Shown: one piece after another, positions 1 through 64,000 of the stretch
Position numbering within the stretch: position 1 is the stretch's first letter
How the letters are laid out: each line of letters opens with the position of its first letter
From: Azolla caroliniana
Taxonomy: Eukaryota > Plantae > Polypodiophyta
NCBI GenBank assembly: GCA_043228905.1
Contig: JBHGNT010000015.1
Coordinates: 11,470,001-11,534,000, forward strand
DNA length: 64,000 nt
Direction: 5' to 3'
The notes under the pieces: model-generated
What the model saw: only the letters and a program-made list of their open reading frames with translations
Database searches by the model: none
What the model was told of the DNA's origin: nothing
Made by a program: the position numbers and the translations under genes

Positions 1-3000
1 ACGGGAGCCTGTGTGAGCATTATCTTAACTGCCTCGTAGGCCTTATCCTCCGTTGCAGTCCATTGGAAAGGAGTCTGATGTACGACAGCGTGTAACAGCG
101 TGGCAAAGTCCGCCAAATATCGTATCATCCGACTATGCCACCATATTTGTCCCAAAAACCGGCTGAGTGATTTGGCGTTTGTCAGAGTGTTGGCTTGCGT
201 AATCGCAGAGATTTTGTTCGGGTCAACCGCTATTCCCTCCTTGCTGACTATATGGCCCAGGAGAGTCCCGTTAGTCACGCCGAAAGCACATTTCGTGGGA
301 TTCAGGCTTAAGCGTGCGGTGCGGCAACGTTCCAGGCACAGTTGTAAGTGCGAAAAATGGTCTATTGTTCTCCCATATACCGCAAAGTCGTCTAAACAAA
401 CTTGCATGAACGCCGGAATGTATTCCCCAAAGATCTCTGTAATTATCCGTTGAAATGTTGTCAGCGCCGTCTTTAGCCCGAACATCATGACCACTGCCAC
501 ATATACTCCCCAGTCCGTGACAAATGCCGTCTTTTCTTGGTCCTCGGGATGCATGTGTACCTGGTTATAGCCACTGAAGCCATCTAAAAAATTGTACATC
601 TCATGGCCTGCGACGACGTCCAATACGCTATCGGTGAAAGGTAAGGGAAATGCGTCTGTAATAGTGACGGCATTTAATTTTCGGTAATCTATGCATACCT
701 GTATTTTGCCGCTTTTCTTTGGAACGACCACTATCGGGCTTAACCATGTCGCTTGTTTAACTAGTCGTATGAACCCCGCCTTCAGGAGCTTGTCAATTTC
801 TTCTTTCACGCGGGTCGCGTAGTTCGGGTTCATGCGGTAGCGGCGCTGCTGAACGGGTTTCGCGTCGGTTGCTAAATTGATCTTATGCTGATAGAACTTG
901 GGATTTAACCCCTTCATGTCCTCGTGAGGCCAAGTGAACACATCCTTATATTCCGTGAGTAGTGTGATCATCGTGTTTCGCTGGTCCGGCCTTAATTCCT
1001 TTGCGATGGAGAGGAAACGAGGCTCCGATTCCGTACCCATATTTACTTCTTCAAGGGCGGAAGCGGTGACTCGTCATGAAATCTCCATTTCCCTTTCGAA
1101 TGCCGCCCGTGCCCTGCTGAGTTCCAATATGGACTCTGGGTTTGGTTCGTAAAGCTCGTCGTGGCATATTTTGCCGCGGTTGCGATGACGTCTATTTCAA
1201 ACAGCGGAATAATCTGAGGGTGCTTGTCGAGGTATGCCTCTAATTCTGCATCCTCCACCCCAGCCAGCATATTTATATCTTCTGCGTATAATGGTGTTAT
1301 ACCCTTCAGTTGTGGCATGCTTCCTTCCGTAGGTACGCGAACCTTGGTGCGTCCGTGTCGAAAACTAATACACTTGTGTTGCCAGCTCTACTTGATATTT
1401 GCTGCCCGAAGCCATGGTCTGCCCAGCAGCACTGGGTACGCCCCTAGGGCATCCAAGGAGAGGATGACCACCGAGATGTCGAATCGGTGTCCGCCCACGA
1501 TAATGCCTATTTTGCGAATTAACCCTAATGGTCGTACTGAGCGGGTATCTGCCATTCGGGCAAGCCTCCCATTTTGAAATGCCTAACTATTCGCAAGTTT
1601 TCGCGCTAATTACATTGACGCCTGAGCCGCCGTCGATTACGCATCCAAGAATTTCCTATCCGTGTAATATTAATGTAATAGCCAAGTTGTGTTGATCCAC
1701 TACCAGCGGTCCACTGCTAACGTCTGTAAGGTTTGTAGCGATACTCACCCCAGGTATGCCTGTCACCCATTCTTCCATGGTCTGGCGGAAGCGTGGGACT
1801 AGCTGCAGCAGTTTCTCCAAGGTTAACGTTATAGCACAGCCCGCTAACGCCTGGCAAATGGGGTCTGGAACTGGTCTTTCGTCCTCTGCTCACTCCATTG
1901 TGTTCGCGAACTCCTTCTGCATACGTTCCGTATTTGTCGCATTTGCTTTTTCCACCCACGCTTGGGCTTGTCGGCGTACCTTGTCTTGCGCAGCCCAATC
2001 AGCCGTTTTTGTTTGTTGGCGTGTCGTGACTTGCTGCACTTCCGCCGTAATCATATTGATAGCGAGCCCCTTTCCCTTGCGTGTTGGGCATTGCGTGGCA
2101 TAATGTCCGGGTTGCTGACAAATAAAACAATGGATGCTTGATTCACCCTTCTCGGCTCCTAGTGGTGTGTGCCACTCCCCTGGTGCTACTTGCTCCTCGC
2201 AGTCCGGCCTCGTTTGTCGGAATGTACGCGGTGGCTGCTGTTGGTCCCGTCATTGTTCCTGGTGCCGCTCATCCCCCGAGCTTTCGTCGTAACGCCGGTG
2301 ATCTCGATATTGCCATGGCTTACCACGATAACCATTGAAACCGCCCCGTTTGTTTGTCTGCCATTGATTCTCGTAGCGCCGACCCCCTTTCGCGTAACTC
2401 AGATGTCCACGATAATCCTCGTCCTCTGGTTCATCCTCCTCGGAATCATTGTGATTTCGGCAATTCCGATGGTATCGGTCCTCCCGTGGGTTGCGATCCT
2501 TATACCGGGGTCGGTCTTCTTGCCTCCTTTGTTCAGTCTGGTGTGGTAGACGTTGTGTGTCCATGCTACGGACTACGGGAGTGGCTCTGTTTAACATATT
2601 GTATTCACATTGGTCGACTGTGTGAGCCTTCGAGTGGCAGATTGGGCAGTGGATTCGCATATTGCAGTCCACTGCGGAATGCCCTGAGTTAAAGCAAATC
2701 GTGCACTGGATTGCTTGACGAAACTAGCGTTCCTCATCATGAGGTAACGCTTGTCGTAAGGAGGACATAGAAAACCTTTCCTCCTCGTCATCCAACTCGA
2801 GCTGTAACGCTCGTTCAATTACCATATACGTCATTTCCCCTTTCACGCTATTGTTGTTGAGCGTTGCCCGGATGGGCCGGCATAAAGCTGCCAGAAATGT
2901 TTCCCGAGCCTCGTCTTCCGCGGGGCTCCGTTCCAGTTTCCGTCGTAAATTTTGGAAACGTAAGGTGAAGTTCGCTATTGTCTTAGTCGGCAGTTGCTTA

Positions 3001-3578
3001 ATCGTATAAAACTGTCTGAGGATTTTGTGTTGTGGAACCCTCCGATGGAAGAATCGCAAGAAGGCAAACTGCAGTTGATCGAAGGTTGTTATTGCTGGTA
3101 AATCCATCTGTGAATGCCAAAACGTCACTCGCCCATCTAATGTTAACCCAAACTCCGTCATTTTCGACTGGTGTGCTACCGCCTCCAAAAGGCTCTGCGC
3201 CATGTAGTTTGCATTCCAGACATTCAGGAACATGCGAATATGTGTTGCGGCGTCGGTTTCATCGTTAAAGCGGGGGTAGGCAAAGGCCATGGTGGGGGCT
3301 ACGGCGGGTCGAGAAAGACCACCGGGTGGCTGTGGTGAGCGTAGTCCCCGCGTCTCGTCGAGGTATTTGGAGAGCGAAGAATTACCTTTGTACTCATGGC
3401 AGGCAGTATTGTGGTTGCTGAGGCGCGGCTTTTGTAGTGCGCGTTCTTCTGCCTGGCATGTGATGGACCTTGTTATTGGCCGGTCTTGTCGTGTTGGTTC
3501 TCTGGGGCGTCTGCGGCTAAACATCCATTCGTCGTTGTTCGTCTATGAGAAGACACAGATCACCAAGCGTGCCAAAAG
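1..3578 (-). mobile_element. Ty3/gypsy retrotransposon internal region (non-chromovirus, Tat/Athila-like), frameshifted; runs off the left edge
   Basis: Gag ORF 3524-2724. Two CCHC knuckles (CPICHSKAHTVDQC ~2650; CFICQQPGHYATQC ~2130). Protease (IDGGSG, ~1640-1400). RT read on the minus strand over ~1000-1 (FLDGFSGYNQ, MMFGLK, CLDDF). Confidence 0.9.
3561..3574 (-). promoter_or_regulatory. Primer-binding site (TGGCACGC...) of the left gypsy element
   Basis: Minus strand reads TGGCACGCTTGGTG 4 nt after the LTR 3' end CA. Primer tRNA not certain. Confidence 0.6.
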
Positions 3579-4017
3579 TGTTGCCGATTAGGAACACAGT
3601 CCGTGGTCAGTCCTTCGACCTAGACCTCCAAGTGGGTGTGGAACAACGAATAGGCGTCTAAGCGTAATGCGTAGGGGAATGTTCCTTGTAACCTATCAGC
3701 GTATAAGGGAGACGGCTACAACCGAATCCTTAGCAAAGGTTACCCTTACGTTCTTACACGCTTAGGTCTTCAAGACACACACGGTGGGTTAGCCGTAGCT
3801 ATACACAGAGAATCAGAGAAGATAGAATTCTATTATGAGATGTTTCTTACATTCCCAAAATTACAAGCCCCCTTTATTAGAGGTTTTCTGCCCTTTATAT
3901 ATGCAGGGTCTATTTAGCCGTTCACGCTTCCTGCGTGAACTGTTACATGCGTTATGATCTTATATTATTTCTTATTCCTACGCTCTTGTCCATCAGTTAC
4001 TATTTCGGCGGACAACA
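3579..4017 (-). repeat. 5' LTR of the left gypsy element (439 bp)
   Basis: Termini TGTTG...CAACA with inverted ends (tgttgccg / cggacaaca). TATA-like ctttatata near 3895. Adjacent PBS. Confidence 0.8.
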
Positions 4018-4379
4018 TCCGGTTCCGTTTGCCGCAACCCTTCTGATTCTACGCATCTCGACCTCCTCGGTCAACTTGTCTGCTCAACAGGCCCAATTCA
4101 GCTCCTTCGTTGTTGTGACTTCGGCGCTTGTCAACCCGCCGGTTCCTTTGTGTTGGCGTCGACTTCCGCTGCCTTCTCGTCCACTTGGCCTTCAGTTGAT
4201 CCGGTTCTTCCGAATCCGTTGTTGAACCAAATCAGTTGTCTCGGATTCGTTCCAGCTCTTGTCCGAATTGGTCGCTCCTGATTCGTCTTCCGGTTCCAAG
4301 CCCTTCACCACATCGAACTATGTCCAGGTCTTGGCCTTCTTCCTGTCTCCCCCTTTGTCAGTTCTTCCCTCACCGGCGT

Positions 4380-5206
4380 TGTCGTGCCTTTCGGCTCCGG
4401 ATCATTGCGTGAGTCGGGTGGGAACCACTGGGGTTTTGGACTAGGAGGAGGAAGAATTTGAGGCTAATCTAGTTATGAATATGAATAGATTATAAGAAAG
4501 AGATACAGAAACTTGTGAATCCCACAAGTATAATTGTTTTAGTTTATCTTAATCGTAGTAATAAATTGAAATAGTTTAGAATAGATTAGAGTAGATTGAG
4601 AAAAGAGATCAAACCTTGTGAATCCCACAAGTATTACATTAATCAATATTTATGTAAGAATATGAATTTAGATTGAAAGAGATAGATTATATAAAACTTC
4701 GTGAATCCCACGATTCTATTTTATTATTGGTGTTTTAGGAAATATATCCAATTTCCCAAATATTTCACACAACTATTACATTGTGCTCCCCATCCTTATA
4801 TGGTGATGAGAGAGTCTTCACAATCCATGCTTTTTTTTCTAACTATAGACTCCATGCTTTTCCTATAGATAGATTATATGCTTTATCTAAAGTGATCATG
4901 CTTTTTCTATCTTGTGCGTTTTTTATCGACTATAGCGTTCATGCACGCTAGATATGCATGCGTAGCTTTTTCTTTTAACTAAAGTTTATCCTACGTGAAC
5001 TTAACTTTCTATGTGGGACATCTACTTTTAACACTAATGAATTGTTAGTGTAATGGTAAGGTTTCACATTATTAACATGGAGGTGCAAGGTTTGAATCTT
5101 GCCCTATGCATGTATGATTTATTTTGAAATTTTCTTCTATTTCTTCATATTTACTAAAACATTACTTTATAAGTTTTTCATGTAGTGTACGAAATACACT
5201 ACGACA
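4380..5206 (-). mobile_element. Solo LTR (827 bp), same family as the LTRs at 61185 and 63520
   Basis: Reverse complement matches 61185-61900 at both ends (TGTCGTAGTGTATTTCGTACACTAC ... GGAGCCGAAAGGCACGACA). Flanks are GCGT (4376-4379) and GCGC (5207-5210). Confidence 0.9.
5041..5110 (+). ncRNA. tRNA-like Pol III A/B-box module inside the LTR, antisense to the LTR
   Basis: TAGTGTAATGGTAA (A-box-like) ... GCAAG-GTTTGAAT-CTTGC (T-arm/B-box-like), then TTTT. No complete cloverleaf. Confidence 0.55.
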
Positions 5207-7880
5207 GCGCAATCGGTAGTTTCTTTGCCTTTGCCCGTTCTCCCCCTCAAGTGTGGCACGTCGAGATGCTGAACACCAAGCATTTTAGTGAAGTGCTGCA
5301 ACTTGTCCGATCCGAGCGGTTTGGTGAAGATGTCGGCAAATCGCCAATCCGTATGAACATACCGAAGTTCAACTTCACCGCTCAGAACACGCTCACGCAC
5401 GAAGTGGTAGGGCACTTCTATGTGCTTTGTACGAGCATGGAATACAGGGTTCTTGGCGAGCTGCATGTTGCTTATGTTGTCGCAGTAGATCAGAATTGGG
5501 GTCGGCACCTCGATCCGCAGGTCTTGCAACAATCGTCAAGCAACGGTAGTGCCCCGGTATTCAACCTCAATGCTTGAAAGGTCCACTGTTGGCTGCTTTT
5601 TGATGCTCCACGCAACAACCGCGCTACCAAGAGAAAACATAAAGCCGGAGGTGGATTGGCGATCTGATGCATCGTCGGCCCAGACGGCATCAGTGTAGCC
5701 GACTAGCTCTTCGGTTATACCATGCCGGTATAACAATCCTCGGTCCTTCATGTCGCTCACTTATCGCAAAATTCGATGTGCGCACAGAAGGTGCTCCATG
5801 GTCGGCTTCTGCATATATTGGTTGATCACGCCAACTGGATAATTGATGTCGGGTCGGGTGATTGTCAAATATATAAGGCTTCCGACGATTTGTCGGAACC
5901 GCTTCTCATCGCAGGCCGGTCCTGAGTCAGGACGGAGATTCTAGTTCCGGTCTAGGGGTGTGGAGATCGGTCGGCATTCCATCATGCCTAACTTGTACAA
6001 CATCTTCAACACATAGTGTCTTTGTGAGAGCAATATGCCATCGAGGGATTCCAAGGAAATAGTGAAGATCCCCCAAGTCCTTCATCTCAAATGCGTCCAA
6101 CAGTTGGGACTTGACTCCACTGATTTCATCAAGTCCGGGTCCGGTGATGAGTAGATCATCAACATACAGCATAATGCAAACCGGACCGTCCAGACCTTGT
6201 CAGATGAACAATGAAGAGTCGGACTTGGAGGCCGCAAACCCCATCTTATGCAATCGGTGCGTGATCTTCGCATTCCAAGCTCGAGGGGCTTGCTTCATGC
6301 CATAAAGTGACTTCTTCAGCCGGCATACAGCCGACTTGTTCATCCCAACTGGAAATCGGGGGATTGGGTCATAAAGACCTCTTCTTCAAGATCGCCTTGA
6401 AGAAATGCATTCTTCACGTCCATCTGGTGAAGATGCCACCCCCTTGCCGCAACAACCGCCAACACCACACGAACTGTCGTCATCTTTGCTACCGGAGCAA
6501 AGGTCTCGTCGTAGTCGATTCTGTGGGTCTACGCGTATCCCTTCGCCACTAACCGGGCCTTATATTGATTAACCGAACCGTCGGCATTGTACTTTACCTT
6601 GTACACCCACTTACATCCGATCGGTTTATAGTGTCGGGGAGGGTCAACTAGGTCCCATGTGTCGTTGGCATCAAGTGCCCGCATTTCTTCCTCCATAGCG
6701 GCACGCCAATTTGCGTCCTTTGCCACTTCTGCGTAGCTCTCTAGTTCACGCACTTCCGCCACTTTGGTCATGTACGCATAGTGATGCGCCATGTACTCAT
6801 TGTACCAGTACTGCTTCACGGGGTTCTTCTGGCGGGAAGACCGGCGTAATCTACCGTTACCCGGTTTGAGGCCCTTCTTGGCCGGTTTGGACTTCGTTCC
6901 CGAAGATCCACCTTCTTCCTTACCAGAGTCGGATTTGCTCCGATCCGACTCAACGTTTCCGGTTTCATATTCCGGCATCTTCTTCTTCCCCTTCTCTTTG
7001 TGCGTGAACCGTCTCCTCGGTTCCTTGCACGGGGAGAGCACGGCAGAGTCTCCACTACTCGCCGGTTCATCATCCGACTGGTCATCCCAACTCAACCGCT
7101 CATTCGGTCCACTTAACCGAAACGATTCCAGACTCATATCTAGAGTCTCAAACCCTTCGTCTTCTAACTGGACCGGTCCAGGCTCATTAGCCTCATCCTC
7201 CAGTATCGGGTCGGGGTCGGAAGTCGGAGCCGGTAAGGCATACCATGATGCCGTCTCATCAAAATCAACATCCCGGCTAACTCGGACCTACTTCGTCCAA
7301 GGGTTATAACACTTATACCCCTTTTGCTCATGCGAGTAACCGACCAAGATGCATTTCTCCAACATTGCATCCAACTTCCTCCACTTCTCACCCAGCACAT
7401 GCACATATGCGATGCTACCAAATATCCGAAGGTGTCGCAAATTCGGCTTGCGCCCGAAATTAGCTCATGCCCGGACACCTGATCACCGATCTGGTTTTGG
7501 ATATAGACGGTTGTCCGGACCGCCTCAGCCCAGTAGAATTTGGGCATGCTCTTCTCCTCTAGCATCGCCCTTGCCACGTCGATAAGCGATCAGTTCCTCC
7601 TCTCGGCCACACCGTTTTGCTCCGGTGTGTATCTACAGCTGAACTCTCTCTGAATTCCTTTTTGCTATAGATAACTGTTGAATTGACCAGAAAAATATTC
7701 TTTTCCGCCATCCGACCGCAGGCACTTGATCTTCCTCTCCGTTTCCCGTTCAACCAGGCTTTGCAGGTTCCGGAAACACTCGAAGACTTCGCTCTTCTGC
7801 TCAATGAGGTAGATCCATGTGTGCCGGCTGTAGTTGTCAATGAAGGAGACAAAGTATCGACTCCCGCCAAGACTAACATT

Positions 7881-7881
<1 letters not shown>

Positions 7882-7921
<40 letters not shown>

Positions 7922-8290
7922 GTACGAGGGAGAGACAGAGAAGGAGTAGAACATTAAAAATCTATTACAAAACAATAATAGTTCTCTGTATACATACAGC
8001 GTGCTCAACAGCACTATTTATATGTCAAGTCCTAAGAGGACTGACAGAAGTACTGTGTACTTCAATGCTCACACGAGCATCTGACACTAAGTATGAGTCA
8101 TTAACTACCTAGTAGTCTAGGCTGCTATTAGGCTTCTGGTTACCGCTGGATCCAGCTAACCAGCTCCCTAGCTCACCGGCTTGCTTGCTCACCGGCTCAC
8201 CGGCTCACCGATCCGGCTCATCCTTCCGGATACTGATCCGGCTCAGGCTTATTCAGCCGATCCGGATCCGGTTGAGCTTGCCGCTCAACA
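7882..8290 (-). repeat. Truncated 5' LTR of the copia element
   Basis: Minus start TGTTGAGCGGCAAGCTCAAC resembles the copia LTR start TGTTGAGAGATCAAGCTCAAC at 37592. TATA present. Joined to integrase at a (GA)n tract. Confidence 0.6.
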
Positions 8291-11200
8291 GTAATCTAGG
8301 CTTACGGGGGAGATAACCCCAAACACTTGTACATGCAAGAAAGAGTAGTCCTTTTACGAGGGAGTTTGTTGGCATAAAAGGCCGACTCCTTCCAAGTTGT
8401 ATCTGTCCGAGTGTGAACTCTTCAATAAGTTAAGGCTTAGTATATAAGTGAATTCCTAACATTGTATAGAAAAAAAAGAGTGACAAAGAGACGAAGTGTG
8501 TGTGCATTGTATCACAGTGAGAGACTGAGAACGAAGCAAAAAAGCTTTCCATTAGAGCTTGCACTGTATAAGTCCACGCACATTCTGTTTTTCTATCTAC
8601 GTTTTTTGCTATGCAGAACCGACAACAGATCCACACACATTTCTGCAAACCACACTCGTTACCAATAGTTGTTTCCTTGGGCGGCAAATGATCTTGAAAT
8701 CAAAACGAGTTAAATATTGCGCCCACCGAGCTTGTCGCCTATTTAGCACTCGAGCCGTCTAAAAATATGTAAGATTTTTGTGGTCACTATAAATGATGAT
8801 TTGATGAGGCGAACCTTCCAAGAAATGTCACCATTGCGCAAAAGAGTTGACCACAACTAGTAACTCTTTGTCATGCACCTCGTAGTTGATCTCCACGACA
8901 TTAAATTTTCTTGAGTGAAATGCGACTAGATGCAACTGCCCATCTTCACCTAGTTGTGATAGGATGCTCCCCAATGCAAAGTCGGATGCATCTGCCTCAA
9001 TGGTAAATGGCTTTTCTAGATCAACATGAGCTAAGACCTGAGCTGATGTGAATGCCTCTTTCAACTGAGTATAGGCTTTGTCCGCTTCAAGAGTCCAAAA
9101 AAATTCTTGATTTTTCTTGGTGAGTTGAGTGACTGGCAATACAATCTTCAAATAATTCCATATGAATTTGCAGTAGAAGTTGGCAAATCCAAGGAAACAC
9201 TGGACATCACGAACGGAACTTGGAGTATGTCATTCCAATATTGTTTGAATTTTCGCTAGATCCATGAAGATACCTTTGGATGAAATGGTATAACCCAAGA
9301 ACTCAACATCTTTGCAATAAAAACTACACTTCTCCAGTTTGGCACAAAGACCATACTCTCTTAAGCATTGGAATACCTTCCGCACATGTATATCATGCTC
9401 CGCCTGCGTTCTAAAGTAAATCAATAGATCATCTAAATAGATGATGAGAAAGATATCTAGAAAATCGCGGAAAATGTCATTTGTCATATGTTGAAACACG
9501 GCGGGAGCATTTGTGAGCCCAAAAGGCATTATTATATACTCGAAATGGCCATACCGAGTGCAAAATGCAGTCTTCCACTCATCTCCCAGTCGAATACGGA
9601 CAAGATTATATGCACCCCTTAGATAAATTTTGGTAAAATGCTTTACCCCATCAATGCGCTCTAAAATACTGGAAATTAAAGGTAGAGCATACTTATTTCT
9701 TATTGTGACTTTATTTAATCCCTGATAATCCACGACCAAACGAAGTGAGTCGTCCTTTTTCTTCACGAAAAAGATAGGAGCACTAGCTGGAGACTTTGAA
9801 TGTCGAATAAACCCACTTGCAAGATTCTCATCGATGTATGCTCAAAGAACCTCGAGCTCCGTTGGTGACAGATTGTAGGTCGGACCCCATTGTGGCTCTT
9901 TTCCTGGTTGTAGATCAATGGGACAATCGTATGGATGATGCTTTGGAAGTACACTAGCTTTGACTTTGTCGAAGACATCAGCATATTCTTGGTACTTTTT
10001 AGGAATGTAGACCTCTGACTTCCCTTGAGTGTCATTAGAAGGTGCAACTGATATGGCAAATAAGAATAAATCCTCTTTTGCTCTTTCTTGGCATAATTGT
10101 TGTAGGGTGATGGTTGAAATCTGATGAAGAGGAACAACGTGTTTGGTAAAGGGTGAATTGGTAACACTATGTTTTTCAAGAGGAGGATCCTAACTTGTAC
10201 TTGGGCAGAGAAAACTCTACTAGCATGCTTGGAAGAGATGGAACCCATACTAGGCTATACAGATCTAGGACTGTCCAACCAAACGACTCCGATTTTGGCC
10301 GGACTTATTCATTTGACTCATCTTCTAATTGGCTTAGGACCTCAAACTTATTGGATAGAGTTGGATTACTAGAATCACTAGTTGGCACAGTTTCAATGAT
10401 GCTAGACTAATTTCTATTATCATAGTTAATATGATGTACCTGACATCTCGATCTGTGCGGGCAGTGAATGGCAATATGTCCTGGACCTCCACAATATAAG
10501 AATACTCGATTTGCTCGACGACGTTGTTTCTCTTCATCCTATAACGGTCCTCGTCGTCGAGTCATATCAATCTCCATCGTTGCCGGGCTATCCATTGGTG
10601 TTGGGCTACGTGCTTGCTGTGGAGTTGGGATGGGGTTATATTGTTGCCTTGGAGATTGTGTCGTCACTGATGCATAAGTTGGCATAAATCTTGATCTTGT
10701 TTGTTGTTGTTGTCGCTCGGACTGACACTCAAAAAGCCGATTATCACACTGTATTGCTCGGCCAATAGCTTCTATAAGGGATTTTAGATCCTCCGGGAAG
10801 GTAAGAAGTAAATCTTTTACTTCTCCACGGAGGCCCGAACGAAACTGCTCCATTAGGGCTTGTTCGTCCCAAGGAATATCACTTGCAATGAGATGAAAAT
10901 TGGTTGCATACATTGATGTTGGTTGATCCCCTTGCCGCAGTGTGCGAATCCTATTGATTGTCGTTCTTACAAGTTATCAGTGTCTCCGAAGCAAGCCTTA
11001 AACTCTTTGATAAATTCTTCAAAGTTGTTAAGTAAGGGAGAATTTGCTTCTAGCAATGGACCAAACCATGACAATGTCGTGCCAGTCAATAAAGTGCCCA
11101 CTAACCCGACTCGAGATGAATCCGTCGGATAATGCATGGGATGCATCTAGATCACCAACCGCACTTGATTTATAAAACCCCCAAAATGTGCTCTCGAACC

Positions 11201-11616
11201 ATCAAATTTAGCTGGGAGGCTGATTTTGGGCTCCTTAAGAACTCCTTGACCATCGACTTTTACTTGTTGTAAAGCTACAATTGCCGACTCTAATTGTTGA
11301 ACCCTTCGTGTAAACTCATCATGTATTTGTTGCTTCTCTACAGAAACCTTATGTAGATCTTCAAGCTATCGTTGATTCTCTAGCTCTAGTGATGCAAACT
11401 TGCTTTTGAGATTCTCCATTTCTGCAACAAAGGCGAGGTATTCTTGTGGGTTGCTAGCAGCCATGGGTACTGACTAGTGTTTGTGGAAGAGGTAAAGGAG
11501 AATCAGTTCGAATCAAACTGTCAGAACAAAGCAAGAGATTGTACGATTGAAGGAAGGTATAAGAGAATAGAAGAAGAGGGGAGAATGGATTGATAAGAGA
11601 AGAGTGGATTTATTAG

Positions 11617-12065
11617 TGTTAAGAATTAGGTAAGTAATTAAGGATGGATTAATTAGTACCTAATTATGTGATTAGTTGATTAGCGGAAGATTATGTGATA
11701 TGTGTGTGTATGTGTGTGAGAGGAAGAGAGAGAGAGAGAGAGAGATACACTTATAAACAACACAAGATGGGGGATGAGTAAGTATATTAAATTAGCATTA
11801 TCATCATCAAATACAAAAATACCTACAATGAGGTATATATAGATTTCATGTGCAAGGGTGCAATTGTGTGAGGATAATATAGGTACAAAAGTGTAAGTCC
11901 TATATTAAATGTACTTAGGAGTGGAGGATCTAGAATATCCCACTTAAGTACAAGGTCCTATTTAAGGCGTTATAGTCAACACTTCTAACTAGATTCTATC
12001 TAGGTAACTACGAAGTTGCATGGTTGACTAACTAACTAAACTAAGTTGAGCTTGATCTCTCAACA
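11617..12065 (-). mobile_element. Solo copia LTR inserted in the chromovirus LTR
   Basis: Reverse complement of the LTR at 37592-38036. Perfect 5-bp TSD ATTAG (11612-11616 and 12066-12070). Confidence 0.93.
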
Positions 12066-12198
12066 ATTAGAATAGAATGAGTACAAGGATGAGTTGGATA
12101 CAAGGTAGGCTTGGGGCTGAAGATTGTTGTTGATTCGAAGTGATTTGATATGATCTATTTGTCTCTATTTATAGGTTTCTATAAAATAGCTTAGAGAT

Positions 12199-12278
12199 TT
12201 CTAGAATGTTCTAGAATGTTCTGGACCTACAATATTCTAGGATGTTCTAGAATATTTCTAGAATGTTCTAGAAAGTTC
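12199..12278. promoter_or_regulatory. Heat-shock-element-like array (nGAAnnTTCn) in LTR U3
   Basis: TTCtaGAAtgTTCtaGAAtgTTC and TTCtaGAAtgTTCtaGAAagTTC just upstream of the minus-strand TATA (12173-12165). Confidence 0.6.
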
Positions 12279-12341
12279 CAAAAGTTTCTCTATTACAATA
12301 ATCATTATGAAAAGTAGCATTTATCATTTCATATCCTGATA

Positions 12342-13374
12342 GGTTACCTTAATGGTTAGGCGTCAAATTTCGTAATACGAAGTCCTAGGTTCAAGTCCAG
12401 GTGAAGCAAAATGTTCACGGATTCATGACAGTCACCACGGCGCCGAACGCACCCTTGGATGCGCACCCGAAATCCACTGATGCCACAACGACAGATACGG
12501 ATGAAGGGCCTATGCAAGAAACATTCCACGAAGAGCAGACACCAACGATTGAACTGGCAGAAGAAGACTCGCAAGAAGAACAGACGCAAGAGGCTGAACT
12601 GGAGCTGACAGAACCCATCCCCCCCCCCCCCCCCCCCCCCCCGAACTTGAGACAACATAGCCTATCAACCTCCTTGAACCCGTGCCTACGATGCAGACCA
12701 TGACAATCCCCAGAACACCCACCATAGTTCTCGCGGAGACGGACCGTCCAGAGCCGAACATCCTGAACATCTTCAACGACGTATGAAGGTCTTCTGTGGG
12801 TTCGACCGTGCAAGCACTGTCCCACAGACGTGCCATGTGGTGGCCGCCTTGGACCGCCAAATGGGAAAGGTTGAGAAGGAGAAAGACAAAGGGACGGTTA
12901 CGACAAGCGAAGAAGATGGGTGGGATCATAGCGTAGTAAAGAGGGAGTAACAACTATAGTGTGGGGACAGCGAACGGTTCACGCGCCGAGCGTAACCACC
13001 CATGACCCTGTATATAAAGGCCATGGAAAACTTGTAAAAAGCTAGTGATAATCTTGTACTCAATATCTGGAATATAGTTTTTGATTGCCTGACTCTCTGT
13101 GTTGCTGTGACACTTGTATCTGTTCATGTTTCGTGTCAAGTATACGTTTTGTGTTGAAGTCGTATTACACTGTGTATGCTAGTACATAAGGAGTCGGTTG
13201 TAGCTGTCTCCCTAATCTCCACAGTCTCCACGATCAAGTTAACCCTTACGAGTCTCGTACACAGTCACCCGAGTTCCAGGTACGACGTACTCACCCATTC
13301 CTCAAACCACGATTCCCTTGAGCCGAACCCCAAAGGACTAAGGATTTGGCGCCGTGTCACCTTAACTGGTAACA
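12342..13374 (+). mobile_element. Probable solo LTR (~1 kb) beginning with a tRNA-like segment
   Basis: Inverted termini (g)GTTACC...GGTAACA. TATATAAAGG at ~13011. C24 tract 12619-12642. No clean TSD. Confidence 0.55.
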
Positions 13375-14064
13375 ATATGTAGTTAATCAACAACAAACTT
13401 GGAAGTATTTCTAGAATCCATCTCCGAATTTATGGAAACACTTGGTTGATCTCCTCCAAAATTCTTACAAAATCTCTTCGAATGATCAGCTAGAGATTGA
13501 TTGTCCAACCAAATGTACCAAATCAAACAAATATCTTCTTTTGTTTTATGAATTGTCACCAAGATGATCAAGTTGACATTTTCTTCACTTGGCAAAGTTT
13601 GCATGCAATAATTTAGTTCATTCTTCCATTAGATATACTTCTTTCTTTGCTAACATAAGATGTCATCTCCATTGGACAATGCTTAGAACATCCAAAAATC
13701 TAAAAAAATCCCATTTTTGACAATTGTCTAGTTCAACTCCAAGAGGTTCACACTTCTCTTTCTCACCGTATATGTGATGCTCATGCCACATAGAAGAAAT
13801 TTTAAAATCATCGTCATCTCAACTCATCCCCAGAATTAGGTAAGTTTTAAGTTGGGGATCATGTATGGCTCAACATTTATGTAGTAATGAAAAGACCAAT
13901 GAGCTATGTAGCAAGTTGGATTATCAATGGTTGGGTCCATACAAAATCTCTAATGAGATAAATGAGGTTGGTTTTTTTTATCTTGATCACCCTCCTCATA
14001 TATCTCTTCTACTAGGATTCCAGGTATAACCTTATGCTTTTTAGCTCTGATATTCTAGATTCCG

Positions 14065-14150
14065 TTGTTCGTGGCCCCATCTAATAATTGCGTTGAGCTT
14101 GCTGATGGTCCAGAATATGAGGTGGCAGCCATTTTGTACTCCAAGGTTCG
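14065..14150 (+). pseudogene. Chromodomain remnant of a chromovirus integrase
   Basis: VELADGPEYEVAAILYSK resembles the EYEVE.ILDS. start of a chromodomain. Confidence 0.55.
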
Positions 14151-14232
14151 TTGCGTTGCTATGCGCGAACAATACATATTCGAATTCTTTCAACGGTTCA
14201 AGATCCAGACAGACTTCTTCTACGCATTAATC

Positions 14233-14295
<63 letters not shown>

Positions 14296-14515
14296 GAGAA
14301 GACATAGATAGGGTTATGAAGTTCGATCTACACTTAAGTCAACTAGACATGAAGGAAATGAACCGATCTCTGAAAGACAAAAAAAATTAAATGAATAAAC
14401 CAAGTAAAATAGAAAAAATTAAAATTAGGAAATCAATGTGTATTGACGAGAGACGACTCTGTATCTTCTTCTTCCTTCTTCTTCCACAGACAAGAGAAGA
14501 GAAGAGAAGACAGGC

Positions 14516-17500
14516 ATGGCGGAGGGAATGACGAAGAGGAAACCCAAACCATCAAAAGCATCATCAGCAGCAGAAGAAGAGAAGAAGAAGGTCGACAATC
14601 CCTCATCTCTCCCCGCCCCCGCCCTTCCTCCACCTCCTTCCCTGACTGCAAAGCACAGGGTAGTGGCGATCTTCGGATTTCTCTGCTTATTACCATACCT
14701 TTACTTCCTGTCTGTGCTGGATCTGGACAGCGGAGTGAGAAGGGCGATCCTCATTAACTCTGCGATGAGCGTAGTCGGTCTTCTCTCCACTGTCCTTCTA
14801 ATTCCCGTGGCTTCCAAGTATGTCCTCAAGAGAGGTATGTTTGGATACGATATCAACAAGAGAGGATCCCCTGGTGGGCTCATCCAAGTGTAAGGAAAAA
14901 CTTAACTCAACTCCTCACACTTCTGTTCCTGTGCATCTTTTCCTTTCTTTTGTTGCTTTTTGCTTTCTTCGCCTTCGTGCATTTTTGCATAGCTTTTGTT
15001 GCCATTCTTCTTGGCCTTTTTGCATCGGTGAAAATTCTTTATTCTTTTTTGTTTTACGCATTATTTATTTATTTTAAATGTCTGCATCTTATTTACTGTG
15101 TTCATTTTTGTTTTCTTTTTCTTATGGAATCGTATTGTTTGCTACAAAATACTTATGTATGCTTTTTTTCTATGATTTTGTTTATTTCGAATTTGTTTCA
15201 TCGATTTCAGTTTTTTTGTTTTCATTTGTAAGCATTTGTTTTCATTTCTTTTTATTTCAGATACTCTTTGCATTTTCTTTTATGTTGTGAATACTAATTT
15301 CCTATGATTTGGCTCTGATTTTCTTTTATGCCATGATCGCTAATCACAGACCTTCCTATGATTTTTGCTTTGGTTTCCAATATTGTATGCTTCAAACACT
15401 CATCACAGATTTTGGATTTTGTTTTGAGTTCAGATTAGTGTTTTGGATTTCTAATTAATCAGGTTGTTCAATCTGCCCGTTATTTTATGTTTCTCTTTTA
15501 TTTCATTGTATGGTTTTTCAGTTTAGGATCATGAACACTAGTGTCAATATGTTGCATGCCTATAAACAGTTGTTTTCCTTTGATTTTTGAAATTTTGGCG
15601 TTTTTTTAATGGTTTACTTTTGGATTGATTTCAGTTGTTTTGTGCAAATTGTTTTTGCAATTAATGTTGATACTAAATTTCTCTGCACTTTTTACCGAAT
15701 AAACAGACCTGAATCTATGGGTTTGGTTTCTGGGATTGTATATCTGGTGGTGATGATTCTTTTTCAGCATTTCTACTTCACACCAGAATCAGCTGTAAGT
15801 TAGTCTTTCTTTTCTTTAAAGTGTGTCTATTGATTCTCGACTTTCCCAAGTGGAAATAAATATACACTTTGCCCACGAAATTTGAGATAAAATTATACTC
15901 AAGTAGCAAATGAAATTCAACAAAAAGTGCACTTAGCAGTGATGTGGAAAGAAAAACAGATGCACCTAGTTGTGAATTCCAGATAAAGAATTCGGTGAGG
16001 AAAAACCTAGAGAAATTGTACCATATGCTCCCATGATCTTAAAAATAAAACTAAATGATAAGGGCATATTCAAGAAATTCAATATTCCATATAAGTGTCC
16101 TTTGCTATAGCAATCTATGCTATAGAATGTAAACATATTTGCTAAATTGGAGTTGCTTTAGCACTATATATGTTTTGTTTCTTTAGTATTGTTTTTTGAT
16201 GAGGATGTATGTGGAAAATGCAGTGGCTTGTACAATATAATGCAGCGTTGACATCTATTTGCTTCATTCTTTTCTTGGGATTCATGGATGATGTACTCGA
16301 TATACCATGGCGAATGTGCGTCTCAATTGTTTTTATGAAGTTCATATATATGTGTGGGTGTTTGTGTATGTGTGTGTGTGGGCATGTGTGTAACCAATAC
16401 ATTACCCGTGTATTTGTCAATTGTTTTTTATAAATTTTATTCATATCAATATATTCCCATATTATCTTGATCCTTCTCCATTTGTTTATTTTTATCATTA
16501 TATTCTATTGTGCAGAAAACTCTTGCTACCCTCCTTTGCAGCTCTTCCCTTGCTAATGGCATATGCTGGTAGCACAACGATTCTCATTCCAAAACCAATC
16601 AAGGGATATCTTGGAATAGAGAATTTGGATTTAGGTAATTTTATCACTTGAAAATATATTTGATTAGGAATATAACTCTATTTTGTGGTTTCGAATTGTT
16701 TCAAAGTAGTGCAATGATTTTGTTTTTATATACATATTCTTCTTTGTGTATCAGGGTGGATTTACAAGCTTTACATGGGTCTTTTGGCTGTTTTTTGCAC
16801 TAACTCTATAAATATACATGCTGGACTCAATGGCTTAGAAGTTGGACAATCAATAATTATTTGTGGCGCGGTATATGCATTTTTCTTTCCTACTATCATT
16901 GTAATATGATGTAATGGAGTGCTAACAAACTTGAGAATACTATTGTTGTTCTTTGACATGGCTAAAGATCTATTAATACATAAACTATTTGTGTTTGTTT
17001 CCATTTCTTTTGTTTTCTGTTTCTTAGTTGAACATACTGATCAAATACACTCTTATAGGTTTGATTTTATCATCAAAATTTGTGGAATAATGTCTATAAT
17101 TACGCTCATAAATGCTAGGTGCTTGTGCATAATATAACAACAATCGCATCGTCTGCGTATGATCGTCAACAAGCACATGCATTTTCTCTCTATCTTATGC
17201 AACCCATGGTGGGAGTGTCCCTTGGTTTGCTCACTTATAACTGGTATATGTCAAAACCAAAATCTTCATTTAATACTATAAAAAATGATTATCACCCAAA
17301 ATTCTAATGTCTTTGTCATCTCTAGGTACCCGTCATCTGTTTTTGTTGGTGATACATATACATACTTTGCAGGGATGTCATTGGCTGTTGTTGGAATTCT
17401 TGGTCACTTCAGGTATCATTATACAATATTTATTTCTGAAGCATTCGTTAATCATGAATTTTTCTTGCCTATTATTTTAATATGATGTAATAGAACCCTT

Positions 17501-18506
17501 GATGTTAACAATATCCCTTGTCTTTTTAACGTTCTACTTACTGAGAGATTGGTTTTGGATTGCAAGATCAATCTCAATACTCTCTTCAGTAAACCTATTT
17601 GCATGTCGATATGGCATCTTTTTTAGAGTAGTTTCTTATATCTTTGATTATTCTAATCAGCTTCTTTTTTTAATCTATGCAGTGAAACCCTCCTCCTCTT
17701 TTTTCTACCTCAGATTCTTAACTTCCTTTATTCTTTACCACAGGTTTGAGTTTCATGTTCTTCATTTAACATTGCTGCAAAGATTTATGTAGCTTTTTTC
17801 GCCGACAAATTGAATGCATATATATTTTTTTAACAGCTTTTGAAGATAGTTCCATGCCCACGACATCGCCTCCCTATGTATGTAATATTCTTTAAACATC
17901 TGTACAGCAATACATGATGTTTGAATAGAGCTAAAATATTTGAATCAATATTGATGTGAAAGAATTTTTCTTTGATATTTGTTTTTGATGATTAAAGTAC
18001 TTGATTCTTTTGTAGATTCGATCCAAAAACAGGGCTTCTCACTGGCACTAAGGACATGAACCTTGTTAATTTGTTCCTCAGACTTTTCGGAAGATGTTCT
18101 GAGCTCCAGCTTCTGATCAGATTATTAATTTTCCAGGTTATTACTTCATCCCCTCACAAGTAAATGAGAATCTCTCTTGAATCAAGAAAAGCGAAGTATG
18201 AATCAAAAGTCTCTCGTAAAACCAATTTTCATAATTTTATGATCCAAGCAATCATATGCATGAGAATTGTAACATGTGATCGATCTTTATTGTGGAGATA
18301 TCACTGTTTCTTGAGTTTTTTATAGAATATGTATTATTCTATCAAAAAATTCTTGATTAAAGCAATGTTATAATCACTGAGCCTTCCAAGGAAACATAGA
18401 TATATGCTGAAATGTTTGGTTTTTTGTTTGTGAAATGTTTGAACAGGTTCTCTCTTGTGGTTTATGCTTTGGAATCCGATACATAATGGCAGGATGGTAC
18501 AAGTGA
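14516..18506 (+). CDS. GPT: UDP-N-acetylglucosamine--dolichyl-phosphate GlcNAc-1-phosphotransferase (ALG7/DPAGT1 family), 11 exons, 427 aa
   Basis: Exons 14516-14889, 15707-15794, 16224-16315, 16516-16634, 16755-16870, 17119-17243, 17326-17412, 17683-17743, 17837-17877, 18016-18136, 18447-18506. All introns GT-AG and in frame (1284 nt). Motifs [50 protein letters not shown]. Confidence 0.96.
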
Positions 18507-21500
18507 TTGAATTTAGTGATGCAAAAAAGTTGAGCATGTGAGAAAATCATGTGTATGAGGGACGTCCTGTGACCAATATTTTTGTGGCCATCGTGCTCTT
18601 TTAAGAAATCAAATTTAGCAACATTTTTTCCGGCAAAAGATGCATTGTAATCTCATAGATATCATGTATTGTTATCTCGAGGCAGAGGTAGGTTTGAAGA
18701 AAGAAACAAATTGAGACCCAATATGGGGAGAGTTGGTTCAAGAGAACTTGTAATTGAGTCTTGGGATCTATGTGGATTAACACATATTATATATTCAGCT
18801 CATCAGAAGTATAAATGAACTTCCAATCCACTTGTTTTATTTAATTGAAAATTAACTGAAGTAAAACCCATCAAATTGATATTTGGGAACGATATATGTT
18901 TTGTTCTGCCCTAAATCTGCAAAGCCCAAATGAAATATGTTCTGAAAATAACACAAAAGGAAAGCTTTTCGTATTGATGGTTGATACATTGCCTGCAATT
19001 CAAGCTAGTAAATATATTTATGTCTCGTATCATAATGCAATGATCCCATGATTCTGGGTGTAATCCAACATAGGGTTTACTAGTTGAAATGGGCAAGTTG
19101 AACTAACCAAAATATGTCCACTTTTTAATACATTCTTTTTCATTCGAAGGTGCCACAAAGACATCAATCCCTAGGAACCTGTTGGCAGCTTCTAGTGATA
19201 GGTGAAGCCTATGCCATATATTCTCCTGCCTTTGGGGAATGTTAACACATAGATTTCTATCAAAGTATCCCTTTGTTGGATGGTACATCGCTGGTAATTC
19301 TGGAAACTTAGCACTCCAATGTATTTATGGTAGTACACAAATATAAAACACTTTCGGAAAAGAGATTTTGGATACTATTTATCATATCGATTGGAAAGGT
19401 TGTCAAGGCTAAATATTGTATTTGAAGGGAATTTAGGATGTGAATTTATCATTTGTTAGTGTTTCTACTTCGGTGTTTATGTCATTGTTTAGGGTTCATC
19501 ACATTGTCAATTCACACCAAGTCCGTATAAAACTCGGTCCTCTATGCTAAACCCTATTTGAGGCCCAAAATTCTAGTCATTGTTTCATTCAAAGTGTGGC
19601 TTGTTTGAATTATCAAAATGGAACACATTTCATTTCTCTATTCGGAACACTTAAATTCAACATATAATTGGTGGCAGGTGCCATGCATCACATATCTGGT
19701 GAATAAGGAATTTTAATTTGAAACTCTAAACCTTCATTTTTTTAATAGTGGTATGGTTTGAGTGGACGAAGCACATGAAGAGGTCAATGAGACCTCCATG
19801 GATATGAAGGATCAAAGATTAGGAATGTCATTATCAATGAGCTATTTTGTATGAGAGATTATTAGAGTGATATTGAAGGGTGACTTTACACAGCTAAAAC
19901 AATGGAAGCTTACTGTTCCTTGTAACGGCATCCACCCAATATGTAATAGGCCCACATGGATATCTGGCAAAACCTAGGTCATTAATTTAGTAGTGTAGGT
20001 CTAGCAAGGCTATATGTATATTGATGATTTCGTCGGTATTATTGGGCTTTGCTCTCCTCATACCCCTGCAAACGATCTTATATCAAAAATCATCGTTGAT
20101 GGCTTTAAATTCATCGTCATTTGTATCACATGGCTTTGGTCCGGCATTGGTCACATGTGATCGTTTGATTATATATAGTTGCTCTGCACGCAATAATTTA
20201 TGAGCCAAACTTTTCATAAAGCCTTTAATTAATGCCCCTAATCAATGCACTCAGAAACCTTGAATTCCCAGGAAATTTGACTGCCATTAATCCCCAAGGA
20301 ACTAGTTATAAATTTCATGAAATTGTGAATACACTCCAAATACATATTCATGATCAAAAGAATAGTACCAAAATCGAGTGAATATCATGTCCAATCCTAC
20401 AATTATGTCCACCCTTATCTCATGATAATAAACATTTATGAGTTCCACATTTGCTTTCAATTTTCAGTTACAGAAGTCTTTATTGAAAATCTTCTGACTG
20501 TTCATTATCTATGCAATCAATGGATAAGTAGACGTCATATTACTTCATTTCATGTCGACAAAAATATTACTCGTGACATTCCTATTACATTGACAATAAA
20601 GAGGGTAAATTGATAGGTTTCATAGTGGCATAGCCAAGCCAAACACCATGTTTGAATTATCATTCATCGTCATGTTATGTGCATGCACATTGTGATCACA
20701 ATGCAAGTAAGAGAAGGTTAGTTATATGCAATGACCCCGCTATTATTTGTAGAAACAGAACTCCTTAGTTTTGCCTTCTTTCAACAAATGTACCTAAATG
20801 TTTTACTATTTCCTCAGACACTCACTCTTCTCTAACCCACCGAGACAGAGATAAGGTACAAACTGACACAAACTAGGATTGCTCCTTCAGAAAGGATATC
20901 CATAAGCATTTTAATAGAGGACAATAAAGAAAACCTTCGGCCGCATTCGTGAAAAGTAGAGAACCTGGGTATTTTGAATGTGTCCTAACAAACAGAGTAC
21001 CGCACATTGTGACTGAGAAATAGGTCCAGATTGAAAGAATGTGGAAAATGCAAACTTTTAAGTGATGGAAAGTGGAGCATTGTAGCAGAGTAGTATTATG
21101 TATACATATATTCACAGAGTATTATTTGGGCTATAGTTTTAACAATGAATTGACATGAGTATCTCATAACATTACAAATGAGTAACGAAAGTATTGTGAA
21201 GTTTTTACTGCGTTTCTGTTGTCATTATGTAGAGTAGTTTAGTTTAACCTTAAGCTTGTCGGACTTCGTGATGCCCTGGCCCCTATTGGGAACCAAGCCC
21301 AAGATGCTCAACAAGTTGAAGGGCAAATACTTATATATCGGCTTACAAATTTGCCTACCCGCAGTTTTATTTCGGGAGGCCCTCATTTGTAACAAAACAC
21401 CCTTTGGATGGTGACAGAGACCAATACTGAAGAGGTGGTGCAGCTATTGTGAGACTTGCCTTTAAGACCCAGAAAACATCTGAAAGGGAAATGCTGAGGT

Positions 21501-21975
21501 TGCCACATCTTTCATTTTCATTTAGATTCCTGGAGTTGAGCATGCGATAACAAGATATGGATATGAAACAGTATTAGTCTGTCTTTCGATATCCATCTTC
21601 TCATTCTTGTCTGCAACAATGGCTTCTTTCACCTTGCTAGATTGGCTCTTGTATGCATGTGAATTCTCCACTTAGTTTACCCACACACAATCATAAAACA
21701 TGAAATTCTCTTATCTGGGTATCCATCTTTGTATGAAGACCATTTTGCTCACAAGGAAACAAAGCTCGGAGCCGATAAAAGATATGAATGTAGGCCAAAC
21801 CTTCTGCAAATATTGTCACCACAACTGTATCGAATGGTATTGGCACAATGATTTGCAGGTTTCTTCACCCATAACAATGCCTACAGTTGAGAGAGAAAGG
21901 AAAAGTTAGGGTATTAGGGCGGAACTTATGTACATCTCTCTCTCTCTCTCTCCACACCTGGATATATATACTCAC

Positions 21976-24900
21976 TTAAGATACTGAGTTTCTTCTTCGC
22001 CATCGGTCGTTATTACTCCTTGATTTGTTGGCATTGAAGCTAGTGTTGTTAGTCGCCCCTGAGAGAGTAGAAAGATGAGGGGGCTCAGATGAGCTCTGCC
22101 TACGCGACGAAACACTCTTAAGCTTAGAGTTGAGTTTCTTCGAGAAGCTCGACCCTGGCCATGAAAAGAACCCTTTCTTTTTAGGAGCTTTGCTATCCAA
22201 TTGTTCTTCGAGACCCGAGCAATAGCTCCTCAAGCCCATGAACTCGGTCTTCATCTGTTGAACTTCCACTTGTAATGCTCGGACATCCGCACTGTGATGA
22301 TGGTGATGATGATTGTGAATAGACCACCCATCTCTCGAGGATTGAGGATCGCTATCTGATGTGCTTGCTCTCGCAAACTGAGTTAAAACATGGAGAGGAG
22401 GTGTATTGTCTTCAGATGGAGTGAGAGGAGAATGACTCCCTCCTGTGAGCGCATTTCGTAGCTTCATATGCTCCGAGAAGAGAACCCTTATGACCATTCG
22501 TAATGGTAACCTATCGTTCTGCGATACGTGCATGCATGAATCTAAAGAGAGCTTGTGTACATCAATGCTTTGGCATAGTTGCTTCCTTTCTTCTTCTGTG
22601 AGATCAGGGTGAGCCTGAATCACAAATGGAAACGCAAAAACGAAAAAAGCATGTCCATATTAGGTCATTAATCATGAAATCATTTCAAATAGACTTTTCT
22701 GTTTGGTTTTTTATGTACAATAGTTGGGACATACAAATAAATACCTTTAAGAAGATGTCTATGGCTTTATAAAGGCCATCGTGAGATAACCTTGCATTCC
22801 CTGGAAGTACCTCTGTAATGTCTTGAAAGCTCTGCAATGGCAGTTTTGGATCATTTGCCACATGAGAGAGATATCCATCCAAAACCTCGGCAATTTTCGA
22901 TTTAACAGACACCAAAATCACACTGGGAGACTTGAGCAAAGGAGACCCATCAGGTAGACTGTTTTCATGATGAAGAAGAAAGCTCTGCACCATCCGATGA
23001 ACCATATTCACATCATTGGCAATTTCATACATCTGATTCGATGGTGGGAGAAGATCTCTAAGAGAAACTTGATCTAATTGCATAGCCACCCTCTTCTCGA
23101 GCTCCTCACAACAATCAGAATCGATCCCTAACATGTGTGCCACTCTGAGCAGACGGAATTGAAAACTTATGGACACCGCATCAATTTGGGAGGGAAGAAC
23201 AGATATCATGCTCTCAACAAATGCACAGTGTTTGCTTCTCACCTCAGACGAATCCTCCTCTACATTCTCACTCAAAGGAAGATCAAACCCTCGAAAGGTA
23301 TGATCACCATTGCCATCTTTGTCATCGTCTTCTCCTCTATTTTCACCATCTTCATTGATGACCTGTTCTTTCGGAGCTGATTTGTTTACAATAAGGTCGA
23401 ACCCTTTGAACCCATCTTGCTCGACATACTGATGATTCATGGCATCGTCTTCCGAAAGGAGGCTCGGAAGCCATTTGGTGGCATAGCAAGAAACGACAGA
23501 CCCGATGAGGTCGACCCGCATCCCTTTAGCTTTAATGGCATTCATGATTCTGACAAAGTGATTGGTGCTGAGGAGACACACATCTTCAAACCACCAATCC
23601 TGAGGTATAGAAGCAGCAGTAGTAGTAGTAGTAGTAGCAGTAGTAGTAGCTACGGATTTCTCGAGCTCGAGTTCATGGCTACGAGGATCGAACCTTTGGT
23701 TGGCGTGACCACCACCACGAGCAGCAGCAGGAGCAGGAGCAGGAGCAGGCTTTCTACCTCGTGTGAAAGACCATCGGATGCCTTTGGGATCGGTGCAGGC
23801 CTTCCAGGCGATGGATTCGATGCATCGCTGGGCGATCTCGAGCTTCTCGGACCAAGGTGCGAGGTCAGGGGAGGAGCAGGTCCGGAGGACGGAGATGGAG
23901 TCATTCCACGAGGGGAAGACGCGGGAGGAAAGGAAGGATTCGGTCTCGGCCACGAGGTTGAGGTTGGGCGGGCGGCCGGGGGGCAGGTGGTCTGCATCCA
24001 TCTCCAGGTACTGGGAAGCACATCGGAGGGCTGCCACATTGGAGGTGGTGATGGTGACTGCAACGCCATAGCAGAACTTGGCGGCAAGCTCGAACGCGTG
24101 CCGCCCGCCCGGGAATCGGAGCAGACGGATGTGGTCCTTCTCTGTATCCCTCGACTCGAACACCAGCCTGTTCAGGAGGCCGCTGCGGGAAAGGAGAGGG
24201 AACTAGGGGGTGTGTATGTGCCATGTGCGTGGCAGGTTTAGGGTTTTTGCAGAAACCAACATATCACACACACACACACCATAGCCACAGATATCGAATC
24301 ATCAGCATGTTCCTTTTTTTTCTATCATGATGTGAATGAATCATGATATGAATGAATTATAACTATATAATCTTATGAACGAGTATAAACCTGGTCAGAT
24401 ATCATTAGAGAGCTACCATTGAAGCTACACAAAGCGGGGCAAGATAACAAAATAGGTAAATGGTACTTTGAGAACGATGACAGAGAAAGTGGGAGAAGAG
24501 GCGTACTTCCCATTAGCGGTGAATAGTGCCAAAAAAAATAGAGAGGGAGGGAAGGAAGAAGCTTTTGCAGAGAGCTTTCGAAAATTAGCGTATTTAATTA
24601 GAGAAAGGGCTTCATTGAAACCTGAATTAGAGTCGCAGATAGAAGCGACTTTCCATTACAGACATTGAGGGAGAATTAGCGTATTTAATTAGAGAAAGGG
24701 CTTCATTGAAACCTGAATTAGAGTCACAGATAGAAGCGACTTTCCATTACAGACATTGAGGGAGAATTAGTGTTTATATACATATATATAGAGAGAGAGA
24801 GAGAATCCTCCATTAAAGATGAGCTTCTAGACAAGCAAATTAGAATCTTTCATGAACACAGTTAGCAGCGTCTGAGAGAGACGCACAGAAGCGCGCTTCC

Positions 24901-25277
24901 ATTAAAAACTTCTCTGAGGATGCACCAATTAGGATTTGAGACAGACAGATTGAGGAGAAAGATCTTGATTATACCTTGTGAAGATGGAATTCTGTAGAGT
25001 CCACTTCCACTCGCAGATCGCTCTGAAGAGATGTTGCTACAAACCTGCAAGTGATGAGGAGCTAAGTGTCTATGGCGATCTTTTTCACTCTCAGGAAGAC
25101 AAAAAAAAAAAAATTAAAAGACTGAGCAAAGAGAAGGATTTACCATGCTTGTCCATCCTTTTGACAACCTGTAATTTCTGCAGGATTGATGAGGAGCTCG
25201 ACCTTGTGAAGCTTCTGATTATCTGTGGCTGAAGAAGAGAAACAAGAAGCTTCTAATTCTTCTGCGGATGTGTTCAT
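21976..25277 (-). CDS. BTB/POZ-NPH3 domain protein (NPH3/RPT2-like, NRL family), 4 exons, ~766 aa
   Basis: Exons 25277-25144, 25044-24975, 24202-22745, 22614-21976 (2301 nt, in frame). Motifs FHLHK|FPLLSRSG, FPGG..AFELAAKFCYG, DWWFED, HDGLYKAIDIFLKAHP, QNDRLPLR. C-terminus RRNSVS. Start codon less certain. Confidence 0.93.
24583..24770. repeat. 91-bp tandem duplication in NRL intron 2
   Basis: Two near-identical units (starts 24583 and 24674, one substitution) bounded by AATTAG. Confidence 0.9.
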
Positions 25278-25679
25278 CACAGGCGGAAGAATTATGTCTC
25301 GATATTTATCGTTCTTAGATTTTCCCTTGCAGGGGGAGAGGGGGAGACAGACAGACAGACAGACAGACAGAGAGAAGAGCTCGTGAATATGGATATGGAT
25401 ATGGAGTTCACAGGCTCGATCGATCTTCACAAAATTAGATGTCTATTGAAAGATCAGGGAATGGTCTGAGGGCAGAGAGAGAGAGAGAGAGACCTCTTGT
25501 CAAAGCTTAATCTTAAGGCTGTTTGGCTATGGCGCCGATTGAGACTGATATATCTGTCGTGGTCTGCTGGTGAACGGAAACCTGGCAAAAAGCTCCGTGA
25601 GCAGGAAGAAAATCACATTGGAAATGCAATAGCAACGTTAATTAGCTGAGCTGAAGCTGCTGCGGTCAATAAGCTTTCC

Positions 25680-25975
25680 TTTGCCATAGCCATAGCCATA
25701 ATAGCCATAATAGCCATAGCCATAATAGCAGCCATGGATGATATAGCCTACAGAGGGGTACGGTGGAGAGTTAAAGCGTGAATTTTAGAGGTGTTCCTCG
25801 ACATGAAAGATCCACACAAACCAGGTCTTGTTCTTCCCGTTCAGAGGGTTAAGTAAAGCTGCGTCAAGCTCTTATCGTAGCTTCTTATCCATTGGCAGAG
25901 AGAGAGAGTGAGAGCTCTAGGGTAACAACCTAACTGGACTAAAAGCTCAAGACACAGAGAGAGCTAAATAGAAAA

Positions 25976-26006
<31 letters not shown>

Positions 26007-26559
26007 GCGTAGCTACATAACATAGTACAGACAATGAGATGAGAAAGACACAGAGGTGGGCCGCGTGCGATCTCAATTAATTAATAGAGAGAGAGAGAGA
26101 GAGGCAGACAGAGGAGAAATCTGAAGGAGAAGGAAGGAAAGAGGAAAGAAGAAATTGCGCAGGAGAAAAGGGTTTTTAGGAGGAACAGCAGCAGCAGTAG
26201 TCATATATCATCTCTCTGTGTGTCTCTGCGTGTGAGCAGGAGCAGGAAGGGAAGGAGGACGACGCCATTAAATGCTGTCTGTGTAGGGTTTTGGTTTGGA
26301 TTAGGGAGGGGGCCATGGCCAATAGGGTTTGCACGGATTGGAGCTCCTCTTCTTCTTCTTCTTTTATCTCTGTTTCAGTTAGGGTTTTCTATTGTGTGTT
26401 GGGTTCTGTAAACCTGTGTACTGTTTGATGGCGATGGCGATGGCGATGGGGGCCTCTGCTTCTGCTTCTGCTTCTTTTGGTGTGTAGGAGATTTGGCGGC
26501 ACTCTCTCTCTGTCTCTCAGTTTAGCTGCATCATCTGGCGGCGTATCAATACGCATATT

Positions 26560-26597
<38 letters not shown>

Positions 26598-26960
26598 CGT
26601 ATGTTAACTAACATTAATTATACCCTTACCTAAATCTAGAGGCGGCGGGGCCCACATACATACATATATGTACATATACTTATACATACACATATATGTA
26701 TTATGTATATATGTACATGGATGGATGGATGGATAGATAGATAGATAGACAGAGATAAGATAGATCAGATATGTATAGAGAGGGTAGGGGGGATGTAGTA
26801 CCTACCTCCTCCAAACAAATTACATACATACATACCACCTTCAATTAATGGGCAATGTATTTGGTTCGCATACGTACATGATGGATGATCCTTCCTCTTA
26901 ACACAATGGATCCCCTTCTAAACACACATATACATATAGAGTGTGTGTGTGTGTGTGTGT
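25680..26960. repeat. Microsatellite cluster upstream of the NRL gene
   Basis: (GCCATA)n, (GA)n, (AT)n, (GGAT/AGAT)n and (GT)n visible directly. Confidence 0.85.
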
Positions 26961-29900
26961 GTGACCCATGGATCCCTCCTCTGTTGGACCCGAAAGTGTG
27001 TGTCTGTTGTGTGTTCGTGAATATGTATATCCTCGGTCGCCCAAAACCCGCGTCCTTACTGTCTTACTTACTTACTTACATTACATTACAGTTTCCTCGT
27101 CCGTCTCCCCAAGGCCTTCCTTCCATCCGAAAAATGCCCGGAAACTTGCCTAGCCGGAATCTCCCATACCAAGACTCTAACAAACATATGTGTGTTGTGT
27201 CCATACAACATACGGTTATATTCGCACCTAGACTTCCTTGCATCAGGTTTTTTTGCTTTTGTGGAGTTCCGGAAATGAAAGAAACACAATCTATTGCCGA
27301 AACTCTCGCACAATGTATGTAGCTCATAACATAACCTTACTTTTTTTTTCCTCCAAACATTTCTTTCATTAGTTAGTATTAAGAAAAGCGCCCAAAGACT
27401 ACAAAACGTACAATCAGAAAATGCTATGTACAAAAGAGAGATGGTCAGGGCAAGGCTACATAACCTTACGAGTGAGTCTTCTTACAAGAAAGGTAAAACA
27501 AAACAAAAAAAACATTAGATAGTACACATGTAGTAAAATCTTTGAAGTTCTATCGTAGAGTGATATCATTCTCCCCTAGGAGGGAGGGGGGGAGGCATGG
27601 TGTACTTGAAATAAAGAGGCCATTAACAAGATGGCCCACATTTATTTAGTGTAGACGAGGGCCATTTATAGTAGTGATGGTTCTGAGATAGTAGCATAAA
27701 GCCATTAAGGAAGAGATATGAATGATTGATCGAGATTGAGAGAGAGGCCACTTACGAAGGAGACTTGGTGCCTTGAATCTTCAGTTATTTATGGTTATTT
27801 GAGTATCATTAGGGCAAAGCATAAATTTGGGTAGTAGAAGTGATTGTGATGGCATTGTTAGGAATGCATGTTATTTCGAACCCATGTGGTCACCAAAAAT
27901 GAATTTCATCACGACTTTGTTAAGATAAAAGCTACTGAGGTCTTTGATTATTACATCTATACTGACAAATGATTGAATCTGAGGAGTAATTTCTTGAAAT
28001 ATTAAACATACGATTTTAAGCATGTTCGAAATGTCCACTTTTTTTTTTTACCATTGAAGGATACATATATAACAATGGCATTTTTTTAAGCAATAAGGAT
28101 AGTACTAAGATGACCTTTGATAATACAATCAATCAAAAGAACGCATAAGCTTTACAATTACACCATCATTTTTAAAGAAACTTATTATATTTCTCGATTT
28201 TGCCATTCACATGAGGCAAATATTTCTTTTTTGATATCTACAGTCTAAAGAGTCATAAGTCTAGGCACCAAGTCTTCTCTTCGTGTGATATTGAGTAGAA
28301 CCGTGGGGTAAGCTCATGGATAAGAGCCCAAGGTTAGGGCAAAAACTAGACTAATGCCTTCAAACTTGGGCATCACAATGTCATGCTATAAGTTGAGTGT
28401 TGTCTTCAAAGGCCAAAGACACAACAACTAACATGTCTCAACATCATACAAAGTCCTTATGTATGATAGGGTGTTGTCACCTCATTCATACAAATGTTTG
28501 TTCCCATCATTTCTTAACCTAATGTTTCTACATGATGTGCAAAAATTACGTGAGAGTAAGGAGATGCCATGACAAAGAAACTTGATCTATGAGCTCCTAC
28601 AATACTCGGGTAAATAAGAAGAAAAAGGCATGGTATTTGGCGATCTTGTGAGAGTCTCTTGGGTGGTGAGGAGTAGCATTGCCACGGTAGAAATTTTATA
28701 CGGTGTCAAAGTATGGTAGATGGGAAGAGGATTAGCTTTCCTCCCCCCATAGGAACACCAAATTCCCTCCCTGTATTAGTTCACCAGTTGTTCCCTTCCA
28801 TTTACTGTGGGCAAGGAAGTAGTGTCTTGATTTGCTTTTGAAATATCTTAACAACTATAGTGTTGGGTGCTCTCCAAAGATGCATCGGGTTAACCATGAA
28901 GAACTATGAAGCTCGAGATAGTATGGCTTTGGGATGAAATGAAACAAATATGGATGGATGGTATATTTGACTCATGATCGTCAATTATGAAACCTAATAC
29001 TACTTAGGCATAGCGATAAGGGGCTAATGGATGTCTGAAACATAAATATTCTCAATGACATCACTTCATGTAAATTAACACCATGTTTTTTGTTAGAAGC
29101 ATTTGGAGTATGGACACAATGTCAATTCCTAGATTCATAACCACAAAACTCAACAAGATTAGACAATGGTTGACAAAAGACAAACTTCCAAGTGTTATGA
29201 ATCACACACATTCAAGTGTGTTCCAAAGAAATAGTGAATTTGTGCATTCAGATGGTGTGCAATGAATTCAATTTGTACAGAGCCATTAATATGGAATCAT
29301 ATGCAAATACTTCTTGGGGAGAAAAGTCATATTCTCACAAAAGGCATGCACATGACAATGAGCTCGCCTTGTAGAACGGTACCATTGTCAAGAATTCCAT
29401 GGTTGAGGAGATGGACCAAGTTTTCCTATTTCTTTATGAGATCTTGTAGGAACTTTAATCATGGATTACTATTTTGTAGATTCCCGTGTTATATACGTTT
29501 GATTGTTCTTCGATGATCAATTGATATTCAATCCAAACGTGTCATTCAATAGTCCATATATTTCAGATGGGGGAAATGGAGACATTGGAGAGAAGATAGA
29601 TAGAGGGAAGATAGATGACACTACTTAAAAATTCGTTTCCATTTTTTTTTAAACCTTAAACCTGAAAAATGTTCCAATTGCTTCACACTTGATTCAATCT
29701 TTCCAAAAAACATTGGCATGATCGTAGTTCCACGTACCAGAAAAACAATAGTCCTTGTATAACCTCTGTGTTGAGGTTGGTTTCTCTCCTTCATTGCTCT
29801 CCAAAAACAAAAATGTGAATATTCATATCCATTAACCTCTTTCTAAGAAAACCGTATATTTCAATCGAGATATGCGTTCATGATGCTGTTTTGATTTGTT

Positions 29901-32888
29901 AGATATATTAAATTGCTTTTTGGTATCTTCTTATCATGGTTTGTTTCATTGTAAAGGTTGAGTGGGAAGGTGAATTATAACAAACTTTAGATCCTCCCAA
30001 AAACAAGCCATCATAATGTGTTTAGCTTTAGAAAAATAAAACTGTAATGGCATCGTCATTACTCATCCAAATCCTACTTGGAAATAACCACTCTTGGGGT
30101 TCTTTTGATCAAGCATTAAACTTCCTTTTCGAAAACTACTTCGCTACGAGAAAAACAAAAATACCTCGATTCGATAAAGTCACAAAATGGCAAACTTATT
30201 ATCTCCAGTCTCATCATGAGCACTTATATATTCAATATGATGTTTAAGAACCAATAATATGTCCAATTTCAACCAATCAAATGGCTATGGGATGAATATT
30301 GATGATTTGGCTAGCACCACACGTGTCTTGTCTATTATAGGCTCCCATTTGTCATGCCAATGGACCATGACTACCATATACCATTGTTTTTGACATTTTT
30401 TCAATGGTTCACATCCACATGATAAATCACCTAGCCTTTATTTTAGGGCCTAAATCCATCACATATCTGTTTCAAATATTCGTGGCGATTTTGAATCAAT
30501 AATGTTGAGAAAGACATGAAGGTTAATATGTTTAAACACACTACTATAGATATGTGCAAGTTAAAATGTTGATTGCCCTTGTGATAGTCCAACCTCACAC
30601 TAATGTTTTGCCAAGAATTAGAAATGAATGAGTGAAATAGTGCAATAAGTTAAACTAGTACCACAATTAAAACTCGAAAGAATGTAATGTACATAAAGAC
30701 TACATTGTCTTTTTAATACCTTGAGAGTAAGCACATGAACATATATCATGTGTCCATGTTGTGGAAGACTCAACTACTACACGTGGTTAACACCGTGTGC
30801 ACTTCTAGAGTACAAGTAAATTGATATGATATATGCTCTCGAATATCAACATCAAACTCTTGGGAAATTCGAGACATCTTTATCATATATGTATCTAACC
30901 CTCGATCCTATCTTTGCTGTCATAGAGATAATATATTTGTAAAATATAACTTTGCTCTAAGGAACCAACATTAAAAATGGCATGAAATGATGTTCCCAAA
31001 AATCGAACAACTTGGGCACATGGTGAAGGCAGTAGCTGATCCTAAAATATTGGCAAATGGACATGAGTTATACATCAACTTCGAACTGTTGGGAACTTCA
31101 AGCATGACATCATTATCACGTATGTGTCTACATTTGAATCCGAACCTTTACAACTCATGGTTCTATGCTCGGAAGGATAGAGGTTGTAAATTTATAATTC
31201 AATGTTTTCCCAACTTCAATTTAAACCTTTAAGAAAAATGTTGGGCAACTGATAAGATTTAAATTGTTTCACTTGGATGAATACATGTGTGTGAGCGCGC
31301 CCACACACACACATCATGGTGATAGGTAAATATGTACATATATGTTATAAATCCAAAATAGAATGAAGTGTACTTATATGCTCTCACAAAACACATCTCG
31401 AATTCCCAAAATAACATTCATTTTCTTCGTGATATCCACCATAGTTTTTCTACACAAACCTCTCATAGTCGTGTAGCAATTACATGTCTTTCTTTACTTA
31501 AAAGATCATGGGGATGAAGTGAATATCTTGCAATTTTAGCTATCAAACCCAATGAACCACAATGTTGACAAACCTCATCACTAAAACTTTTTTTCTGATT
31601 TGGGTGCATGGGGATTTGAAGTCTTGTGCCACATTGCTTGATTCATAGGGTGAATTGTGCCCCCTAGACAACAAGGCCCAAGATCATCAATGTTCATGAT
31701 GTAACGGTCTTTCATAATACTTGTGCGGTTTTAATGTAGTTTAATTCTTTTATTTTTCTTTTCAGTAACACTTTTATTACTAGTGGGAAACCTCAATGTG
31801 AGGTGAAAACCCACAAAGAATAAAGTGAAGTATACAAGTGTCGATAAGACACTAAAGAGCTTAGAAAGTTTAATTCCACATTACTAGTAATAGTTATATA
31901 CAATACGTTTAGTCCTCTTGAGTGTATTAGATATTGATTAAATGAAGTAGCCTCAAATGAAATGATTGAGAGAGAGACATGTTCTAAATAAAAGATCATC
32001 CAAAATATACTTATATATGTACAAGAGCTTCAAAAGGTATGCTCGATAATGCTTAAAATTGCAAGTACATTTTTTGTCAAGTTTGAGATCTTCATCACAT
32101 GAAAAGCAGGATTAAGCACATAATTAAACTTCCAACTAGATGCAAAATTAAAAATTGAAGCATCTAATTCACTAAATTAGACATGCCCACTGTCTATGTG
32201 TAAGCATTACCAACAAATTAAGATTCTATCTATCGTAAAAAACTAATCCTCACAATGTCACGTGATCAGTGACCTAACTTTGACCAAGCATATGATAGGT
32301 ACATTTGAAAATATGTAACCAAGCATGTATTTTGAATCTCTCTTAAAATTTTGGTATTTTTTGTTTTCTTTAATGCCCATGAGAGATTGAAGGAAACATT
32401 GTAGTATGGGGTCAAGCCCATACAAAGGTAGAATCTAACTTGAGTTCTCTCAAATTTATGATGTCCAATCTTGTGATTTATGATGAACCTCAAGTGTTCG
32501 TCCTATTCCTTGTCCAACCATCACATCACACTTTTGTGATCTCAAATCCTCATTATATACTACATTAGCTTTTGATATTTTATTCATTTTATTGTATAGT
32601 TGAGTAAATAAGGGTCTTTGTAATTTGAAATCCTCATTATATACAACATTAGCCCTTGATCTTTTATTACTTTTCTAGTATAGTTAAGAAAACCTTATTT
32701 ACATATTTGTTTTTGTCATTTTAGCAATTTACATAATGAGGTTAGCCTAGCTCTAGTTAGGTCTTTCTCTCATCTTTAATTTTTAGGATCTGAATCATGA
32801 CCATTTTGTTACCAAGAATATTACTTACCATTGGGGAATAAGAATACCATTTAGTAAATCAATCAAAACATTCCCCTATGCTAATATT

Positions 32889-34853
32889 ATGATAAGAAAT
32901 AAGCTAATATATTGGAAGAAGGAAAGGTTATCCTTAGCTGGACGTGTAGTTGTTGCTAATTCTGTGCTTTTATCATCTGTTTGGTATATAGCCTCTACAT
33001 GGTTGTTTTCTAGGTCCATTATGCTTAGAGTTCAACGTCTAGTACGGAATTTTATTTGGGGAAATGATACGGTACACAATACTATAGCAAAGGTAGCTTG
33101 GTCGGTTCTTATACAACCCAAACATAAAGGAGGTTTAGGTTTGATTGATCCTTTCATGCAAAGTAAAGCATTACTTGTTAAACATGTTGTTAGGTGTTTA
33201 TTGCCTGGACAAGAGTTATGGAAAAAGTTTTGGATGTGTCATTTATATAAATTAAAACCATCGGTTGGTGGTAATTGGCGTGATAGTCTTAGATGGTTCT
33301 TTAATTCAGATTTTCCGCTGTCTAAATCGACAGTTGGGTCCTTTAGTTTTTTTAATGGCATTCTAAGGGCATGGGAAAGTATTCGTCGAGCGCTGGTTTT
33401 TTTGCCACCAAAAACATATCATCAATTAATGCGTCAGCCGTTGTTATGGAATCCTTTGTTTACTGATGAAGCGGCATGTGTCTTAGGTTTACGACCTAGG
33501 TTATCTTGGGCTGCAATGGATAATGGACCAGCTCGTACGGTTGCGGATTGGATTGCTTTCCTGCAGACTTCAGTGCAAGACCAAAAGAGTAGGGTGTCTA
33601 ATTTCAGAGGGGCAAACATTATGATAACTCAAGTGTCAACGGTGTATCAGGTAACATTACCAACTTTGAGTTTTGGTCATTGTTTGAATTGGTATGGTAT
33701 GTTTTCGAGATTAAATATACTAATAGGAGCTCGTCTGTATACTCAAAATGGTAGCCTTTACTTTTATGAAGTTTGCGATAATGGTAGGTTGTTGGTAGTG
33801 GAGGAGGAGTCTTCAATTGTGTCTTCTGCCAGGCAGCTGCCAGTGAGAGTAATAGCTAGGTTGGGAAAAAAGATATTTATAGATCCTAATTCACTAATTG
33901 CTAAGTATTCATCTCATATATGGGTTTTAAATTCTAGACCAATTGTTGATTTGCAGTGGGATCCATTAGATTATGGTTGGAAGTTACCAATGTCTGATAG
34001 TACGCAAGAGAAAGTTCTTCCATTTTTTGCATATTCTGTGTCACTGGGTAGGAAGTTTTTGTTAAATGAGATAGAGTCAATTCCGGCAGGAAAAAAATAT
34101 TGGGAGGAAGGTAATGTCTCATCTACATATATGTTGAAGTTTTGGAAACACCTTTGGTCGCTTAAATGTATGAACAAGGTATTGCACTTTCGATGGTTAA
34201 TGATTCATTATGCATTGCCAGTAGGAGCTTTATTGAGGGGAACAATACCTGATCGATCATGTGGTAGGTGTGGCTGGGCATATGAGACATTACATCATGC
34301 TTTTTGGGAATGTGTTACGGCCAAATGTTTTTGGGCTCGTATTCTTAGGCTTTTAAGTCGTAAGTATAGGGCTACTAAATTCACGTGGGGTACAATCTTT
34401 TGGGGTACGTTGGATCGAGAAACTATTTTTTATCATTATCATAATTCATCATTGACTTTACATGTGAAAAGTTTTCAGGTGTACGTTACGAATAGCTCCT
34501 TGCAGGGAGTCAAGTTCTTTTCTAGGTGTTATGTTTGGAACTTTATTTCCTCGTTGGCCTTATGGATTATTTGGAAAGCAAGGTGTTCTAAAATATATAA
34601 TGATGAAGATACTAATGTTGTGGATCAAGTTAAATCTTTCTGGGAATTATTGGTAAATATAGTTAAAGGTGAATATGATAGCTATAAGGGTTGTGGAAAT
34701 GGGCCTAACCGGAAAAGAAAGCGACTTAGAAGAGTCTGGTCAACCATTCCTATTTTTTTGGATGCAATAGGGGAAGATGTAAAGTGGAATTATGTTCCAC
34801 CTCGATGGTTGTTTCCGCCACCAGCGCCATTTATATTGAACACAGCCGTTTAG
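32889..34853 (+). CDS. LINE ORF2 C-terminal fragment (RT thumb to zf-RVT), 654 aa uninterrupted
   Basis: LSLAGRVVVANSVL, KVAW...PKHKGGLG, CGRCG..ETLHHAFWEC (zf-RVT), LWIIWKAR. Confidence 0.85.
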   Translation: MIRNKLIYWKKERLSLAGRVVVANSVLLSSVWYIASTWLFSRSIMLRVQRLVRNFIWGNDTVHNTIAKVAWSVLIQPKHKGGLGLIDPFMQSKALLVKHVVRCLLPGQELWKKFWMCHLYKLKPSVGGNWRDSLRWFFNSDFPLSKSTVGSFSFFNGILRAWESIRRALVFLPPKTYHQLMRQPLLWNPLFTDEAACVLGLRPRLSWAAMDNGPARTVADWIAFLQTSVQDQKSRVSNFRGANIMITQVSTVYQVTLPTLSFGHCLNWYGMFSRLNILIGARLYTQNGSLYFYEVCDNGRLLVVEEESSIVSSARQLPVRVIARLGKKIFIDPNSLIAKYSSHIWVLNSRPIVDLQWDPLDYGWKLPMSDSTQEKVLPFFAYSVSLGRKFLLNEIESIPAGKKYWEEGNVSSTYMLKFWKHLWSLKCMNKVLHFRWLMIHYALPVGALLRGTIPDRSCGRCGWAYETLHHAFWECVTAKCFWARILRLLSRKYRATKFTWGTIFWGTLDRETIFYHYHNSSLTLHVKSFQVYVTNSSLQGVKFFSRCYVWNFISSLALWIIWKARCSKIYNDEDTNVVDQVKSFWELLVNIVKGEYDSYKGCGNGPNRKRKRLRRVWSTIPIFLDAIGEDVKWNYVPPRWLFPPPAPFILNTAV

Positions 34854-35850
34854 GATGAGTGCGTGAGGAAAGTGTAAACTGTTTTTGTGTTGTAAATACA
34901 GGTTTTCCACGGACATTGGCAACAAGCTAATCGACGAGAGGGCTGATGTGGAAAGAAGGAAGAATGTGTAAGAGAAAAGGATGGGGTATGGTGGCGGGGT
35001 CATAGTCGACAATCGTGAGTGGGTGGGGAATTTTTACACTAATTTTTGTTTTTAATACAGGTTTTTCGTCAACAGTGCAAGATGTTAATCGGCAAGAGGG
35101 CTGACGTGGACTGAATGAAGAATTTCTTGTTTTGTGATAAGGATGAGGGAAGATGGCGGGGGGGTCGAAGCCATCTATCATGAGTGAGGAAACTTTGAGA
35201 TTAACTGTTTTGTTATTGATACAGGTTTTTTCGTGGACATTGGTCATGACGATAATTGGCTAGACGGTTGATGTGGATTGAACGAAGAAATTTTCTGTGT
35301 GAAAGTGATAAGGTTGAGTGAAGATGGTGGGGAGGGTGAAGCCGACTATAACGAGTGGGTGAGAAAATGTTTACACTAATTTTGTGTTGATCAATACAGG
35401 ATATGCGTGGACATTGCCACCGTGTTAATTGGTGAGATGGCTGATGTCGACTGTATGAAGAATTTCTGTGTTAAGGATGAGTGAAGATGGTGGGGAGGGT
35501 GAAGCCGACTATAACGAGTGGGTGAGGAAATGTTTACATTAATTTTGTGTTGATCAATACAGGATATGCGTGGACATTGCCACCGTGGTATTTGGTGAGA
35601 TGGCTGATGTCGACTGAATGAAGAATTATTGTGTTAAGGATGAGTGAAGATGGTGGGGAGGGTCGAAGCCAATGTGCAGGAGTGGGTGAGGACATGTTTT
35701 AACCTAAGTTTTTGTTGATTATACAGGATATGCGTGGACATTGGAACCAGGTTAATCGGTGAGATGGCTGATGTCGACTAAAGGAAGAAATATTTGTGGT
35801 GAGGATGAGTGAAGATGGTGGGGAGGGTCGAAGCCAATCATCACGAGTGG
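34853..35850 (+). repeat. Tandem array (~164-bp unit, ~6 copies) in the LINE 3' UTR
   Basis: Core AGGATGAGTGAAGATGGTGGGGAGGGT recurs at ~34977, 35139, 35310, 35474, 35637 and 35802. Confidence 0.9.
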
Positions 35851-37591
35851 CTTGAAGAAGACTACGGCCAAGAAGTAGCAGATTACCTCAATGGCTTGAT
35901 TGGAGAGAGCAGTTTTGTATTACCTAAGTGGTACAAAAGGACATTCACAAAGGAAAATTAAAGGCCAAGGAACGGGAACAGCTATTGGACAACCAGGTGA
36001 TAGTGAACAACTTTAGTACATGCGGAACCAAATGCAAACATGGAGTTTTTAGACTACTAGCCATGATTACCACCAACATATGTATTCACTTGGACCGCAG
36101 GAATTTGTTTATAGGTTGAATATGGGTATACTAAAGAGCTTCAGTATATGTGGAATCACATTCAGCCAATGTTGGCTGCAACATGATGTTTTTTAGAGGC
36201 CATAACAAATGCCATCTTTATTTGGTCCCTTTTTTTACGATATATACTTATGGAGTGGAAACTATTATGTACAATTTGTAGATTGCCTTTGGCATTGTTA
36301 ATTTTAATACCAATGGAGCATATTTAAAAAAAAAAAAAAAACATTCCCCTATGCTAGATAGAATTTCCCTGCTATTGGAGAAGTATGTGTTAAAGACGAA
36401 TACTTTTATTGAGGAATTAGAATAATTCTGATGAGAAACTAACAAAGAAATGAGTAGTAGAATCTAGATTTAGGAATACCAACAAAGCTATTGTCCAACA
36501 ATCATGTGTGCCTTAAAATTTTGTTCTCGGCCATTCACATAGAATGAGATGAGATTGATTCCGGCATGAATTATAAGATGATGCCAAAGATATCTTACTC
36601 ACAATGGAGGATCCATAATCACTTGCAAATGCCATTGTGCATTGTTTTTTGACTTGATAACCACATTTTGAGTGAAGATAAGAGCATCAATGAAGTGAGA
36701 CAAGACTACATACCTCAATATCGAATTCGACATCATTCCCCCCTTTAATTGAAGGCGACACCAATGCTACGTCATGCAAGTTTATTATTTGATCGTATGA
36801 GATCCTCTTTCATATGTTAAGAATAAGAAACATTTGGAGGCAGTGAGGATCTAGAACGCAATAAGCATTTGGAGTAGTGAGGGTTGAGAACTAGGTTTAG
36901 TAAAAGTCTCTCATTGATTGGTGCAGTCCCCAAATCGCCTCTCAAAATCCTCATATGGTGGTTATATTCACATTGATCAAGCTAGGAAACCCAGAATCTT
37001 GTAAGTACAAGTAAAGTCAAGCAACATATTGGGCTACATGAGCACAACTTTATAACATATCAAATTGTACCTTAACTCCTCTCTAGGTATTCAAAGTCTC
37101 ATTCTAGAAATTCAAATGATCTAGTAAGAAGTATCCCTACCAATTCCAATGAGTACCGATTCTAGTGTTGTTAGAGAAGTATCAAGGTTTTGCAAAAATG
37201 TTGATATGGACAAGGCTACCATATACCAAATCATTGCTCCTATGATTGTCCCATAGATCTCTAGCCAAACACTACTCTTCCATTTGGGGCCATTTATGGG
37301 TTGTCATCTGAAGATGTAGAAGCACTTAAAACCTATATTGAGGAGAATCTAGAGATGTGGCACATGATCTAGAAGCACTCCCAATATGTAGTATATGCGC
37401 ACATGTTCTTGATATTTCCTTCATATTGGTAGTTTGAAATTGATATTCTTTATCATTCATCCCAAAAGATAATGGAGTGCCTCAAGGGAGCTAAATACTT
37501 CACAAAGGTTGACTTTCCCCAATGTGTATAATCTCATTTGTATTTGAGCGGGGGACAAGTGAAAGATTGCTTTACTCACTTAGTTGTGGGT

Positions 37592-40500
37592 TGTTGAGAG
37601 ATCAAGCTCAACTTAGTTTAGTTAGTTAGCCAACCATGTAACTTCGTAGTTACCTAGATAGAATCTAGTTAGAAGTGTTGACTATAACGCCTTAAACATG
37701 ACATTGTACTTAAGTGGGATATTCTAGATCCTCCACTCCCAAGTACATTTAATATAGGACTTACACCTTTGTACCTATATTCTCCTCACACATGTGCACC
37801 CTTGCACATGAGATCTATATATACCTCATTGTAGGTATTTTTGTATTTGATGATGATGATGCTAATTTAATATACTTACTCATCCCCCATCTTGTGTTGT
37901 TTATAAGTGTATCTCTCTCTCTCTCTCTCTCTTCCTCTCACACACATACACACACATATCACATAATCTTATGTGCTTAACTTAATCACATAATTAGGTA
38001 CTAATTAACTCGTAGTTAATCACCTAGTTCTTAACATGGTATTAGAGCGTGTGGTTTAGCACATCCACTAAGCCCACCCGACTACATGATTGTGTGTTCG
38101 AGACTTCGACGACAAAATCCGGCTATCGGCTATCGTAGTGCCGCTACGTAGCAAGTGTACGTGATCGAAGGAAGAAAAGCAAAAGAAGAGAAGACACTAC
38201 ATATCAACATGAACACACAAATGGGTAGCTCGCCCCCAAGTGAAAAGCTAGAACGGAACAATTATTCATCTTGGGAGTACAAGATGACCCAATACCTCGT
38301 TGGCCAAGGGTATTGAAGCTACATCAATGACACACAAGAAAATCGACCCAACTCGAAGAACACTGACTACGCAACATGGGAGCAAGTGGCGAGTCGAGTC
38401 ATGTATTGCTTGACAACATGTGTCGACGATCACATGCTTAGCCACATTTGAGGCACCAAGACGCCTAAAGAGGCGTGGGGGAACTTGAAGAAGATGTTTG
38501 TCGTCAACACGACCGCCTGAAAGCTTCAACTCCGATAAGAGTTGAACAACATTCGACAAGAAGATATGTCCGTGTTGGACTACACCGCCAAGATAAAGAG
38601 CATTTGCAACTCGCTTGGCTCTATCAACATAATCGTCGACGGAGACGAGATGGTTCAAGTATGCTTGGACGGCCTCGCACAACAATTCGACTCGTTGAGG
38701 ACGACAATCTTGGTGAGGGAAAACCCTCATTTGTTCTTCGACCTTCAATCAATGCTAATGGTTATAGAGAACTACGTCTAAACCAAAACCAAGACATCGG
38801 AAGGACAAATGTTCTTCTCGAATTCGGATGGTGGACGAGGACGAGGACGAGGCGGTAGAAGAGGTCGATTCGACCCATCACACGAAGGGAACTCAAACCT
38901 TCAACAACAAGATGGAAGCCATCGAGGAACCTTTGGAAGAAGGGGGAGCTTCCATGCCGAACAAGGTCGGCAAACAATGCCACTTACCTACAACTATTGT
39001 GGGAAGATCGGTCATTGCGAAGAGAAGTGTCGAAAAAAGAGAAGTGAGTTGGCTTCAACAAGCCGACAACTCACAAACTACGCCAACAACTCTGAATACG
39101 ACGACTACAATGGTCTATTCGTAATGAGACATAGACTGAACTCTATGACGGCTTTTGACACCACAAGCACCTCCAATTCGGAAGACATGTGGTTCGTCGA
39201 TTCCGGCGCCTCACATCACATGACATCCCTAGAAGAGTGGTTTAGTGATTTGCGTACACCCGATCGACCCGACGTCATAGAGATGGGTGACGACATCACA
39301 CATCAGATTCGGCACATCCGCAACATTCCATTCGGCGACGACCAAACGAATTGCATCAAGAATGTCTTGCACGTGCCCACAATAACGAAGAATTTGGTCT
39401 CGGTTGGCCAAATTGTGGAGCAAGGCATGCAAGTCCGCTTCAACAACGAAGGTTGTTTCATTGAGAAAGATGGATGACTCATAGCCAAGGGACGGAGAGA
39501 CGGTCACATGTTCATCCTCGATTCGAACGAGGTGAAATCGGCCATGTATGCCAAAGGTCTCAAAACCGAGACGAACATCGAGTTGTGGCACAAGAGAATC
39601 GACCATATCAACCTCCAATGGCTCCGAGCTATGCAAACAAAGGGAGTTGTCATCGGACTTCCGGCCTTCGAGTCGAAATGAGTCGACCGAGTGTGTGAAG
39701 CATGCCAACTCGGCAAACAACATCGACTCCCATTTTTGAAGGAGAGCTCTGAAGCAAAGGCCTCCTTGACGTCATACACTCGGATGTATGGGGACTGGCT
39801 CAAATGCCAACGATCGGCGGATGCCAATACTATGTCACCTTCGTTGACGACTACTCCCGCTACACTTGGATCTTTCTGATGAAGAAGATGAGCAAAGTGC
39901 TCTCCCACTTCCAAAAGCTCAAGGGTCAAGTCGAAAAAGAAACCGGTCGGCACATTTGATGCCTACGATCGGATGGAGGCAAGGAGTACTTCCTCGATGA
40001 ATTCACCTCTTACCTCCAAAGTGAAGGCATTTGGAGAGAATTCTCGTGCCGACACACACTCCAACAAAATGGAGTCGCCGAAAGGAAGAATCGGCAAATA
40101 CTCGAGGTAGCACGCACCACGATGCATGAGAAGCACATGCTGAATTTCTATTGGGCCGAAGCGGCATCCATGATCGTCTATCTCATGAATCGATGCACCA
40201 CCAATGGAGTGCATGAGCTAACTCCCTACGAGCTCCTTGTCGGAAGGAAGCCGATCCTGTCGCACCTCAAGGTGTTCGGAAGCATTGCGAATGTATGCAT
40301 CCCAAACGAACAACGACAGAAGCCTGACGCGAAGTCAGAGGAATGTATCCTCATAGGATACTCGTCCAAGAAGAAGGCATACAAGTGCTATAATCCTTTG
40401 ACCCGAGTGGTTTGGGTGAGTCGAGACGTAGTCTTCGACGAATCAACATCTTTGTATAAGCGTGATTCGGCTCCACCTGACATAACTGAGGAAGAGTTGA

Positions 40501-41490
40501 ACATCAACTCGGAGGATGATATTCGGCCAAGCCCTTCACCAAAGGATCGTCCAAGCTCTACCGAGCTAAATGGACCACACGAGCCTTCAAGCCTTCCAAG
40601 CATGTCACGGCCAAGTCCGAACTTGGACAAAGGCAAAGGTAAGATGCCCAAATACAAAGTCGATCACCCCGACGACAGTGATTCGGATGTGTCGGCTCCC
40701 TCACTAGACAGTGAGTTTGGTGTACCCATCATGCAGACACCTGGAGTAAAGAAGGTGCTCACATTGGCAAGCGAAAAAATTCGACGTTCTTCTATAGAGA
40801 AGAATCTTGTCATTCGGCTTGGCTACAACGAGTACATGGTCCATCATTATGCCTTCGCGATGAAGGTAGCAACCGAACACGAGCCGAAGAGCTCTACAGA
40901 AGTGGCTCGTGACCCACGATGGGTGAAAGCAGTCGACCCAAGCCTTTGTCACAGGCTTGAGGGGGAGGAACGGAAGCCACAAGAATACTGACGCCGAAAG
41001 CTGCACAGAAGTCGACATCGAAAGCCGGACAATGCCGAAAGCAAAACCAGATGTCATAGGCCTCACACTTGAGCTTGAGGGGGCGTGTTGAGAGATCAAG
41101 CTCAACTTAATTTAGTAAGTTAGTCAACCATGTAACTTCGTAGTTACCTAGACAGAATCTAGTTAGAAGTGTTGACTGTAACGCCTTAAATAGGACCTTG
41201 TATTTAAGTGGGATATTCTAGATCCTCCACTCCTAAGTACATTTAATATAGAACTTACACCTTTGTACTTATATTCTCCTCACACATGTGCACCCTTGCA
41301 CACGATATCTATATATACCTCATTGTAGGTATTTTTGTATTTGATGATGATGATGCTAATTTAATATAGAGTTAATCATCCCCATCTTGTGTTGTTCATA
41401 AGTGTATCTTCCTCTCTCTCTTCCTCTCACACACATACACACACATATCACATAATCTTATGTGCTTAACTTAATCACCTAATTCTTAAC
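37592..41490 (+). mobile_element. Two-LTR Ty1/copia deletion derivative (gag-PR-INT; RT/RNase H missing)
   Basis: LTRs 37592-38036 and 41086-41490. PBS TGGTATTAGAGC (Met-i) 38037-38048. PPT GAGGGGGCG 41077-41085. Motifs WFVDSGAS, CEACQLGKQ, FYWAEA. The ORF breaks off at the RT start (WVKA, ~40930). Confidence 0.92.
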
Positions 41491-41910
41491 GGGCATTATG
41501 AGTATAATATCATGACATTTAGGCTTACTAATGCTCAAACCATTTTTCAACACAAGGCAAATGATGTGGGGATCTCTTTATCATCTTATCATCTTTATCA
41601 ATTTGAGATGTTCACTGTTTTCTATGGTTTTCCAATTTCCACTGTTGTTCTATTTAGGGGTATTCAATTATTTTCTTGCCCATCATTTGTCTCACTTGAA
41701 AGGATGTATGTTTTATGTGGATCAATGGTGAAAAATCGACTCTTGAGGGAGGTATAGAAAATTCCTTCACAATAACTCTAGTTTTGGTACACCAAACTCC
41801 ATTAAAACCATATTGAATGAAAATAGATGCATCGACTTTTGCATTGCAAATATTTTATGTCAAGAGGGAGATGATAATCAATTGCATCCTATTTCTTTCC
41901 TATTGCATTC

Positions 41911-42352
41911 TGTTAATAATTAGGTAATTAACTAAGGGTTAATTAGTATCTAATTATGTGAGTAGTTAATCACGTATGTGATTAAGCAACGAAAGAGTAT
42001 GTGATATGTGTGTAAGAGTAAGGAAGTTGAATGAGAGATAGAGATAAAGACAAGTGGGGGATGATTAACACAAGTCTAGCTTAAAGACCTTCTCTATATT
42101 AATAAGCATCAAGTTACAAAAATACCCACAATGAGGTATATATACATCTAATGTGCAAAGGTGCACATGTGTGTGGAGAATATAGGTACAAGGGTGTAAG
42201 TCCTATATTAAGTATGTATCGCACTTAAGTGCAAGGAACAAAATCCTATTTAAGACTTTATGGTCAACACTCTAACTAGATTCAATTTATGTAACTATTA
42301 AGTTACATGTTTGACTAAATGGCTAAACCTAGTTGTGCTTGATATCTCAACA
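41911..42352 (-). mobile_element. Older solo copia LTR of the 37592 family
   Basis: TG...CA termini, diverged similarity to 11617-12065, TSD CATTC on both sides. Confidence 0.88.
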
Positions 42353-43289
42353 CATTCTATCCATTAGAAATCAATTATCCCATCTATGACAAGGAGCTAA
42401 TGGCTATTCTTGAAGGATGCCCTCACAAATTATGTAATTCTCAAACTATCAAAATGTGAAGTACTTTCAATTAGCCAAGGTTCTTAATGGACATCAAGCC
42501 CATTGGTATATGCAAGTTCTATCTCTAGTTAATTTTGTCCTTCAAAATTGACTAAGTCACTTTTATTACAACGTTCATATTCGACACCAAAATATTAGGT
42601 AATTCTTGCTTTGGATAGTCTACGACTTTTTTTTATTCCAAACAAAATATGCTTCATTAGTAAAATTCTGCATACATGACGACTTGATTAGGCTAACAAC
42701 ATTACAATGGCTCTAGCCATGAAGACCTATTCTAAGATTATTTCCACCTTCTCACCCAACATTTTTGCCAAAAACTTGAAGTCACAAAACTATTACCATT
42801 GTTTGCATAGCATGTGAGCAATGCATGCAATGATGCCCTACATGTTATAGGCATGGTTCATTTTCCCCCCACATCAAACTCATATCAACCAACATCCATG
42901 TCCTGTATGCCCTGTCATCATTGCATTCCATGACTTGTAGTCACCACCTTTATTTTAGCTTTGTGAAGCTTGGGTTGCATGTAGATGGATAGGCATTGAG
43001 CCTCTATTCGTAGGTGAAGATGAGAAAAAATGTAATTCAATGAGAAGTTTGTAGGGTTAAGTATCAAACCCATGGCATTTTTAGGCTAGATTAAATTGTT
43101 TTCACCCAATTTAGCATAAGCACATGAATAAACATAAAACTATTTCTATTATACAAGTATGTAATTACAACCTTCTCAATTATTTTTCCTTCCTCTTTTT
43201 CTTTATTTCTGTCTTTCTTTCTCTTATACTACTACATTTATTTTTTTCCAAAAAAAACTCCTTCATTAGTTATAAAATTTTATAGATGA

Positions 43290-45065
43290 GAGGGACACAA
43301 TAGTTCCATCATATGTGGATGCCCACTGACTCAAGAAAGGGAGAGGACGACTATTGTTGGATGAAGGCAAGTCGTTGTCTTTCAACTCCATCGGATTTGC
43401 CATTGATGCCATTGTTTGGCTCTTTAGCATGACTACAACTTCACTTCATATCTCTTGCATTAACATTACTGGATGCGCAATTTGGTTGGAGAAGGCCCAT
43501 CTACATAGTTGTTTCCATAGAATCCAAAGAGTTATTGGGTTGACCAATTCCAACACAACTTGGGATTTGTCATTAATAGGAGTTGAGTGGATATTGTTGA
43601 TGGTGGAGAAAAAAACCTCTTGCGCTTTTATCACCAAAGTCATCCCCTCCTAATGTTTGTACTTGTCAACTAGGGCCTGCCATGATAATCAACATACATT
43701 TCCCCAATTGATCGTGCCTTGCACCTAACATAATTGCAATAGGAGACCAACCCCTCGCCATATTCGATGGGTCTCTGGGCAGTCCCACAGAGCGTGTTGG
43801 ATTGATTCTGTTGCATTTGGGCGTGCTACACAATTAGGAGAGCTAAGGCTCCCACGCTATCACGCTACCACGCTCCAACCGGTAGTGACTTATGTATTAA
43901 TTGCCATTGGAACACGATAATTCGGCTAGCGTGTTGTTGTTTTTAGATTTTCTACCAAACTTTGTGATAATTGTATATGGAACATGATATACGTGTCATA
44001 CCTTTGCAACAACATGCTCTTAGGTGGTTTGAGCGGCTAGATTGTGGTGACCCAATCTAGTCATGAATTGGAAGAACGGGATGACTTTGCTTCCTTGACC
44101 CACATAAAGATCAAGCCATGTCCATTGCAAAGGGTCCTAACTGACCTTATGAAGCCATGTGTTTTCGTGAGTACACATGTGCCATTTCGGGTTGTACTTT
44201 GGCCGGATCGAGATCTACAATCCATATGACCAGTATATGCGAGTACTGGAATTGCCATATTCAATGTTGATGCCTCATTGTCTCGCAATTCACGGCCTTC
44301 AATCCTGTCCGGTATTCTCCCACCTCTTGGGATCAAAGAGCTCTCCTCCTTGTAGCCTATCCACTTCTCCATTGTTGTCCTTTGATTAGCAGCTTCCCTA
44401 AACAATAGAGCGTTTGTAATTTTAGATCTCATAGTCCATCTTCCCCTGATTCCATGGAGTATGTTAACTTGATCTTGTATTAGCAATGCCATAAACCGTC
44501 TCCAACATTCTATATTCTTTCTTGGACCTTCTGCAATGTATCCCCATGACAATCCCTTGCTTGATCCAATGAGTTGACCTGATTCATCTATGATACATGG
44601 GTTCTATAGGATGCGTTGTTGTGATGTTGCGTGTCCAGTGGGAGAAAAAGTGAAAAGTATGATTCCGCGCGCATTACACAAACACTTGAAAAAGTGAAAA
44701 AATAAACCTAGGGCCTAGTGGGATTGAGTGCATATAGAGAGGGGTGGAAGCAAGATTTGAACCTTGTACCTTCAAGGTAGAAGAGAATTGATTTACCACT
44801 AGAACTACTATTACATGCTTTAAATCTTATGTATTTTCTTTTCATATTCAGTAATTCATAGGAAACAAATACATAAAAAACCGTGTGTACAAAACCATGT
44901 TTTAGCCCGTGGTTTTAGCCCCGGTTTTTGCATAGAGAGACCTATAAAAGCCTCTAGTTGGGCTTGTGTAAGGGGATAAGTGATGTAAGGAAGAAACTTT
45001 TAATAAAAGATTTGAGTTATCCTAATGGTGATGTATCTTGTCTCTTAAAACTAAAGTGAAGGTTT

Positions 45066-45106
<41 letters not shown>

Positions 45107-45625
45107 GTAAATACTTTCTCACTTACGCTAGTACAAACTTCGAATACTTCCAGTCTAGGACCCCGACGGCCCCGCTTCTTTTCGCGAACACGCGAGGATT
45201 TCCTCGGCAACGTTGATTGAGCCAGGCAGGTTCAGACATAGGTTGATCACACTTGAGCCTGCCTCTTATGTCACACCACGCCTTCCACATGGATGCACCG
45301 AATTTATCCTCCAATTGGCGTGAGAAACTTGGTTTGAGATCCATGTTTAGAATCCATCCCGTTTGGGGGTCCCAATTGGCCCTTTTTCGTGGCCTAAAGT
45401 AAGCGAAATGTAACCGCATTTTCTAGCAGTCATACCCTAGTTGGAGTCCTCACACCACAACTTTGGGCTTTGGATTGTAAGAGGGGATCAATCAAGCCCA
45501 ACTCTCCTCTCAACTTAGGTGATGTGAGTATAGTCCACGTCACCTTGGCCCGAGCTGCATGATCTTCATTACCAGACCAAATGTAGTTGTGTATTAGTCG
45601 CTGAATTTGATGTATACTTGGAGAT
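43290..45625 (-). mobile_element. Degenerate L1 LINE ORF2 C-terminal fragment
   Basis: AKVTW...GGVGL (~45550), LNQR|IL*NP, zf-RVT remnant (~43900), LWILWKQ (~43520), WNYC (~43300). Collinear with the LINE ORF at 32889. Confidence 0.8.
44617..45209 (+). mobile_element. Solo LTR inserted in the LINE, carrying an antisense tRNA-like module (44741-44812)
   Basis: Termini TGTTGTG...CTCGGCA, flanks GCGT/ACGT. Excision restores the LINE frame. TATAAAA ~44943, AATAAA ~45002, (CT)n. Confidence 0.8.
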
Positions 45626-46354
45626 TTTCGTTGGTATGCTTGGTGTTACAGGCATGACCATTTAATATCCCGTGGTGAGAATTTACCGTAGTATTCTATA
45701 CACGTGGATAAGTGTGAGGGTTAAACGAGAGTGTAAAGAAGGGGAGGATTACTTTAAATCCTCGGGATTGAGACAACCCATTAGGTCAAGTGTGAACTTG
45801 CCTGGGGGCCTTGGGTATCGCTATAAATAAGAGGCCTAGCTACCCTCATTTGATCATCTCTTGACTACATCGAGACTCTGCTCTTGTGGTGGGTCAACTC
45901 TTGTAGCGAGCGCGCCAGCACCAGGTACGACTCGACGCTACGACGGTGGTATGGGACGCCGATCGAGGCTCGAGTCCGTCTCGATCCCTTTGCTCGGGGG
46001 TGTTCGGGTGGATCGACACCCTTCTTTCTCTTTCTCCTTTCTATAGATCTATCATTAGTTTATCCTTATCTTAAGCTTACTTTAGTACCTAGATCTCTAA
46101 TATTTGGTATCAGAGCTATGTACTAATGTTTCTTTGTTTGTCTTTTGTCTTTTGATTGATGGTGATCGATCGATGTGCGGTCGGCCTTGATCCAGACAAC
46201 GATCAACAAAGAACTTCGGTAACTCTTTCCGTAATAAATTTTTTTCTTTCTATTCTCTCTTCTCCCATCTAATCATGTGTTTAGTTTATATGCCATTTTT
46301 TTTCATTAAGTCAATGATGTTGTAGTGGTCTTTAATTGATTATCTAAAACGTTT

Positions 46355-46622
46355 ACATATGTGCACGAGGTCAATACCTCGTTTTTATGACATATAAATC
46401 ATATGTGATGAGTGTCATATGCGTACCAGGTTAATACCTCAATTACGTATTACGTTCACGAACATATGTTACATTTGCGTATGAGTTTAATACCTTGATT
46501 TGTTGTAAAGGATATGCGTTTGGTCTCGTATGCGTAAGAGGTCAATACCTCAATTGTGTATTACGATGATCTCTTATTTGTGGATGTTTCGTGTGCGTAG
46601 AGGTATATACCTCGATTACGTA
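46355..46622 (+). repeat. Five-unit stem-loop array (GAGGT-N4-ACCTC) in the gypsy leader
   Basis: Cores at 46367, 46427, 46483, 46538 and 46600 (periods 60/56/55/62) with divergent linkers. Confidence 0.8.
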
Positions 46623-48716
46623 TCTCGATCACATCATTTGTGGCTATTTAATATAACGATATGTTTAATATAGGCATATGTGGTCACATATATACGTATA
46701 TAAATAAACATATGTGTATATTCGTTATTACGTGATTATATCGAAAGTTGTCCTTGTCGGGAAAAGGATGTTGGTGGCCGTCCTCACATTTTTGTGAGAA
46801 TGGCGTTGTCACCATCCCTTTTTCAACAATTTTTGATTGTTGACAACCCCGTTGATGACCTCGATTTCGTTACGTAAAGAAACGCCTATAGCCATAATGA
46901 TGTTGAGTACGTAGGGCTTGACCCACTTCAAGTGAGGTCGCTCCAATGACACACGTATCCAACATCCCTCCCTCATTACAAGGATACGATGCCCCCATGA
47001 GCTCGTTCTTACGAGCGGCATTCGTAATGACGTGACCATGTGATGGGCCACGTGGGTCTACTACGAAACGAGGGCTCATTTGGCTTGACCATTAGGTTGC
47101 ACTTTGGCGTATGCCATCGTAATTACGAGACTTGAGGTTAGGTAATGTACCAACATAGTTTTGGTAAATGAGGGCGAAATAAGGACCCTTGATATATATG
47201 TTCTTTTAAAAAAAAACATATATGATCAAATGCCTCGCATATCTCTTATACACATCAAACATTAAGCATTCGAGAAGAGCAACTTACTTGGTTGGCTCAA
47301 GTGTTTAATGTATTTGTTCTTGAGGTCTCGAGTTCAAATATGACCTAGACCATACAACATCCTTGATACATATGACTATAACACATGTTTAGACTTAAGG
47401 TCTAAGTGCACCTCGGGGTCCTCGTAATAGGACTTAAAGAGCCGAAACCACATATGTGGGCAAAGAAACAAACATTTTTTTCGTGTATAAACTACTCATG
47501 ACGCGAACATACATGGTTGAGCCTCAGGGAGCCGCCATGAAAAAATCGATATAGAGATCAGGGAAAGACATTAAATTGTCACCCCCATGGTTTTTAAAAC
47601 ACCTTTGTGTTACCATAGTAACCTGATCTTGAACCTCATCTCATACGTCTAGAGGGGTATTGACGTGAGATCATAATATCGATTAATGTTTGCCCATGAT
47701 ATGTTTACATCACAACATGATGTTATGACTATCTCTTTGACCTTATCCTATTTCTTTTCCAGAAATAATCTTTAATGGCTCAAATTAACGACCCGATGTC
47801 ATCCGCTCAAGCGGAAGGAACTCAAGGGAATCCTCTTGGACAAATGTCCATTGAGATGTATTTGGCACAAATAAGCCAATACCTTAGTTTCACCCATGGT
47901 TGTTAGGTACGTTAGGTACGGTACTGATACCATACGTATTTAACGTATTAATACGGGTATAGTACCTCCCAATTTTAAAATACGTTAAATACGTTTTTTA
48001 GTATGTTAAATACCTATAAAATACATAAAATACGTATAGTACGTTAAATACGTTAAATACTTCTAGAATTTGAAATTTATTTACTTTCTTAAAAAATATT
48101 TGTAATATTGTAATATTGTAACCGTGTATATGCAATGTAACGAAGCATTCCATGGCTGTAGTTGCATCTTAAAAGTACTAAAGGGCAAATCGAGCAAATA
48201 TGAGAATCAAAAGGATACAAATCAACAAATCAAATAGATATTTGTTAGGTAAAAAAAACCCAAACTTGTTGGGCATTTACAACAACAGCCAAGGCCACGA
48301 AGCAAAAACTGTATATCCCTCACATGATTGAGGGAATTCACATATGAGTCATGACAAGCTAAAATTCTACAAAAAAAATCGTACTTTTGACAAAAACAAC
48401 ACTTTGACAAGAAGTGCAACATACCTATTGAAGAAAAGACCACATCTTTTGATTTGGAAAAAACCTTCAGAACACATAACATCAAATATTTGAGATACAC
48501 TTACATTGCATTTTGTCAAAGAAATAGAATGCATTGTAGGAACAAAATTTAGAAAAAAACCTTAACAACACATAACATCAGATATTTGACTTCTAAGAAC
48601 ACATAACTTGAACTATGTCCAAGACTCCAATGTATCAAAATGGGCTTAGATCAAAGAAAAGTAACATATGGCTATTGAGCTTAGTAATAATGTATAGAAA
48701 TCAGAAATATTAGTCA

Positions 48717-51437
48717 TTAGATCTCATCCTCATCACAATCACCATCTTCATCATCAGATTCAGTGTTAGTTGATGACATCAACATAGGTTCTTCGTCAGT
48801 AAGATCATCATAATTTGTATGAATTGCTTCTTTTATTCCATTGACATTATCTTGATCATTTGGTGGTAAAGAAGCAAATGTACTTGATCTTGTTATTCTC
48901 CTATCACAAGAAGACCGCTCATCATCTCTTCTTGGCCTCTGCCTCCGTATTCGATCAATAGGGACTCCATCGCTTGATGTTGTCGTATGCGATCTTGTCA
49001 TGCTCCTTGTCCTTCTTCTCATGCTCATTGTTTCTTGAAAATAAGTTTCATAGAATTCTCTATCCATATCATTCTCGTGGCTAATAGATGGAATATCAGG
49101 AGTCTTAGAGACATCTATCTCATTTGGATTCACCTGCAAAAAGTTTATAAAAGCTTAACGAAATTTGAGGAATGTAAATTATAAGAAGTGAATAAAACAA
49201 TACCTGCATTGGAGATGCATTCACAGTCTCAAACTTGCGAACTAGCCTTAAGTTCTCTCGCACATATACCAATCGTTCAAGTTGTGCTACCTTTAGTCTG
49301 TTTCTATTTTTTGTATGTGCGAGAGCATGTGCATTCCAATTCCTTTCTGCTGCCCCAGAAGAGCAATCCTAATAGAAAACAAAATATGAAATAAAAGGTA
49401 GTACACAAAAGTGCAGTATTTTAGAACTTAACTATAAAATTGATCATTTTTTCAAAACTTGACACTTGGGATAATATGCGGACAACTAATGCTTGGAGCT
49501 TTGGAGTTCTTCCACCAAAATTTTCCCACCATGTGACTGGCGTCATCATAGATATCTCTTCACGTGCTAATGCATAGCTAAATGTCCCTGTACCATTTCG
49601 ATATTCATGCAATTCACGAAATAAGATATCACATTCAAGTGTCGAGTACAATTTTTCTGTATAGCTCATCCATGCATCCATTAACTCGGGGTTAATAAAT
49701 GTAGCCTCCTCTCTCCACATCGGATGCAGCAAATGAGCTACAAGGTGGATCAACCTCTTGAACCATTTCCATCGTATGTCAAATAACTTCAAATCTTCGT
49801 ACCTAAAAGGGTATTAGTAATTACAAAATGATCTGATCTTAAAACATGAGAAAACATTTGGAGGTTTAATGCTAAGAAACCATAAAAAATTAAAATAAAT
49901 ATGAAATTTACTTGGATTTGTGGGGGATGTTTTCTTCCACTCCTTTTGCTAAAACATCTTTGCTTCTTCGCATAAACTCATATAACAAACCAATAGTGGA
50001 TCCCTCCCTATCAGTAAGTCGTAAAACACTATACAATGGTGCCATTAGGGTCAAAACAACTTGAAACGAGGACTCAGTTGTAGGATCAAGGATGTAGTTC
50101 TTTACATTCATGGCATTTGGCTTATTGCAATCTGACCAAGACCTCCACATGTCACTCACCACTGTTTGCTCAAGAGGATACCAAACTTTGAGCAAACGTT
50201 GTATGACAAGGTACATCACACCAAACCTTGTCTTAGAAGGTCTCAAGATGGCAAGGTTACTGTGAGCAGAAATTTTTTTCCTAGCATTCCTCTTCTTGCA
50301 AAAAAAACGTACGATATTATTTGCTTTCAACATAATACTTTTCATCCAAGGCAGCTGACCAATGTCCTCCAAAAGTAGATCCAAAGAATGGGTTGCACAT
50401 GGAGTCCAAACAATATTAGGGAACTCTGATTCTAGCAAAGACCCCATGCGGACACAACTAGATGCATTGTCTGAAATGACTTGGACCACATTTTCCTTAC
50501 CAACTTCTCTAATTGCCTCTGAAATTCTTTCAGCTAACCAAGAGCTATCAACTGTTGGTGTTGTATTAGCATGACTACAATCAATGGACTTGAGGAACAT
50601 TGTCCCATAACCAGATGATACGAGGACATTTACAAGTTGCCTATGAGAAACATCAACCCATCCATCTGTTAATATAGAACAACCATACTTGGGCCATAAT
50701 CCTTTTACCCTTTCTAACTTTGCTTGCAAGGATATAACCTCATTTTTCAAGCCTTTCGTCCTCATGTAATTATATGTGACTCCATTATGTTTCTCTCCAA
50801 TTGTAGAGAAAGCTTCTAACATGTTCCGCCAACATGGTGTTTTTAATAGATTAAATGACAAATTTGCTTCAATGATACATCTCACTTCCATAACGTTTGC
50901 ATGTTGTTTCCTTTGCATTTGTAACACATGTCCTTTACGCAACGGTTGTTGTTTCACTATAATTGCTGGTGGATATGGTTGGCGACTACCACCACCCATA
51001 CATGACATGCTTTGACTTTCATCAACAAAGGTAGACGAGCATGAGGTAGAAACACCTAAAAGAAAAAAAAATTCAAGATAAATAATTTACAATTATTTAA
51101 ACATTAGTAATCAAGACACCTATTGTAGGCTTGTGTCTATACCTTGTTCAGGCATGTTGAATGAGTCGATCTCTGCTACTATATCTTCTTCTTCGCCAAT
51201 TGCTTGGCTTCCACAATTACCATACAAAGTTGTAAGGTCAATCAACATTTCCTTGGGGACATTGGTACATTTCGTTACTCCATGGCTAGGTTTTCCAATT
51301 AAATGAGCAATCATTCGTGTTGCTGACCCATGCATATGTTTGTTGCAAAATTTACACTTCCAACTCCTATTTCCTGTTTGACTTCTTACGACATTGAGGC
51401 AACATGTATCCCAATATTTGTTCTTAATGGGCGGCAT
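48717..51437 (-). CDS. hAT transposase (BED finger, DUF659/RNase H-like, dimerisation domain), 5 exons, ~785 aa, reading frame intact
   Basis: Exons 51437-51143, 51055-49912, 49802-49466, 49368-49204, 49133-48717 (2358 nt in frame, GT-AG). Motifs WKCKFC..H..C, SILTDGW, VISDNA, CATHSLDL, WW, SSGAAERNW. Confidence 0.9.
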
Positions 51438-52199
51438 TTTCCTTCTTTACGACATTGAGGAGCAAGATTATATGAATGCATTAAAGCAAATCGAAGAACT
51501 GAAAACTTTGAATAGATCAACCTTCAGGGAGGATGAGGATTATACTACTTTAAATAAGCAACTACAGGATACTCAAGAGTATCTTTTATTCATAGAAAGC
51601 AAATACAAGAAAATGTTACAATTAAGGACATGTATAAAAACAGAAAATTCAACTCTTTTGGAAGCTAAAAAGGAAGCAAAAATTACCATAACTTAACTAA
51701 AGAGCCTTAATGCTTAACGTAATAACGACATGCATAAAAGCAAAAAATTCAACAAGTTTGGAAGCCAAAAGGGAAGTAGAATTTGGTCAAGAAATCCATC
51801 TTGAAGATGTACAGAAAGGGTTCGATGAAGATCTATTTATTCATAGTGCTTTGCTAGATATGTATGTCAAATGTGGATCTATAGTGGAAGTGCAAAATGT
51901 TTTCAACCGAATGTCCAACCGAGATGTGGTATTATGGACAACATTGATTGCATGATATGTTGAGCATGGACCCGTTGAGGATGCACTGAAAAGCTTTGAA
52001 AAGATACAAGATGAGGGGATACTTATTACTACCAAACACTTTCACCTTTTCTTGTGTCTTAAAGGAATGCTCTCATTGGAGGGTTTGTTGAGTATAGAAC
52101 TACTGAGAAAGCATTAGATTCTTTCGATAAAATGCAAGTTGATGGAATCTTTCCGGATGCATATACATTGCCCATGTCCTAAAAGTGTGCGGTTTATTA

Positions 52200-52285
52200 T
52201 GTTGGAGATGAGGTCGTCTATGCGGAAGATCAAGAAGCATTCGATTGGTGTTTGAATACCTGCGTATGACAGTTTCTTGGTCGTT

Positions 52286-52372
<87 letters not shown>

Positions 52373-55300
52373 CACAAAAAACTTTCTTATTCCACAAAGC
52401 AATAATACAACACCCAACCTTACAAAAAGGTTACAAGGTCACTATATATAGTGACCGACTTAGGGCAACTACCCTTTATGATAATTACACAAATGCCCCA
52501 AACTTGGGCTATAGAAAGGGATAGTGTGAATACGTCCATTATACACTTGTATTCGACACTCCCCCGTAATGGGCGTATACATGGGTTATCTAAGATTACA
52601 GGTATAGACTTAGGTTCTCGGACATATCAGCTTTGTTCGGGTCGGCAGGGTCCGAAGGTAGAAGACCGAACTGGTCGGGTCGGAACAGTTGAAGCCGATC
52701 ATTAAGGAACTGATGTCGGTTGTCGGGAACCATCCTGCTCTGTGTCCGGCTCTAACCGGACTGGTTTGTCGTTACGCCCATCTGATGCCGAAGAGACCGA
52801 AAACGGTCTGCCGAAAGACACTTGGTCATTCCATCTGCGACATTGTCGGTTGTGGATATTTTCTCTAGACCGATTTTCCCTGAAATGACGCAGTCCCGAA
52901 CGAAGTGATATCGAACGTCGATATGTTTGGAGGCGTTGTGGTGAACTGGATTTTTCGACAGGGCAACAGCACCTTGACTGTCGCTGTAGACAACTGGAGC
53001 TGAGTCATGGTCGACTTGTCGAAACGTGTGCGCCAGCCGACCGAGCCACAAAGCTTCTTTTGCTGCGTCGGACGCAGCTACATATTCTGCTTCGGTCGTT
53101 GAAGTCGCTGTGCACTCCTGAAGTTTCGACTTCCACGAGATTGCTCCATTGCCGAATTTGAAGCAGTATCCGGTTGTTGATTTCCGACTGTCTATACAGC
53201 CGGCGAAATCCGAGTCGGTGTAACCGACTACGCCTGAGGTTCGGTTCGGACCGAAAAGAATGCCGTGGTCTTTTGTGCCAGCCAGATATCTGAACACATG
53301 CTTGACTGCGTTCCAATGCGATCGGCCAAGATTGTGCATAAATCTGCTAACGACTCCTACGGCGTGAGAAATATCAGGCCGTGTCGCGACCATCAGGTAC
53401 ATAAGGGAGCCGACTGCCGGTGCATACGGTACCGACTTCATATCTTCCCCCTCCGGGCCGGATGTCGGGCAGTCTCGCTGAGAGAGCCGAAGATTCATTG
53501 GGAGTGGGGTTGAAGCAGATTTGGCTGATTGCATGTTGAAGCGTTCCAAGACACGTCGGATATAGTCGGTCTGAGACAAAAAAAGATGTCGTTTATCGCG
53601 ATGCCGACTAATCTTCATGCCGAGTATGTGTCGTGCCGGACCGAGATCCTTCATGGCAAACTTCAACCGCAGTTGCCGAATGAGATCGGCAAGTTCGCCC
53701 GCGTGGCGTCCAGAAATTAGCATGTCGTCCACGTAAATGATGAGGAAGATGGGTGATCCATCTTGAGCTGTGTTGGTGAAGAGACAATGGTCCTCATCGC
53801 TTTTTGAGAAGCCGATCGATTGGATGAAGTCGTCGAACTTCTTGTACCATTGTCGTGGTGCCTGTTTGAGGCCGTATAGACTCTTCCTGAGTCGGCAGAC
53901 TAGATGTTCTTGGCCAGTTGCCACGAAGCCTTTTCGCTGCTCCATATAAATTTCCTCCTCGAGATCACCATGGAGGAAGGCTGTTTTGACATCTAGCTGA
54001 ATCAGCTCCAAGTTGTCGGCTGCCACGACGCCGAGCAGAAAACGAAGGGTTGTCATTTTCACCACTGGTGAAAAAATCTCGTCGAAGTCGACGCCATATT
54101 CTTGTCGGAAGCCCTTCGCAACTAATCTGGCCTTGTACTTTGGGGTGGTCGAATCAGACGTCTCTTTTAGTCGATAAACCCACTTGCAAGGAAGAGCACG
54201 TCGGTTCCTAGGTAATTCGACCAGATCCCAAGTCTTGTTTGCCCGAATGGAGTGCATTTCCGACTCCATCGCCAGATGCCAGGTGGCGGAATCGACAGAT
54301 GTCGATGCTTCTTCGTAAGACGTCGGTTCGCCGGCGTCGGTGAAGAAAATTCCAGGAGAGTACCTCTCCGGAGGTTGCGACAGTCTCTCGGATCGTCGAG
54401 GTATGATTGGACTGGTCGCATCGGGTATCGAGGTCGGATGGTCCGAAAGCGGATTGTTCTGCTGTGCCGAGTCGGAGTTGTCCGAGTCGGTAGTGTAAGG
54501 TTCAGCTACCCGTGAAGCTAACCGTGTGTTGAGAGCGGGGCCTTCTTGAAGGGTCGGCACATCGGAAAACGTTACCCTTCGGACTTCGATCGGTTTTTCG
54601 ACTGATGGATTCATAGCCGACTCGTTGAACACAACGTCCGAACTTCGAACGATTTGCCTGCGTTCGGGGTCCCAGAGTCGGTATCCCATTTCGCCGTCGG
54701 ATCCATATCCAAGGAAAATGCATTTCCTGGACCGAGGTGCAAGTTTTCGGCGATCATCTTTCGGAATAAGGGCGTACGCCTCGCATCCGAAGATCCTCAG
54801 CTTGTCGTAATTCGGCTTACTGCTGATCCATAGTTCCTGAGGAATTTGAAGTCCTAGAGGTCTACTTGGCGACATATTGATTATGTGTACTGTCGTGAGT
54901 AGAGCCTCTGCCCAGAAGCCATCCGACAGTCCGGAGTGTTGGAGCATGGAAACTATCCTTTCTTGGATTGTCCGATTCATTCGTTCTGCAATCCCGTTTT
55001 GCTCCGGACTGTGTGGTGCCGTAAATTCACGTCGGATGCCGCGTTGTCGGCAGAATTTGACGAATTCTTCGGATTTGAACTCTCCCCCATTGTCTGTCCG
55101 AAAGCATTTCAGGTTTCGGTCGGTTTGATTTTCTACCATAGCGAGCCAATCTGAGAATATCGAGAAGACCCGATCTTTGGTGCGAATTGGATAAGCCCAC
55201 ACCTTTCGAGTCGAATCGTCAATAAAAGTGACGAAGTAAGAGGCACCGCCGAGAGACTGATGCGGCATTGGGCCACAGACGTCCGAATGGACCAAATCAA

Positions 55301-57428
55301 GAGGTCTCGTTTCTCTTGGTGCTGATGTCGGGTGTGATGCGGCTGCTTGTTTGCCATACTGGCAATGCTCGCAGAATTGATGGTCGGAGAAGGATAGTTT
55401 AGGGATGTATCCGGCTCTAGATAGATGCGTAATGCCGGCCTTGCTGAGGTGTCCTAATCTTCTGTGCCATAGTGATGACACAGGAATATCCACCAAAAAC
55501 AGGTTACCCTCTCTGAGCGTAACATGTAACGGATATAGTGAGTGTATCTTGGGTCCTCTAGCAAGCAGGAGGTTCCCCCTGTGGAGTGTCCACCCTCCCG
55601 AAGAAAAACCGGCACGAATGCCGTCTTCATCTAGTTGTCCGACTGAGATCAATGGCCTTGAGAGCTCGGGTACATGTCGGACATTGTGGAGTACAAGTGT
55701 AGAGCCACCTGCAAGGTTGAGCTCTACTGTGCCGATTCCGATGATGTCACAGTGTTGTGAGTTGCCGACTCGAACTGAGTCGGAGTGACGGATCGTATAT
55801 TGCCGAAATTGGGATCGATGAGGAGTCACGTGAAATGACGCGCCCGAATCTAAGAGCCATGTGCTCGACTCTTCAGTCGTGAGTAGGACTTCTGATCCGA
55901 CTGGATTTTCGATTGATAGTATATTCGGGTCGTCTGGTAGCACATCAGCTGAGAAGCTGACGTAATTGATCTCCTCATGCCGGCCACTCTTCTTGTTGTT
56001 CTTGTTCTTGAGTGCGCGGCAGTCGGCTTTGATGTGTCCGGGTTTCTTGCAATAGTTGCAGATTCGGTTATCCCGTGACTGGCTCCGTCTTCGCTGATTG
56101 TTCGGCGGCCGTGAGGAATCTCTTCCTCGTATGTTCGATCGGTCTGTCGAACCTTGTACTACATAAGCGTCGTCTGTTGAGTCTTTGGCGAAAGACTTTC
56201 TCCGAGCTGCTTCGGTCAGGATTGCGCTCGTGACTTCGGAGTATTTAACAGCCGTGGTTGACGCGTTGCACACGGTTGTGACGAAAGTTTCCCATGATGA
56301 GGGAAGGCTACTCATGAGTATCATTGCTCTGAGTTCATCCTCGATTGCCGTCCCCTGTGACGAGATTTGGGAGCTTATGCTTTCGTACTCATTGAGGTGT
56401 GCTTGAACCGAGTCGGATTCTTTCATCCGCAAGTTGTAGAGGCGCCGGATCAGAAACATCTTTGTTGCGGCGACCTTCTTTTCGTAAGTGTCCGACAGTG
56501 TTTTCCACAGTTCGAATGCTGTCGTACACGATTGCACCGTAAAGTATACCGATTCCGATAGGTGCATCCGAATCGTGGCGCGGACGATTCTGTCCAGCTT
56601 CTGCCACTCAATTGGTTTGTATCCTTCTGGAGGTTCTTCATTTTCGATGGGATCGATTTGCCCCTTGACTATGAGATAGTCCTGCATTTGTTCCTTCCAG
56701 AAGTTGAAGTTCGATCCATCGAACTTTCGGAGACTCATTTCTGACGAGCCGGATGTTGATGCCATCAAATTCGGTTTCGGTTGACGAAGCTCGGTTCGGA
56801 GTTGACTACGAGCCTTGTTGGAGTGCAGCCGGTTGGCTCACCCGATATCGCTCTAGTCGGATTTGAACCCGAGTCGGTTCGGCTTCGGAACTTGCTCGAA
56901 TTGACTCCGGTAGCTTGAGGGACAGAACCGACTGGTCTTCCCGAATGTTGCCGAGTCGGAGTGAGCCCGGTTCGCTTCGGATATATATGCCGAATACCGA
57001 TTATTAAAACCGATTATCTGGACCGATTCTGCTTCGGTTGACTGCAGCAATGAGAGAGACGGATCCGACTGATCCTCCCGAATGTCGATCAGCCAGATGA
57101 AGCACGAATTTGGGTTGTTGTCAAAGTTGCACAAGGGGATTTCACCTCGAGCGGTTACGATCACAAGGGACAGAGTACAACCTACTGGCTTACTCCAAAG
57201 TGAAGATGATCTAACGCGATGAGATGCGAGCCTCGTTTTTCTTCTTCTTCTCTCTTCTTCGAATGACGCAGGAAACCGAATGCTGAGACGACGGCCGACA
57301 GCGGATTGAAGGACCGACTACTGTGCAGGCTCTGATACCAGATGTTGGAGACGAGGTCGTCTATGCGGAAGATCAAGAAGCATTCGATTGGTGTTTGAAT
57401 ACCTGCGTATGACAGTTTCTAGGTCGTT

Positions 57429-57463
<35 letters not shown>

Positions 57464-57649
57464 CACAAAAAACTTTCTTATTCCACAAAGCAATAATACA
57501 ACACCCAACCTTACAAAAAGGTTACAAGGTCACTATATATAGTGACCGACTTAGGGCAACTACCCTTTATGATAATTACACAAATGCCCCAAACTTGGGC
57601 TATAGAAAGGGATAGTGTGAATACGTCCATTATACACTTGTATTCGACA
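52200..57649 (-). mobile_element. Full-length young Ty1/copia retrotransposon
   Basis: 5' LTR 57649-57343, 3' LTR 52558-52200. PBS TGGTATCAGAGC (57340-57329). PPT 52565-52559. TSD TATTA (52195-52199 and 57650-57654). Confidence 0.97.
52752..56768 (-). CDS. Copia Gag-Pol polyprotein, 1338 aa, uninterrupted
   Basis: CNYCKKPGHIKADC, WLLDSGAS, HHCC and DDE integrase, YVDD RT, YTDSD...KHID RNase H. Confidence 0.97.
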   Translation of the reverse strand: MMASTSGSSEMSLRKFDGSNFNFWKEQMQDYLIVKGQIDPIENEEPPEGYKPIEWQKLDRIVRATIRMHLSESVYFTVQSCTTAFELWKTLSDTYEKKVAATKMFLIRRLYNLRMKESDSVQAHLNEYESISSQISSQGTAIEDELRAMILMSSLPSSWETFVTTVCNASTTAVKYSEVTSAILTEAARRKSFAKDSTDDAYVVQGSTDRSNIRGRDSSRPPNNQRRRSQSRDNRICNYCKKPGHIKADCRALKNKNNKKSGRHEEINYVSFSADVLPDDPNILSIENPVGSEVLLTTEESSTWLLDSGASFHVTPHRSQFRQYTIRHSDSVRVGNSQHCDIIGIGTVELNLAGGSTLVLHNVRHVPELSRPLISVGQLDEDGIRAGFSSGGWTLHRGNLLLARGPKIHSLYPLHVTLREGNLFLVDIPVSSLWHRRLGHLSKAGITHLSRAGYIPKLSFSDHQFCEHCQYGKQAAASHPTSAPRETRPLDLVHSDVCGPMPHQSLGGASYFVTFIDDSTRKVWAYPIRTKDRVFSIFSDWLAMVENQTDRNLKCFRTDNGGEFKSEEFVKFCRQRGIRREFTAPHSPEQNGIAERMNRTIQERIVSMLQHSGLSDGFWAEALLTTVHIINMSPSRPLGLQIPQELWISSKPNYDKLRIFGCEAYALIPKDDRRKLAPRSRKCIFLGYGSDGEMGYRLWDPERRQIVRSSDVVFNESAMNPSVEKPIEVRRVTFSDVPTLQEGPALNTRLASRVAEPYTTDSDNSDSAQQNNPLSDHPTSIPDATSPIIPRRSERLSQPPERYSPGIFFTDAGEPTSYEEASTSVDSATWHLAMESEMHSIRANKTWDLVELPRNRRALPCKWVYRLKETSDSTTPKYKARLVAKGFRQEYGVDFDEIFSPVVKMTTLRFLLGVVAADNLELIQLDVKTAFLHGDLEEEIYMEQRKGFVATGQEHLVCRLRKSLYGLKQAPRQWYKKFDDFIQSIGFSKSDEDHCLFTNTAQDGSPIFLIIYVDDMLISGRHAGELADLIRQLRLKFAMKDLGPARHILGMKISRHRDKRHLFLSQTDYIRRVLERFNMQSAKSASTPLPMNLRLSQRDCPTSGPEGEDMKSVPYAPAVGSLMYLMVATRPDISHAVGVVSRFMHNLGRSHWNAVKHVFRYLAGTKDHGILFGPNRTSGVVGYTDSDFAGCIDSRKSTTGYCFKFGNGAISWKSKLQECTATSTTEAEYVAASDAAKEALWLGRLAHTFRQVDHDSAPVVYSDSQGAVALSKNPVHHNASKHIDVRYHFVRDCVISGKIGLEKISTTDNVADGMTKCLSADRFRSLRHQMGVTTNQSG

Positions 57650-58351
57650 TATTAGGGCCTACAGATAAAGGACAATCCATGTATATGGAGGCTGTATGGA
57701 AAGGGTTCCAACAAGTGCACATTTATTCATACCCATCACATTCAAAAGCAGACAACCAAAACCATGATATTCCAAAAAATGAGTAGTTGTTAACAAAAAT
57801 AAATATGCATTGCAAATGATAAAAAATGGGACATCATTAAAAAAGGACCAAGCACTTTTCCCATGACACGAAATTGAGATCTTTAATGTTTCTGGAAACC
57901 AATGTCATTTATAGTAACATGGAAAGTAAATTAGAATGATCAATTTCTGAAATGAATTCAAGTGGGATACAACCACTAAAATCAATAAGCAAAGGATTAG
58001 CTAATGCTACAAATTGTGAAAGATTTTGAACACATTGTCTACATGTATACATACATGTTTGAGTTTCAACACATGGTTCCTATAATATTTGATCTCAACA
58101 CTTGCATAGAGGAGAGTTTTATTGCATGACGTCAATTACAATTGTCTACCAATTTGTTACTTGTATAGATGCATTATTGTGGAATAGATAGATTGTTGGA
58201 CACAAGCATACGTAAACTAGATCAACTAAAAATTAAATCTCCCTTGTCATTTGGTATTATCATACAACTTGACATTGGAATACAACAAAATGGGAGGTAT
58301 ACTTAATCATAAAAAATAAAAGAAAGAAACATATTCACTAACCTGATTTTA

Positions 58352-58592
58352 TTTTCTTGTTGTTGTTGTTGTTGTTGTTCTTCTTCTTCTTCTTCTTCTT
58401 CTTGTTCTTCTTGTTCTTCTTGTTCTTCTTGTGCTTCTTCTTCTTCTTCTTCTTCTTCTTCTTCTAGTGCTTCTTCTTCTTCTTCTTCTTCTTCTTCTTC
58501 TGCTTTTTCTGCTTCTTCTTCTTCTTCTTCTAGTGCTTCTTCTTCTTCTGCTTTTTCTGTTTCTTCTTCTTCTTCTTCTTCTTCTTCTTCTT
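58352..58592. repeat. (TTC)n/(TTG)n compound microsatellite in the hAT end upstream of the transposase
   Basis: Directly visible. Explains the spurious poly-R and poly-L ORFs. Confidence 0.95.
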
Positions 58593-61321
58593 CTAAGTCT
58601 ATTCTGTCCGTCTTCCTTCCTTCCTTCTATTTCACTAAAGTTGTTCTTTTCTTTTGCTTTCTTTAGGGTTTTACTCACATTTTCTATAAATACGTACTAT
58701 ACGTATTTTTTTAAAGGTACGTTAAATACCGTATTAGACGAATGTATATGACGTTTGAATGAACAACTTTGACGTATGGTACGTACTATACAAATAAGAA
58801 GGTATTATACGTATTGATACATTAAATACGCGTATGTAAACAACGCTGGTTTCACCGCTCAACAAACGACCGAACTTCGGCAATCTCAGAGTGCTCTTGA
58901 GGCACGTGTCATTAGTCTACAACGTGAGACTAATAGACCTGATGAGCGACAAGGTGAACCATCATTTGTCGTTAAGCCATTTACGGGAGACAAAAAGGAA
59001 AGAATCGAAGAAGCAATCTGCACATGGCTGGGACGATGGGAGTCTCATTTTGAGCTCTATCCCACGCTAGATAGTACAAAGATTGCATATGTCGGCCGAG
59101 AACTCGGGGGTAAGGCCGTTGCCTAGTGGCGTGGGCTCCGTACTATGGGGAAATTGCCCGATACTTGGACAGATTTTGTCACGGTTTTTAAGGGCCAATT
59201 TCTGCAACCTCCCTCTCAAACCGAGGCAGCACAAGCTTTAATGAAACTCTCTAGCAGGAAATTTTCCTCGCTAGAAGACTATGTTCACCATGCTAGAACC
59301 CAAATCCAAAAATCGGGTCTAGAAGGGGACAATTGGTTGATAACTTGTTTTGTCAATGGCATCCCCAATTCGGACTATCACTGGATAGTGCACGATAAGG
59401 ATCCAAAATCCTTCGAAGAGGCCGTTGAAATAGTTCTTCGCTATCAACGCACTTCGAAGAAGGACCACAACAAACCCAACGAAGCGCCCGGGACTAAGCA
59501 GTCGCAATTTGTTGGGAAATGCAAGACATCCAACGAATTCTTGGATCGCAATTGTAAGCGACAACATCCTTTTTGCGTATTTTGCAAAAAGAAGGGTCAT
59601 ACAAAAGATCAATGTCGAAAGCTCCAACGGAAAGAGCACGACAACAAAGCTAAAGCTGCAGACCATAAAGGTCAGATTCCTAATGTCCTTTAGGTCTATA
59701 CACATCATTTAAGTAATTGTCAATGTTCTTTCCCTCACTATGTATTGGGTCCCAATGATTTACTACGTGCAAACGAGTATATCAATGGATCTCCCGTATA
59801 ATTTTTATTTGATTCGGGAAGCTCACACAATTTTGTCAATGATCGTTTGGTTCAGATATGGGGAATCCAACCCACCGTAAGTGATCACACCTACACGGTG
59901 CACTTGGCTGATGGAAGAGTACAATACATCAACGAGGCGATTCATTCATTAGGAATTTCTATTGATACTTATATAAAGGAAGTAGACTTCCATGTAATGA
60001 ATCTTTGTACCACCGATGTAATACTGGGTTATCCCTAGTTTTATAATAAAAACTCTTCTTTATCTATTGATTGGGTTCATCATTCAATTACATTTGTACT
60101 GAACGATTGTACTCATTTTGTTCAATGTGTAAAAAAACAATCCCTCTCGATTGTTTCCTCGTGTCCATCAATATCCGAGTTGTCTTGTTCTACTCTATTT
60201 TATTGTGTACTTGATCCGGACATTCATGTTTACAATATCGATAATATCTCGGTTCAATTAACATATTTTGAACAACAACAACTTGATGAAATCTTAAATG
60301 ATTTTCATGATGTTTTTCCGAGTGAACTACCAGATGGCTTACCTCCTAAACGTAATATAGACCATCGTATAGATATTGTACCTGGTGTTGCACCAATAAG
60401 TATACCTCCTTATCGCTTAAGTCGATCCGAAGAGGATGAGGTATCTAAGCAACTCAAGGACTATTTACGAATGGGTTACATACGTTATAGTAAATCTCCA
60501 TGGGGTGCACTAGTTCTTTTGGTAACAAAGAAAGAGGGCACATGGCGTATGTGTATTAATTACCGACACTTGAATAAAGTGACGATCAAGAATTCGTACC
60601 CATTGCCCCGGGCTGACGATCTAATTGACCGTCTCCAGGGAGCTCAGTATTTTACGAAACTTGATCTCCGTACTGGCTACCATCAAATATGAATAAGTGA
60701 GGACGATGTTCCTAAAACGGCATTTCGTACGCACTATGGCCATTACGAGTTTTTGGTTATGCCTTTTGGTTTGACCAATGCTTTGGCTACTTTTCAACAA
60801 GAAATGAATGACATTTTCCGAGAACAACTTGGAAAATTTGTCGTTATTTTCTTGGATGATATTTTAGTTTATAGTTGTACATTAAAAGAACATGCTAGAC
60901 ATGTCCGCTTTGTTTTAGAAACATTGCGTGACAAACAATTTTATGTGAAGATCTCAAAATGTGAGTTCTTCAAGAAATCAATTACTTATCTAGGACATCT
61001 CATAACCGAACGAGGAGTTGAAATTGATCCTTCTCGCATTGAGAAAATCAAGCTTTGGCCCACTCTTCGGAATATTCGAGAAGTTTGATCATTCCTTGGT
61101 TTTGTTTGGTTTTTGCGAAAGTCTCTTCGTAATTACTCCCAATTGACGACGCCATTTACTGATATTTTAAAAGGTCAAACGCGTTGTCGTAGTGTATTTC
61201 GTACACTACGTGAAAAAGTAAAAATAATATAACCGATTTAATTACATATAAATAAATAAAATAAGAATATTAAGATATTTATCACCAATAAATAAAATAA
61301 GAATATCAAGATATTTATCAC

Positions 61322-61395
61322 GTGCATAGGGCAAGATTCGAACCCTATACCTCCACGTAGCCAAACCTCAACTTTACCATTATGCTACCTTATCT
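61322..61395 (-). ncRNA. tRNA-like Pol III A/B-box module in the 5' LTR (second copy ~63657-63730)
   Basis: Minus strand: TAGCATAATGGTAA ... AGGTATAGGGTTCGAATCTTGC, then TTTT about 25 nt downstream. Confidence 0.6.
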
Positions 61396-61904
61396 TTAGT
61401 GTTCCATAAATAGATTTAATAACTATAACTGCTTTATTTGCGACTACCTTTATTAAAAGGTAAATCGTGCATTTTTAGAGTGCGTGAATATTTTTATAGA
61501 AAAACGCAAGCGACTAAAAAGTGACTCATGCACATCTAGCGTGCATGAGCACTATATTTAGCAAATAAAAGCAAGGATTAAAAAAACATGTAGCTATGCT
61601 TAGTCTCTCCCATCACTACATAAGGATAGGGAGCACAATGTAATAGGTGTGTGAAAAATATTTGGGAAATTGGATATATTTCCTAAAACACCAACAATCA
61701 ATAAAATATACTCGTGGGATTCACGAAGTTTAAGATAATCTATCTCTTTCAATCTAAATTCATATTCTTACATAAATATTGATTAATGTAATACTTGTGG
61801 GATTCACAAGATTAGCCTCAAATTCTTCCTCCTCCTAGTCCAAAACCCCGGTGGTTCCCACCCGACTCACGCAAACGATCCGGAGCCGAAAGGCACGACA
61901 CAGT

Positions 61905-61922
61905 TGGTGAACCCGACGTGAA
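61905..61922 (+). promoter_or_regulatory. PBS complementary to the tRNA-Trp 3' end
   Basis: TGGTGAACCCGACGTGAA, 4 nt after the LTR, is complementary to ...TTCACGTCGGGTTCACCA (plant tRNA-Trp, from memory). Confidence 0.8.
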
Positions 61923-61938
61923 GGCGGGTGGCAAGGAG

Positions 61939-63567
61939 ATGGAGAATCAACAAGAGGCGATGAACATGATGATGATGATGTTCGAGAGAATGCTACAAGA
62001 ACAACGCGAGATGTCGGAGATCACAACAGTAGTACAACGGCTCGTGCAACAGAACGGGCAATTCGATGGAAAGGACGTGTCACGCTATCTACGTGACTAC
62101 AAAATGGAGATGTTGCGATATGGTATCTCAGAAAGATTGCAAGTGTTATCTTTCAACCGGGTGGCTACGGATGAGCTTCAAGAGAGAATCCACGAGATAC
62201 GACAACAAAGCCCGATGTGGGAGTCCTTTGAAGAAGCTATACGAGACACATATGACTATCTAAGACCGAAGCGGATGAGGACATGGTCCACGAACGACGG
62301 TCAACAGTGGGTGAAAAGCGGCCACCGACTACCACCGAAGGAGAGCTTGATGCGGAAGGGTTCGGAGATGCATGAAAAGTCGCAAGTCGACATTGAAGGG
62401 GAGCTTAAAACCGAACCAAAGTCGAGGCCAACAAAGGACGAGGAGGAGGAAGATCGAGGACGAAAGGGTATCCCCACACCGGTTCCAGAGACTTCGGCGG
62501 TTGTGCCCGTGCACCAACGTGAGACCGGAGAGACGGAATGTGTCGGCGGAAAAGTGGAGGACCGGAAGGGCAACGAGGAAGACAAAGTAAATGAGCACGA
62601 ACGAAGGGATTCCTTCACCATTGTTTCGGAGACTTCGGTACTCGAGCCCGGGTGTCGACATAACACCGAAGATAAGGAAAGTGGCGGCAACGAAACGAAG
62701 GTCGAAGCCGATGCATACGAAGGAGAGATAGCCAAGGAGAACATGGCTATGGGTGAAACAACGGAAGATGATAATACCGAGGATTCCTACCCACTAATTC
62801 TAGAGACTTCGGCGGTTGTGTCCGAGAACCAACGTGAGACCGGAGAGACGGGAGGTGGCAACAAGGAAGGTAAAGTCGGAAGCCGGTTCGGATGGAAGAT
62901 GATCCGTCTGAAATTCCGATGTAAACAAAAGCATGACAACGCGAAGGTCGGGTCTACGATGGGAGAAGCATGTAATACGGAGCACGCACTACGGCACCAA
63001 AAGAAGCACGTGCTACGGCGTAAAGAGAAGCACACGCTACGGCGCAAAAAGAAGCACGCGCTACGGTGCAAAAATAAGCATGCACTACGGGGTAATACGA
63101 CGCATGCACTACGATGGAATACGAAGCATGCGCTACGGCCTAATACGACGCATGCGCAACATCGAGAAATAAAGCATGCATTAAAGCCGCACAAGGACCT
63201 AACAGCGAGCGCGTATTCGGAGGTCGACATCGACGCGTGGGTAGAACCTACGGAAGACAAGCGCGGAGTGGAGAGAGACAACACACCAAGATGCTCAAGA
63301 GTACCACAAGGGACCATGACAACCACTCATGGCAATGCAAAGAATGAACAAAGAATATGGTGGATCGGATGGCGACAATGGTTCGGGTGGAAAGAATGGG
63401 TCTACTCAAAATGGAGAGACAAAGTTGACATAGCGGGACAAACGGAGGATGAAGGGGAGACAACGAGCATCGGCAACTTCGGCACATACCGGAGGATGTG
63501 CGGGTTCGGAGGGGGCGAGTGTCGTAGTGTATTTCGTACACTACGTGAAAAAGTAAAAATAATATAA
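61939..63567 (+). CDS. Gag N-terminal fragment fused to acidic and basic repeat regions
   Basis: First ATG at 61939. FDGKDVSRYLRDY...WESFEEAI is gag-like. Then three ETS(A/V) repeats and about eight 8-aa KHALR repeats. Stop lies inside the 3' LTR. Confidence 0.6.
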   Translation: MENQQEAMNMMMMMFERMLQEQREMSEITTVVQRLVQQNGQFDGKDVSRYLRDYKMEMLRYGISERLQVLSFNRVATDELQERIHEIRQQSPMWESFEEAIRDTYDYLRPKRMRTWSTNDGQQWVKSGHRLPPKESLMRKGSEMHEKSQVDIEGELKTEPKSRPTKDEEEEDRGRKGIPTPVPETSAVVPVHQRETGETECVGGKVEDRKGNEEDKVNEHERRDSFTIVSETSVLEPGCRHNTEDKESGGNETKVEADAYEGEIAKENMAMGETTEDDNTEDSYPLILETSAVVSENQRETGETGGGNKEGKVGSRFGWKMIRLKFRCKQKHDNAKVGSTMGEACNTEHALRHQKKHVLRRKEKHTLRRKKKHALRCKNKHALRGNTTHALRWNTKHALRPNTTHAQHREIKHALKPHKDLTASAYSEVDIDAWVEPTEDKRGVERDNTPRCSRVPQGTMTTTHGNAKNEQRIWWIGWRQWFGWKEWVYSKWRDKVDIAGQTEDEGETTSIGNFGTYRRMCGFGGGECRSVFRTLREKVKII

Positions 63568-64000
63568 CCGATTTAATTACATATAAATAAATAAAATAAG
63601 AATATTAAGATATTTATCACCAATAAATAAAATAAGAATATCAAGATATTTATCACGTGCATAGGGCAAGATTCAAACCCTATACCTCCACGTAGCCAAA
63701 CCTCAACTTTACCATTATGCTACCTTATCTTTAGTGTTCTATAAATAGATTTAATAACTATAACTGCTTTATTTGCGCCTACCTTTATTAAAAGGTAAAT
63801 CGTGCATTTTTAGAGTGCGTGAATATTTTTATAGAAAAACGCAAGCGACTAAAAAGTGACTCATGCACATCTAGCGTGCATGAGCACTATATTTAGCAAA
63901 TAAAAGCAAGGATTAAAAAAACATGTAGCTATGCTTAGTCTCTCCCATCACTACATAAGGATGGGGAGCACAATGTAATAGGTGTGTGAAAAATATTTGG

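What the first reader, a model, noticed from the sequence alone, without database searches (positions are those of the whole stretch)
61322..61395. LTR group carrying a conserved antisense tRNA-like (Pol III) module in U3
Seen: four LTRs from three separate insertions (4380-5206, 44617-45209, 61185-61900, 63520+) carry the same ~70-nt module antisense to the LTR, about 95-210 nt from its 5' end. The A-box-like parts are TAGCATAATGGTAA, TAGTGTAATGGTAA and TAGTTCTAGTGGTAA. The T-arm/B-box parts are AGGTATAGGGTTCGAATCTTGC, AGGTGCAAGGTTTGAATCTTGC and AGGTACAAGGTTCAAATCTTGC. Each is followed by a T4-T6 run. The sequence between the boxes is not conserved, and the 44617 LTR is otherwise hard to align. 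Known: Cassandra TRIMs carry 5S-derived Pol III promoters in their LTRs, and tRNA B-boxes bind TFIIIC and can act as chromatin boundaries. Inference: this may be a tRNA-based counterpart, making a ~100-nt antisense Pol III RNA or acting as a TFIIIC insulator against silencing.
Basis: partly seen in the sequence, partly recalled or inferred. Interest (0 to 1): 0.85.

Follow-up and report, generated by a model that had tools for sequence, protein, structure and literature searches.

The report
Antisense tRNA promoter in moss LTRs
Several families of likely moss retrotransposons carry, on the reverse strand of their long end-repeats, a decayed tRNA-gene copy whose promoter boxes and spacing stay fixed while the flanking DNA has diverged beyond recognition, so it likely serves as a docking site for the tRNA-gene transcription factor near the element's own promoter, though no binding or transcript has been shown.

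Summary
The module is real. All four LTRs carry it antisense in U3 with exact tRNA spacing; these are the window's only A+B-box hits (chance 0.02). The elements fit Phygy, a moss Ty3/gypsy lineage (tRNA-Trp PBS, NCGN 4-bp sites). A scan on the PBS alone found the module in 5 of 47 Phygy-like LTRs, always antisense. With the window's copies it spans three U3 families and two gag clades. Between families, boxes are 73-82% identical, the interior 46% (shuffled 26%) and flanks at chance. It is no tRNA (no cloverleaf covariation) and mismatches the primer tRNA. Weak points: the T-run is not conserved (+12 to +211), only 2 of 9 copies have both boxes perfect, C56T holds 29-42% of laid depth, 23 of 27 complete LTRs lack it, and no RNA data were available. 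Best reading (0.45): a captured tRNA/SINE head kept as a TFIIIC site acting on the LTR's Pol II promoter. Helenus is the known tRNA counterpart of Cassandra, but the consensus LTRs I saw are sense-oriented, in TRIMs under 1.3 kb. The scan had not noted this module before.

The parts
61331..61387 (-). tRNA-derived module A (tRNA positions 8-65): A box 61387-61377, variable-loop part 61352-61349, B box 61343-61335; both boxes canonical
61185..61900 (+). 5' LTR (716 nt, TG...CA, 6-bp terminal inverted repeat), preceded by an NCGN tetramer at 61181-61184, inserted in the RT region of an older gypsy element
61905..61922 (+). 18-nt primer-binding site, 4 nt after the LTR; tRNA-Trp type
   Evidence: near-identical Trp PBS in supplement of PMC10886601; Phygy uses tRNA-Trp in 81%
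61939..63567 (+). ORF with Phygy gag N-terminus followed by low-complexity repeats, no pol; reads through the PPT into the 3' LTR (non-autonomous element)
63508..63519 (+). polypurine tract
63520..64000 (+). 3' LTR (cut by window end), 4 differences from the 5' LTR in 481 nt
63666..63722 (-). module B; B box has C56T, one of the 4 differences from the 5' LTR
4380..5206 (-). solo LTR C, same U5 and 5' end as A; 4-bp NCGN flanks differing at one base; no PBS
5046..5102 (+). module C (antisense to its LTR); canonical A box, B box with C56T, interior replaced relative to A at unchanged length
44617..45209 (+). solo LTR D of another U3 family (relatives L002, L077); NCGN flanks differing at one base; TATA-like site 142 nt downstream of the A box
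44750..44807 (-). module D; canonical B box, A box canonical only with a 1-nt insertion

Best explanation
The module is a decayed tRNA-gene head lying antisense in U3 of a subset of Phygy-type Ty3/gypsy LTRs, and it is likely kept because its A/B boxes bind TFIIIC (with or without Pol III firing), which would hold chromatin open or limit silencing next to the element's Pol II promoter some 140-190 nt away. Shown: position, orientation, tRNA register, loss of the cloverleaf, conservation of boxes against flanks, patchy spread over gag clades. Inferred: capture of a tRNA or tRNA-derived SINE (anticodon ending in U in most copies, so not the Trp primer) into an ancestral U3; spread between lineages by U3 exchange during reverse transcription, or repeated loss; TFIIIC binding; the benefit to the LTR promoter. 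The orientation means it cannot make the genomic RNA as in Cassandra; any Pol III product would be a short antisense by-product ending at whichever T run comes first.
For: Between three U3 families (21 pairs): D-loop part 0.82, variable loop 0.78, T-arm/B box 0.73, against shuffled 0.33/0.36/0.26, while 100 nt upstream (0.52 vs 0.51) and downstream flank (0.49 vs 0.48) are at chance. Universal tRNA positions kept at 0.93 against 0.71 for other positions; G18, G19, G45, G46, G53 kept in 7-8 of 8, although G/C decays readily in methylated repeats (recalled). 9 of 9 copies antisense, in U3, with a 21-nt spacer. Stems are not kept: 52.7% of cloverleaf cells paired against 50.9% shuffled, 1 compensated pair, as expected for a DNA-level promoter. 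In contigs of four runs labelled as four organisms, no variant reached 3% at G52-T55, A50 or 41-47 and no indel was listed in the reported stretch 61340-61369. The B-box bins are a depth peak in all four. A TATAAAA lies 140-190 nt on the sense side in 6 of 9 LTRs. Same pattern of box conservation in Helenus; Pol III units in retroviral U3 are known.
Against: No RNA, ChIP or methylation data. Only 2 of 9 copies (A, L040) match both canonical boxes; 3 of 9 carry C56T, and C56T is 29%, 30%, 42%, 30% of depth in the four runs; the matching G57A site fell outside the reported stretch, so deamination symmetry could not be tested. The 5' half of the A box is at chance between families (0.33 vs 0.29). 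23 of 27 complete Phygy-like LTRs lack the module, among them close gag relatives, so it is dispensable. The five extra copies were picked by a box-based score, which inflates box identity. Many invariant columns are A/T and would persist without selection. L012 and L077 are clearly decayed.
Confidence: 0.45

Rival explanations
1. Neutral relic: a tRNA-SINE inserted into a Phygy U3 (once, or separately in several families) and has hitch-hiked by U3 recombination; it looks conserved because it is younger than the flanks' divergence and because copies were found through their boxes.
For: Patchy spread, 4 of 27 complete LTRs; U3/U5 mosaics; interior still above chance; frequent C56T; decayed copies L012, L077.
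Against: Boxes far above the interior (0.73-0.82 vs 0.46); G18/G19/G45/G46/G53 nearly invariant; no indel in 9 of 9 spacers while neighbouring U3 is rich in indels; no free copy outside LTRs in 280 kb searched (a small sample); separate insertions would all have to be antisense and upstream of the TATA.
Confidence: 0.27
2. The antisense Pol III RNA is the point: a short hairpin RNA complementary to U3 that would seed or soak up siRNAs, or tune the element's own expression, like the Pol III miRNA units in foamy-virus U3.
For: A hairpin enclosing the B box folds below shuffles on the antisense strand in 4 of 9 copies (z -2.2 to -3.8); U33 kept in 8 of 8; precedent in PMC3993851.
Against: No fixed terminator, predicted lengths 76-275 nt; the hairpin is as good or better on the sense strand in C, D, L040, L053 and absent in L012; RNAalifold consensus only -1.44 kcal/mol with an unfavourable covariation term.
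Confidence: 0.15
3. Second primer-binding site: in the genomic RNA the 3' U3 copy is complementary to a tRNA and would bridge the two ends through the primer, as in Ty3 and Drosophila gypsy.
For: Antisense orientation is that of a PBS; similarity fades at about tRNA position 61, where the 18-nt PBS (59-76) begins; precedent in PMC5371799 and PMC1635307.
Against: Against primer bases read or inferred from the window's own PBS, conserved module columns cannot pair: position 36 0 of 9, 49 0 of 9, 50 0 of 9, 52 1 of 9, 59 0 of 9. The 5' PBS is already a full 18 nt. The 5' two thirds of the real tRNA-Trp could not be fetched, so D-arm pairing is untested.
Confidence: 0.08
4. Functional tRNA or tRNA mimic carried by the element.
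For: Exact register, U33 and mostly A37 kept.
Against: ARAGORN finds none, Rfam tRNA not hit at E<=10 for A or L040, stems broken without covariation, anticodon differs between copies (GGC, ATT, TCT, CCT, CTT).
Confidence: 0.03

Closest known systems
Helenus / TRIMp3 (Kojima 2024, PMC10886601)
   Same: tRNA-derived sequence inside an LTR, conserved around boxes A and B, not a functional tRNA; proposed to arise by SINE insertion into an LTR; one plant family (Selaginella).
   Different: Helenus elements are 311-1263 bp, non-coding, LTRs up to 323 bp; the three LTR consensus sequences I saw in the supplement (SMo, two ToGe) have the tRNA part in sense, fitting a promoter for the element's RNA. 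Here it is antisense, in 590-1160 nt LTRs with TATA boxes, in a ~3-kb gag-coding element and in L053 with a long gag ORF. Kojima noted that 'not a few' Repbase LTRs have tRNA-like parts but analysed only TRIMs under 1 kb.
Cassandra TRIMs (as described in PMC10886601)
   Same: Pol III internal promoter inside a plant LTR.
   Different: 5S-derived (A/IE/C boxes), drives the genomic transcript, 565-860 bp, conserved terminators; none of this holds here.
Phygy clade, non-chromovirus Ty3/gypsy of moss (Neumann et al. 2019, PMC6317226)
   Same: 4-bp NCGN target sites, tRNA-Trp PBS, gag related to gag-protease proteins.
   Different: No LTR module mentioned in the passages and supplement row read; element here is non-autonomous; RT-based placement not possible.
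Pol III miRNA units in foamy-virus U3 (PMC3993851)
   Same: A/B-box Pol III units within U3 of a Pol II LTR.
   Different: Those have defined terminators and shown miRNA products; here tRNA-derived, no fixed terminator, no RNA shown.
Bipartite PBS of Ty3 and Drosophila gypsy (PMC5371799, PMC1635307); tRNA-like sequence in HIV-1 U3-R (recalled, not retrieved)
   Same: tRNA-complementary sequence near the 3' end of the genomic RNA of a Ty3/gypsy element.
   Different: There it matches the primer tRNA; here conserved columns mismatch the primer.

Membership tests
Helenus/TRIMp3 | tRNA-derived sequence with A and B boxes in the LTR | tested here: met
Helenus/TRIMp3 | short (about 0.3-1.3 kb) non-coding TRIM | tested here: not met
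   element at least 2.8 kb with a gag-derived ORF; LTRs 590-1160 nt
Helenus/TRIMp3 | promoter oriented to transcribe the element (sense) | tested here: not met
   9 of 9 antisense; Helenus LTRs seen are sense; the paper's text does not state orientation
Helenus/TRIMp3 | Pol III transcription | not testable with these tools
   only assembled contigs available
Cassandra | 5S rRNA-derived sequence in LTR | tested here: not met
   no 5S hit in Rfam scan of the LTR; boxes are tRNA type
Phygy | 4-bp TSD of NCGN type | tested here: met
   both solo LTRs have NCGN-type 4-mers on each side with one mismatch; element A has one on its left; definition
Phygy | tRNA-Trp PBS | tested here: met
   18-nt PBS 61905-61922, near-identical to a Trp PBS
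Phygy | placement in RT/RH/INT phylogeny | not testable with these tools
   element lacks pol; no reference Phygy RT at hand; gag relatives carry protease
tRNA gene | cloverleaf with paired stems | tested here: not met
type 2 Pol III promoter | canonical A box and B box at workable spacing | tested here: inconclusive
   both perfect in 2 of 9; A box in 5 of 9 (7 with a 1-nt insertion), B box in 3 of 9 (consensus recalled)
type 2 Pol III transcription unit | T4+ terminator at a conserved place | tested here: not met
   +12 to +211; chance 56-75%
bipartite PBS (Ty3 type) | 3' site complementary to the primer tRNA | tested here: not met
   for positions 34-36, 49-53, 59-65; D arm not tested
tRNA-derived SINE insertion | own TSD and free copies outside LTRs | tested here: inconclusive
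   no free copy in 280 kb; no with/without pair of otherwise alignable U3s; whole genome not held

The most novel reading that the evidence does not exclude
Protein-coding moss LTR retrotransposons have domesticated an antisense tRNA promoter as a built-in TFIIIC barrier that shields their Pol II promoter from host silencing, and trade it between distant lineages as a portable U3 module.
Probability: 0.3. Interest if true: 0.75.

Novelty: new variant of a known kind. Interest (0 to 1): 0.5.

Why it matters
Known small-RNA-derived LTRs (Cassandra, Helenus, Ajax) are thought to use Pol III to make their own RNA, which limits them to tiny elements. An antisense tRNA promoter kept in long Pol II LTRs cannot do that, so its retention points to another use: chromatin insulation or promoter opening by TFIIIC, or an antisense RNA. 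If so, it is a sequence-encoded counter-silencing device of a transposon, and a natural test of whether TFIIIC barriers, known from yeast and animals (recalled), work in plants. High-copy solo LTRs would also scatter many potential TFIIIC sites through the genome. If neutral, it is only a marker of U3 recombination among Phygy lineages.

Tried and rejected
Whole genome not held, so no genome-wide copy set. No RNA holder listed; read laying had contigs only. Viral contigs gave nothing for the module pattern or gag. A plant tRNA-Trp gene could not be fetched: 4 viral and 8 genome hits were chance matches, and paper search returned only the 3' fragment. Relaxed ARAGORN was noise. One search used a mis-registered structure and is discarded; one search is the correct one. 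In one search, L048 (13.3 vs 12.7) and L078 (12.3 vs 11.8) just passed their shuffle maximum with other spacing and no boxes and were not found by the profile: rejected. The sense hit in L035 is a tRNA-iMet-like repeat about 1 kb upstream; the weak hit in L009 lies in copia gag coding sequence. Leave-one-family-out was uneven: without family 1, C scored 3e-5, A 0.2, and B and L012 were missed; without family 2, L077 was missed. The C56T/G57A symmetry test failed because position 57 fell outside the stretch reported. A self-complementary loop for RNA dimerisation was dropped: the palindrome is intact in only 2 of 9. The HIV-1 and Ty3 primary papers were not held. No module or PBS motif in the supplements of PMC7466625.

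Full report
Setting. The window is plant DNA (NPH3 gene, many copia and gypsy remnants). No whole genome is held. Positions 61185-61900 and 63520-64000+ are the two LTRs (4 differences in 481 nt) of one element of at least 2.8 kb with an 18-nt PBS, a PPT and one ORF whose first ~115 residues match gag proteins, some with a protease; it has no pol. 4380-5206 (minus) and 44617-45209 are solo LTRs. All sit at NCGN 4-mers. A 4-bp NCGN site and a tRNA-Trp PBS are the marks of Phygy, the moss non-chromovirus Ty3/gypsy clade (PMC6317226, passages and one supplement row). The moss host is inferred from this.

Observation. The four modules are present as described and are the window's only A+B-box pairs (0.02 expected). 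They follow tRNA numbering exactly: D-loop part, 21 nt, variable-loop part, 4 nt, B box. They are not tRNA genes: ARAGORN and Rfam find none and the cloverleaf shows no covariation (52.7% of cells paired, 50.9% in shuffles). The T-runs are not informative: the first T4 lies +12 to +211 over 9 copies, and 56-75% of antisense U3 positions have one within 55 nt.

Relatives found without using the module. 85 of 120 looked Phygy-like (47 by gag, the rest by LTR end); 47 of the 85 had at least 350 nt upstream. A score trained on the window's three distinct modules found 5 of 47 with the exact spacing and above all 30 shuffles (L053, L040, L002, L077, L012; 32-14 bits against at most 11), all antisense; two marginal passes and one sense hit outside an LTR were rejected. 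Of 27 LTRs whose 5' end I could place (three of them weak calls), 4 have the module; L040 is cut. The nine copies fall into three U3 families (A, B, C, L012; D, L002, L077; L040, L053); between L002 and L040/L053 BLAST aligns only the 68-69 nt module. In a gag tree of 36 rows, A and L012 lie in one clade with module-less L003, and L053 in a distant clade (99/100) with module-less L020, L051, L072; L002, L040, L077 had no usable gag. U3 and U5 are mosaics, so exchange of U3 segments or repeated loss is needed.

Conservation. Over 21 between-family pairs, identity is 0.82 (positions 14-22), 0.46 (23-43), 0.78 (44-48), 0.73 (49-61) against shuffled 0.33, 0.26, 0.36, 0.26; flanks are 0.52 and 0.49 against 0.51 and 0.48; positions 1-13 are 0.33 against 0.29. 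The twelve universal tRNA positions (list recalled) are kept at 0.93, others at 0.71. Box-based selection of the five extra copies inflates these figures, but the interior, which was not scored, is also above chance. Contigs of four runs labelled as four organisms were laid on LTR A (4342, 3716, 3133, 4116 contigs): the B-box bins are a depth peak in all, as are the LTR start, a palindrome near 61540 and U5. On the module alone (variants reported only for 61340-61369) nothing reached 3% at positions 41-47, 50 and 52-55 and no indel was listed, but C56T held 29-42% of depth. Depth there is not a copy number, and contigs that diverge in the interior drop out. C56T is also one of the four differences between the young element's own LTRs, as CpG decay after insertion would give. 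Only A and L040 have both boxes canonical.

Mechanism. Antisense orientation excludes the Cassandra/Helenus role of making the genomic RNA. Kept boxes with lost stems and no fixed terminator point to a DNA-level site rather than a defined RNA. In 6 of 9 LTRs a TATAAAA lies 140-190 nt away on the sense side, so TFIIIC and any TFIIIB would sit back to back with the Pol II promoter. TFIIIC reads A and B boxes in plants, and upstream CAA/AT and poly(T) signals are weaker outside angiosperms (PMC13437025, passages); yeast TFIIIC also makes a base contact upstream of the B box (PMC11724288, passages). Barrier activity of tRNA genes is recalled, not read. I give this cis-acting TFIIIC model 0.45, a neutral hitch-hiking relic 0.27, a functional antisense RNA 0.15 (hairpin round the B box in some copies, not strand-specific), a second primer site 0.08. 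The last has good precedent (PMC5371799 passages; PMC1635307 abstract and two sections) but conserved columns mismatch the primer bases read from the window's PBS.

Known and new. Helenus (PMC10886601; parts 1-4 of 6, keyword and supplement passages) is the tRNA counterpart of Cassandra, so tRNA heads in LTRs are known, and that paper notes unanalysed longer LTRs with tRNA-like parts. This case fails Helenus membership on size, coding and orientation. Pol III units in U3 are known from foamy viruses (PMC3993851, passages). My searches (passages of PMC13570524 and PMC7466625) found no report of an antisense tRNA head in moss gypsy LTRs; subscription journals and Repbase were not searchable. The scan's own notes hold Helenus-type cases elsewhere and, in this genome, an unrelated tRNA-end-for-PPT lineage, but not this module; the element here has an ordinary PPT.

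Verdict. New variant of a known kind; interest 0.5.

Noticed in passing
L057 1150-1224; L035 about 2244-3042: Two related Phygy-like elements lie near tRNA sequences: a tRNA-Arg(CCG) gene about 200 nt outside the 5' LTR of L057, and a ~370-nt tandem repeat carrying tRNA-iMet-like copies upstream of L035. A crude box pattern over 15 flanks found one other weak hit and missed the L057 gene, so targeting is untested.
   Followed up: partly
L005, L017, L018, L020, L026, L050, L053, L056, L062, L072, L077: LTRs with a PPT before them and a PBS after them, i.e. tandem elements sharing an LTR.
   Followed up: no
L016, L069, L072, L080 (PBS and next bases): The cloned Physcomitrella small RNA 1-39 in PMC1838911 (recalled as miR894) is the reverse complement of a Phygy-type PBS plus its downstream bases, so it may be retroelement- or tRNA-derived rather than a miRNA.
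   Followed up: partly
window 61939-63567: The non-autonomous element's ORF stays open for ~540 codons after gag truncation; relatives P0002-P0004 and P0011 keep a Trp-rich C-terminal segment and P0002-P0004 also read through the PPT into the 3' LTR.
   Followed up: no
window 61901-61904 and L001-L120: Phygy-like elements have a long, variable gap between LTR end and PBS (about 1-8 nt).
   Followed up: no
window 61528-61554: A palindromic stretch in U3 is a depth peak in all four laid runs, a second conserved U3 element.
   Followed up: no
window 52199-57649: Intact-looking copia element on the minus strand with a 1361-aa polyprotein and near-identical LTRs differing in an AG repeat.
   Followed up: no
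window 34844-35850 and 58309-58644: Tandem repeats of ~163 nt and of 9-12 nt.
   Followed up: no
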